Part shown: positions 1-64,000 of the stretch, piece by piece
Position numbering within the stretch: position 1 is the stretch's first letter
Layout of the letters: each line of letters starts with the position of its first letter
NCBI GenBank assembly: GCA_036785375.1
Contig: JAWMAR010000200.1
Coordinates: 3,782,001 to 3,846,000 of the forward strand
DNA from: Leucoraja ocellata
Taxonomy: Eukaryota
Direction of reading: 5' to 3'
Length of the DNA: 64,000 bases
The notes under the pieces: model-generated
The model's input: the letters and a program-made list of their open reading frames with translations, nothing else
What the model was told of the DNA's origin: nothing
The model's database searches: none
Position numbers and translations under genes: made by a program

Positions 1-497
1 TTTATTCCTGCCAAACACAGTCGGACCTAATAAAGTATTGCAGTTTCAAGCACAGGCAGGGCAGCAGGCCAAACAACTCATGGCATTGTCATTAAGGGCT
101 AACAAATTATTTATTGCAAGTACATTGCAGACTCACAGTTCAGTTGATTCACAGCTTAGAATGAGAGTCATTGCCTCTCCCTCGCGATCTTGCAGAGTGA
201 TTGCCATGTCCAGGCAACCGGGCTTTTATAGTCTTGCCCCCCGCCACCCCCCCCCCCCCACGAAGGGGCGTTACCGTCATCATGGTGATTGACAGGCGAG
301 AGGATCTCAAGGTTTTTTAAACACTCATAACTTTTTTTATTTTTCATCGATGGGGAAAAATCCTCGGGGCCTGCTCATCGGAGGAGGACGGTGAGTAAGA
401 TGGCCAAAAATCATAGCGATATATGGTAGCATTTTTTCTAAAATCAATATACAGCGCAGACAGGAAGTGGTTAAGATGAGACTTTTAATTATATAGA
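1..497 (-). mobile_element. Non-autonomous Helitron-like element, 5' portion (cut by window edge)
   Basis: Ends ...ACTTTTAATTATATAGA|T, i.e. A|TCTATAT... on minus, the same terminus type as the elements at 7017-7642 and 22902-23553; abuts CR1 sequence at 498. The CTAG end is not visible. Confidence 0.5.
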
Positions 498-980
498 TGA
501 GGAGGAATTTCTTGAGTCAGAGGGTGTTCACTCTGTGGAATTATTTGCCACAGAAGGCTGTGGAAGCCAAGAGATTATTGATTAGTACGGTTGTCAGGGG
601 TTATGGGGAGAAGGCTGGAGAATGTGGTTAGGAGGGATAGGTCAACCATGATTGAATGGCAGAATAATTGATAAATTAGCAAAGATCACGCCTCCTTTAT
701 TCACCTAATTCCATCTAACCTGCAAATGCCATTTTGGCTGAATTCTTGTACAAAATAATTTATTTCTCCCCTTGAGATGACTGACCGAAATTAATTCCTG
801 CCATTTGGTATTGCTTCCCTAGTAATCTTATACTTTTGAGAGGTGGGAGTGTGGGTGCATTGATTGGTGTTTCTTTGTTTCTATGGGTTATTGATTGGGG
901 ACGATCAGCCATGATCACAATGAATGGCAGTGCTGGCTCGAAGGGCCGAATGGCCTCCTCCTGCACCTATTTTCTATGGT
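498..980 (+). mobile_element. Two CR1/HER1-type LINE 3'-end fragments (about 498-670 and 880-980)
   Basis: Typical CR1 3' sequence: CTGTGGAATT..GCCACAGAAGGCTGTGGA; GATCAGCCATGATCACAATGAATGGC..GGCTCGAAGGGCCGAATGGCCTCCTCCTGCACCTATTTTCTATG. Confidence 0.8.
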
Positions 981-1642
981 GGATAGAGGAGTCTGCTATG
1001 ATCAAGAACTAACAGCTATTCGTAATGCCGCCGCCTGACTGTCATAACCCTGTCATTTCCAAGTCACAAGGAGAATTACATTTGAGCGGTCTCTAACCTG
1101 GCGAGTAAATTTCCCACAACAAAAACAATTAGCCTCCAAAGGACCTCAGTATATATAGCACCTGTCTAAAGAAAAAAGATGGGAAGGCGAGAAAAGAGTT
1201 GGGCTCAGTGCCAATTGGACTGGTATGTTTCCTAGTCTTCATGATACTTAGAGAATCAGTGTTAAAAGAGATCATTACATTGTTATATCCAGAGAGACAG
1301 ATTACTATCTGGGAAGCTGGTGCAAACCCTGCCTTCTCCATTGCCACGCACTGTTGTATGACCTGCCATAAATCCCCACCATTTGCTGATAGTCTTGCAA
1401 TAATGAATCGCCCAGAGCTCGATGGAGAAAGACTAGTTTTGAGAGCTGTTTATGAGAGTTGGAGTGCAGCAGCTCTAGGCTGAAATGTAGAGCTCAGACT
1501 TGCTGACGCTCAGACTTGGCTGACACTGAGTGTGGACAATTGGTAGGGACTGGCAGTGGCAATTCCATGTGCTGACAGGCTGCTCAGATCATATTATCTT
1601 TGTCATTGGGGAATGTAGCAGTTTCATCATATCCAACAGGTC

Positions 1643-2030
1643 GTCATAAGTTATAGCAGCAGAATTAGGCCATTCAGCCCATCAAGTTTCCTCCGCCATT
1701 CAATCATTGCTGATCTATCTTTTCCTCTCTTCCCCATTATCCTACCTTCTCCGCATAACCTCTGACACCCATACTAATCAAGAATCTATCAATCTCTGCC
1801 GTAAAAAATATCCATTGATTTGGCCTCCACAGCTGTCTGTGGCAATGAATTCCACAGATTCACCTTTGACTAAATAAATTCCTCCTCTTCTCCTTTCTCA
1901 GGTGCATCGTTTTATTCTGAGACCATGGCCCCTGGTCCTAGGATCGCCCACTAGTGGAAACATCCTCTCCATATTCACTCTATCCAGACCTTTCTGTTAG
2001 TTTCAATTAGGTACCCCCTCATCCTTCTGA
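1643..2030 (-). mobile_element. CR1-type LINE 3' fragment
   Basis: Reverse complement of CR1 3' end (GCAGAATTAGGCCATTCAGCCC..CCATTCAATCA..GAATTCCACAGATTCAC). Confidence 0.8.
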
Positions 2031-2324
2031 AGAAGGAAATTAAATTCAAAGAGCTGCAGATGCTGGAAATCTTAAATAAGAGCAGAAAATGCTGCAAACA
2101 TTAAATAGAATATGTGCAGAGAGAGCAATATAATCAATGTTTCAGGTGGAAGAGCCTTAAATCAGTACTGGGATGGAGAGAAGGAAAATTATCATCAAAA
2201 GAAGGGTGGGGAAAGAGATGGGCGGAAGAGAGGAAATAACTTTGAAACAATGGGGCTTGGATTTGCCTGGGGATCAGCTTTAAATGACCTTTGTACCAAT
2301 CTCTTCAGATGCACTGGGGAAAGC

Positions 2325-2605
2325 ATACTATCGGATGCATCACAACTTGGTTTGGAGATTGCAAGAAATAGCAGAGGGTTGTGGTTGCAGCCCAGTCTAT
2401 TATGCAAACCAGCCTCACCCCAATTGACTCCATCTGTATTTCACACTTCCTCAGGAAAGTAATTAACATAATCAAAGAACACTCACACCCTGGTCATTTC
2501 CTGTTCTCCCTTCTCCTGCAGAAGATGCTAAAGCTTGAAAGCACATACCACCAAATTGAGGAATAGCTTTTTACCGCTCTTATCAGACTATTGAATGGAG
2601 CTCTC
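2325..2605 (+). mobile_element. Rex1/Babar-type LINE ORF C-terminal fragment (degraded)
   Basis: ORF 2381-2566 contains IIKEHSHPGHFLFSLL, matching the IxDxSHPxxxLFxLLPSG motif also seen at 59.6 kb and 63.0 kb. Confidence 0.7.
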
Positions 2606-2702
2606 GGGTGGCGGGGGAATTGTGAAGTGCTGATCTCCCAATCTACCTCATTGACACCTTGGTAGTTTTTTATCTATGTCTTTTTCTTGAGCTTTAATGT
2701 TT

Positions 2703-3007
2703 TTTTAGTTTAGAGATACAACGTGGAAACAGGCCCTTCGGCCCACCGTGTCCGTACTGACCAGCGATCCTTGCACATTAACACCATCCAACACACATTA
2801 GGGACAATTTACACTTATTCTAAGCCAATTAACCTACAAGCCTGTATGTCTTTGGAGTGTGGGAGGAAACCGTAGATGTTGGAGAAAACCCACAGGGAGA
2901 ACATACAAACTCCATACAGACAGCACCCATAATCGGGATTGAACCCAAGTCTCCGGCGCTGCAAGCACTGTAAGGCAGCAACTCTACCGCTGTGCCACTG
3001 TGTTGCC
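2703..3007 (-). mobile_element. HE1-type tRNA-derived SINE
   Basis: Minus strand has a tRNA-like head (GGCACAGCGGTAGAGTTGCTGCC..GGTTCAATCC), a central GGGTTTTCTCC..CGGTTTCCTCCCACACTCCAAAGAC core and a CR1-like tail with (CTAAA)n; similar to copies at 13.1, 17.3 and 35.6 kb. Confidence 0.85.
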
Positions 3008-3051
3008 GTGTTAGAGCTGTAAAACTTTAAACTGGACTATGTTTATTTTTC

Positions 3052-3278
3052 GGAGGTTACACAAAAAAGCTGGAGAAACTCAGCGGGTGCAGCAGCATCT
3101 ATGGAGCGAAGTAAATAGGCAACGTTTCGGGCCGAAACCCTTCTTCAGACGGAAGAAGGGTTTCGGCCTGAAACGTTGCCTATTTCCTTCGCTCCATAGA
3201 TGCTGCTGCACCCGCTGAGTTTCTCCAGCTTTTTTGTGTAACCTTCGATTCTCCAGCATCTGCAGTTCCCTCTTAAAC
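3052..3278. mobile_element. Penelope-like pseudo-LTR head-to-head inverted pair with tail and 16-bp TSD
   Basis: Near-perfect inverted repeat 3054-3244, 34-nt one-sided extension 3245-3278, and ACTATGTTTATTTTTC duplicated at 3036-3051 and 3279-3294. Confidence 0.85.
3121..3148 (-). ncRNA. Minimal hammerhead ribozyme core (Penelope type)
   Basis: Minus strand reads CTGAAGA-A-GGGT-TTCG-GCCC-GAAA-CGTT: intact core, stem II capped by a UUCG tetraloop, NUH triplet GUU. Stem I 5' strand is disrupted at the inversion junction. Confidence 0.6.
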
Positions 3279-3329
3279 ACTATGTTTATTTTTCTCTTTG
3301 CACTACCCGTTATTATTACAGATGATCTG

Positions 3330-3715
3330 GTACACACAAAATGCAGGAGTAACTCTGCGAGACTGGCAGCATCTCGAGAGAAGGAATGGGTGACGTTTCA
3401 GGTCGAGACCCTTCTTCCGACCGATGTCAGGGGAGTGGGCAGGACAGAAATAGAATGTAGTCGGAGACAGTGAGACTGGTGGGAGAACTGGGAAGGGGAG
3501 GGGATGGAGAGAGAGGGAAAGCAAGGGCTATTTGAAGTTAGAGAAGTCTAAATGTTCATACCACTGGGGTGTAAGTTACCCAAGCGAAATATGAGGTGTT
3601 GCTCCTCCAATTTGCGCTGGGCCTCACTCTGACAATAGAGGAGGCCCAGGCCAGCAAGATCAGATTGGGAATGGGAGGAGGAGTTAGTGCTGAGCCACCG
3701 GGAACTGGTTCTGAT
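3330..3715 (-). mobile_element. Penelope-like element 3' end (GIY-YIG endonuclease C-terminus, 3' UTR, pLTR)
   Basis: ORF 3548-3757 ends LLYCQSEAQRKLEEQHLIFRLGNLHPSGMNI, a PLE endonuclease C-terminal E..I..L....P.G.N motif; followed by a pLTR unit with a mutated hammerhead (CGGAAGAAGGGTCTCGACCTGAAACGTCACCC). Confidence 0.8.
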
Positions 3716-4854
3716 CTGGTACTTTTGGCCCAGCGCTTTGTTACTAATGCATATCACCGTTATTGAAAATAATTGTGCTCTGCCTGACCATCAGGAAGCA
3801 GCTCCGATCAATCCCTACTGATTGATAATCCCACATCATCACAATTTAAACAGATTTTTATTACCTTTGTAATAATTCTTGCATTACAATTCTTGCTACT
3901 CATTCTAACCTGGCTGTAGTTACACATTTGTGAGAAGATTTCCTGAAGAAGCAACTGTTTAGCGATAAGAGAAATCTGGTTAATGTTCTCTGCAACTGTG
4001 GAACATAGATTTCCGGTAGTGTATCTTGCTTCTTTTATTAATTCATTTATATGTAGTTGTCAATAAGTTTGGAGTGGCGGTGGGTGGGGACTTTTGCAGG
4101 TGACTGTTACTAGTAGCCCACCAGGGGTCAGAGCCTCCCTGGAGTGCTGTAACAAAAAATGAGAAAAGGGTCAGGATATAATCTATTTAAACTGAACTTT
4201 CATGGTTGAGAGTATTGTAGACCTGTTCTTTGCAGTTCTCCATTTGTTCCCAGTGAACAGGTTATTGGTCAACTTCAGTAAATAAGCATTGGTTGTAGTT
4301 CCCTGTGTTACTATGGAAACCACAGCAAAGAGGAATTAAAATAATCACCTCTCTCCCTATGTCACTTGATTCTGGATTTGTTTCTATATGTTTGTACATG
4401 TTCTACAGATGGGTTTTGACATGCCCATAGCCACAGCTTGAAGGTCTTCTGTTTTGCCCATTGTTTAGTTGAGTTCAGAGATACAGCATGGAAACAGACC
4501 CTTTGGCCCACCAAGTCCACGGCAATCACCCATTCTATCCAGTTCTATGTGATTTCTCATCTATTCTTGTATATTTTTACAATTTTTATAGGAATTTTCC
4601 ATTTGTAATGGTTGAACTATTTATATTTGTACAACAAACATTTTTGAAGTAATACTTCAGTTATAGAATCGTGCAATACAAAAAATGATCCAAAGACATA
4701 CAAGGTCAGGTCTAACTTGCTGAAGACCAGTGCAAGCACAAAGAGCTAATTCTGACTAAACCGGAGACACGGTGGATGCTACGTAGCCGAGGCAGGATTT
4801 TCACACCATCACGTCCTACAAGAGAAAACTGGGTCGTGTAAGCAGTAATGGTGC

Positions 4855-5020
4855 ATCACTTCCGGACTAACTCAATGTCTTTGAAAAGGAGAACAAAGAC
4901 ACACTCACATGAGCCTCAGCCCCTACAAACCTTATGATCTCAGTCTCTGAGGCCGACATCAGAGAAGCCTTCAAGAGGGTGAATCCACGCAAAGCGTCCA
5001 GACCAGATGACGTACCCAGC
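4855..5020 (+). mobile_element. Rex1/Babar LINE internal fragment (start of RT)
   Basis: Translates SVSEADIREAFKRVNPRKASRPDDVP, a degenerate KAxGPDG motif preceding the RT domain. Confidence 0.65.
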
Positions 5021-5489
5021 ATTTAGAATCTGATGCCAGTATCTGCATTGTCCAATCTATGGATCTTATTCTACTTCACAATGATCTAAATCAGCCAGTC
5101 TACTGCTATGACAGAGATTGATTTCATTTGTTTAAATATTCAAAACAATCCAAGCATTTAGAGGTGCATTTATGACGTGTAATCTGGGATTTGGGATGAT
5201 CAATTCAATTTAAATTGGTTGGGCAATGTTCTGTTGATTTGTTCTGATGATTTGGCAGATTCTAATAAGAGAAAAACTAAGTTAATGTTTCTTAATCGTT
5301 TTATATGGCATGTGAGACACTGAACAGACTAAAAATGAAATGCCCAGACAAGTACTTCACAGAGTGTTGTTTTCGTCTTTGATTAACTCTGCACAAATAT
5401 TGGAAAGACGAACACATAATTCTGGAGGAACTCAGTGGGTCAGGAAGTATCTGCTGGGTTGATTCAATTATCCCATGATAGATTTCTGA

Positions 5490-5950
5490 CTTGCAGATTG
5501 CAGTGGGATTTTGATCAACTGGGCCAAAGGGCCGTGGAATAGAAAATGGAGTTTAATTTCGGATTTTCACATTAAATGGCAGCCCTGGGGAGTGGTAGGA
5601 AAGAGAGACCTAGGGGTGCAGGTACACAGTTCCAGAAAAACTGGCTTCCCAGATAGACAATGTGGTGAGGAAAGTACCTGGCATGCTTGTCTTCATCGGC
5701 CAAAGTATTAAATACAATAGTTGAGACATGTGGCAGTACAAGACATTGGTAATGCCACTTAGGAGTGCTGTGCACAGTTCTGGTCATCCTGCTATAGGAA
5801 GCATGTCATTAAACTGGAAAGGATGCATAAAAGATTTGAGAATATTCCTGGGTCTGGTAGGTTTGAGATAAGGTGTGGCAAGATAGGCATGGACATTTTT
5901 CCTGAAGCATAGGAGGCAAAGGGATAACATAATAGAGGCTTATAAAATAA
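5490..5950 (+). mobile_element. CR1 LINE ORF2 C-terminal fragment (degraded)
   Basis: AGAGACCTAGGGGTGCAGGTACA (RDLGVQV), GTGCACAGTTCTGGTCATCCTGCTATAGGAAG. Confidence 0.75.
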
Positions 5951-6619
5951 AGAGTCAAGAGTGTTTTATTGTCATATGTCCCGGACGGGACAAAGAAATT
6001 CTTACTGAACAGAGAAGCAGACGTGGGCTATACCCCTGCTTCCATTTCTTATATCCTGCTTTCTTTAATGTTTACTTCCCAGCAAAGATGGAGAACAAAT
6101 ATGTGCGAGAACTTAATTATGTACTTTCTTTATGCACATTTGTAATAGTCATTTTAATTCAGTTTAATAGTGAAAACATTTGGACAGGTGCATGGCTTGA
6201 CTCATCTATTTTAATAATAGTAGAATTATGGTACAATGATTGTGAACTGATTTGAATGCATTTATGACATCTGATTCCCACTTTTAATGATACAAAATTA
6301 ACGTGGCTATTTGTTGCCATTCTTGTTCCAATTACCGGAGGCTTGTTTTATTTATACATAGAATAAACAAATCAAATGATTACATTTAAAAATCACAATG
6401 CATTTTATTTTAATCATAACAACATTTCTATTCAGTGGCTTGTTGAAAAACGTGAACATTTATTTTTGTGGAGATGAAATTTGGCACAAATTTTTGTATT
6501 AGCTGAACAGTTTTGTAGATACCCACCACACTGAGCATGTGTCCATTTTTAAAAGGGGTTCTTTCCTTATAACGCAGTAAATTATACCTCACAAGAGTTA
6601 CACTGGAGAGAAAATTGTT

Positions 6620-6975
6620 ATACAAAAAGGCCCTTTTGCCCAGCTTGACCTTGCCAAGCAAGATGTCTGTCTGAGTTAGTTTGATTCGCCTGCATTCAAC
6701 CCATTTCTTTAAACATTTCCTATCCACGTACCTGTCCAAATATTTTCTAAATATTGTAATGTTATCCACCTCTACAACTTTGTAAGCCTGTTGTATATTC
6801 TTCACTGTCTGGTTCGCCACCAACTGCAAACTTACTAACAATGTAAGCAAAGTCATCTAAATCGTCAATATAGATGATGAACAACAGTGGACCCAGTACC
6901 GATCCCTGTGGCACAACACTGGTGATATAGTTCCAATCTGAATAACAACCCTCTGACCTTCCACCACCAACTATG
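6620..6975 (-). mobile_element. CR1 LINE fragments (3' tail and RT segment)
   Basis: Minus strand contains GTGTTGTGCCACAGGGATCGGTACTGGGTCCACTGTTGTTC (VPQGSVLGPLLF) plus CR1 tail sequence. Confidence 0.75.
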
Positions 6976-7016
6976 TAAGTTAAAAGAGGAGTGGAGCTGG
7001 CAGAATTTATGTTGTA

Positions 7017-7642
7017 CTAGGCCAACTGGGACCTTTTGGGTCCCTGTAACACGGGAGGCCTGGTCGCCCAACGCAACCCGTTCCCCAATGCAATATTCCA
7101 CCACTAACCCGTAGCCCCCACGGGAAGGGTGGTCCCCAAACTCAACCCGTTTCCCAACATAAGATTCCACCACTCCCCTGCCTCCCCCAGCATTGGACTT
7201 TAAAAAAATCCAATTGGACATCCCCTACCTGCCGTAGCACTTCCAATTGTAATACCAATTCACTCTCCCTCTCCTATTGAAGCATTTGCTGCCAGGAGCT
7301 GGAGTGTTGTATGATGGCAACCTTGTTGCAATTGTCAGGTGGAGGACTGTGACGGTGGAAGCACAGAGTGTTCCTGTATTGCAACTTTGTATCAAAGTTT
7401 CTTGGTAGCTGACAGGAAGGATTTTAACAGTAAAAATCTTGTTAAAGTTGGCTTTTTAAACCTTGAAATATCAATAACATGAAATATAACATCAAATGTG
7501 AAGAAACCTGATATGAACGACCACGGGAAAAAGCTGAGTAAGATTCTGCAAAAAGAATTGCGCTATTGTGAACCGTTTTGGCGTAGCTCCTGAGATCACA
7601 GACAGACAGACAAACAAGTCGATACTTTTAATAGTATATAGT
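7017..7642 (-). mobile_element. Non-autonomous Helitron-like element
   Basis: Minus-strand 3' end CTAG|T (7017-7020) with subterminal hairpin GGGACC-TTTTG-GGTCCC (7028-7044); 5' end ~CTATATACTATTAAAAGT; internal ~68-bp tandem duplication (7062-7174); no TSD or TIR. Confidence 0.7.
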
Positions 7643-8254
7643 TGTGACAAAAATATATAAACGTTTGAAAATATTAACCCGTTTAATTTGGTGGAAAATT
7701 GGTGTTCCATCAATTTGGCATCCCAGTTTACTCTCCATCCTAACCTTATTTCCCATAACCTTCAATTTGCTTATGATTTAACTGTTGGTTTTGGCAAAGC
7801 AATACACTGAACATTCAAGCAACATTTCTCCATATTTATTAGAGCCAAGGGCATGATCTTGTTCATTCACTCACAAAACAAATGTGTTTCTTTTCATGGA
7901 TAATGATGTTAATATGAACACCTTATCTTAATTAGCATTGTGTCTGCCAATTAACCTGAAGTGACTCTAAAATGTTGAGACCATGTACTGCATGCAGTTT
8001 AAAGGTGTTTAGGTACAGAAAACATAATAGTTAATATGCTTGTTGAAGAAAAAGCAAGTTTTGGCAACAAAAAGTTATATTATCGTGGTTTGTTTCACAT
8101 AGAAATATGCTATATTGGATAAAATGAACCATAAGCATTGATTGGAGAGAAAGAATAATATATGGGCAATTATTACATCTTGTCTGGCACAAAAAAATCA
8201 ATCAAATAAGAAGGCTCAACCTTGGCTTGTAGAGTAAATTAATGATTTAAAAAT

Positions 8255-9060
8255 TGCCAGAAAAAGCAGCAGGCCTGTGGATTAGGAGAAGTTTAGAATC
8301 CAAATGAAAGAGGACAAAAAGATTGACTTGGAAAGGACTAAATGGAACTGTAAGGAGATGACAAAAAGGCTCTGAAGTGATTTAGACAATGGGCAAATAT
8401 ATGGGAGGTAGAGCTAAAAGTTGAGGTTATCCACAAAAGCTGAAAGTAAGCTTATTATTTGAATGGTTGTAAATTAGGCGAAGGGAAGGTGCAGCAAGAC
8501 CTGGCTATCCTCCTACATTACTTGTTGAATGAAAACTTTGAGTGGCAGCAATTGGGAAGGCAATTTTTACTTCAAGAATGGTTGCGTATGGGAGCAAGGC
8601 TCCACTGCAGCTGTATAGGGACTTGATGGGACCTTCTCTGGAATTTGTTTGCATGTTTTAGGCTCTTTATCTTGGGAAATATATTGTTGCCATAGAAGGA
8701 GTGCACCAAAGATTTGCAAGGCTGATTTCAAAGCTAGGACTGATCCAAAAAGAGATTGGGCCTATATACATATTGATGATTGAGGAGGGATCTCGTAGAA
8801 CCAGAAAAAAATTCAAGACCGTCCAGAACCACAAATCACAGCTTCAGGCTATGAAGTATGCCAGTGAAGTGATCAGGAGACATTTCTTCATCCAGAATGT
8901 GGTGAATCTGTGGAATTCTCTTTCACTGACGACAACAGACGCGATGGCTTTAAACATATTGAAGAAGATATGTTTTTTAATATTAAAGCAATCAAGTGGC
9001 ATGAGCAAAATACAGGATTGAGATAGATGATCAGCCATGTTCATGGTCTTCTCTGTTCTT
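8255..9060 (+). mobile_element. Old CR1 LINE fragment (ORF2 C-terminus and 3' UTR)
   Basis: ORF 8701-9021 contains RRHFFIQNVVNLWNSL, the CR1 FFxxRVVNxWNxL motif. Confidence 0.75.
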
Positions 9061-10239
9061 ATTTTCCATTTTCTACATTTCAAGATCTCATAACAGAGTA
9101 ATTAATGCTACAACATCTCAACCCATGAGCAGAAAAACATTTCTGAATTTCTCTTTCTCTTCGTTATTTTCTATTCTCTACATTCTAGCTTCCATCTAAA
9201 TTTAAATTTGCTTTCCCTTTTTTCTATTAAACTTTTCACACTACACCATCTTTCTTAATCGCTTTCACATATCTACTCTCAATCTCTGTTTCTCTAATTT
9301 CTGAAATTGTTTATTAATTCATCTTTCCTTGTTGTGTTCTATCTTGCCTTTGGTTCCCTTCTGTTTCCCAGTGATCTTAGTATTTATGATAGTCATATTC
9401 ATATCAAACAATATTTTTTCCCAAAACAAATAATTCTGCTCTAAGGATGTAAGTAAATGTTTTAATTGTAGGATCAGGGTGCTGAGATTCAAAGAGTATG
9501 TGGGATTTGGACATGCTGCAGTACAATCATTGAGACAAAATTATAGAAAACTATATTGCATGGATCCATGCATCAGTCTCATAATATATTTGTACATTTC
9601 AGAATATTGTAATATAAATTAGTCATTTTAATTGGGGTCATTTATCAGGTAAGAGAGTGAATTACAGGTAATCTTGAAGACAATGTTGGGATGATTTTCC
9701 GGCCTGATGCCAATAACTATACTGGGACTTCCCACTGTATCTCCATGGTTTCGGATGTTGACATCAGCCAGATCTAGCAGGTGCCAACTTCTCTTTTGCT
9801 GCCATAATAGCTGTGCATGTGCTGCTGCTTGAATTCTTCATGGAGCCTGTTGCAGCAACACAATCTTACATCAGTTTTTCAGCTCTCAATCATAGCAGTC
9901 CCCATTAAAATAAAAGAGATAAATCATCCAAGATAATTGTTTAGTCATGTGTGTTGGCATTTTGTGTGCCAGATGTGTTAACAACTTTCTTTTAATATGC
10001 TCTGAGTTCTACTGAATATTTGTGAATGTCACAACTAATCATATGGCCTGATCGCTCTGACGATTTTAGCAGCATACGAGTCTGGAGGGTGCAGGGACTT
10101 ACTGACCAAGTCGAGTCGAGTTTATTATCATAAGCACAATATGACTCAGACAAACACACAAAACATATATTATACATGTTTAGGGCTTTTAAGAATCAAC
10201 CACATTATGGTTTTGGAGGCACCGCATAAAAAGAGACAT

Positions 10240-10465
10240 GTTTCCTGCTCTGAATGACTTTGGTAAACCAGATGTGCTTATGGGACAATACACCAGTATT
10301 TCCATTATTAACGGCAGCTATTTATTCTAGATTTGTTAATTAATTGAATTTAAAATCTCCTCCCTCCAGCTGCACTGCACTGGTCGAATTTAACCTGTGT
10401 CTCCAGACATGTAGCATAAACCTCAGGATATAATTGTCCAGTATCTTAACCACAATGTAAACTAT
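10240..10465 (-). mobile_element. Degraded SINE-like repeat
   Basis: Resembles elasmobranch SINE sequence (GGTAAACCAGATG..GACAAT..ATTCTAGATTT..TTGAATTTAAA); recognition only. Confidence 0.3.
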
Positions 10466-10512
10466 TGGGCAGGAGGTATAGAAAATGTAACCATTAAACA
10501 AACTTAACGATT

Positions 10513-10605
10513 GGGCAGGAGGTACAGAAGTCTGAAGTCGCACACCACCAAGTTCAGGAATGGCTACTTTCCTAAAACAATCAGGTTCTTGAACCGACCT
10601 GTACA
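10513..10605 (+). mobile_element. Rex1/Babar LINE 3' ORF fragment
   Basis: Translates GRRYRSLKSHTTKFRNGYFPKTIRFLN. Confidence 0.7.
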
Positions 10606-10613
10606 ATCTTAAC

Positions 10614-10745
10614 GTGTGGGAAGGAACTGCAGATGCTGGTTTACACTGAAGTTATACACAAAATGGTGGAGTAACTCAACAAGACATTCAGCATCTCCAG
10701 AGAGAAGGAATGCGTAAGGTTTCGAGTCGAGACCCTTCTTCAGAC
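10614..10745 (-). mobile_element. Penelope pLTR unit with tail, mutated hammerhead
   Basis: Minus: GTCTGAAGAAGGGTCTCGACTCGAAACCTT..AGATGCTG..GAGTTACTCCA..CCAGCATCTGCAGTTCCTT. Confidence 0.75.
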
Positions 10746-13119
10746 ACGAGCAGTCTAGAGATATTTTATTTTCTTCAAATGCAAACCCACATTATCCCAA
10801 CACATTACTAAACTAGTGATGCAAAATGGAACATTTTTTAGAACAACATAATGTCACATTTAATTAAAATGGTTAAAATAGTTACACGTTGGCTCCCCTT
10901 TCATTCTGTATTCCAGTAAGCACAGTTGTTTTCTAAAAGCAGTTACTGCCTCTGCAATTGACACTCAAGCCTTTAAAGATTCATTATAATGTATGATTGA
11001 AGCTTTACAGCTGGAAAGGGGAAGTCACAACTAGAGTCTTTTTCATTCCAGGGAGCTCTTTTCATCTTTAAAAAGGCAACTTGTCCTGCTGTTTCAAACA
11101 AAAATGTTCACATATTGTCATTACAAATGTTGATTTTCTTTATGTGATACTGCAGTTAGGTCTCCTCAAGAAATGAGATTTACTCTTTATTCTTTTGAAA
11201 GGTTTACAGTTCATCTGAACATATCATGACAGAACATCTAATTCAAAACTCTTTTTCCAAAGTTTGGTTGCGCACCAAATAATGTAATTGTCTTTTATTT
11301 TGCCTTAGTTGTTTTTAACTGAAACTTAAATATTATATTTTTAATAACAAATTTGGTGAAAAAGCACGCAAGAGTTGCATTGTTACAATAAAAGATTTGT
11401 ACCTCACATTTCCTCCTGAATTGTCGACTTGAAAAATTGGGAGCAATTGAATGAGTAGGGGAATGTCACTGTCATTTTTCATATGGCCCCTTTGTAACTA
11501 TCTTTAAATAGATAGCTACATCCTCAACCCCAAAAGCCTTTTTCCATTGCGACATAATGTTGTGGGATGCGTGTGAAGTGCATCTAACTTGATTTCAAGA
11601 CCTGGAGTTCCACTTCTGGATTGTCCAGGTAGGATAGGGATGAGCTGATTTGAACCTTGGGCTATAATTGCTCAAGTTCCAGTCCGTAGTTACATGGAAA
11701 AGTTCAAAAACGATACTTCCAATTTCTGGCCTTATATTTTTTCTACTATGTGATAAAGAATAAATTCTTAGTTTTTCCAGAACTGTTGTAACTCACCCAT
11801 CACCAATTGCAGTAAAGAAAAGGAATATTGCCAATGGTTGAATGTAATCTATAAAATTCCACTTGAATTTGTGGATCTGTTGATTTAATTTTAGATTATT
11901 TTCAGCCTGGTTGCAACTCATATAGAAATCTGGTAAATCCATTATATTTCATTTCATTTTTTCCTATCTCTTAATCCATAAAAGGAAAGATCATCTAATC
12001 ATTACAGACTTAACTGAAATTTCTTTCCTTAGGGTGTGGTTTAAATCTTGTTCTCATTTAGAGTTTGGGTTCCTTGTATGGTAGTTAACTTTCCCATGAT
12101 ATAAATGCTTAATTACAGTTCAGCTGATCGTACAGGCTTTTCTGATGGAATGCGAAATATATTCAATTTATTTTTCTTGTTAAACATCCATGGTGTTCAA
12201 TGATCTTTATTTATACATGGCTCAAGTTGTTATCCCAAATTATTTATGATTGCAGATTTTTACCTTAATCATAAATTATTTTTACCTCTTCAAGCTGTAA
12301 AGGTTAAAATTCAAGACCAATATTGAACATTTTGAAAAAGTGGCATCCTGGGAAAGCACATGAGAATAGAACAAGGTGAAAAACCTTTCAGAAATCTGGC
12401 ATAATTGCAATTGGACAATTATACTTGCTGTTAAAATGCTTTTGTATTTCAAATTTCCATGGCACAACATTCATGATAAATAATTTGTGTCATAGCTGGT
12501 TCCTTTTCCCTTAGCTTATCATTTGTATACATAAGAATAATTATGCTCAGTCTCAGTAGAGATTTTTATCACTGCCACCTTCTCTCCTATTTAAGCAATA
12601 CTTAAAACTCAGTCTCTTCTGTCTAACGACGTCCCCCCCTAAGTTTCAAATGGGTTTTTTTCATCCATCTTTTGGAATGTTATTGATATAAAGCCAATTG
12701 GCATATTGAATTTGTTTTTATTGTGCCCAAAAAGTAGAAGATCGCTATAGGAAAATGATAGTACATAGAATTTTGTTTCACTCTTTAACTAAACCAACTC
12801 CTCATTGCACAGGAGTTAAATTAGTTTCTACGTTTAGAAAATAGAACACTATGAATACAAAACCTAAAAATGCCAAAGGCCAGAGCTTCTTTTCAGCAGG
12901 AGGCAACCTGCACATTGCTTATCTATGTTATAGTTTGCAACTGCCAGCATCACCTTGCTCGTTTGTGCAGTAATGTTTCAAACAGGCCAGAACTAGCCTG
13001 TTTGAACTATTTCACCAGTTAGAGCAAGTTCCATGGCCATCCTCTTGTCTTAGCAGAATGTCAAACTAAATAGATTTGGTGTTCATGGACTCGGTTTGAC
13101 CAGGCATATGCTCAATCTA

Positions 13120-13435
13120 GTTTTGTTTAGTTTAGTTTAGAGATACAGTGCGCAAACAGGCCCTTTGGCCCACCGGGTCCCAGCCGACCAGCGATCCCCG
13201 CATATTAACACTCTCCTACACACACAAGGGACATTTTTTACATTTACCAAGCCAATTTACCTACATACCTGTACGTCTTTGGAGTGTGGGAGGAAACCGA
13301 AGAGTTTGGAGAAAACCCACACAGGTCACAGGGAGAACGTACAACCTCCATTCAGACAGCACCTGTAGTCGGGATTGAACCCAGATTTCCGGTACTGTAA
13401 GGCAGCAACTCTACCGCTGCGCCACCATGCCACCC
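13120..13435 (-). mobile_element. HE1-type SINE
   Basis: Same head, core and tail as 2703-3007. Confidence 0.85.
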
Positions 13436-13448
13436 GAGTTATTCCCTG

Positions 13449-13573
13449 GTGTGTAGGAAGGAACTGCAGATGCTGGTTTACACCAAAGATAGACACAAAA
13501 TGCTGGAGTAACTCAGCGGAACAGGCAGTATCTCTGGATAGAAGGAATGGGTGACTATTTGGGTTGAGACCCT
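13449..13573 (-). mobile_element. Penelope pLTR unit with tail, truncated within the hammerhead
   Basis: GGAAGGAACTGCAGATGCTGG..GACACAAAATGCTGGAGTAACTCAGCGG..GAATGGGTGAC. Confidence 0.75.
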
Positions 13574-15831
13574 AGTGTGTTCATGCTTTATCGCGGGACA
13601 CCATGCAAAATCTCCTATGAAGCATTATGGGCAAAATTTTAGAGTTGAACAACTAGTGAGTTCGGTACATTCATGGACACATATTGGCACTTCTCGAGTA
13701 GTCAAGTAGTTGGCAGTACTAGATAGTTCTGGTCTAAATGTGAATATTAAACATAGATTTCAAAGGTGCCAGTCTTGTATGTTAAGAATATTTCATGGAC
13801 CCTTTTTGGCTCTCCAAATTCTCATTGACTATTAGGTGGCCAATATTATGAATGGTGGTGGTGGTGGGGGGGGGGTGGGGGGTGGGATAGATAGATAGAT
13901 GTGTTCTGGGAATTGGTCAACGCTTTGGAAGTATGTTTATAAAATGCATTCATTGTCTGGTATTTCAAGCTAATTCTGCAGCATTTCGGTTTTAAATGAT
14001 TTATCAAAATGAAAGGAAATTCAGGCTGCTCCACCTCTTGACAAATACTTCAGAGGAAGTAAAAGCTAGCTCTTTATAAATGTGCTCTGACAGCAGTGAG
14101 CTTCACCTGCTGGTGCCTGCAGTTTTTTTGTTGAGAAAAATGTATGAGTGCAGGTTCATACAACACCTTTGTATTTCCCTGGCAGGCACAGCCTCCAGGC
14201 TAGTGTCCTTGCCAATAGAATAATTCAGAATTATTGCAGAGCTTAAATTATTGTGGATTCATTATTTGCTTGGACAGGAGTGTTTATTTTCTTTCTGTTA
14301 TTCTGATACATAGCTCTTGATCGAGACTTATTCAAAAGTGAACTTGTGGACGATATGTTGCTATCCCAGCCAACAGTATGTCATGTGAGAACTCTGAAGC
14401 ATTCAAGGTTAACAGGTAATGGGGTTATGGCTTGAATTTTGTGGCCAACAGTAAACCATAGTGACCTTGAATGAAACATTTCTAATTAAAGTCTAGCAAT
14501 CTGTATTGAGGCGGAGTACTGCTTCATTGATTTTGGTTGCGAGCAGATACCAATTTGAGCGAATCTCTGGTAAACCAGCATCAATAATATCACCAAGCAA
14601 ACTAAGTAGCCAAACACAAATAAGAATTTACACAACTTGGAAACTTGCAAAAGCACATTTGTTTAGAAGACCTGATATAAAGTGAACACTCCGGCAAGTT
14701 TATAGAAGTTGGAACCATTTTAAAGTTTAAAAATACCAGCATCATCTTAAAATTCATTGAAATTTTAAATATTTATCTGGCGGAATGCTCATCCACAATT
14801 TATTTTGTGGGTAGTGGAGGTTGTTCAGCAAAAAAATATATTGGTCGGCCATGAAAAGTTTTTGGACTAGTTATGTGTGGCATTTTCCATTGAGAATAGT
14901 TTGTAAATATTTAAAATGTTAGGTTATGGATTTGTGTGCGTGGTGCATGAGAGTTCCAAAACAACATCCTTTCGAGGATTGGCGCAGCCTCTTTCTCCAC
15001 TCACTGGCTTCTTATTTTGCTGGTGTTGACTCTCTGTCCCATTTAGTATCAAACATAAGGAAGAGAAGCATAAGTAGTTGATCCAGCCCTTTGACCCGGC
15101 TCCATTGTTCAGAACATTAATGTCTTGTCTAAACTTGGCTTCAACTCCACTTGCCTGACTCTTTCCCATAAACCTTGAATCCCCTGTAGACCAACAAATC
15201 TGTCTATTTCAGCTTTCATTGCACCATTCCAGAGATCCAGATCCCTCTGAGGGAAGAAATGTTTCCTCATGTCGGGGAGGAGCAGGTTCGAGGAGCTAAG
15301 TGGCTTCCTCCTGCTCTTCTTTGTCACTTATTCTGTAGTGAATCAGTGAGACTGTATCCTAAAACTATGCCCATTATTCTAGATTCCCTCAAATAAAGAA
15401 AAATAAGAAAATAAACTTACTCTCAGCATTTAAATTGAGAAACTCTTTCAGAATGTTATGTATCCAATCTCAGAACTGATTTTCATCTCATATTTCTTTC
15501 ATTTCAATCCGAGGCCATTCTTAACTTCCTAACTTTGAAATATATTGATATTCTTAGTTGTCGAGTTTTTCCTCATTTGAATATATTTTTGTTCAGAATT
15601 ATGACATTAGCACAATATTGCAGATGGATGTTGTCTGGGATGGAATGTTTTACGAGAAAAGACTCTGTAGATGGGTTTGTTTTCCTTAAAAGAGTGGAAG
15701 CTGTATGGAGACCTGAAAGGGGTATACTGAGTTATGGAAGACATTGATAGGATAGATAGAGAAACATTTCCCCAGGCAGAAATGCCATGTCTAATCTGTA
15801 TGAAGATTAAAGGAACCTGTAATTATTACAG

Positions 15832-15922
15832 GTAGACAAAAATGCTGGAGAAACTCAGCGGGCGAGGCAGCATCTATGGAGAAAAGGAATAGATGAACAT
15901 TTTGGATCGAGACCCTTCTTCA
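15832..15922 (-). mobile_element. Solo tail-less pLTR/hammerhead unit with TSD
   Basis: ~91-bp unit flanked by AATTATTACAG (15821-15831) and AATTATTCCAG (15923-15933). Confidence 0.7.
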
Positions 15923-16412
15923 AATTATTCCAGTAGCTTTTTTTGTCAGAACCCCACTCTAAGTGACTGATGCCCTATACCAATGTGGCTACTGCTATGG
16001 GATTTATAAAATACTCCCATAAATGAATTATTTCCCTTGCTCTTTTTTTACCTCTGCACAAAAAGTCTGCTTTTCTGTTTGGATTTCAAATTTGCATGGT
16101 TTTGCTATTCATGAATAGTTTCTCAGGTCAGAGGACAGTTTTATCCAAATGTCACTTGAGACCTCGGCTCGTTTCATATATATTAATGTCTGCATGGGGG
16201 ATACATTTCCAAGTTCCGAGATTTAAAAAAACCTGGGAAAATAGTAAACAATGAAGAGAACAGTAACAGATTTGTGTTGGCCCAGATAGATAAAGAGGGC
16301 AAATGGCACACAGATGTGGAGAAATTATGTCAAACATTTTTGCAGAAAGGATGAGGATTAAATGTTACCATTTAAAAGGATATATGAGCAGAGACACTTG
16401 GGGGTAGGTATA

Positions 16413-16552
16413 CAGTGCATTCAGAAAGTATTCAGATCCCTTCACTTTTTCCACATTTTGTTATGTTACAGCCTTATTCTAAAATTGATTAAATTCTTTT
16501 TTTTTATCATCAATCTACACACAATACCCCATAATAAAAAAAACAAAAGCAA
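16413..16552 (+). mobile_element. Tc1-like transposon terminal fragment (left-facing end)
   Basis: TA|CAGTGCATTCAGAAAGTATTCAGATCCCTTCACTTTTTCCACATTTTG; TA target; inverted match to 57503-57662. Confidence 0.85.
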
Positions 16553-16615
16553 GAATGTCCTTCCTCAAATGAGGGGACCAAAACTGCACACTATACTCCA
16601 GGTGTGGTCTCACTA

Positions 16616-17030
16616 GATGGTGGCGACTAATCCTTCCAAGATGGTGGCGGCAGCCAAAGTTAGGGGCAGAATTATGCTGGTGAGTGAGCTGCGGCTTACC
16701 TCCGTCACCTTAGGAGGCGCTCTGGGTATTCTGGGGTTGGCTGTGAGATGCATTCTGGGGCACAGAGGCTGAGTGTGGCGAGGGGATCATGCGATCGCGA
16801 GTCGACGTGTCCACATCGAAGCATTGTTGGAGTGGACCGCTGGAGGCCCTGTAATTGCAACCCAGTGCCACCATCAGGACAATGGACATTTATGGTCAAG
16901 TTATGACTTTACAGTTTCAACAACTTTGAATGTGAATGGTACAAGATGGTGCTGGAAATATGGTGACTCTTGTGTACTGCCTCAGTGTTGTTTACTATTT
17001 TTACACTTTTGTACTTAAGTATGATTACTA
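16616..17030 (+). mobile_element. Degraded GC-rich SINE-like or non-autonomous retroposon
   Basis: Local GC/CpG-rich stretch with repeated CAAGATGG(T/C)G YY1-like motifs and an AT-rich 3' part; no family assigned. Confidence 0.3.
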
Positions 17031-17257
17031 TACATCCCCAGGCCAATCTCCCAAACACAGAGGCCCAAAATATACTTTATTGGCTCTTATGTGCATGTCA
17101 ACTTGTTCATATGCCTAACACAATTGTTGTGACACAGGCTTGTGACACATGCACCCTATTCCAAGCTCTGTCAATGTAAGAGATTACCAGCCTGATAGAA
17201 GAAAACATTCAAGGATATTCTCAAAGCTTTTTTGTAAAATAAATCTATCCCCTCTTA

Positions 17258-17591
17258 TTAGTTTAGTTTAGTTTAGAGATACAGCGTGGAAACAGGCCCT
17301 TCGGCCCACTGAGTCCACACCGAATAGCAATCCCCACACCATAACACAAGCCTAGGCACACTAGGGACAATTTACACGTACCAAGTATACAAACGCAAGC
17401 CAATTAACCTACAAACCTGTACGTCTTTGGAGTGTGGGAGGAAACCGAAGATCTTGGAGAAAACCCACGCTATCACGGGGAGAACGTACAAATTCCGTAT
17501 AGACAGCACCCGTAGTCAGGGTGGAACCCGGATTTTCAGCGCTGCAAGCGCTATAAGGCAGCAAATCTACCACTGCGCCACCATGCTGCCC
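17258..17591 (-). mobile_element. HE1-type SINE (well preserved)
   Basis: (TTTAG)n tail, CR1-like 3' segment, central core and tRNA-like head GGGCAGCATGGTGGCGCAGTGGTAG. Confidence 0.85.
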
Positions 17592-18633
17592 TAAATTCCC
17601 TATTCTTGGGAATCTCTGGACCAAGACCATTTGGAGTCGAGACAAAGCATTTAGGATGGCACTGAGAATCTCAAACCCATGTTTCAAGAACCCACAGAAG
17701 CCAAGTATAAACGGCTGAGGGAGCACACCACTTCACCATCCACCTGTCCCATTAGGTATCTCCTGCTGTCCTATGGAAGAGGCTGTTATTCCATACTGGT
17801 CTCATCTCTCTAAGTACCCACGGACAAGATTAGAAGCATCGATCCCGAGGGACAGTCTTTGAAGTAGTCTGTTGCAGAAAAACGGAACAAATTATACATA
17901 ATAATTTCATTCTTTGCTTTAATGCAAATAAATGTAAAAATTGTAAAAATCTAAAAGAATGCGGGGGAAATTGAGAGATTTTGAGAGTGATTATATTTAA
18001 GAGAAACTTATGTTGAGTCAACAAAATTTGGTGTCAGTAAATGTAAAAATAGCCTAAAATGCACGAGTATTTCCCATGCAATTAATTTCATTAAGTAGAG
18101 CAGAGTCATAAAATCAGGAGGGAGAGAATTGGTACAGAGAATTTTATGATAATTGCCTTTCAATAATACTAACTCACATTATTATAATACAGTGGGCTGT
18201 TCAATTAGTGAAGTGCTTAGTTCATTAATTTGCCAAAGGAGGAATTAAAAATGAAACTTATGCATTATTTTTCACTTATCTGTGAATTCAACTCTCAATC
18301 ATTTAGTGCATTCTGGGAATCCTCAAGATGTTAACTATCTTTACAACACAAACGGGCAGAAAATTAATAGTTTTCAAACATGTTATGTATTACACTGTCC
18401 ATCTTTGAGGCTGCATTTCAGACCAAAGGATATTTGAGACTATTGACATTCCTCTCTAATATATGGTGGAATTGTATGGGCCTTGAATTCCACTATCTGA
18501 AAGATTGGTGGAAGCAGAAGCACATCACATCCGCGGCACTTGATTGAGCACTTAAATACCACGCTATATCTGAGACCTGGGAAATAATCAATGTGAACAC
18601 GATGGACTGAATGGCCTTGATTTATACTGTACC

Positions 18634-19423
18634 TTTGATTCCACCCTCTCCCTTGAGCCTCACATCCGCCATGTCATTAAAACCTCCTTCTTTCATCTCC
18701 GCAACATCACCAAACTCAGACCCTCTCTCACACCGCCCGCTGCTGAAAGACTCATCCATGCCTTCATCTCCTCCCGACTGGACTATTGCGGCTCACTTCT
18801 CCTTGGCATCAGCTCCTCCTACATCAACCGACTCCAACTGGTCCAGAACGCAGCTGCCCGACTCATCACCCATACCAAGTCCTGGCATCACATCACTCCA
18901 GTCCTCGGGCAGCTTCACTGGCTTCCTATCTCCCACCGGATCACCTACAAAATCCTGATCCTCACCTACAAAGCCCTCCACCATCTGGCCCCCCCATATC
19001 TCACTGACCTCCTCTCCCCCTACCAACCCTCACGGTCCCTCAGATCCACACCACCTCTCCATCCACGTCCAACCTCCGCAGTTTTGGGGACAGAGCCTTC
19101 TCCAGGGCAGCTCCCAGGCTCTGGAACTCCCTCCCCCAACTGATCCGCAATTCCGTGTCCCTCACCATCTTCCAGTCCCGCCTCAAGACCCATCTCTTCA
19201 CCTCTGCCTATCCTTAGCCCCACGTGCCGTCCCTTTTCATCTGTGCATTAATTGCCTCATACTGTGTTTTGTACTGAATTCTGTATTTACTTTGTGTACT
19301 AGTCATGTCTCTACTATTTATTTCATTCCCCTTACATGTTTTTCCTCTACCTGCTAAACTTTTGTAAGGTGTCCTTGAGACTCTTGAAAGGTGCCCATAA
19401 ATAAAATGTATTATTATTACTAT
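18634..19423 (+). mobile_element. L2-clade LINE 3' fragment, relatively young
   Basis: Translates FDSTLSLEPHI..FFHLRNI..LIHAFISSRLDYC..LQLVQNAAARL..HITPVL.QLHWLP..LWNSLP; tail AATAAAATG(TAT)n; TACCTTT at 18630-18636 and 19424-19430; interrupts an older CR1 tail. Confidence 0.9.
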
Positions 19424-21924
19424 TACCTTTCCATGAACCTGTGATTCTGGCTCTGTAGCTCAACTCAACTGAGAACCTTGTTGTCTTTTCTGACATCATC
19501 CAGCAGACTATTTGTCTTCTCGAGGATACTTTTGCTCTGTTCCATTCTAAAATTGTCTCGAGCTATCAATTATGACGGCCTGTTGGCTGCATGCCACACA
19601 AAGAGGCAACTATGTGATATTGCAACTTAAATAGAGGAGGAGAAAGAGATCAAACCAACATCAGGAACCTTTTAATATATGGCAGTACAAGCATATCTGC
19701 TCCAACTACATTTAGAGTGATTACAATTTTCATGGATGACTGCACATTTGTTCAGATTAAACTCCACCTGCCATTTCTTCCAATTGATATAAACCCTGTT
19801 AAATCCCTGGACAACCATCCTCTCCATCTACAACAGCACAAATGTTGGTGCCATCTGCAAACTTACTGCTTCAGTTGCCTATATTATCATTCAAATCAAT
19901 CTATATTACAAACAGAGATCTTAGCACTGACCCTTGCTAAATACCAATGTTCACAAACCTCCAGTCAAATGCCCCTCAATCACTACCCTCTGTCAGGTTT
20001 GGATCTAATTTACCAATTCACTGTGGATCTAGACCAGCCTACTGTGAAGTTGAAATTCAGCTTGAAACTTGCGCCTGGAGTATTCTGCAATTACTGCAGT
20101 TTGTCAGAAGTATTTTGAAATGCTTATATACCTGTGTACCAAAATATTTTAAAAGCAAAATAGAATTCACAGTATGTCATGCATGAGCTGTTTGGAAATT
20201 AGCCTTTAATTTAAAACAATATCAAACATTCATTTCAAATCTGACTTAATGATAAGAATATTTTTTGCCATGTTACATATTTGAGTACTTAAGAGATGTA
20301 AAATATATTTTGGTATTGTTCCAGTGAGTGTTTCACTCTGTGAAAACCTAAAAATAAGAAATTATTACAGGCCAGATTATAAAGAAAGGAAAATAAAAAA
20401 CCTCAAAATCATATCATGGTCATCCTAAATCTAACTTAATACATTCATTTGAAATTCCTTTGCCTGCTGTTTGGTGAAGGACTAAACTCAGTTACTTCAA
20501 ACAAGCTATCCTTTATTCAATACTCACAAAAATTCAAACACAATTTCATTGCAGGCATGTTAAAATGATATGTCAGTTGTATATTTTATCATCTTTTCTG
20601 ATTGTTTGATATTGATATTCTGACCAGTCAAAGTACTCTCAGTGTAAAGATGTAGTTGATTCTATCAGTTGGTTTTTATGACATTCTGCATTTGGCTACT
20701 TGTAACAGGAATTCAATCATCTCCTGGATATTTTCAATTCACGAGTGATTCATTTTGCATATCAATTTCATGATTAATTGAATCTATGAAATGAGTACAT
20801 GATGGACACAATACAAGTGATAATTTGCACACAGCAAAGACTTCAATTGCCATGCAATCTATGGTGAATAAACTTGCTAAACTTAGAGAACAACTGTTGC
20901 CATTGAATAAAAATCGGTCGGTTTTTATAATACCAGGTATGGCTGGCACTTGTCGGCTGACTACTGGAATTGTAATTAAGTAAGTAGCATCATGAACCAC
21001 CATCTGGAAAGCAAGTTTATGCAGCAGATACAAACCCTGGACATGGTATTTAAATCACAGCCATGAGGCAATAAGAAAAAACAATGGATGCCTCGGTATA
21101 TTGCCAAGACGATGAGGTAATAAAAAAGAAATAAACTTTCTCTTGGAAAGATCCCATCTGGAATATTGTATTTGCTTTATGTCTTTGAAGGAGTCTCTGT
21201 ATCACTCTCCATCTGAGAGCAGAATCCAAGCAGATTCCATAATAACATGAAAAGATAAGCAACTGAAGGGGGAAATATGTCAGGGCACTGCAATGCACCC
21301 AGGGTCAAAGGGCTATTTGAAGAACTCTTTCAGAGGCATGAAAACCACATCTCTTTATTGTGCAACTTTATGAAAATTAACCGAGCATGTTACAAAGCCG
21401 TGAATTAGGAGCAATGGAAATCAGCACAGCAGAATATGTTGTATGGGTCAGATCAGCCATGCTCATCTTGAATGGCAGGAAGGTTGGAGCGGTCAAGTTG
21501 GCCTACTCTTTCTATTTTCTTTTGTTATGTGATCTTTAAACAAAAGTTACAAGATACACATAAGTAATAAATAACTGTTACTACTTTAAGCAATTTCATT
21601 CAATAGCCACAAGAGAAAACATTCTGTGAATTAATCTTGTGTTAAGCCATGGAAAAGTCAGTTATGATCTGAAAATATTTTCTCATACCTTATATTATGA
21701 TAATATTTGCCTTCAAATGGCAACTAACTTAGTGTTTTGATAATGTATTGAATCCTGCACAATAGCCTTGGGGAACAAACCACATATTCTGACACAGTCT
21801 GTTGCTCATGCACAACATTTTTCTTCTTCACTGACAACTTTTAGCAATTGTGTTGTAACAAGTTTATATCCTCTGTCCATGTTTCAGGATAACCTTTTCT
21901 TAACACTCACCTTCCCACTACTCC

Positions 21925-22036
21925 ATCCTGACCCAAAATGTTGCTTGTTCATTCCTGACACAGATGCTGCTTGAACCACTGAGTTCTACCAGCATTTGTG
22001 TTTTGCTCAAGATTCCAGCATCTACAGTTCCTTGTG
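21925..22036 (+). mobile_element. Old Penelope pLTR unit
   Basis: CAGATGCTGCTTG..CTGAGTTCTACCAGCATTTG..CCAGCATCTACAGTTCCTT. Confidence 0.6.
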
Positions 22037-22901
22037 CCCCTCCACTTCCCCTTTTATTATGAAGATAATTGCATAAATAACATGTGACACTTGATTTAAA
22101 AAAATTGAAATTCAGTTATCTAATGCTGAGGTGTTCTTCCTGTTTGTGCATGCTTCGGCTTGAGCATGTTTTTAAATGATTTGTCTCGACTATGAGCCGA
22201 TTCAGAGCAGTTTGACCAGCTGCACTGTACCGTGGCCAATTAGGATAATACAACTTAACATGGCTATGAAGACTGACATTTTGGAAATGGCCCTGCTTTA
22301 AATGGATTTATTGTGTTTGGCATAGATTTAAAGTCCAGTCTTTAATGTGGCTTGTCTGAGAGTTAAACAAGATTTCCTGCAAAATAAAAAAGGAATTCTG
22401 AATGTGCTGCATGCAACTTGTAGTTCTGGAAATGACATAGACATCTGTAGAGAAGAGTTTCTAAAATTGGAATCATATTTTCTTTTTTAAAAACTGGTGA
22501 ATACTCTTAAATACCTGTATGATCAAAGGAGCATGGATCCAAAAATATCAAACCGAGCTTGTGATTTGATTTAATTATCTATTCATAGACTAATATCTTA
22601 ATTTGTGAGAAAAACAACTTTATCTGATCCACAAGTCAGTTTTCTCCAAAGATAAATCAGAAAAATAAAGGATCAGCTACTTAACCGCGATAAGGTTGTG
22701 AAGTGCTGTATGAAGAGGCACTGAGCAGTTCTTGGCAATGTTTCCTCTTTCTTTAACTGAATAGTTTATTGAGTCAGCTAATATGTCAATTGAGCACAAA
22801 ATGAGCTAAATCTAGAAGTTGTAATTGATCAACTGCAGCTTTTGAGCATTTTGATCTGAAAATCATGTGCTCTAGTTCACAAATCATATTCTTATTGATG
22901 A

Positions 22902-23553
22902 CTAGACCAAGTGGGACCCGTTGGGACCCGTCCCTCAACACACACACACACACACGCACACACACTCTAATCACCCCCCACACACACACACTTAACTCCC
23001 CCTTGATATTATATTAATATTATTAATTCGCTCCTTTTCCCCCATCCCCCACCCTATCCACTCTCGCATAGCCCCTAACTGCGCAGGCGCGGCTACAGAG
23101 GGTGAGTGGGTAGAGAGGGAGGGGGAGTGGGCAGATAGGGATGGGTCTACCCCATCCCTCTCTGCCCCTCTCCATCTCCCTCCTTCTCTACCCCCTCCCC
23201 CTCCCTCTCTCCCCCTTCTCTACCCTCTCTCCCTCTATGCCCTCTTCCCCTATCTCTCTCTCTCTGCCCTCTCTCTCACTTCCACAAGGTCTCTACCCCA
23301 TCTCTAAATCAATATTTTGAAGCTGTTTTTAGAAGGTTAATAACTTGAGAAATATAGGTTGAAATGCGACGGGAAAATATGTATGCGGTCGGGGGAGAAA
23401 ATGTGAGTAGCATATGTGAAAATCGGAAGGCTGTGGCCAAGCGTTTGGAAGAAGATACAAATTAAGGAGATTAAAAGAAAGCCAACACAACTCTGGCTTA
23501 CACAGACATTTAGAATGTTGAGAACAGAGAGAAGAGTTTTAGTATAATAGAGA
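22902..23553 (-). mobile_element. Non-autonomous Helitron-like element
   Basis: Minus strand A|TC... to ...CTAG|T; subterminal hairpin GGGACCC-GTT-GGGACCC (one mismatch) at 22913-22929; internal (CA)n and C/T-rich tracts; no TSD. Confidence 0.75.
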
Positions 23554-23867
23554 TTTATTTTACAAGGTGCTGCACCACCAACCAATCCTCATAGAAGTCA
23601 TGTTAGCTTGTTTAATCTAGTTGAGAAAAATAACCTACACATGAAGCTCGAGCATTAGATTTTCCTTCCTTATGTACCATGATTTTAAGATGGTACAAAC
23701 TTTCAATAAGCTTTGTGCTGAATATTCCTCATGCAATGTGAAAAAAAAAATGCTCATAAATAATGCTACACACAAACATAGATTGAAAGTGTTCAGAAAT
23801 TAGATGTTTTATGGTAACATATCCGTAATGAATTAAGTTCTGAAATAACATGAAAATGACATTTATG

Positions 23868-26800
23868 TTTTTCCTCATCTCAGTCCTAAATGGCCTACTC
23901 CTTATTCTTAAGCTGTGATAGGGGGCGCTGTCCTGTGCATGGCTGCCCTGCCAGCAGTTGTCTGTCTTTTCACCGTTTTATTTTTATTTTTAGTTAGTTA
24001 AAGTGTTTTGTTTGGAGGTCTAGACTTTTTTATGTCGGGGGGGGGGGGGAGGGGGAAACTACCTTTCAGGGTCCCTACCTGGTCGGAGAGGCAGCTTTTC
24101 TCCGGGCTGCAGCTTCGACCCGTACTCGCTGGCTACCAGCGGGCCTGGAGCGGCGTCCAGTACGGAGGCGGCCGTTCCAGGGTTCCCATGCCGCTGTGAG
24201 GACTCTTCCGACGCCGGAGCACCACCACCCGGCGAGAACGGCCAGGAACATCGGGCCTCCGTAGAGGCAACTGTGGAGGCCTCAATAGGCCCGACTATGG
24301 GTGAACTGCGGTTGGGGACCGGACTTTGTGCCTTCCCTCATTGTGGGAGCCGTTGTGGGAGGATGTTCTTTGTGTTTAAGACTCTCATTGGTGTTATGTC
24401 TGTATTCTTTTTTTTGTGTGCTGCGAAATGGCAAAAAGCATTTCACTTCACTACACCTCGGTGTATGTGAATGTGACTAATAAAATACCTTTGACCTTTG
24501 ATACCTTTGATCCCTGGTTCTGGACTCCATAACATCGGGACATTTTTTTCCCGCATCTAGGAAAAAATGGCAGACAGGAAGCAAAGAGTAGGAATTAACC
24601 ACTATTAATGTCAAACCCTTTAAGAATTTTATATGTTTCTCTAAGATATCCTCTCATCCTTCTAAATTCCAGTGAATACAAGCCCAGTCGACCCATTATT
24701 TCATCATATGTCAGTCCCGCCATCATGGGAATTAACCTGGTGAACCTACGCTACACTCCCTCAATAGCAATAATGTCCTTCCTCAAATTAGGATACCAAA
24801 ATTGCACACAATCCTCCAGGTGCAGTCTCACCATGGCCCTGTACAAAAGCAGAAGGACCTCCTTGATCCTAAACTCAAATCCTCTCGCAATGAAGGCCAA
24901 CATGCCATTAGCTTTCTTCACTGCCTGGTATACCTGCATGCTTACTTTCAGTGACTGATGCACAAGCACACCCAGGTCCCATTGCACTTCCCCTTTTCCT
25001 AATATGACACAATTCAGATAATAATCTGCCTTCCTGTTCTTGCCACCAAAGTGGATAATCTTACATCTATCCACATTATACTGCACCTGCCATGCATCTG
25101 CCCACTCACCAACCCATACAATTCATCCTGCAGCCTCATAGCATCCTTAACCGCAGCTCACACTGCCACCCAGCTTTGTGTCATCCGCAAAATTGGAGAT
25201 GTCACATTTAATTCCATCGTCTAAATCGTTAATATATATTGTAAAGAATATATACTGGGAACCCAGCACCGAGCCTTGCGGCACCCCACTAGTCACTGCC
25301 TGCCATTCTGAAAATGACCCATTAATTCCTACTCTTTGCTTCCTGTCTGCCAACCAGTTCTCTATCCTTGTCAATACCCTAATCCCAATACCATGTGCTC
25401 TAATTTTGCACACTAATCTCTTGTGTGGGACCTTGTCAAAGGGTTTTTGAAAGTCCAGATACACCACATCCACTGACTCTCCCTTATCCATTCTACTTGT
25501 TACATTCTCAAAATATTCCAGAAGATTAGTCCAGTACGATTAGTCAAGCATGATTTCCCCATCATAAATCCATGCTGACTTTGACCGATCCTGTCACTGC
25601 ATTCCAAATGCGCTGCTATAACATCACCCCACCTGTAAGGCTGTCTTTTATTCCCTGTTTTCTCTCCCCCTCCTATCTGAAAAAGTGGAGTTACATTGGC
25701 TACTCTCCAGTCCACAGGAACTGATCCAGAGTCGAGATAACATTGGAAAATGATCACCAATGCATCCACGATTTCTAGGGCCACCTCTTTGAGTACTCTG
25801 GATGCAGACCATCAGGCCCTGGGGATTTATCTACCTACAGTTCCAACAGTTTACCTAACACCATTTCCTGACTAATATGGATTCCCTTCAGTTCCTCCCT
25901 CCTACTAGATCCTCGGTCCCCTAGTATTTCTGGGAGTTTGTTTTTGTCTTTCTTAGTGAAGACAGAACCAAAGCACTCGTTTAACTTTTGCCATTTCCTG
26001 GTTTCCCATTATCAATTAATCTATCTCTATGACTGTAAGGGACCTACATTTGTCTTCACTAATCTTTTCCTTTTTACATCTAAACAAGCTTTTACAGTTA
26101 TTATATTCCCCGCAAACCTTCTTTCATGCTCTTTTTCCCCCCTCTTAATTAACCCCTTTGTCCTCTGTTGAGTTCTAAATTTCTACGAGTCCTCTGGTTT
26201 GCTACTTTCTCTGACCAATTCATATGCTTCTTCCTTGGATTTAACACTATCCTTAATTTTCCTCGTTAGCCACGGTTCAGCCTCCTTCCTGTTTTATTCT
26301 TTCGCCAGACAGGGATGAACAATTTTTGGAGTTCATCCATGCAGTCCTTAAATCTTTGCCATTGCATCTCCACCGTCAACCCTTTAAGTGTAATTTGCCA
26401 GTCTATTCTAGCCAATTTCCATCTCATACTTTCAAAGTCTCCTTTATTTATGTTCAGGACCTTATTCTTTGAATTAACCGTGTCACTCTCCATCCTAATG
26501 CAGAATTCCACCATATTATGGTCACTGTTGCCCAAGGGACTTTGCACAACAAGATTGTTAACTAATCCTTCCTCATCACACAATATGCAGTCTAGGATGG
26601 CCTGCCCTCTTGTCAGTTCTACATATTGGTTTAAAAAACCATCCCGTATACATTCCAGGAAATCCTACTCTTCGGCGCTGCTACAAATTTAGTTGGCCCG
26701 ATCTATATGTCACCCATGATAACCGCTGTACCTTTGGTACACGCATCCCTAATTTCCTGCTAGATGCTACCCCCAACCTCCCTACTGCTGCTTGGTGGTC

Positions 26801-27090
26801 TGTATACAACTCCCACAAGCGTTTTCTGCCCTTGGCTATTTTGCAGTTCTACCCATACTGATTCTACAGCATCCAAGCTAATGCCACTCCTTACTATTGC
26901 ATTAATCTCTTCTTTAACCAGCAATGCCACCCCACCTCCTCTTCCTTTCTGTCTATCCTTCCTGAATATTGAATACTCCTGCATGTTTAGCTCCCAGCCT
27001 TGGTCACCCTGGAGCCATGTCTCCATAATTTCAACTATATCATATTCCTTAATTAATAACTGCACATTCAATTTATCTACCTTATTATGA
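23868..27090 (-). pseudogene. Large CR1/HER1-type LINE ORF2 remnant (APE endonuclease plus RT) with frameshifts and internal deletions
   Basis: ORFs 26760-27140 (YDIV.I.ETWL..RKDR...RGGGVAL), 26266-26583 (LGNSDHNMV), 25500-25784 (DWRVANVTPLF), 25147-25491 (YLDFQK.FDKVPH..GVPQGSVLG..FADDTKL) and 24751-25086; interrupted by 23921-24510. Confidence 0.92.
23921..24510 (+). mobile_element. Non-coding ~590-bp retroposon (SINE-like or non-autonomous LINE derivative) nested in CR1
   Basis: Starts GGGGGCGCTG..CATGGCTGCC, CpG-rich body, ends GTGACTAATAAAATACCTTTGACCTTTGATACCTTTGA (tandem tail); splits contiguous CR1 sequence at CTGTGA|..|CCCTGGTTCTGGACTCC. Confidence 0.7.
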
Positions 27091-29800
27091 TTTAATAGCT
27101 TAACCGCACAAATATTGCGATTACACATAATAAAAATCAACTCATGGTACTAAAATGATATGATTCAAAGATAATTAATGAATGTATGAATGCCATTTAC
27201 CACTTAACCTTACCAACGTCCCAATTTTCTAGTCTTGATATTAGAGGACAACAAACCCATGCAATGTTCTGAGATTTCAAAACCATCTTCAAACTAGATT
27301 TCTTACTATATTGTATTTTTACTGTATTAATGTTATATATTGGCATGTTTAATTTTCAGAACATACTTTCATTTTAATTTGCTTGCAGTAATAGTTTTGC
27401 TTGGCTGCTCCAGCGAATTAATTAAAGAATAGGACTTGTATTTATTAATCTACAAACACTGGAGCACAAGAAATAAAAGAATAAGTAGGGCAGTAAGATG
27501 TCCGGTGGTCCTTTATCGTATAAGCATTTTCTTGTACAAACCGACTAACCATAGACTTCTGCCTTAAATATATTCAGTGACTGAACCTTTATAGCCTCAT
27601 TGGGTAGAGAATTCCAAAGATTTATATCTGTCTGGCTTCAGAAGTCTTTCCTCAGCATATCCCTGAATTGTCAACCTTTTTTTATTAAGACTGTGACCCC
27701 CTCGTTCTCAGTCCAAAGTCATGGGAAAGGACAATCCAGCATCTATGCATCAACTTTGTAAGAACGTTGTAGAGAATGGGGGGGGGGGGGGGGGGGGGGT
27801 GGATGATTGTGTGGGGAAGAAAGAGCAAATGCATCAAGGGTTCAGCTCTTCTGAGGTCCAGAATCTGGCTTAGAGACCCAAATGGTGTATTGAATTGAAA
27901 GTAGGGAGTTTGGCAAAAACCACAGCAAAAGGACTGAAAGTCTTTCATTTTCCCCTCATCTTCCCCTTACTTCTTGCCTCCTCCTTTCTCTCCCACTATT
28001 TCCCCCTTTTTCCCCATCTCCATTCAGCTTTTTTGTCCCTCTTGCGCCTCTCTTCCCCACCTTCATCTCTCCCTATTTCCCTGCTTTCTTTTTTCTGCCC
28101 GTTTTTACTTGCCAGCAGTCTCGCCATGACCGTTTAAATACAAATTTATAATAATTAAAACTACAAAACATACATTGTTTTTTTTTTAATCACCTTTCCT
28201 TTACATCCAAATCCCCATTAAAAGTAATGGGGTCTTCAGTCATACGCCAGGCATAATCTGATGCAGGGTTTTCTGTTCCAACTAGGTTCTACAACTGCAC
28301 TTGTTTTGCACATAGCAGTTGAATGAGAATTTGATATTGCCTTATTGCCTATGGAATACTTGTCTGTTATCATCAAAGAGTTGAGAGCTGTAAATTGTTT
28401 CATAAATGGCTGCTCTTCTCTCAATTAAACATTTTCTTTTTGTGTGGTGATAGATACTTCATTTTTGATTTTCTTCAATGGCAAAATTAGTTTGTCTTTT
28501 TTTTTTACCTAGGTTTTGTTCACAAACTATAATTATGCATATTGATACAAGATAAACTCAAGTGGAAATTCATTGCTCGCGTTACTACAATCACTTGCAT
28601 GTTTCTCAAGTTATTTTAATTATACTGAATTCTATTTTCTCTGTTTGATCGAATTGATTATTTATCTGCTATTTCAAGCTAAATGAACATTTTAATTTTT
28701 ACAATGTTCAAAAAATATAAACTTTTGTCTTCACACAAGATGCAGTGAACCCCAAGGCTTTTGTTGGATTCATACGTTGAGAAGCATTTTGTTGCTACTT
28801 GTGATTTATAAGTACTTTGTAGAAATTTACAAACTAATTTAGATTTCTTTAGACTGTGTTAGTTTCCTCTCCCTACTCATTCTGAGAAGTTATGGTTCGC
28901 CACCTTATGGAATATCAATAATACTGTTGTTACGGTAATTGTGCTCTGTTGATCTTATCAGAGAGGACCAACATTTGACCAGCATTATGTGCATGCTTAC
29001 CCAAATGTTTCACAATGCCACTGTGTTCTTGTTTGTGGGACATTTTGACAGAGGTTACCAAATTGAGAAAGGTTGTCAATGTAAGCTTTGTGAATTGCTG
29101 CAGTGTTTGTCACAGACGGTAAATAATGTATCTACAGTGTACCAGTGATGGAGGGGAAATGTTGGTTCAATGGAATGAATCTCAATAATGTTCTATTCTG
29201 GATGGTACTGCACTTCTTGAATGCCTTTATTCAAATGAGTGTTGAATTTCTGAGTCTCAACTTGTGCCTTGCATATGTTGTAAAAATATTTTTAAAAGAG
29301 TAAGAATATTATCCTATAAAATTGCTCGTGAGCGAGTTATTGTCATCACAGTGTTAAAGATTTCTATCCAATTTGGGCTGGACCTCGTTGGCACGGACCT
29401 GCTTTCTGCAATTGCAGCCTGCAGGAATCCAAACCTGACAGAACTGTATGCAGACGATGTGCCTTGTTGTCCTTCGGGGTCCTGAACTTCAACGGCATGA
29501 CCTGAGTAGCAGCAAAGTTTCAAATAGTTAGAGACACTTAAAATCTAATTAAACCGAATTAAAGCTACTTGCACTTGTTTTTACACCACAATCAAATATA
29601 AGACCTTACCTTCCCTTTTTTCTACATAACTCATAATCCTCACTGAAATCCATTGAGCAGCCAATGTAGCCCCTGTTCTCTCCTCACACAGGAGCCAATG
29701 GTTCATTTTCGCTTCACACACGATCCAATGGTTCATTTCTCAAATGTAAATGCTGTGGAATCTCAGCAAGATTAAGCTCTGCAGTGCACTGTTTCAACTT

Positions 29801-30008
29801 TAATGAAGGGCACTGACCTTAGACTAATATAGCCCAAATGTGGCCAAATGGGACTAACTTAAATAGGGCATCTTGGTCGGCAAGGACAAATTCGGCCAAA
29901 AAGCCTGTTTCTGTGCTGCATGACTTTGTGACCTGAAGCACTAACTTTTTCTCTCTCCACGGACACTGCCTGAAATGCCGAGTATCCTCCGGATTTTCAG
30001 TTTTTATT
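29801..30008 (+). mobile_element. Old pLTR/hammerhead unit interrupted by a CR1 3' tail
   Basis: AATGAAGGGCACTGACCT[29820-29928 CR1 tail]TGACCTGAAGCACTAAC..TCTCTCCACGGACACTGCCTGA; TGACCT duplicated. Confidence 0.5.
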
Positions 30009-31889
30009 TATGTAATTTATTTTATTAGCTTGTCTATTTTTGACTGAGTCTAGCTAGCTCTGCGATGTGGACAGCAGGCTAATGACGTTCCAAAAGAAAA
30101 GGGTTTGAACACATACTGTTGAGTTCCGAATGGGACCAAACCAAAAAAATGTGTTTCATCTTTTCAATAGTATGGATCATTGAAAGGTTTATAAGCATTA
30201 TTCTGTAGGCTTAACAGATTTGGCATTTTTTGTTGTTAGTGTAAGAAATATCTTTCTGAAAGTTAGTTTGTCATAAAGGAATGGCCAAAGCTTTATTTCT
30301 TTTTATGAGAACCTGCTCGGTATATTTGCTGGGGCGTGGAGAAAAAACCCTTTAGTTGAAAAGGAGTATGGAAATGGAAAGTGAACATGAGAACGTTAAA
30401 TCATTAAAAATGAGCAACAATCATTCTTTCAGTAGAGTTAAGCTAGTTATACAAAAACAGTCAAACAACTGTTGAAATAATGACAAGGAACTTACCATGA
30501 TATCTGTATGCTAATTTTGTTAACGTTAATAAAGGAAAAGTATTTTCTAAGCAATGTATTTGTTTTTGATTTTCTAATTTAACATTCATACTTTCCTAAT
30601 TTTCCCATTTTAGTAAATCTTTCAGGAGGACGGCAAGACGACAGGCATTTGATAACAATGCCCGTTATAGAATATATCCAGGATAACATTTTTTTCAAAA
30701 TGGCAGGCATAGCCCAGAATTTATGCCATAAATTTTGCTGTGTGATGTCCCATTGCAAAATTATTCCCAAAAATACATTGCCAAATTAATTTGATTATGT
30801 CAAAGCAAGTATAACGATTTGTCAGACATTTGAGAACAAATGCAAACAATGACTTATTCAATCTGTATCGCTGCATTAATTGAGCAAATCAATAATGATT
30901 TGGCCTCAGTCATAGATTTTTAAATTTCAGATTATTTTTAACTCAGCGATCATTTGCAAAAAATTATTACAGGTACATTAAATGTTCATGAATAGTCAAA
31001 CATTATTTTATTACTATTGATTTTGAGGATAATTGTAATCATTTAAGATTTATATAAAATCTCATGAGTAATGTTGGACATTGTTTTGTATATTTGCAGA
31101 TGAGAGACTAGAGGAGATAGATCCAATTTAATCATTCTCGATCCTTGTCTCAAGGACACCTGAAAGTCACGGAATGCCAAAGTAGCTCACACAAGGCTCA
31201 GACAGTCTTGGTGTGTGTAAAGAACGTCACATCTATTTATGTAAAGAGTGAGCCCTGTTACTGGCCTACACTTCCTTTGTTTCATTCCAGATAACTTAAA
31301 GTGATTTAAAGGAAGCCAACAAGATCAGAAATAAGATAAGGAACATAATTTAATATGAGACCCTTTTTTTTCCTTCTCATGCATGGTGATGATTTTAGGC
31401 ACAATTTTAAACTGAAATGAATCTTTCAATGGCTTACTCTGTCATCTTGGCACATACAGATTTTGTTGAGTTTTGCTCCATGCACACAATATGTACAATA
31501 CGACATTAACACCCAATTATGAAGAATTTTAGTTTGTTTTCTCAAAAAATTACAAGCATCCAAAAACACTTTATTTTACTTCTAATTTAACCATTAATTT
31601 ATATATCTGTGCTGGTATTCTATTCAGACTGAGTGATTGTACCTGTAGTATGAAACAGGTGTAAATTCAGGAAATGACTTTATTGTGAAAATTAAGGAGG
31701 CACTTTTGCACAGTTCATTCAATTTTGCACAGTACAGCTGAGGTTAGCTGCAGACAAAAAAACAAGATATTTTAATATGCAAAAGAAACGTATAATCAAC
31801 CAAAAGGTGTTTACTGAGACTTGTTCTGTTTATTAGGGCGACACAGTAACACAGTTCCAGTTACGTGGGATCATTCCTGACCTTACTTG

Positions 31890-32045
31890 AACATAGAAAC
31901 ATTGAAAAATAGGTGCAGGGGTAGGCCATTTGGTCCTTCGAGCCAGCCAATATGATCATGGCTGATCATCTGAAATCAGTACACCGTTCCTGCTTTTTCC
32001 CCATATCCCTTGATTCCTTTAGCCCAAAGAGCTAAATCTAACTAG
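31890..32045 (-). mobile_element. CR1 3' tail fragment
   Basis: AACATAGAAACATTGAAAAATAGGTGCAGG..GGCCATTTGG..GATCATGGCTGATC. Confidence 0.75.
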
Positions 32046-33232
32046 ATCTAACTATCAGAACAGCTACGTTTTTTAAAAGTTCAATTATTTGCACTGGAAA
32101 GTTCCTTAAATATTTTGATTATGAAGTAAACAACAGGAATTTGTTTGTAAATTTAAGGAACACATTTGTATCTGGTATCTAAATTACTTTTATATTTATA
32201 AAGCAAATTCTCGTGTCTTATCTCTACATTCTACTGTTGAAATGACATGTATATTTTTTACTTGGTGGAAGTGCGAAAGATAAAACTTGGTTTATTTTTC
32301 ACAATTGTATAGATGCAAGTTACTTGCATGATCACAACCTTTGATAGTGTTGTCAATTGTTATGCTGCAATAATATTTATAATGCGGAAAGCAGGGAATC
32401 TTCTGTTGTTCTCATGGACTACTCTTTGGGCCAGTCTGGATGGTGGTATGCAGTGTTTCGGGTGCTAACATTTGTACGTTTCTGAGCAGTTAGCTGTTAA
32501 AACAGATATTTTTTGGCTGCCACACCTCCACATCAGCTCAGGCAAATTGAAGTGCTCACTTGCATGCAAATGACTAGAACTACTGCAGGATGCACATAAT
32601 ATGGGGCTGCTTTGAAGTGAGCTGCAATAAGATTGCTTTACACAGAATGTGAAATGATATCCAAAATTGAAATTTTTTCCAATGGCAAAATCTATTGGAC
32701 TTCAAATAGTACACTGTGGAGGAATAGCTGCCACATGAATAATAGCCATTCGAATTCCTTCAGAGCTTGAAATATGTGATTTTATTGGCAGAGCTGTTCG
32801 ATTAGGCTAATGTTTGTGGCTGCCATCCATCTCAATTAGAATATCAATATCATACTTCTGGAAAGGGTTCCCATCCCTGTGTAAAAGGTCACATCATTTT
32901 CATGAAGATTAGGTATTTAAACAAGTAATGCAAGAAAAATGTTAAAATAACTGTCGAGAAAGTAGGTGAGAGTACTGTGATAACAAGTCCAGAGCATGAA
33001 ACCTGTTCCGCAGTATGGATGGTGGGGAAATCTGTGAGGATCGGGGTTTGAGCTTATTCTTCAGGGTACCTAATGGGTTACAGTGATGGGTTTCGACTCC
33101 GGGTGGGTTGGGGAGGAGGGGGTGGGGGAAACCAGTTGAAGAATCTTAGTCATTTGTCACTTTTGCTGCCTTATTGTATAGAATTAACATTTTAAGGAAT
33201 TTTGTATGGTTGCGGAAATAATCTGTTTTAAG

Positions 33233-33687
33233 CAGGAAAGAACTGCAGATGCTGATTTAACTCGAAGGTAGACACAAAATGCTGGAGTAACTCAGCAGGA
33301 CAGGCAGCATCTCTGGAGAGAAGGAATATAAACAGAGAAAATAGGTGCAAGAGGAGGCTATTTAGCCCTTCGAGCCAGCACCGCCATTCATTGTGATCAT
33401 GGCTGATCATCCACAATCAGTAACCCGTGCCTTCTCCCCATATCCCCGATTCCGCTAGCCCCAAGAGCTCTATCTAACTCCCTTTTAAATTCATCCAATT
33501 GTATTTAATAATAAGATTAAAAGGAAAAAAACGGACCGACGCCGCTCTGCCTTCTGTGGCAGAGAATAACACAAATTCACAACTCTCTGGGTTCAGACTG
33601 CAGAAGGATCTCGGCCCGAAACGTCCCCCTTTCCTCTCCAGAGATGCTGCCTGTCCCGCTGAGTTACTTCAGCATTTTGTGTCTACC
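33233..33687. mobile_element. Penelope pLTR inverted pair with a CR1 fragment (about 33330-33591) in its centre
   Basis: Left arm (minus, with tail) 33233-33326 and right arm (plus) 33598-33687; ATCTGTTTTAAG duplicated at 33221-33232 and 33688-33699. Confidence 0.75.
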
Positions 33688-34307
33688 ATCTGTTTTAAGT
33701 AGTTCAGTAATATACACATTGCTTAAATGAATGCTGCAACATCATTTAATTAACTGTATGGACAGACACTCAAATAGAACAGTGTTTACCTTGGTCTAAG
33801 TAGACTCTGCTCCCTGGGGATATTTGCTCCATCAATCTGACTAACATTTTGCCAATACTAAGTACTGTTGAAATCTTCAGCAGTAAAATTAAAATGCACA
33901 TGAAGGGAATAAGAGTCTGACCAGAATCTATGACCCATGAGGTGTTGCTGCATTTGTGCATTTGAATCCTGTCGATGTACAACACACACACACACAGTAT
34001 CATCTCTAAAGAGTTTCCTCGATTGAAAGATGTCACATTGGACACACGATTGGCATCAGTACAACTAGGGTTTTGGATATTGATCTTTCATGTGGCTATT
34101 TCACCTTGTTTCATTGCTTGTTTGTGATCACAGATCATCACGGTATACTTGGTATTCAGTAAGTGCTTATTATATTGAACCTTTGTAATGCAAGGAAGTA
34201 ATGTATTTACCTTTTCACAATAAGGAACATGCGGTAGAAGTGATAGGAACATAGGGCGGGATAAATATTTGAGAAAAATAAATAAAACTGAGGAAAGAGC
34301 AGGAAAA

Positions 34308-34343
34308 GGGTCTGAAGAAGGGTCTCGACCCGAAACGTCGCCT
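34308..34343 (+). ncRNA. Type I minimal hammerhead ribozyme (best-preserved copy)
   Basis: Stem I GGGT (34308-11) with GCCT (34340-43); CTGAAGA 34312-18; extra A; stem II GGGT-CTCG-ACCC 34320-31; GAAA 34332-35; palindromic ACGT in place of stem III; GUC triplet with predicted cleavage after 34339. Confidence 0.7.
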
Positions 34344-34406
34344 ATTTCCTTCGCTCCATAGATGCTGCCTCACCTGCTGAGTTTCTCCAACACTTTTGTC
34401 TACCAT
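34308..34406 (+). mobile_element. Solo tail-less pLTR/hammerhead unit with TSD
   Basis: ~97-bp unit flanked by AGAGCAGGAAAA (34296-34307) and AGAGCAGAAAAA (34407-34418). Confidence 0.8.
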
Positions 34407-34521
34407 AGAGCAGAAAAATATCATTTAAAGTAACAGATCGACACAATCTAATTAAATGGCACAGCAGGCTCAGTGGACTAAATGACTTGGTAATATCATG
34501 AGACAAGGAAGTTGAAAGTAA

Positions 34522-35515
34522 TGGGCCTGTCCCACTTAGGTGATTTTTCAGACAACTGCCGGCGACTGTCATGACGTAGCAGGTCGCTGAAAAACGGCGA
34601 CTGGAACGGCGACTGTCAGAGTGGGACACACACAAACATCGCTTCATTCACCAGCCCGTTGTGCAGGCGGGGAACAGGCCAAGGGGGGGCGCGCTATCTG
34701 AGTGAAATTCACATGGTGCAAAGCCAATGTGATATGGACAAACACCACAATGAACAGGAAGGTTGGCGCTGTCATTACGAATGTGAAAGCACAGTGTACA
34801 GGAAGGGTCACTTAAATCCTTTAAAAGATGGAGGGAGAGGGGGGAAAGGGGGAGACGGGGTTACAATAAACAATAGGTGCAGGAGTAGTCCATTTGGCCC
34901 TTCGAGCCAGCACTGCCATTCAATGTGATCATGGCTGATCATCCACAATCAGTACCCCGTTCCTGCCTTCTCCCCATATCCCCTGACTCCGCTATCTTTA
35001 AGAGCCCTATCTAGCTCTCTCTTGAAAGTATCCAGAGAACCGGCCTCCACTACCCTCTGAGGCAGAGAATTCCACAAAGGAGTGAAGACAACATTCAAGA
35101 AGCCAGAGGTACCACGGCTGTGAAGCTCAGCGGACATTAACATTGCCGGTTGGTTATCCTTGGTTCTGAAAACTACTGTTTACGTTTTTTTCCCCAATAA
35201 GCCAATTAACTTCACCGATCAGCACCGGCGACAACCTAGACCTCCTGGTGACCCACTGCCACTGCACCTACGGCACGAGTATTCTCGCTAATCACCATGG
35301 CGTAAAAATTCTGGTCGCCGCTAATTTTTCAATCAGAAAATTTTTCAACCATTCTTTCGACCAGAATGAAGCCGCGACTAGTTCTGAGAATGCGGGGACT
35401 ATTCATGACCATGAAGGCAACTCCCCGGCAACCACCCGCGAACATGTGGCGACCATGCGGCGACCGCATAATCTCCTGGAGTCGCCTAAAAAGTCGCCTA
35501 AGTGGGACAGGCCCA
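34522..35515. mobile_element. PIF/Harbinger-like MITE with nested CR1 fragment
   Basis: TIR TGGGCCTGTCCCACTTAGG / CCTAAGTGGGACAGGCCCA, TAA TSD (34519-21, 35516-18); CR1 3' end inserted at about 34862-35076. Confidence 0.88.
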
Positions 35516-35559
35516 TAACAGTGACCTTGACTCCAACTGTGAGAACAGTCCAAGCATGA

Positions 35560-35860
35560 ACAGCACAGTGGCGCAGCTGGTAGACCTGCTGCCCCACAGC
35601 GCCAGAGCCAAGTTCAATCATGACCTTGGATGCTGTCTGTGTGGAGTTTGTACGTTCTCTCTGTGACCATGTGGGCTCTCATCCATTTCCACCGGGTGAG
35701 AGCCGTTTAATTAACCTCTGTAAATTGCCCCCAGTGTGTAAGGAGTGGATGTAACAGTGAGATAACATAGAACTAGTGTGAACAGGTGATCGATGATCAT
35801 CATGGATGTGATGGACCAAAGGATCTGTTTCGATACTGTATCTCTAAACTAAACTAAACA
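35560..35860 (+). mobile_element. HE1-type SINE
   Basis: CAGCACAGTGGCGCAGCTGGTAG head, GCTGTCTGTGTGGAGTTTGTACGTTCTC core, CTGTATCTCTAAACTAAACTAAAC tail. Confidence 0.8.
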
Positions 35861-36358
35861 TGCTTCTGCTCCTTTTTCTTGAAACCTGCGTGATATTTGA
35901 TCCCTCCCTTTCCAACAGATTTTTCGGAGAATTGGAGATTGTCTGGCAATTCCCCTTGGCCTCTTTACTCAAAGAACATGGCTCATGTGGATACTGTTCT
36001 TCACCAGCCTGCCCCAATCCCTCTAACTCACTGGTACCTGTAACATTCTCAAAACACTCCCACTGCTGATGCATCTATTCTTATCAGTCACTGGCTGTTG
36101 GCCTTAGGCTGGTATATCTCTTTTAAGGGCTAGCTGCTGAAATCACATCTGCATTGCTACAAGACTTTGCAATAGATCGATAGATGAGTGTGCACTGATA
36201 TTGACACAGTGCAATGTCATGAAAGGAAACCAGGCAATTCTTTTCTGTGAGATTCCCAATTGAAGGCCAAGGTGTTTAATATATTTTTAATAAGAATTTT
36301 GTCTTACACACAATGTTGTGTTAACATCATTAAAATGTAGTCAAGTAATTTAAAGGTC

Positions 36359-36924
36359 CAGGTAAGCTCTGCTATAACACGACAGTTGTGTTCCTGAGAA
36401 ACCTCGTGTTATAGAAAATCATGTTCTAAAAACAATTGTGTCAATGGGGAAAATGGGCTTCGGGGCTGAAGACTTTCAGACTTACAATTTCAAAGTTATC
36501 TTCCCCTGAAGGATTTTCAAAAGTAAAGGTCTTTTTAATAAATATAGGTTTATTTTTGTAACTCCCAGCTAAAAATACTACACGCTATGTTTCATTGTTT
36601 CATAGAACATCATTGCATAAGCGGCAAAGGAAGCAATTGCACGCCAAGTTAGATCACTCCCCTCCATGAAAACTGCAGCTGTGTTCTTAAGCATCGGTAT
36701 CTGATTACTGTAGGGAGGTTACATGGGGAAAAATCAAATTCCAATAAGGCTTTTTTAACATTAAAATGGTTCTCGTTCTTGATCAAAATTACATAATAAC
36801 CATTTGTTATGAAATGAAATGTTATGAAATGTTTATGCCCGCATAATACAAATTTTGTTCCCTAATTTGTCACTCACATTATATCCAATTAATGTGGAAA
36901 CATGAGTTTCAGCTGAACGACCTG
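36359..36924. mobile_element. Possible ancient Tigger/pogo-like MITE
   Basis: CAGGT..GCTATAACACG left end, degenerate inverted ..GAACGACCTG right end, repeated GTTAT(A) subterminal motifs; no clear TA TSD. Confidence 0.3.
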
Positions 36925-37344
36925 GCCTTGAGTATCAATACATTTGTTCGTCTATTTTGCAGCTCAATGGAGGGTTGATTCAATCAGAAGTGCATCTAAT
37001 ATTGTGCTCCTAATAATGCGTCAATTCAAACTTCATTCATTCCACTACTTAGTAACGTAGTGAGTAAAGTATATTTTAAACAACGGTGTATAGTTAAAAT
37101 TAAGATAGTTTAAAAGTGCAATCCAGCATGCTTGGGATTTGGGTGGTGTCACAGATTGTTTGGGTTTCCAGATTATTTGATGATATACCTACCCACCTAC
37201 AACACTCACTTTTAATTCATTTATTTTTTAGATGTTACAGGGTACAGTTGTATCTTTTTTTTGTTTCAGAGGTCTGGGACTCAGGTGAGTACAAGATGGT
37301 GCAGGCATTCACACCCCAGTGAGTTTATTCACATGGTCATATTA

Positions 37345-37482
37345 ATAAGTGATAGGAGCAGAATTAGGCCATTCAGCTCATCAAGACTATTCCATCATTC
37401 AATCATGACGTAGTCAATGATCTACCTCTCCTTCTTAACCCCATTCTCCTGCCTTCTCCCCATAACCCTTGACACCTGTACC
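37345..37482 (-). mobile_element. CR1 3' tail fragment
   Basis: GATAGGAGCAGAATTAGGCCATTCAG..CCCCATTCTCCTGCCTTCTCCCCATAACC. Confidence 0.75.
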
Positions 37483-39014
37483 AAATATCAAACATCATGA
37501 TTAAGGTTGTTAAGATAGGAAAGGGTGCTCTCATTGATGGCATTTAAATTGACCATCGCTCCAGCTGCCCCCTGAGTTAAATTAGTCCAAAACTTGGTCT
37601 GCTGTTCAGTGCTTTACAAAGACTCCTTTCGTCCATAGTATTTAAGAATTCCAAAGTTTGCATCTAACTGTCCAAAAACCCCCCAATGTTTTTTGAATAA
37701 ATATGCTTTAACAAAATTAACAATTTGTTGTTGTTATAATAATATTTAACTCATCATGAAATGTGGAACAGAGCCAAATACATGAAATAATCAGCCATTT
37801 TGATGACATGATCAATGAGAAATTACTGGATTAAGTGAGTGGTCGTTTCTATAAACGTGAGTTAGAAACAAACATTGTAATTTTATTTGCACGATGTATA
37901 CATTTAATTCAGCACAAGATGTTAGAATTAAGAAGTAAGGGCAAGCTTATCACACTTCATAAATTTGATAGTCGTTGAAGTGCATAATTAACAACCATGA
38001 TAGGGGCAATACATTATTTAATTAACACTTCACATGATTAACACTTTATAAATGTGCAATCATCTGAAAGTTAAAGAACTTGCAAGAAAAATTGAGCAGC
38101 CATAATGCATTTTTTAATGACCACATTTAATCTCTTAAATTAGTAATTGTAAGTAACTACTTAAAATCCTATGTATTAAGAAATTATTTTACATAGATTT
38201 TTAAGCACCTTTTTAATTGATGTACTGTTCAACCATATCGCATTGGCCATCAATTATTTAGTTAAGCCTCTTCCCTTACCCTTCTGTCCAAACAATTTGC
38301 ATGACACGTTTCTGAGTGTAAAAGATAATATGAGGACAAAGTAGTTACTAGTTGCAAGAATGTGATTTGAGGGCTTTAATTGCTTCCTGAGCCAGAGTGA
38401 ATGCAGGGCTGGGAAAGGACATGAAAAGTCCTTGTGCTGTGGAGGTTAATGATTCCACAGAAACCTTCCTTTGCAGTTGAACATGGTTTGACAGCTTATC
38501 ACTCCAAATATGTCTTCTTGAGAAGTACAAACATTATTTTTATTAACTGCTATTTGAGTTAGAACGCAACCATACAGAAAGTGTTTGATGTGTTTCATTA
38601 TTCATGATTTTTGCTGCTTTTTAATTGAATCATTAATTATTGTAATTCGTTAGTATTTTTTTTCTTAATTATAATTAATCACTGCACTATTTTAAAATAA
38701 TTGTTATGGATTATATGTGCTGAGTGCTTAGGATATTCTTAAACTTGACTTCACTTTTGCACTAATTATATCCATTGTTGGATCCAGTAGTTCAGAATTG
38801 GTATGTATGTACTCTTCTGCATTTTGATTTTTTTTAAACAGTGATATTAAGTACTTTATTAATTGATTTACTGTTCATCCATCATAACCATCAATAGTTT
38901 AGTTAAACTCGTTCCCTTACCATTCTGTCCAAAAATGTATGTTGAAATGTGCGAGGTTGATCAGTTTATTGTCAGATGCACGAGGGTACAATGAAATTCC
39001 TAGTTTGCCTACGT

Positions 39015-39415
39015 GGCAAAGTTAATTAAATCAACTGGTGTAGGAGGCAGCCCCGAAGCAGTCATTGATGTAGTGGAGAAAGAGTTGGGGTATAGTGCCA
39101 GAGTACGATTAGAACAAGGACTGTTTGCCGTAACCAACAAAAAGACAGGCATAGCTGGCCCTATGCGGGTGCCCGTTGCTACACCTTTAACTTGAAGAGG
39201 GTGAGAGGAGTCAAAGGAAATGTTATTCAGGGTATGGAAAAGTTCCGGCTGGTGGAGGAGAGTGTTGGTAGCGGAAAATTGATTGGGTGTCTGGTCAGGG
39301 AAAAACTGGAGGGCCTTGAGAACCTCCTGGTGGGAGATGCAGGTATAAAGGAACTAGATGTCCATGGTAAATATGAGGCAATTGGGGCAAAGGAAATTGA
39401 AATCTACTGGATCTT
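39015..39415 (-). pseudogene. Penelope-like reverse transcriptase fragment
   Basis: Minus strand reads LIFTMDI*FLYTCISHQE..LNNISFDSSHPLQVKGVATGTRIGP..LFLHYINDCFG, degenerate PLE RT motifs (DVxSLYTxI, QxxGxAMG, RYxDD). Confidence 0.8.
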
Positions 39416-40102
39416 CCGGTTGCTAACGATTTTATCTCCCCTTTCTATTCCCATTATGATCTTCCTTTCCTGGGCCTCCACCATTGCCAGAGTCAGGCCA
39501 CACAAAAACTGAAGGAACAGCACCTCATATTCTACTTGGGTAGTTTACAACCTAATGATATGAATATTGAATTCTCCAATTTTAGGCAATGCAAACTACA
39601 AACAATCCTACCCCATTTCCCCCTCCCTTTTTTCATCCCTCTCTTCCCTGCGGCCCACCTAGATCCCCCCCCCGGTATCCTTCCACCTGTATTTCTTCCT
39701 CGAGCTTCACACTTTGCACTTATTCTATCCTTATCTCACACTTTTTGTCTGACTACATCTGGCCACTGTCCAACCATCCTCCAATCAAATACCCCTCACC
39801 TGTATCCATCTATCACTTGTCTGAAGAAGGGTTTTGGCCCGAAACGTTGCCTATTTCCTTTACTCCATAGATGCTGCTGCACCCGCTGAGTTTCTCCAGC
39901 TTTTTTGTGTACCTTCCATCTATCACTTGCTTTGTCCTGCCCTCAAAAGTCTCCCACTTTCCCCCTCCTCCACCACAATCAGTCTGAAGAAGGGACCTGA
40001 TCCAAAACGTCACCTATTCATGTTCTCCAGAGATGCTGCCTCACCCGCTGAGTTACGCCAACACTTGTGTTTTTTTGCAAGCCAGCATCTGCAGTTCCTT
40101 CT
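39416..40102 (+). mobile_element. Penelope 3' end: GIY-YIG C-terminus, UTR, pLTR and tail
   Basis: LHHCQSQATQKLKEQHLIFYLGSLQPNDMNIEFSNFR; pLTR from 39984 with hammerhead G12 lost (CCAAAACGTC); tail CCAGCATCTGCAGTTCCTT. Confidence 0.82.
39820..39914 (+). mobile_element. Solo 95-bp hammerhead/pLTR unit nested in Penelope UTR, perfect 15-bp TSD
   Basis: TCCATCTATCACTTG at 39805-39819 and 39915-39929; core CTGAAGA-A-GGGT-TTTG-GCCC-GAAA-CGTT at 39821-39848. Confidence 0.88.
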
Positions 40103-41019
40103 CCAAAGGAATAGGTCATCTGGTTTTCCAAATTGTAGTTAGTTTTTCTCTACCTAAGCCATTTTCCTATTTTACTTAGCCTATATTATTTGTTTTAAAT
40201 TGAATACTTTCAAACATGTTCAGAGAATTCACTGGACATTTTTTTACATTTTACTCATCTCAGTGGGAGGAATTTTTCAAACACTGGTTCATTTCTTTCA
40301 ATAATGATCATAAACTTACTCCATCTGTTATGACTTCACCAAAAAGCAGAAACAATCTATCAATGCTTTATTGATCATAGCAATGCTTCTTTTTTGAAAC
40401 TGTTTCTGCATTATACATTTTTCACACATCAACTGCAAAAGAAAAATACACAAGTATGATCACCATTACTTTCAGCAACACAGCGTTTGAGACTTTATCC
40501 CATTGGATTTTCATGTCCAGCTGCAGTAGAATTGAAACTGGAACCACGCCCACCTCTATGCTGTGCCCAGAATCACATGTGGTGTTTCATATCACTATTC
40601 GAAGTTGGAGACCATGGGTTCTATAGTTGAAAGTTGGCTAAAAATGACTAAATAAGAAAAACAATAATTTTTTATCTCACGCCTTGAAATTAATTCTGAG
40701 TTTATGCATTAGGCTGAACTTTACCCTCCAAAAGCACACGTTTGGGGCAGGGATGGTAGCGGTGGGTACAGTTGAAACTGGGAAGTTGGCATTTATCCTG
40801 CATTTAACTCATGCACTATGTTTCGAGCAGGCAACCTTGTTGGGAGAAATGGGTTGCCAATTTCCATATGTTAATTGGTTACTTAGTGTGATATTAATAC
40901 AGGCTTTAACATCAGATCCATGCTTTTCCTGATTGTTATAAAGCCATCAGTGAAGGTCATGCATGTGTGTCAGAGTAGATTGCAAGGAAGTATATCATAA
41001 ATACTCAGTACTCATACCT

Positions 41020-41220
41020 GGTTGATTGGAGGGTTCCTTCATTGGTTCAGGATGAGCTGCCAATGCTGCCTTTGATTGGTCTGCAAGTGAGACGAGAGTA
41101 GTGAAGAGGTGCATCAGCAGAGTGATTCTGCTCACAAGAATCAATAACTTTACAATTGGGCCACGAGGCAGAAGTTGAGTTTCATTAGTGTTTCCTTGAG
41201 TGAATCAAAGCACTCAAGAA
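41020..41220. promoter_or_regulatory. Candidate promoter/enhancer: CCAAT-box cluster with TCF and Nkx2-type motifs
   Basis: ATTGG/CCAAT at 41025, 41041, 41060, 41075 and ~41155; CTTTGAT 41070-76; CTTGAGTG-A-ATCAAAG-CACTCAAG 41195-41218; no recognisable repeat here. Confidence 0.4.
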
Positions 41221-41907
41221 TTACATACCAGGTAGTCTCTGTCAGTTGCGACATCTTTGGATATGATATTGACATCTTAGCCTGGTAACAATGCGTGACC
41301 AGTGTTTCTCAAAGTCATCACAGCAGTTGACCCTATTACCTTTATAGTGTATCAACTGATGTTTAGAACAAAAGACTCTAAACCAAGGTTTAGTGCAACT
41401 TAATCTTTACTAGCACTTGTATTACTTAAGCATGCATGCAATCCACTATGTCCCTAAAACTTCACAATTGTTTTACAGCTTTTCATGTCTTATGTTAATA
41501 GGACTCATGGCTTGGACTCAAATATGACCTTTATGAATGATTTGCCCAGATTCACTCTGGTGGCAGGAGGGTAGTCTTCTAAGCTAAAAAACTCAGGGTC
41601 GTTTTGCCTATGTTGGTGGTTCCCAGTTTGTTGCTTCCTACGTATGTCACGAACCAGCCTTCTTTGACTGATGATTTTCAATAGATGATTTTTTTCTTCA
41701 ATCTTCTACAGAAAGCTTTTGCTCTTACTCTAGGCTTCGGCACGCACTACTCTGAACTCAATCATTTTAAGTTGTCACTCATCCAAAGACTGAATAAATC
41801 AAACATACCTTTCCTTATCACGCGAGAGAATTCTTAGTTATAATGTTGCCTGTTTATAGTTTTAAGTTGATGATGGTGATCTTTTCACTGCTTCTTTGTT
41901 TTTGAAT

Positions 41908-42063
41908 NNNNNNNNNNNNNNNNNNNNNNNNNNNNNNNNNNNNNNNNNNNNNNNNNNNNNNNNNNNNNNNNNNNNNNNNNNNNNNNNNNNNNNNNNNNNN
42001 NNNNNNNNNNNNNNNNNNNNNNNNNNNNNNNNNNNNNNNNNNNNNNNNNNNNNNNNNNNNNNN
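41908..42063. other. Assembly gap (156 N)
   Basis: Run of N; C/T-rich low-complexity sequence on the right flank. Confidence 0.99.
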
Positions 42064-42885
42064 CTCCCCTCCCCCTCTTTCCTCCCCTTTTCTCTCTCTT
42101 TTTCTTTCTCTCTGATAAATAGAAGTAGGTGATGAGCACAAGCCAAGAAAGACTAGCTGCAATATTGTGGCACTTAAGGTGCATTATTCTACACTGATAT
42201 TAGTAAAAACCCTAATGCCCACCTGCATTCTACTTTCATTAAGCTAAAGCACTTCCTGTAAAACTGATTAGAGCACATACGGCAAGATCTCCACTCAATT
42301 TCTGCTGAATTTGTCTGAACAAAAAATGAGGGCCATGAGTGGAATACTGGTGGGACCTTCCAGCTGTTAAGACACATGTGGAGTATGAATCATTGTTTCC
42401 CCTTAATAACAGTAGACAAGAGAGAAAAAATTGAACTTCTTTCGCAACTTATAAGGCAAATAAGTAATAGAAATGATGTATTACCCTTTCATAACAACTT
42501 TTCTGTACTGTGCAAAACTTAAATGCAATTCTACAGTATGGATTTAGGATGGAACACCAGTCTCTGGTGATTGTTGTCAGCATTAAGCTTAATTTCCACA
42601 AGAATACTTTATTCTCCCCTCTAACATATAATGAGATGACACCAAAAGGAGCTCATAGGAAGATTTTAGAGAGGAACAAGGACAAGACATTTAATTTGTA
42701 GACTAGAATAGGGAAATAGAATAGAGTATGAATCAGAACTCTTTTTCCTTTTCCGTCTCTCCCCCCACCCCAATCAGGTCCACACTCGCCATGCTTAGAA
42801 TTACACACATACTAAAGAATTACATGTTTTGGCAGCCAAAATCAGAACTGAAATTGGAATATCCCCAAAAATGTGGAAAGTACTA

Positions 42886-43952
42886 CAGGTGCACAACTTT
42901 TTATCCGAAAGCCTTGGGACCAGACACTTCTCGGATTTCGTAATTTTCGGATTTCGGAATGGAAGATTTTTAGCGTAGATTAGGTAGGTAGCGCGGGCGG
43001 CTTGAAAAGTCTGGAGCGGCTGCCTCCTCCCAGGGAGATCGGGGAATCATTGTAAATCATTGCTTAAATGTTAGTCAGTTAGTTTGGAGGGATTTTATGT
43101 GAAGGGGGAACTTTAATTCTTAGTCCCCTACCTGGTCGGAGAGGCAGGGAGCGGGCAATGCCTTACCGGGTCACCGTGCAGTAAGCTCCGGAGCGCTGTG
43201 GCCGCCGACTCCCAACATCGCGGAGCTGGGGCTGCGGGCGTCCGGCCGCGGGTGGCGCCGGTTGGAGCTCTGACCCCGGCAACTCTACCCCTGGCTGCGA
43301 GGCGCTCCAAATCCCAGCGCCACCGCAGCCGGACGCCCGCAGCCCCAGCTCCGCGATGTTGGGAGTCGGCGGCCACAGCGCTGGGATACCAGCGGGGAGT
43401 GGGCAATGCCTTACCGGGTCGCCGTGCGGTAAGCTCTGGAGCGCAGTGGCCGCCGACTCCCAACATCGCGGAGCTGGGGCTGTGGGCGTCCCCGGGTGGG
43501 CGGCACTGGATTTGGAGCCGCCGCGCAGCCAGGGAACAGTTGCCGGGGTCGGAGCTACAACCGGCGCAGCCCGCGGCCGGACGCCCGCAGCCACAGCTCC
43601 GCGATGTGGGAGCCGGCGGCCACAGCGCTCCGGAGCTTACTGCACAGCGACCCCGTAAGGCATTGCCCGCTCCCGCCTCTCCGACCAGGTAGGGGACTAA
43701 AAGTTTCCCCCTTCACCCCCCCCTTCACATAAAAGCCCTCCAAACTAACTGACTAACATTTAAACAATGATTTACAGATGTTTAAGTGTCTCCCGGTACT
43801 ACTGTAGTACAGACCTGGGTTGACCGTGGGTCGTTTCGGGTCACGTTTGGCGCCAAACGTGAGCTTTGGTGTGCAGACGACATCCTGGAAAAAATGTCCG
43901 GATTTCGGAGCTTTTCGGTTTCCGGAACTCCGGGTAAAAGGTTGTGCACCTG
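42886..43952. mobile_element. Tc1/mariner-superfamily (Tigger/pogo-like) MITE with a large internal fold-back
   Basis: TA|CAGGTGCACAACTTTTTATCCG ... CGGGTAAAAGGTTGTGCACCTG|TA (20/22 match); subterminal TTCGGA repeats; internal inverted repeat 43051-43776; CpG-rich. Confidence 0.9.
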
Positions 43953-44324
43953 TATTTGAATTCAAAGAAATGTAGTTGAGGGTTATTATGGTTTCAAGAT
44001 AAATGTACTCAGAACAAAAATCTTTGTGAATCCACATTCTGTGTAATTCTTTCTTGTCTTAGATACTGAAGGAAATTGGAAGAAAAACAATCTACATATG
44101 AAGGAGTGTTATCAAAATAAGGCTTTATTTACAAAGTAACAAAAATATTGTATTTGAAATCTTTTTCCATTTTGAAAGAATTTCATAATTCTTTTGATTT
44201 TGGTCATAAAATAGCTTCACTTTTTCTTCAGTTGCTGGTCTCCATGGAATTCTTCCAGATGTAAAGTAAATTACTTTGTACATCTGGTCAAAAAAGAATG
44301 TATCTACAATTCTGCAAACTCTAA

Positions 44325-45071
44325 TGGGCCTGTCCCACTTTGGCGACTTTCTAGGCGACTGCAGGAGACTATGCGGTCGCCACATGTTCGCGGGTGGTTG
44401 CCGGGGAGTTGCCTTCATGGTCACGAGGAGCTCCCGCCTTCTGGGAACTAGTCGCGGCCTCATTGTGGTTGCCACTAATTTTTCAACATTCATGTTGAAA
44501 AATTAGCGGCGGCCAGAATGAAACCGCCATGGAGAGTAGCGAGAATTCTCGTGCCGTAGGTGCAGTGGTAGTGGGTTGCCAGGAGGTCAAAGGTGTCGTA
44601 GGTTGCAGCCGGTGCTGACCAGTGAATTTCAAAAAACCGTAAGCAATAGTTTTCATGACCAAGGATAACCGACGGTAATGTTAATGTTTGCCGAGCTTCA
44701 CGACCGTGTATCTCTGGCTTCTTAAAAGTTGTCTCCACTCCTTCTCCCCCCCCCCCCCCCTTTTTCCCCTATTCTTCCCCCTCCCCCCCTCCCCCCCCCC
44801 CCCCCCCCCCATTTTAAAGGACTTAAGTGACCCTTCCGGTACACCATGCTTTCACCGTCTTAATTACAGTGCCAACCTTCCTGTTCTGTATCACATTGGC
44901 TTTGCACTTGTGAATTTCACTCAGACAGCGCTTCCCCCGCTTGCCCTGTCCCCCGCCTGCATAACGGGCTGGTGAAGGAAGCGATGTGTGTGTGTGTGTT
45001 CGTGTTCGTGTTCGTCCACTCTGACAGTCACCGGCAGTTGCCTGAAAAACCGCCTAAGTGGGACAGGCCCA
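44325..45071. mobile_element. PIF/Harbinger-like MITE, second copy in opposite orientation to 34522-35515
   Basis: TIR TGGGCCTGTCCCACTT / AAGTGGGACAGGCCCA, TAA TSD (44322-24, 45072-74); body is the reverse complement of the first copy; central poly-C tract. Confidence 0.88.
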
Positions 45072-45679
45072 TAAGGTCTGAGTAGTCAAGCTTAAAAGTA
45101 TATTACTCAAACTTTACTCTACAAAGATTGACAGTTGCAGTCTACATAAACAATTAACAGGTTCTCATTATATATTGTGTTTTTGTATGTATTCTGTAAA
45201 TAAATCCACGGTTTGTTGCAGATTATGGTGTACAAAGCACTGAATGTTCTGAGTAGTGCAGCAATGTAAAATTGTTAATAAATAAATAAATATTGTTCAA
45301 TAGAGCAGTGCCAGAGTAGTTATTTATATTTTATTTGTTTAACACCAATGAATATCATCATAATATTGAATCAGTTTGAATAGGTGAATGAATACAAATA
45401 AAAACTGAGACTGCAATGCATTCTGTTTTTTGGTTTGCTACTATGACAGCTGTAGGAAATTCAACAGGCCTACTTTTATGCAAGGATGATCTCGATCTCT
45501 GAGGTGAAGCATGAATCCAATTAATACATTGTCAGATGTACTAATTTTTAGTGCATCATTTGTCAGAAGAATGAATATATCTTTCAAACGATTAAAAGTT
45601 TTGTCATGATCATTTCGCCATCTAGGTGTAAAGAAATTTCCTAACCCAATACAGGATATAAAAGTTATACTCCATTTTA

Positions 45680-46280
45680 CAACTGGATCCTTGACTTCCC
45701 CATCGGCAGACCTCAATCTTTGCGGATCGGTAACAACATCTCTTCCTCGCTAAACATCAACATAAGTGCACCTCGAGTCTGTGTGCTTGGCCCCCTGCAA
45801 ACTCCATCCTAATGACACCATGGCTGTTGGCTGAATCACAGGTGGTGATGAGTCAGCGTACAAAGTGCTGGAGTAACCCAGTGGGTCAGACCTAGAGTAT
45901 TCCTGGAGAACATGGATTGCTGATGTTTCAGGTCAGGATCCTTCTTCGGTCTGAAGAAGGATTATGACCCAAAACATCACCTATCTACATTCGCCAGGGA
46001 TCCTGTCTGTCAAACAGAAAGTGCTGGAGTGACTCAGCGGATCAGGCAGCAATTCTGGAGAAAAAGGATGGGTAACATTTTGGGGCGTGACCCTTCTTCA
46101 CACTTCCCACCATTGAAAGAATCTGAAAAGAAGGAGGTAGTTTTCTTTAAGTGCCTTGTCACGGTCTCTTGTCACTGCTACCATGGGGCAGGAAGTACAG
46201 AAATCGATGCCCAACACCACCATGTTCAGGTACAACTGCTTTCTTACATTTATTAGATACTTGAATTGGCCTGCACAGCC
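45680..46280 (+). mobile_element. Rex1/Babar RT and 3' fragments interrupted by a cluster of pLTR units (45861-46102)
   Basis: NWILDFPIGRPQSLRIGNNISSSLNINISAP (Rex-type RT); inverted pLTR pair centred on TTCTTCGGTCTGAAGAAGG plus a third unit; GGCAGGAAGTACAGAA..CACCACCATGTTCAGG near 46190-46230. Confidence 0.7.
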
Positions 46281-47345
46281 TAATCCTACTGGGGCAATGG
46301 AACACTATGGACCACCAAACTAAGTGTAGTTCAGGCCGAAACCTTTGCCCTTGGATTCCATGTTGATTGCTGTGCTGAAATCAGATAGAGTTCAAGTCAG
46401 GTGACAGTGTATCTAATCTATTCTTCTGATGCAGAACTCTGCACTAAATTTAGGGACATAGCACAAATTGTTCTGAATGTGGTGTCAAGATGCCCTTCAC
46501 ATCTGGCTCCTCGGCTTTATGCTAACCATGACTCGCATTAGTAGCAAAATACAATTCATTTGACTGGGACTGACAAGTTTGCTTAAAAGGATGTGCGAGG
46601 AAGTGGGATGTTTATTTTCTTTCTTTTTAAGTTCTAGTATCTTAAGATGTCCTCTGTCAATTTATTTTCTTATCTGTGTTAATTTTCTTTGTTTTTAATT
46701 GATTCATTTGACCTGAACTGTTTTTAAACGCCTCTTAAAAATCAACATTTTCATTTTATCCCTAAGTTGTTCAAGGGACGTCTGTACATCTGGAAACCTG
46801 TGTGATTCCTTCAATACAGGGCATGCCCTTGACCCTTCTAAATGTGTATGCTCCTCTGTGAACTTTTAGATCAATAACATTGAGCTGTTAGGGAACAATG
46901 GTACTAGAGTTTGAGGTTTGTTGTGCATATAATTTAGATTATATGGATTTGTTTTAAATTTCAGACTACATGTATTGTAATTGCTTCAGCTTAATCTTAT
47001 GATGATACAGATCACAGAGTTGCGGAGAGGGTTAAAGCAGTAGGTTTGGTAATGCAATTTTGTTCAATCTCGTTGCTGATGCTTTTAGCAAGTAAGAGTT
47101 TGCTGTCTCTCACACATAATTGTGCTGTGGGCAGATCTAACCTTGCAAATCAAATTATTTCAGAGAGTGTTTTGTCAGAGACTTAGAAAGTGTGCAAATG
47201 TAGATATCCTCACTGAAGCCCAAGAGATATTCTGTGCAACAAAATTAACTTTTGCCTGGTCGATCAGAGAGAAAAAGCTCACACAATTTCATTTGGTTTG
47301 ACGGCTTGTATGTTGAATTTGGCGATAGAATGTTTCCAATATGCC

Positions 47346-47422
47346 GGTAGACACAAAATGCTGGAGTAACTCAGCGGGTGAGGCAGCATCTCTGGAGAGA
47401 ATGAATTGCCGATGTTTCCGGT
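47346..47422 (-). mobile_element. Truncated tail-less pLTR unit
   Basis: GGTAGACACAAAATGCTGGAGTAACTCAGCGGGTGAGGCAGCATCTCTGGAG. Confidence 0.7.
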
Positions 47423-49624
47423 CCATCTGCAGTTATACCAAATCCATTTGGCATACAAGAATTACTGGAACACTTTAAACTGATAAAAAATACTGATCAA
47501 GTGATGTAATTTCATTTTAAAAAAACTGAAAATGCAACAAAAGTCATTTGTTTCAAAAGTATTTTTTGTCTTTCTGATTTCTTAACATCTTTGTGAATTA
47601 GCTCAATAACAGAATTCCTTGTTGGTCATCTTGTTTTACAAACTGTTAGAAACAAAGTATTGATGTGTCCTTTTATTTACATTCAAAAGTATAAAACTTA
47701 CAGAATGGAATCTTACACTAGGTCTTTGGGATATTATAGTATTTAAGGAGTTTTGTTATTTAGAATTAGCGATTTAGATCACGTTATGACTGCAGTAAAT
47801 ATTTTAATGCAGTCGGTGAATATTTCAGTTTCTCAGATTAAAAATGATTGTGATAACATTTAAATTATTTTAGTAGCCTGTTTATCTTGAGATTTATAGT
47901 TAAACCAGGATGCAGGCAGACAGCTATTCTTTGCTGATTTTTTGTTTATGTGTATGATTGTCATTTCAGCCTTTTCATCAGCATCAGGTGTCAACTTCAG
48001 AATTTAATTTCCTGTTTATTGTTATCTTGAATTATTACCTGGAACAACAGCTGAAAAAAAATCAGAATTTCCTGTGAAATATTAACATTTGATGTACTAT
48101 ATTAAGAGAATAACTGCACAAGTTTTGTATAACATTTGGGGTTTAGAGAACAAAACAGTAATCGGTATCGTATATCTATCCTATGTTGTACCGCACAACA
48201 TACATCCTGTAGAATTTGTCCAGTCTGCATGGAGAGCATGAGCACAAATAGTAACTCAATGAGCTTAAATTAAAATGCACCAGCAGATTTACAAAGGAGG
48301 AGTGTGTTTTCTTAGCAGTGTTCAATGTTAACAGGCATGCTCTCTGTTAGAAGGTAAAACCACTTGCACCTTGGTGTTTTTTTGTGTTCCTTGTGTGCTT
48401 TATTACAAGAGATGTCAAAGCAATTGAATACAGAATTCATTTTTCCCCTCAATAGGGAAGTTAATGTTATGGAAATCATTTATTTTCAGTTTGTTGAAAC
48501 GGAAAATAGTTCCCCAGCTAATGGTTAATTCAATTAAAAACATTTAGAGAAATGCAAACATGTCTTGGCAAGACAATTACAATTTATGGAATTTGGAGCA
48601 GCAATTGCCACTTCTAATTTGGATGACACCTCCAAGACCGTTAGCGCTCCAATAGGTAGTGACTAGTCTGAAACTTTGATTTTAATTAGAATTGGGAAGA
48701 TTCTGGGCCAGAGATACAGTACATCAAATGGACTATGGGGAAGCTAAAGTACCTCACAATAACTGTAAAAAACAGCACATACAGAAGTTTACCTGGTATT
48801 GGATCTAAGGGGCTGTGAATCTAATTCAATTTGAAGCACAATGAATGGTATGTTCTCACATTTGTGGTGGTAGGATTTGCACTTATGACCTATGTAATTA
48901 AACTGATACTAAACCCACAAAGCTGCCGTTTATGAGGCAGGCCTTTGGACAGTCAGCTAAACCTGTAATTGTATATATGGCTCTTAATTCCGGTGGAATT
49001 TCATTTATTGAAATAAGACAGAAAATATTGGAAATACTTGGTAAATCAGCAGCATCTGTTGAGGAAAAGATAGTTAATTTTTTGGGTCGATGATCTTCCG
49101 TCAGAACTTTCATTGGTGGTTGATATGTTCCGAGCCACATCACGTTCTGCCTTCATGTTCCACATCACCAATTTCTTGGTTTTTAAATCAAAAAGGCTTT
49201 CTGCTGTGCTTCAGAACGGTGCTTCATGTAGAAGGGATCAGTTAAACCAGCAGTTGAGTTACAGCAAATATATGCCCTATTAATATGTGTTGGCATCACA
49301 TTTTTACACATTATAGCATGGATATTAGTTTTCATTTCTCATGAAAAAATAATTGAAACTGAAATGTGATTGTGAAATACTGATTGTGATCCGTAAGCCT
49401 GTATAATAAATCAGTATGTTTTGCTCAAAAGCTGTTTGGAGTTGATGAGTATTTCATTGTTATGGTATGTGAAGAATAGGAAGTCAGTGTGGTGCATCAG
49501 GAAAGTAAAGTTTGAAGGTGCCGTAAAAGATGAATTGAAGCAACAATTTTGTTAGCCAAGGCTGTTAAAGTGTGCAGAAACAACATAGTTGGAATTGAGA
49601 TACAAGTGAACTATGATATGATTA

Positions 49625-49865
49625 AGAACAAATACAAACTGCAGGAAAAAACTCAGTGAGTGAACAGCATATGTGTCGGGGGGCGGGGGGGGGGGGGGGG
49701 GGGGGGGAAGGATTTGGTGATGATTCGAGTTGAGATCCTGCGTCAGGGTTTCCATCTGAAACATTGATAATTCCTTTCCCCGCACAGATGCTACTCGACA
49801 ATGCTGAGTTCCTCTTGTAGTTTCTCCTTTGTTCTAATTCAGCAGATGCAGTCTCTTGTGTTTCT
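49625..49865. mobile_element. Old inverted pLTR pair with poly-G expansion
   Basis: AACTCAGTGAGTGAACAGCAT... and ...CAGATGCTACTCGACAATGCTGAGTT..CAGCAGATGCAGTCTCTTG arms. Confidence 0.55.
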
Positions 49866-50114
49866 GTGATATAATTGAAAGGTATAAGAGGTCAGGGGAG
49901 TTGATGATCTATTCTTATTACTTTGTTTCAGAGATGGAAAAAGGACATTTTTGTTGAGAAGTGTCTGAAATACCTTTTGGATTAGACTGAGTAGATATGG
50001 TTGAGGAATCTTGATCTGGGTTTGCAATTACACAGCACAGTGAAATTCATAGCAAGGTTATTTATCTTGTTCCAGGAGCCAAATGATGGCTGTATGATGG
50101 TATTGTATGAACAT

Positions 50115-50710
50115 ACAAAATATGTATCAGAAACAGGTGTAAATCACTTAGCCTCTCAAGCCTGCTTAGCCATCTAATAAGATCATAGCTGATCCAATTA
50201 TAACAATAACATTGTGTAAATGCGTACACTGTCTTTTGAGCAAGAAAGTTCCTCCAACTCATAATCCTCAACTCTATCTCAGCCCTGTCTTAAATGGGTG
50301 ACTTCTTATTTGGCTAGATTCTCATAGAAGAAGAAATATCTTCCATTTCGCCACTCTCGCAAGATTCCTGAACTGATGTCTCAGTCAAGTCGCCTATCAT
50401 TCTTATAGATTCGACAGATTCAAGTCTACACAGACCAATCTTTCCTGCTATGACAATGTATATTCTAGCTATTAGTCGAGTAAACTTTCTCTGACCTGCT
50501 GTTATTGCATTACCATCATTCCTTGAATTGGGAAACCAATACTGAAAATAATAGTTCATATGCAATCTAATGCATCCCAATGTAACTGAAGCATAAATTC
50601 TCTATCCGTACCTTAATTTCCCCATGCAATAAATGATTATACTCTGTTAGCTTTCCTAAGTACTTGCATACCAATCTTTTACAAATCATGCTCAAAGACA
50701 CACAGATATC
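50115..50710 (-). mobile_element. Old CR1 fragment
   Basis: ORF 50314-50580 resembles CR1 (RLHMNYYFQYWFP..QRKFTRLI); tail ATAAGATCATAGCTGATC. Confidence 0.65.
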
Positions 50711-52429
50711 TTTGCTTTTTTGAACTTATTACTTTATTCTGCTTTCTCTACTGGCTTAACCTATCTTATCCTTTTCTTATATCCTCTTCTCAACATAATT
50801 TCCCACAAATTTGTTCATCAAGATTTAATAGGAGTTCATAACCTGAGGAGATTCTTTAAGATATCGCCTTGTGTTGGGAACAGCGACAGCAGATCTGGAG
50901 TCTGTGCCCCATGATCATCAGCAAATTTAGCCGTGTTTACTCTCAGCCTGCCAGGCAAAATGTGGGCTAAAGGGCCTGTCCTGTGCAATACTATTCTGTA
51001 TGCTATCAATCGTCTTCTGGAAATTAAAAAAATCCTCACTGGTTTCCTTTGTCCACAGCATATTGTTGTTTCATCAGGCTCTATTTGGGGATTAAAATAA
51101 AACACCAGTAATATATTCTGGCATTTTCATCTTGATGAACACGACTCGTCAGTTTCTGACTGAAGCAATTGGAAGTGATTTTGATTATTATTCTAATGCT
51201 CCCCTCAGAACCTTGTGCACCATTGGTAGCTAGTTTTTGGTTGCATTGCTACCAATGGACTTTACAATTCTATAAGGTTTTGATCCTCTTTCTAGGCACT
51301 AAGATTTAGGTTGAGAGAGACATTGAGCTCATTTCAGGATTTAAATCATGTTTTATTTTTTCTAAATACACCCCAATAAATCAGTGGTCTTTGAAAATTG
51401 AGATGTGCGATACATGGAATCAATTCATTCAGCTTCAATGAATCGTTGACAAAATAATGAGATGGATCCTTTCTTGAATTTACTTAGAAAACACTACATT
51501 AACGACTCTATTGTCCTTATAAATGATATTAACAACGGCTTACCTTTTGTTATTGGAATTTCCAATAGGAAAGATAACAAGATATAATAATGTGTAGAAC
51601 TTGGTTGTATTATGCACAATTTCAGATGGGAATTGGCTCGCTGGACATTACAAACTGTCCCACATAATATTCTTTCTGTATGGACTCTCTCCACATCACC
51701 ATAAAAACATGAGGTAGGCAAATAATCTACTGAATCAGAAACTTCTCCCAGACTGCTATCTTGATGATAGAAACTACTGTAAGTTTATTTCTGGCCTGAC
51801 AATTCTTTGAAGTGTCTGATTTATTTTGGAATAGATCTCTGCCTCGGCTCCATAAAATAGATGCAGATTTCACTAATTCAGCTAATAGAGAGCCTATTTT
51901 CCACTGGGGGGAAAAAAACTAATCGCTGGCAATTTACAATTTGCCACTGGCCCTCAGTAATATATTAAATCAAACACAATCTATTGTCCTCATCATTTTC
52001 TAAAGCTAACGCAGATCACTCACATTGTAATGAATGTTCATCGATGCTTCAAACTCTTTCTAGCTTTCGAACATGTAACTTCCCAATATTGTTAGATAAT
52101 CATGGCAGAAAACTCTAATTATGAAACATAAGTTATGGAACAAATTTATTTTCATTAAAGATAACAGAAAAAGCAATGATTATTGAAATTGAAACGAAAG
52201 CACATACGGATATAAGAAAGCACTATATCAAAGAATGTGGACTTGTAGACTGATGAACAGATTTTGTGAACGCAGGCTAATTAACTAGAGTTGCAAAGTT
52301 CACTGATAATCAGTTGGGCCTGTGGAAGAAGGGCTTTCTAAATTAAAAGATTGTTCGAAAATTTGAGGGACGCAATAATAAGATGTCAAAAATAGCAGAT
52401 ATTTGCAGATGGAGAGATAAACAAGAATT

Positions 52430-53072
52430 TTGCACAGTAGTTGAAAGAGGCATCACAGATAGATGGGTTGTGGTCAAGAAAGCTTTTTGGCACATTGCCC
52501 TTCATCAGTCACAGTATAGATGTTGCGGGGTCATGTTACAGTTGTACAAAGCATTATTGAGGCCACATTTAGTATTGTGTTCAATTTTGTTATTAAGATG
52601 GAAAGGATGCAGAGATTTATGAGGATGTTGCAGGACTTGAGGGGCTGAAACTTCGGGAGAGATTGAGTAGGCGAGGACTTTATTCTTTGAAGAACAGGAG
52701 GATGAGGGGTGATCTTACAGAGATTAATAAGATCATGGGAGGAAAAGGTAAGGCAAATGCAGAGTTTTTTACGCAGACCAGGGGAATCAAGAGCCAGAGG
52801 ATGTAGGTTTTGGTGAGGGGTGGAAATTTAATAGGAATTTGAGGGGCAACCTGTTTACACAAAGGGTGGTAGGTACATAGAACAAGCTGCCAGAGGAGGT
52901 AGTTGAGGCTGGTACTATCACAAAAAACATTTGGACAGGTACATGCATAGGATAGCTTTAGAAGGATATAGGCCAAACGTGAGCAAGTGGGACAAGTGTC
53001 GAAGGGCCATGTTGGTCGGCATGGACAGGTTGGGCCAAAGGGTCTGGTTCCACGCTGCTGGACTCTATGACG
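52430..53072 (+). mobile_element. CR1 LINE 3' fragment
   Basis: VMLQLYKALLRPHL; GGATGAGGGGTGATCTTA; tail GGGCCAAAGGGTCTGGTTCCACGCTGCTGGACTCTATGAC. Confidence 0.8.
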
Positions 53073-54120
53073 CTAATAGTAGTTGAGTAGTATGTTAATT
53101 TTCTCCTACAAATGTTGTTGAGACAGCATCTATGTCCTTTTTGCATGAGAATTAGAACACAAAGTGTCAGGAATAGTATTCAAGAGTATTGGTCTAGACA
53201 TTGTGGCTGAGGAGCAAAAGCCCAGAACAGACTTAGTGGGTCTATTGATTCCAAAGATGCACAGGGAATTTTCTTGTGAAATTAACCACTAATATTGACG
53301 GAAGGTCTGTAAAAATTGCATGCAAGCACAATCAGAATTTCCACCAAAGCTGTGCCAATTGGTTGGCAGTATCTATTTAAATAAACATGAAACTTTACAA
53401 AAAATAATGAAATTATTTTTCCCAATTATAAGGTGTTTGAAAGCTAGTTGCCACAATTTGGTTCATTAGATACCCTGGGACTAAATATTGAAATCTGCAA
53501 TGAGGGCTATATCGTCATTTTTATCTTTATCAGGTATATAAAAATTGATTATTTTATGGAAAATTGATTTTATCAGTGATTTCTGAATGTCATAATCTCA
53601 TCGGATTGCTAAATTTGGATCAAAAACGGAGCACTAGCTCTCCCTTTTAGAAATGCCACCTGTGCTATTTGTTTTGGCCGGGAGCACTAATTAATCACAT
53701 AATAATTAAACAATAGGAAGCACATTAAATGACACGGAAATGCTGTTAACACAGTTATCAAGCCATAACTGAAGCTGCGAAGCACTACAAGAGCTCAGCA
53801 TCTGTTGGGTGAATCTATGCACAATTTTTTTTAAATCATAGATCGCCTCTTTCTGTAATTTCTTTGCTCTTTACAAGAATGGTGAACTTATAGACGTCTG
53901 CCTATTTTTTTGTTTCATTACTTTCCTACTTCAGACATTTCCTGACATTTTATTCTGGTTTGTATTTAAACTGCATGTTCATAAAGCAGAAGGAATGGAA
54001 CAGATGCTGCACTTTAAGTATTTTGTATCTCCAATGGGTTGCTCTCTGACAATTGCGATTTTCTCAATCTGTTGTTTTGATGTTTGTTTTTGTTGCTTAA
54101 AAGTATTCTGACATGATCTT

Positions 54121-54510
54121 TCTGTCTCGCTCTCGCTCTCTGTCTCTGTGTCTGTCTCTGTGTCTGTCTCTGTGTCTGTCTCTGTGTCTGTCTCTGTGTC
54201 TGTCTCTGTGTCTGTCTCTGTGTCTGTCTCTGTGTCTGTCTCTGTGTCTGTCTCTGTGTCTGTCTCTGTGTCTGTCTCTGTGTCTGTCTCTGTGTCTCCC
54301 TCTCCGTGTCTCCCTCTCCGTGTCTCCCTCTCCGTGTCTCCCTCTCCGTGTCTCCCTGTCTTTGGTTTCTCTCTCTCTTTCTCTATCTTTTTTTCTCTGT
54401 CTGTCTCCTTCTCTTCTCATTGTTTCTCTCTCTCTGCCTCCCTCTCTCTCTCTCTCTCTTTGCTTCCCCTCTGCATCTCTTTCTCTCTGCCTCCACTCTG
54501 CCTCTCTGTT
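54121..54510. repeat. Compound tandem repeat: ~13 x 12-mer TGTCTCTGTGTC, ~4 x 14-mer TCTCCCTCTCCGTG, then CT-rich tract
   Basis: Read directly: 54141-54297 (12-mer) and about 54295-54356 (14-mer). Confidence 0.95.
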
Positions 54511-55649
54511 TCGGTACTGGTCACTCCAAGATGGAGCTTACTTGCTTTATCAACAGTAATGCTACTGTCCAACGGAAAGTTTCAACAAAAGCCAAACATT
54601 TTAGATTGATATTTTCATTCTTGTTTTATCTTTAAATTTTAGGTCTATTTTAGATATGATAATTTTTAAGGTTGTATGTATTTATTTCTCTTTTTATTAA
54701 TTGCACTGACAAAAACAGATGAGAAACAATTTTTTGTTTCTTCTGTGTATGAAAGTACTCGGTGAAATGACAATAAAGTTAATACTGAATGTTCAGATGG
54801 CCATTGATTTCTTCAGCCTTGCATGCATCAGTAAACTATCTTGTGCACATGGCCATCTGGTCAGTCTTCTCAAATCAAGAGTTGATTTCTGATGTGCCTG
54901 CCAATCAGTAATACCCTCTCTCTCTTGATCCGAGCTAATTATTTGGGCCCATCTGTCGATGGACTCCCAATGTCTCTGAGCAGTGACCACGTCCGTTCCT
55001 GGGCCTTACTCCCTATTTAGCTAAACGTTTTAAATGTTGTTTAGACTGGTCAAGAACAAACTTTTAAAGTGATCAAAACAAATTTGAATGGAAACTGTTG
55101 TTCATAATAGATAACACAGGAAAATCAGAGTGGACAGTAAACGGGTATTGTTCTGCAAAGGCATCATACACTCAAAAATGATCACGGCACACAATTTGAA
55201 TCAGTGATTATCTTGTTGGATTGAATCTATTTGAATTAATTCCTCCTTTTTAGAATCTTAAGTAAAGGGTAAATATTTTATAGTCTTACAATGAAATTGT
55301 ACAGACTTGCAAGTGGCATGGTAAATCTTTAAATGTAATGTTTCCGACATCACCCAAAGCAATTGCCTTCAGTTAAGGAATATTATGTTACACGGTCCTA
55401 GCCCAATGTCATATTACTTTAGGAAAAACAAAATACTCTTGCTTGAAATAAGAAGCCCCTCCCCCCCTCACAAAAAAATGAACACAATGTTACATAATAT
55501 GGAAGCACAGTTAATATTTCAGATCAGTATGCTTTTTGTCAGAACTGGTAAATGCCAAAAACAATATGAACTGAGATATGTGAAGTGGATAGTGAAGTGT
55601 GAGTGAGAATGGTGAGGTTTCAATATTCACACAGACATCTGTAGATATA

Positions 55650-56472
55650 TGGAACTAGCTGTCAGCGGAGGCAAGTACTATAACAACAATTAAAAGGCAT
55701 TTGGTACATGCATAAGAAAGGTTTAGAGGGATATGATCCAAACACAGCTAGATGGGACGAGTGTAGTTGGTGCATTTTGGTCGCATGGGCAAGTATTAGT
55801 TACAAAGAGAGGCTGGACAGACTTTGATTGTTTTCTCTGGAATGCTGGAGGTTGAGGGAAGTATATCAAATTATGAGAGGCAAAGATAGGGTAGACATTC
55901 AGAACCTTTTTCTCAGGATGGAAATATCAAATACTAGAAGGCATAGCTTTAAGTTGATAGGGGCAAAATGTAAAGGAGGTTTTTACACAGAAGGTGATGA
56001 GTGCCTGGAAAGTGCTGCCGGATGCGGTGGCGGAGGCAGAATTAATAATGGCATGTAAGTTCATTCATTCATCATCTTTGAAAACATTAGCGACGCAGCG
56101 GTGCTGGTTTCTGACGGGCACGGTTACGGATGCACCACACATCTCTGTCCTCCGTGCAGCTGGTAAGCTCCTCCTTTGCCTCTACACATGCGTTTTTCAT
56201 CAACATCTTCAGCATCATCTTGATCGATCGTCCCGGGTCACATCTTCCATGGGTGGGTTCCCACAGCACAACCTTGTTTGCTGGCATTTCTTGGTGGTGA
56301 TGGCAGTGACCAATAAGCCTCATCCTTTTCCATTTGATATTCTCGGTCATTTGGAAAGGCACATAAATATGCAGAGAATAGAGGAATATGAAATATATGC
56401 AGGCAAAGAAGAGTTGGTCTTGGAATCATGTTGGGCACTGACATTGTGAGCTGAAGAGCCTGGTCTTTTGAT
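55650..56472 (+). mobile_element. Two CR1 3' fragments, the second split by an RTE-like insertion
   Basis: FSLECWRLR..YQIMRGKDRVD..LF; CR1 sequence resumes at CATTTGGAAAGGCACAT after the insertion. Confidence 0.75.
56060..56349 (-). mobile_element. RTE-like LINE 3' fragment
   Basis: ORF 56087-56362 RMRLIGHCHHH.E.PANKVVLWEPTHGR..PGR..DRDVW resembles the RTE-group C-terminal domain; (TGAA)n tail. Confidence 0.7.
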
Positions 56473-56611
56473 GTACTGTTCTATGTTCTAACCACCATAA
56501 ACTACAATTGCAATACTTATGCTTGGGATATCAAATTCTTCCCATCAATAGCCAGACTTCCAAACTAAATATGGAAGGAACTTAAAAACAGAGGGAAACG
56601 AAAAATAAGAC

Positions 56612-57290
56612 ATGGGAGGTCATGTCTCACAAATCTGATTGAGTTTTTTGAAGACATGACCAAAAAGGTCGATGAGGGCCGAGCTATAAATGTTGTATAC
56701 ATGGATTTCAGTAAGGCATTTGACAAGGTTCCACATGGCAGGCTGCTCTGAAAGGTTAGATCGCATGGGATCGAAGGAGAGATAGCTGAATGGATACTCC
56801 ATGGAATACAGCACAGACACAGACTTCCTTCGGTTCAACTCATTCAGGCCGACCAAGATGCCCCATCTCAGCTCGTCTTATTTGCCCTTTTGCCCAATGT
56901 CATTCTAAATATTTCCTATCCATGTACCTGTCCAAGTGTCTTTTAAATGCCGTTATAGTATCTGTCTCCTCTATCTCCGTTACCACCCTCTGAATGAAAA
57001 ATGTTGCCCCTCAGGTTTGTATAAAAAAAATCTTGCCCTTATCACTATAAACATATGTCCTCTTGTTTTTGATACCCTTACCCTGGGTAAAAGATTCTGT
57101 GAATGCCTATCTATTCCCCTCATGATTATTTTCCACTTGTATAAGACCATTTCTCAGCCATTTGCTCTACAAGGAATAAAATCCTAGCGTGCCCAACCTG
57201 TCCCTGTAGCTCAGCTCCTCAGGTTCTGGCAATGTCCTCGTAAATCTTCTCTGCACGCTTTCCAGCTTAATGATATTGTTCCTGCAAAAG
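56612..57290. mobile_element. Adjacent CR1 RT fragment (+, 56612-56795) and CR1 3' fragment (-, 56796-57290)
   Basis: GRSCLTNLIEFFE..YMDFSKAFDKVPHGRLL on plus; CR1 tail on minus. Confidence 0.8.
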
Positions 57291-57502
57291 TACAATGAGC
57301 TTTGGATCCGGGTGAGAAAATTGAAATGAAATTGATTATAATGATCAATTGATGAATTTTCTGTCCTTCATATTCCTAATTTGACTAGCAAGTGCTTTTC
57401 TCATTCTACATCCACTTCCTGACAGACTTGGATTGGCAGGAAAAGGTAGAGGCTAAAATTACAGTCAACTCCTAATTATGTTAACAGATGATTTGAACAC
57501 TT

Positions 57503-57662
57503 AAACAAACATTTCTAAACACATGTTTTTGCTTCAATCTTCAGGGGTACTGTGTGTAGATTGATGATTTAAAAAAAAAAGAATTTAATCCATTTAAAAA
57601 TAAGGCTGTAACGTAACAATGTGGAAAAAGTGAAGGGGTCTGAATACTTTCTCAATGCACTG
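57503..57662 (-). mobile_element. Tc1-like transposon terminal fragment (right-facing end)
   Basis: ...GTGGAAAAAGTGAAGGGGTCTGAATACTTTCTCAATGCACTG|TA; inverted match to 16413-16552. Confidence 0.85.
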
Positions 57663-58724
57663 TACACAAATCTAATTGACCAAAACTTAGTCTATGCCCC
57701 ACCATGCCTTGACAATGGAAATGCTTGTCCAAATGCTTTGCAAATATTATGAGAGCACCAGCCTCCACCACATTCTCAGAAGTACATTCCAGATTGCATT
57801 ACCAAACGGGTGAAAATATCTTCCTCAGATTCACACTAAACCTTCCATTCCTCTCCTAAACTAATGTCATCTGGTTGTAAGATGTCTCTGCCATAAAGAA
57901 ATGTTTCTTCCTAACTAACCTATCTATGTTTCTCCTAATTTTGTAATGTCCATGCTGGAAAGTCATGCATTTACCAACATCAACATCGTTTATTTTTTTG
58001 AGTTTTATGTACAGAATGGTGAATGCAAAATTTAATAAAGCACTCTAAGTGTTGTTCTTTTAGCAAGATATACATGATTATCTAAACAATCTAAACAAAC
58101 TGAATTTAAAAGCATACATTCAGTCCTACAGAAGAACAGAATTTAAAACTGCTACAATATATGATGATTTGATCCTTTTTGCACACAATAACCACCAATC
58201 ACCTAGAGATTGCATAATTGGTACTAAATGGCAAATAGCATTGAGCAATATAGGATTCGTAACGTAGTGTTTGCATTGGAGCCAAATAAATGGATGGCAT
58301 CAAATTAATCTTTGTTAGAACCTTTTATGCTTTCTTGCTTTTTTATAAAAAATAGCTCTCTGAGGGCTAATTATCTGACTTACAATTACATAGTATTTCA
58401 CAATCAGACTAGCCTCAAACAAAGTAACCATCTTTTTTATTGGATTTGGGACCAGTGCGCTTTTTAATACATTACAGGTGAAATGCCTATTTTATAATCA
58501 CCCCATCTCATTTAATGTGTACTGAGTTATCACAGCTTTCAATTCTTGAAACCGTGCACTTTTGACTTTGTGCATGAATATTCTTTCTTTGTATTCTTTT
58601 GATAGAAAAATATTTTGTATTCAATTTGCTCAGTGATTTGTCAGTCACATAGTAAGACATTTAAACTAGCTGCAGGACAACTCATTTAAAAGCAATGTTG
58701 GGGTGAGATGTTTAATACTTATAT

Positions 58725-59190
58725 CCATAAAAGATATTTGGCCATTTGATCAGTTGTGTCTGCTTTGTCATTCAGTAAGATTGTGACTGAATCTTTTACC
58801 TCAGCACCCCTCCCTTGCTCCACATCTACACTGAAATACCCCAAAATGTCTACATCACTGTCTTGAATATCTCTAGTGACTGAAACTTCACAGATTTCTT
58901 TGGGAGATAATTCCAAAGATGCAATATGCTCTAAGTGAAGACGTTTCTTCACATATTTTTCCTCAATGGCCTGCCCCTTATTTTTGACCCTTGATTCTTA
59001 ATGCTACTGTCATTATAAATATAATTTTGTGCCTACTCTATTAATCTCTGTAATAACACAATTCAATGAGATCAAACCTAGTTCTTCTCAACTTGGCAGA
59101 GTATGGGCCCAGACTGTTTCATCAGTTTTTCTTTCTGATTCTGGATCAGCCCTGCCCTTGTCCATACCAGGTATTAGAGTGGTGGACTTT
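58725..59190 (-). mobile_element. Old CR1 3' fragment
   Basis: Degenerate CR1 tail; the ORF at 58719-58952 is a read-through of this repeat. Confidence 0.55.
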
Positions 59191-59308
59191 CTGATGGATG
59201 ATTGAAATTAGCATTGCAACATTTCATTTAACACAGCCTGAGGTCTTCTGGTAAAACTAAAGTCAGCAGACCTGAGAGGAAATATTTCATCAGTTGGAAT
59301 CTTATCTT

Positions 59309-60001
59309 GAATGAATAAATGAATGAATGAATGAATGCATAAGTTTATTGGCCAAATATTCCCATACAAGGAATTTGCCTTGGTGCTCCGCACGCAAGTG
59401 ACAACATGACATACAGTGACAGTTCGAAATGATACATAAAACATTAAACATTAATAATAAAACATTATTGATTAAACATGTGAATGAAATAAAATACCAG
59501 AGCAAAAGGAGGCTACAGATTTTTGGTTATTGAGCTACTACTCGTGGGGAAAAAAGCTGTTTTTGTCTGGCTGTGGCAGCTTTGACAGCCCGGAGTCACC
59601 ATCCAGAGGGAAGTGATTCAAAGAGTTGGTAGCCAGGGTGAGAGGGGTCAGAGATGATCTTACCCACTCGCTTCCTGGCCCTTGCAGTGTACAGTTCATC
59701 AATGGAGGGAAGGTTGCAGCCAACAACCTTCTCAGCTGATCGGACGATTCACTGCAGCCTCTGGATGTCGTGCTTGGTGGCTGAGCCAAACCAGACCATG
59801 ATGGAGAAGGTGAGGACAGACTCCACGATGGCCATATAGAATTGGACCATCATTGCCTGTGGCAGATTGTGCTTCCTCAGCAACCGCAGGAAGTACATCC
59901 CCAGTTGTGCCTTTTTGACTGTGGAGTCGATGGTAGCACCTCACTTAAGTTCCTTTGAGATTAAATTTCCCAGGAACTTAAAAGACTCCACGGATGTGAC
60001 A
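59309..60001 (-). mobile_element. Rex1/Babar LINE 3' fragment
   Basis: FYMAIVESVLTFSIMVWFGSA..KIISDPSHPGYQLFESLPSG; tail GGCCAATAAACTTA(TTCA)n. Confidence 0.85.
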
Positions 60002-60789
60002 CAGATCTTGCACTGGAAATTGGTTACTGGAGGTTTATAAGGCATACGTTGATATTTTAGGGCGTTGCAATGGATTCATTTCCTGGTGCCCCAAAATTAC
60101 CTGGAAGACATAGGTGGAATGGATGAATGCAGCTCTAGTATTCAAAAAGTTTGAATAGTTTGTTTGACAAAGGATATTTGATTTGTTTCCAATCCACTAC
60201 CCAAAGCATTTACTCATCTTGGCTACAGTTCATACCATTAACAAAAAATAAAATGCAAATGAATTGCTTAATTTACTCTTGTAATAGCTCCCAAATCCAA
60301 AATCTCTACCAACTGAAACAAAACAAGTGTTATGGGCACATAAGGACCCAACAATTGGCAAGCTCCCTCTCCAAACCACACACCACCTTCACTTTGATAA
60401 ATAGCACTGTCCGTTAGTTGTTGCTAGATCTGGATCTGGATCTTGGAACATCTTGTTCAAAAACGCTGTTTGATGACTTCACCAGAATAAATACAGTGAA
60501 ATAAAACGCCCACCATGTAGTCAAAGACATTTACAAGTAGTCTAAAAATGCTCACCTTGCCAGAATTTATAACATTCTATCAGTTAATACATTTAGGAAA
60601 AATATTTCACACAATGCGAGTCCCTGTCATTTTCTTGCAAACTGAACATTTTAATGTTTAGATGGAATGATACATCCAGAGGGTTCAAAAATCTCCTCAG
60701 TGTTTTGTGGACTAACATCCTCCTTTAAAAAATATTGGGTGAACAGTCTCCCATTATGGTAATGAATTCTCTTTAAGACATTTTTGTTG

Positions 60790-60966
60790 CTTCCCAGGTG
60801 ACCATTCCATTCACATGTTTAAACTGTAAGTTTTATTATTCATGTTTTAAGTGTCATTCTTAATTGTTACTGTATGTCGTGTTGTTACTTGCGAGCGGAG
60901 CACCAAGGCAAATTTGTTGTATGTGTACATACTTGGCCAATAAACTTATTCGTTCATTCATTCATA
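60790..60966 (+). mobile_element. 3' UTR and tail of the same Rex/Babar family
   Basis: GCGGAGCACCAAGGCAAATT..TTGGCCAATAAACTTATTCGTTCATTCATTCAT, the reverse complement of 59310-59480. Confidence 0.8.
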
Positions 60967-62629
60967 ACAGGACTGGCGCGTGTTTCTTTTTGGTGAGGAG
61001 GACATGTTTCTGAAGTGACTTTGAAAAAGTGCAGTTAGTGTCTGAATGGCAGTTTATATTTCTGATTTGTTGTGTTGTTAAATATACAATTTTCGTAAGC
61101 TTTTTGAGAGCATGGGACAGATGTTGAGGGATATTTATTACTTTATTAAGTCAATTCAGTTGACATAAAACTCTTGTTTTAAATCAGTGCGATTTTTATC
61201 CTAAAGCAGTAATCAAACAACTTGTTGTAGTACACTATATTTTCTCTAAGCCCCAGGTGACTTTGCAATTTTGTGTGCATATACTAAATTCATACTGGAG
61301 TAATGCTTCCATTAAAGTCATGAAGCAGATGGCGTGAGTAATTGTTATGAAATGGTCCCAGATCAATAAGAATTTTTTTACGAATCACCAAAGAAACATA
61401 TTAATCACCATGGTTACAAAACATCATTAAGATGTGCTCCGCTAGTAATGTATTCCTAAAACAGCTGTTCATAGTGTTTGGACAGAAAAGGTGTTTTGTT
61501 TTGAAGGATATTTATGGTGCAAAATTGAGTCTTCATAACAAAATGTTTTAACAAAGATTTTCCTCATTGTAGACTCTGAACTTATAGTTTTTGTATTATT
61601 GTACCTTTTTCATATAAATTGCTCAGATAATTATTGGTGTTGTGATTAACATTTTTATTTTAATCGAGCAGATCACGTTAGGATTCCATTGCAATAAGGA
61701 ATCAAATCATGATATCTAAAGCATTTATGGCATGTTGTTTTTCCTTTTAAATTTGAATTCCTCAATTCAGCAAAGCCTAAGGCCTAGAAATTGTAATTCA
61801 TCTTAATGCTAGAAAGGGACTCCCATCAGTTTTGTGCAAAGCTCTGGTGCAGTGATATTCAGTTGTGCACAAGGCCCAATCTGTTGTACCCTGCATAAGT
61901 ATACCAATGTGAAAGATTCATTGCAATCTGGGATTGTGCAGAACCAGGAGTGAAAGTGTTTGGAGAGAGGGGAAGGTACGTAACCATGAAGGGAAGGTAA
62001 GGAGGGAGAGCAGTACTGGGGGCTGGGTGTTGAAGGTGAGGAGAAAGGTGTTGGAAAAGAGATTTGTGCACATTAATTTTTAAATCATTTTTATGCAAAC
62101 CAACTAAGTAAGAAAACTTAAAATCCACTTGTTCTGTTTCCTGGCATTTGCTTTAAGCAAAGCAGATATGTGATGCAGGCAGATGCAACATTGAAAGACC
62201 ATTTTGAACCTAGCAGTTGACAGTTCTGCATTTGTGCATCTTCCATTACTTTGTCTTTGTAATGCCTTAATACAGTGTTTCCTCAACTATTTAATAAAAA
62301 CAAGTATTGGGCTGACAGGATCTGCACCCCAACTTCCTTTGATCTGTCTGTTTGCTGCCTGTGAGATGAAGCAAAGTCTTTAAATTCATGCCTGGCAGTA
62401 ATCAAGTTATTATCAATTCTCTTTTATCATCTATCTTTGTGTTCTGACTTGCAATGTAAAGAAATGTTCTTGTTAACAAAACTTGATGAGACTAACTGAA
62501 ACAAATCTTACTGATCCCACTTACCATCTCCATTTATGACCTGTTAACTTGTGTTTTTATATCATATGTTATATTTGATGCAACTTATTTTCTCTTCCAT
62601 TTACCTCCACCATTTAAGGTTGATTTATA

Positions 62630-63378
62630 ATTATAATAATAAGCCTTTATTGTCATTCTACTTAGAAATACAACAAAATTAGGAGGACTACTCCTGATCA
62701 GTGCAACCAAAACAAGTTAAAACAAGATAAAAACACATCCAATTACATCCAATACGTTATTTAACTGCTTGAAATAGATAAATTATATTTATCACGCCTA
62801 AGTAGAACATTGCACTGGGAGAATATTGCACTTTAAAATGTAATAAATACTTTAAAAGAATAAAAAAAGAAGAAATATTAGCTGAGTGGTCTGTTTTATA
62901 GTGGTATGGATGACCCATCTCTTCATGTTGTGTGGATATTTGAAGAATTTAGAGTTCTGATGGCCCAGGGAAAGAAACTGTTCTTGAGACTGTTTGTCTG
63001 GCTTTTGATGCACCTGTACCACCTACCAGAGGGCAGGAGGTTGAACAGGAACTGTCCAGGATGGGAGGGGTCTTTGATTATTTTCCTGGCTCTGCAGAGG
63101 CACAGAGAGTTAGAGATGTCTTCCATGGAAGGCAGAGGGCAGCCGATGATTTTCTGGGCAGTTTTGATCACTCTGCTGGACTCTCCTGTCTGCAGCTGAG
63201 CAGCCGGCATACCACACCATGATACAGTAGGCCAGCACACTCTTGATGGTGGAGCGGTAGAAGGCCACCAGCAGCTTCTCCTCTACACTGTTCTTTCTTA
63301 GCACTCTCAGGAAGTGCAATCGCTGCTGGGGTTTTTTTTTACCACCGCTGAAGTGTTGGCAGACCAGGAGAGGTCTGC
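62630..63378 (-). mobile_element. Rex1/Babar LINE 3' fragment (different subfamily)
   Basis: ORFs 63110-63319 (HFLRVLRK..FYRSTIKSVLAYCIMVWY) and 62923-63240 (IIKDPSHPGQFLFNLLPSGRWYR..NSFFPWAIRTLN); tail AATAAAGGC(TTA)n. Confidence 0.88.
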
Positions 63379-63739
63379 CAACACTTCATTTATTGACCTT
63401 TTTTGTTTCTCCTACATATATAATTGCTTTAAAGCAGGATGAAAAACCTTTTAGATGTTCCTATCTGTTATAAAAGCTAGTGCCAGAGCTTGTGCTTTCT
63501 CGGATTGAAATGTAATTTAATGAGCCCTTTGTGGATTAAAAGCCAGAAGCTTCATGTTTTTGTATTTTTCAAAAGTAGTCGACCAGATTTTTCACATTCC
63601 TTTATTTATCATTTTAACTCTCTTTTATGTCCGAAATAAATGTTCTTACCATTTTGAAGGAGGGCACTTAGCTGATGGAGTTGCTGCCATGTCTCATTTA
63701 CCCATTTATTCCTTTTTAATTTCTATCATGTGCCTATCA

Positions 63740-63945
63740 GCTCCCCACCCCGTATTCCCACCAATACCTCCCACCTACATTTAGAGGTGATTTGCAAAGA
63801 TAAGAACCTACCAACTCACATTTTATGTGGGAGAGAACTGGAGCACCTGGAAGGAACCCAAACCACGTCAAGGAGTACATGCAAACTCCATGCAGACAGC
63901 ACAGGTCAGGATTAAGCCTAGGTTGCTGTGCAGGCAACTTCACCC
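63740..63945 (-). mobile_element. Degraded HE1-type SINE
   Basis: ATGTGGGAG..GGAGCACCTGGAAGGAACCCA..CAAACTCCATGCAGACAGCAC core. Confidence 0.6.
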
Positions 63946-64000
63946 TTTCTTTGTGCTGTCTCTATTTTTTGTCACCTTCTGCACAGCTGCAATGCAGAAT

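Follow-up and report, generated by a model that had tools for sequence, protein, structure and literature searches.

Solo copies of a short, hammerhead-bearing unit are scattered over the 64-kb window, by which we mean the whole stretch of skate DNA analysed here. Judged from its sequence, this unit forms the end of a skate/ray-type Penelope-like element (PLE), namely its terminal pseudo-LTR (pLTR) segment. The solo copies are probably short run-off cDNAs of that pLTR, inserted by the reverse transcriptase (RT) and the GIY-YIG nuclease of the PLE with the hammerhead carried uncut. An initial annotation had suggested that they may be a tiny non-coding ribozyme retroposon that is comparable to retrozymes and moves by PLE RT/GIY-YIG in trans. 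Movement by these proteins with target-site duplications (TSDs) is supported by our analysis. The same sequence also ends the coding PLE copies at 3334-3711 and 39413-40105. A likeness to retrozymes is not supported: the predicted cut site lies ~30 nt inside the unit, which ends at putative PLE reverse-transcription start sites.

Solo units, target-site duplications and two 3' ends

Three insertions had been reported with TSDs of 11-15 bp, and we find them as described, with the direct repeats in register. The reported length of ~91-97 bp needs a small correction for one of them, the measured lengths being 91, 95 and, for the 34308 unit, 99 bp. In a chance control of 4976 random 95-bp intervals, equally good in-register repeats are found 12, 4 and 16 times for the 34308, 39820 and 15832 units, respectively. 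All three finish at the proposed common 3' boundary, ..GTCTAC(C). It is not the sole end, since six copies extend ~36 nt further; end A reads ..CTACC and end B ..CTACAC. The spacing of the two ends is 36-37 nt in the two cleanly measured copies and represents the PLE 'tail'. The three insertions are composed as follows.

34296-34307 (+): left TSD, host DNA, AGAGCAGGAAAA; source of the GGAAA in the long 'stem I' discussed below
34308-34406 (+): solo pLTR-end unit, 99 bp, tail-less (end A), with two surplus G at the 5' junction
34407-34418 (+): right TSD, AGAGCAGAAAAA, matching the left TSD at 11/12 positions
39820-39914 (+): solo unit, 95 bp, end A, intact core (GUU); perfect 15-bp TSD 39805-39819/39915-39929
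15832-15922 (-): solo unit, 91 bp, end A, inactivated core; 11-bp TSD 15821-15831/15923-15933 with one mismatch

The extra GG at 34308, a single case, is reminiscent of nucleotides added where a capped template ends. The 39820 unit sits within the pLTR region of the older PLE remnant 39413-40105. At 3323-3333, 13444-13454, 15821-15831 and 39915-39929, the first 2-6 bases of the 3' TSD are identical to the element's own end sequence, which suggests priming via short complementarity between target and template.

A BLAST search of the window, using four copies from it as queries, gives 16 related copies, in line with the approximately 15 estimated before; a degraded match near 5400-5460 is left out of all counts. 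With each head-to-head pair counted once and the ends read by hand, they amount to 14 insertion events. Seven of the 14 show no TSD. Upstream PLE sequence is absent from 12 of the 14. The remaining short copies are listed here.

10612-10746 (-): solo unit with tail (end B), starting at the hammerhead 5' edge; TSD searched, none found
13452-13573 (-): unit with tail, starting 7 nt into the core; an 11-bp direct repeat overlaps both ends
21927-22033 (+): old unit with tail, starting inside stem II; TSD searched, none found
33236-33328 (-): unit with tail and without hammerhead, starting ~31 nt after C3
33593-33690 (+): solo unit, end A, beginning TTCAGACTG, a junction-like palindrome centre; no TSD found
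47346-47423 (-): unit, end A, starting inside stem II; no in-register TSD

A common 3' end with 11-16-bp TSDs is shared by the solos, a 378-bp truncated PLE and a head-to-head pair. An 8-bp helix between unit and tail is retained in all six tail-bearing copies, with one mismatch and no covariation, and the tail-less solos do not have its 3' strand. Within 33249-33293, the tail is in part a repeat of the sequence preceding end A (15 nt, 80%, spacing 30), so that both 3' ends follow a similar CAGCAT..CTAC motif. One frame is open through unit and tail in the divergent copies 10612-10746, 13452-13571, 33236-33328 and 39982-40105, and its translation in several copies reads LKKG..RDAA.PAELLQHF..QHLQF. 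This frame may be the N-terminus of the PLE ORF, as in other PLEs; a protein search with it gave no match.

Several other repeats are found in the window. A ~1-kb element at 34520-35520, 100 bp from the 34308 unit, has terminal inverted repeats beginning GGGCCTGTCCCACTTAGG, and a related end lies near 44125-44502 (shared translation); we take it to resemble a non-autonomous DNA transposon. The stretch 43051-43776 is foldback-like, with 58-bp terminal inverted repeats (97%) around several GC-rich inverted modules of 50-80 bp. Broken LINE-type fragments are located at 24751-27149 (-) and 18574-19143 (+), with an RVT_1 match at 25147-25536 (E 1.6e-10); we assume the labels CR1-like and L2-like for them. 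A short repeat beginning GGCACAGCGGTAGAGTTGCTGCC, presumably akin to elasmobranch tRNA-derived SINEs, occurs at 2900-3030 (-) and ~13380-13440 (-), and both copies adjoin PLE units. A long simple repeat with a 6-bp period and low-complexity open frames on both strands occupies ~54100-54600.

Coding ends of Penelope-like elements

The proposed link to Penelope is borne out by the two coding PLE copies that end in the unit. In these two of the 16 copies, a pyrimidine-rich spacer lies upstream of the unit and is preceded by coding sequence for the C-terminal half of a batoid PLE GIY-YIG nuclease. Only this C-terminal part is present; the RT and the GIY-YIG motif itself lie outside the two copies.

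39413-40105 (+): older PLE 3' remnant with the GIY-YIG C-terminal coding end (39413-39592), pyrimidine-rich spacer, palindrome (TCAGTCTGA, 39979-39987), unit and tail (end B)
3334-3711 (-): 378-bp 5'-truncated PLE with the GIY-YIG C-terminal end (~3700-3551), spacer, unit and end A; perfect 11-bp TSD 3323-3333/3712-3722, of which the 5 inner bases are identical to the end of the element; 3' end shared with the solos

A HMMER search with the 60-residue peptide of 39413-39592 yields 49 relatives (best E 1e-14), and the peptide of the second copy is identical to one of them at 34 of 45 positions. Seven of the eight relatives looked up carry names, all of them from skates, rays or a shark. In a Pfam scan of nine relatives GIY-YIG appears in three, weakly and below the cut-off. 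A search with one relative leads to 334 proteins, many with RVT_1, and two of the five scanned among these have both RVT_1 and GIY-YIG above the Pfam cut-off. By sequence, the architecture of the homolog family is that of a C-terminal EN+ PLE, and a CX2-5CxxC linker, seen in homolog P0047, points to the Neptune/Nematis type. Pfam finds nothing in the window ORFs at 39096 and 39401. Pattern scans of viral, prokaryote and metagenome collections returned 0 loci; two further scans each produced 2 loci, from bacterial and viral records, and we take these as chance. In the batoid gene models P0003, P0019 and P0022, PLE nuclease ends are fused to host proteins, e.g. the neuromedin-U receptor. These fusions are probably annotation chimeras from an abundant repeat.

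The 5' boundary, its palindrome and the hammerhead

The initial annotation had considered that random ends would reduce the solos to ordinary truncated insertions. This does not apply, as the 5' ends are non-random and 8/14 events start within 5 nt of the hammerhead core. Relative to C3, these eight start at -5 to +2, four start deeper (+7, +15, +15, +31) and two are long. Such clustering has a probability of ~1e-9 under a constant-hazard model, with the -5 to +2 interval picked after seeing the data.

Onto the interval 3130-3790 we mapped, at 85% likeness, three DNA contig sets (organisms A, B and D) and 6% of one polyA RNA run of organism D. Between 95,000 and 141,000 contigs per DNA run match, which agrees with the very high abundance suggested before. 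In the RNA run 13,230 of 7.3 million reads match. Their depth reaches 5127 and 2965 on the hammerhead, drops to 182 one bin further upstream and is 604 where the ORF ends. The summed contig depth, which is not a copy number, steps at the same place. Loose ends at 3152, 3417 and 3421 occur in all four runs with 0.33-0.41 agreement, among the best 24 of 2658 listed; further loose read ends, at 3237/3240, are in line with the tail. The sets at 3152 and 3417 are AT-rich after the first few bases, as expected of mixed host flanks. The loose-end and clip positions fall on private mismatches of the reference, and the upstream parts of other subfamilies (75% identical) would escape mapping at 85%. The depth step therefore overstates the share of solos; the window count (12/14 events short) agrees with it in direction. 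RNA reads of the unit are ~1:1 by strand and 97% of them continue into unlike sequence, partly through clipping. Over the PLE coding end and spacer (3429-3704) the reads are strand-biased by 1.6-3:1, versus ~1:1 over the unit; by the usual library convention, the excess reads are antisense to the element. We also considered whether the 5' boundary is a splice acceptor, (Y)nCAG|T, and rejected this: no matching skip is seen among 15 of 547 joints listed and the solos have no common upstream exon.

The 5' edge of the unit falls on a near-palindrome, TCAG-N-CTGA, which overlaps the core start and is perfect at 39979-39987. The full palindrome is not reached by several solos, whose first base is at -2 or later. 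In the window, the 9-mer palindrome is not enriched (28 seen, 29.9 expected), and a perfect palindrome at 31624 proved unrelated to the unit family. Two head-to-head arrangements have their junction on it.

3052-3278 (both strands): head-to-head pair, one insertion event, with a perfect 16-bp TSD 3036-3051/3279-3294; left arm tail-less, right arm tail-bearing, junction on TCAG-N-CTGA (3145-3153)
45863-46104 (both strands): older three-piece cluster with a head-to-head junction (45946-45954) on the palindrome; TSD searched, none found

The pair at 3052-3278 is a miniature canonical PLE insertion. In both pairs exactly 5 nt lie between the arms, centred on the palindrome, and the two pairs come from distant branches of the tree. 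Two cDNAs ending at the palindrome would pair at 8 of 9 positions. Their end duplex is calculated at -7.5 kcal/mol if the run-off includes TCAG and at -2.5 kcal/mol if it stops at GT.

TCAGT also agrees, as we take it, with the initiator consensus. The motif alone is weak support, since such an initiator-like 7-mer is met every 73 bp in the window. The Penelope element of D. virilis has an internal TATA-less promoter (PMC2377424), and downstream PLEs are described to begin transcription in the upstream pLTR (PMC6765202). In D. virilis the start lies upstream of a 75-bp intron (PMC2377424), whose end abuts the hammerhead (PMC4209133). By analogy, this start away from the hammerhead would speak against run-off at the unit's 5' edge. 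A further point against it is that the polyA run of a related organism (6% read) shows no accumulation of RNA 5' ends.

The hammerhead itself matches the minimal hammerhead (min-HHR) described in PMC4209133, and this supports the earlier prediction of a minimal, dimer-type hammerhead in the unit.

34312-34339 (+): minimal type I hammerhead motif, predicted cut after 34339

The CUGAAGA (34312-34318), stem II (34320-34323/34328-34331), GAAA, the palindromic ACGU and the GUC ending at 34339 are all confirmed, and an extra A precedes the 4-bp stem II. The 34308 copy had been credited with every type I element; core, stem II, GAAA and GUC stand, while stem I was overstated. The 5' strand of its long stem I consists mostly of GGAAA (34302-34306) from the left TSD and GG (34308-34309) from the junction, so this stem is a feature of the locus only. 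The family-encoded stem I has ~2 bp, with the two pairs kept in 10/12 and 8/12 copies and a third in 5/11. Over 12 copies stem II is 89.6% paired, with one-sided changes only, and stem I is 65.7% paired; the stem I/II covariation is equalled by 193 of 500 shuffles. The folding energy is no better than that of shuffles, z being -0.87 over 34298-34352 and +0.24 over the entire locus. Rfam at E<=5 gives no hammerhead match but only hairpin-type chance matches below the gathering score, and an unconstrained two-strand fold does not produce the ACGU dimer helix. A complete core is retained in 4/16 copies (12/16 are broken), and an intact core together with the palindromic ACGU in 3/16. The core of the 15832 unit is dead, as C3 is missing and GAAA reads AAAA.

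Origin of the solo copies and comparison with known systems

For the run-off origin that we favour, the following course is conceivable. By analogy with the Anolis element described below, the PLE protein would bind the 5' pLTR of its own transcript and nick AT-rich DNA on both strands. Reverse transcription would then start inside the uncleaved RNA at end A or end B, one tail apart; such internal priming by a batoid PLE is again suggested by analogy. On the 5' pLTR, the enzyme would run off the RNA 5' end after ~95 nt (from A) or 130 nt (from B). The 5' boundary would be fixed if this RNA 5' end lies at the initiator-like TCAGT that immediately precedes the hammerhead core. A single cDNA joined to the second nick would give a solo with its TSD. 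Two opposite-strand cDNAs with TCAG-N-CTGA ends could anneal and prime each other, and a head-to-head pair would result. Priming on the 3' pLTR would lead to longer truncated copies. The tail-less solos, including the three insertions first noticed, would be mostly dead ends in neutral decay.

Other readings explain part of these data. Origin and 3' ends would be the same if the 5' boundary were set on a longer cDNA, where the palindrome or the folded hammerhead causes RT stalling, self-priming or a template switch, or where two long cDNAs anneal and get trimmed. In its favour, the palindrome lies at the centre of both head-to-head junctions, 2/14 events are long copies that read past the boundary site, and work on rotifer PLEs has described palindromes where inverted pLTRs meet and put forward a self-priming model (PMC3846280). 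We regard this reading as rather unlikely, as stem II has just 4 bp with the boundary on its far side, a palindrome of 9 nt centred on a single nucleotide is unable to fold back on itself, and solos flanked by perfect TSDs, which have no partner, end at the same position. Ordinary random 5' truncation, with a common start by chance or ascertainment, would fit the heavy 5' truncation described for PLEs, the four deeper starts and the two long copies. With 8/14 events within 8 nt and with a sharp depth step and loose ends at the same place in four runs, it is largely refuted and seems extremely improbable.

The units could also be a self-propagating, SINE-like non-autonomous PLE, i.e. a 95-130-bp copy with an internal promoter and an internal RT start, re-copied in trans with the same ends from any flank. 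The three insertions first noticed and the 3052-3278 pair form one clade (support 86/89), whose five members in the window are all short, which is suggestive but too small a sample. In four of the five, a single inserted nucleotide disrupts the reading frame that stays open in several other copies. The internal promoter of D. virilis Penelope (PMC2377424) would suit this reading; pLTRs are described to suffice in trans, and non-autonomous PLEs exist. Yet the short copies are spread over the whole tree and not confined to one lineage, the tail-less solos are without the 3' strand of the helix kept in all tail-bearing copies, and the unit RNA is strand-symmetric and mostly continues into other sequence. 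In addition, the minimal RNA of the Anolis PLE reaches beyond the first RT start (PMC11167929). Taken together, we hold such self-propagation to be unlikely. A retrozyme, in which dimer hammerhead cleavage frees a monomer that closes into a circle and is then copied into cDNA by PLE proteins, is a still more doubtful origin and in our view very improbable. Three copies keep an intact minimal core with ACGU, rare go-back joints are seen in DNA contigs, and animal retrozymes are reported to derive from pLTRs, with units from 51 bp to 972 bp, monomers and one chondrichthyan case (10.64898/2026.07.22.740005). Against it, only 1/14 events starts near the internal cut site and 0/14 end there, and hammerhead cleavage is dispensable for PLE insertion in vitro (PMC11167929). 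No place with many RNA starts or ends is reported in the one polyA run of a related organism (6% read), a type of library that cannot show circles. Since the cut site is internal, tandem arrays are absent among the 16 window copies, only 4/16 cores are intact, covariation does not exceed the control and the long stem I at 34308 comes in part from the host TSD, we conclude that the unit is most probably not a retrozyme.

The comparison with described systems leads in the same direction. The non-LTR retrozymes of animals (Cervera and de la Pena 2020, PMC7229834; Li, Clavereau, Pollet 2026, 10.64898/2026.07.22.740005) share with the skate units a non-coding nature, a type I hammerhead, the relation to pLTRs, the dependence on PLE proteins and dispersed monomers. 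Their monomer runs from cut to cut in tandem arrays (PMC7229834) and they form head-to-tail tandems with a circularising cut-to-cut RNA, whereas the skate units are dispersed or head-to-head and neither head-to-tail tandems nor a cut-to-cut monomer is found among the 16 window copies. The pLTRs of C-terminal EN+ PLEs (Arkhipova 2013, PMC3846280; Craig 2021, PMC8557442) are closer. They too have a terminal repeat joined to the GIY-YIG end, solo copies, an optional 30-40-bp tail on one arm, inverted head-to-head copies, a junction palindrome and TSDs of ~8-16 bp; an inverted truncated copy with the tail at one end is described in both papers. The window holds the pLTR with a GIY-YIG coding end, the optional tail (six copies), and an inverted truncated copy with a one-arm tail and one TSD. 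The skate unit is shorter, 95-130 bp versus ~190-220 bp for rotifer pLTRs. The skate solos have TSDs and are dominant (12/14), while several rotifer solos without TSDs are ascribed to recombination or deletion.

The min-HHRs of metazoan PLEs (Cervera and de la Pena 2014, PMC4209133) resemble the skate motif in the type I core, the extra base before stem II, the G10.1-C11.1 pair, the palindromic 15.2-16.2 and the occurrence as thousands of single copies and opposite-strand pairs. Single copies are ascribed there to truncated PLEs, and the sections of that paper used here contain no tabulation of their ends. Stems II and I have 4 and ~2 bp in the skate versus 7-8 and 4-5 bp in schistosomes, and a 2-bp helix I is described for D. 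virilis (PMC4209133). In vitro work on the Anolis Poseidon PLE, PAc (Frangieh 2024, PMC11167929), describes two internal RT start sites downstream of the hammerhead, whose spacing defines the 30-40-bp tail. The uncleaved RNA is the main template and both strands of AT-rich targets are cut and extended; for the skate, the same would apply by analogy. PAc belongs to another clade and species, its RT starts lie 111-118 nt or more into the ORF, and the parts of PMC11167929 considered here describe no fixed 5' boundary of short products.

Much of this is of a known kind. Single min-HHRs left behind by truncated PLEs have been published (PMC4209133), as have solo pLTRs and palindromes at junctions (PMC3846280) and the descent of animal retrozymes from pLTRs (10.64898/2026.07.22.740005). 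In the literature, most subscription journals and Repbase apart, we found no paper on the batoid unit or on run-off as a source of solo pLTRs. The sharp 5' boundary is a modest point beyond the known kind. Since copies often enter transcripts, as the RNA reads indicate, repeat annotation in skates and rays should treat the units as PLE ends.

For the origin of the head-to-head inverted ends of PLEs, PMC3846280 proposes self-priming and PMC11167929 leaves the second-strand steps open. A very abundant and very short product, whose two 3' ends and 5' edge are fixed and whose junctions lie on one palindrome, offers a large natural sample of integration events, and counting of junctions and ends alone can tell run-off-and-anneal from self-priming. 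A bolder and, in our estimate, improbable version is that the ~130-bp tail-bearing copies might be the smallest self-propagating Penelope parasites. The 5'-edge initiator would start their RNA, the tail helix would serve internal priming, run-off would restore both ends, and head-to-head pairs would be two run-off cDNAs annealed at the palindrome. If this is true, no poly(A), terminator or ribozyme cut would be needed, whatever flank follows, and the annealing of run-off cDNAs at a built-in palindrome would explain inverted pLTRs across PLEs.
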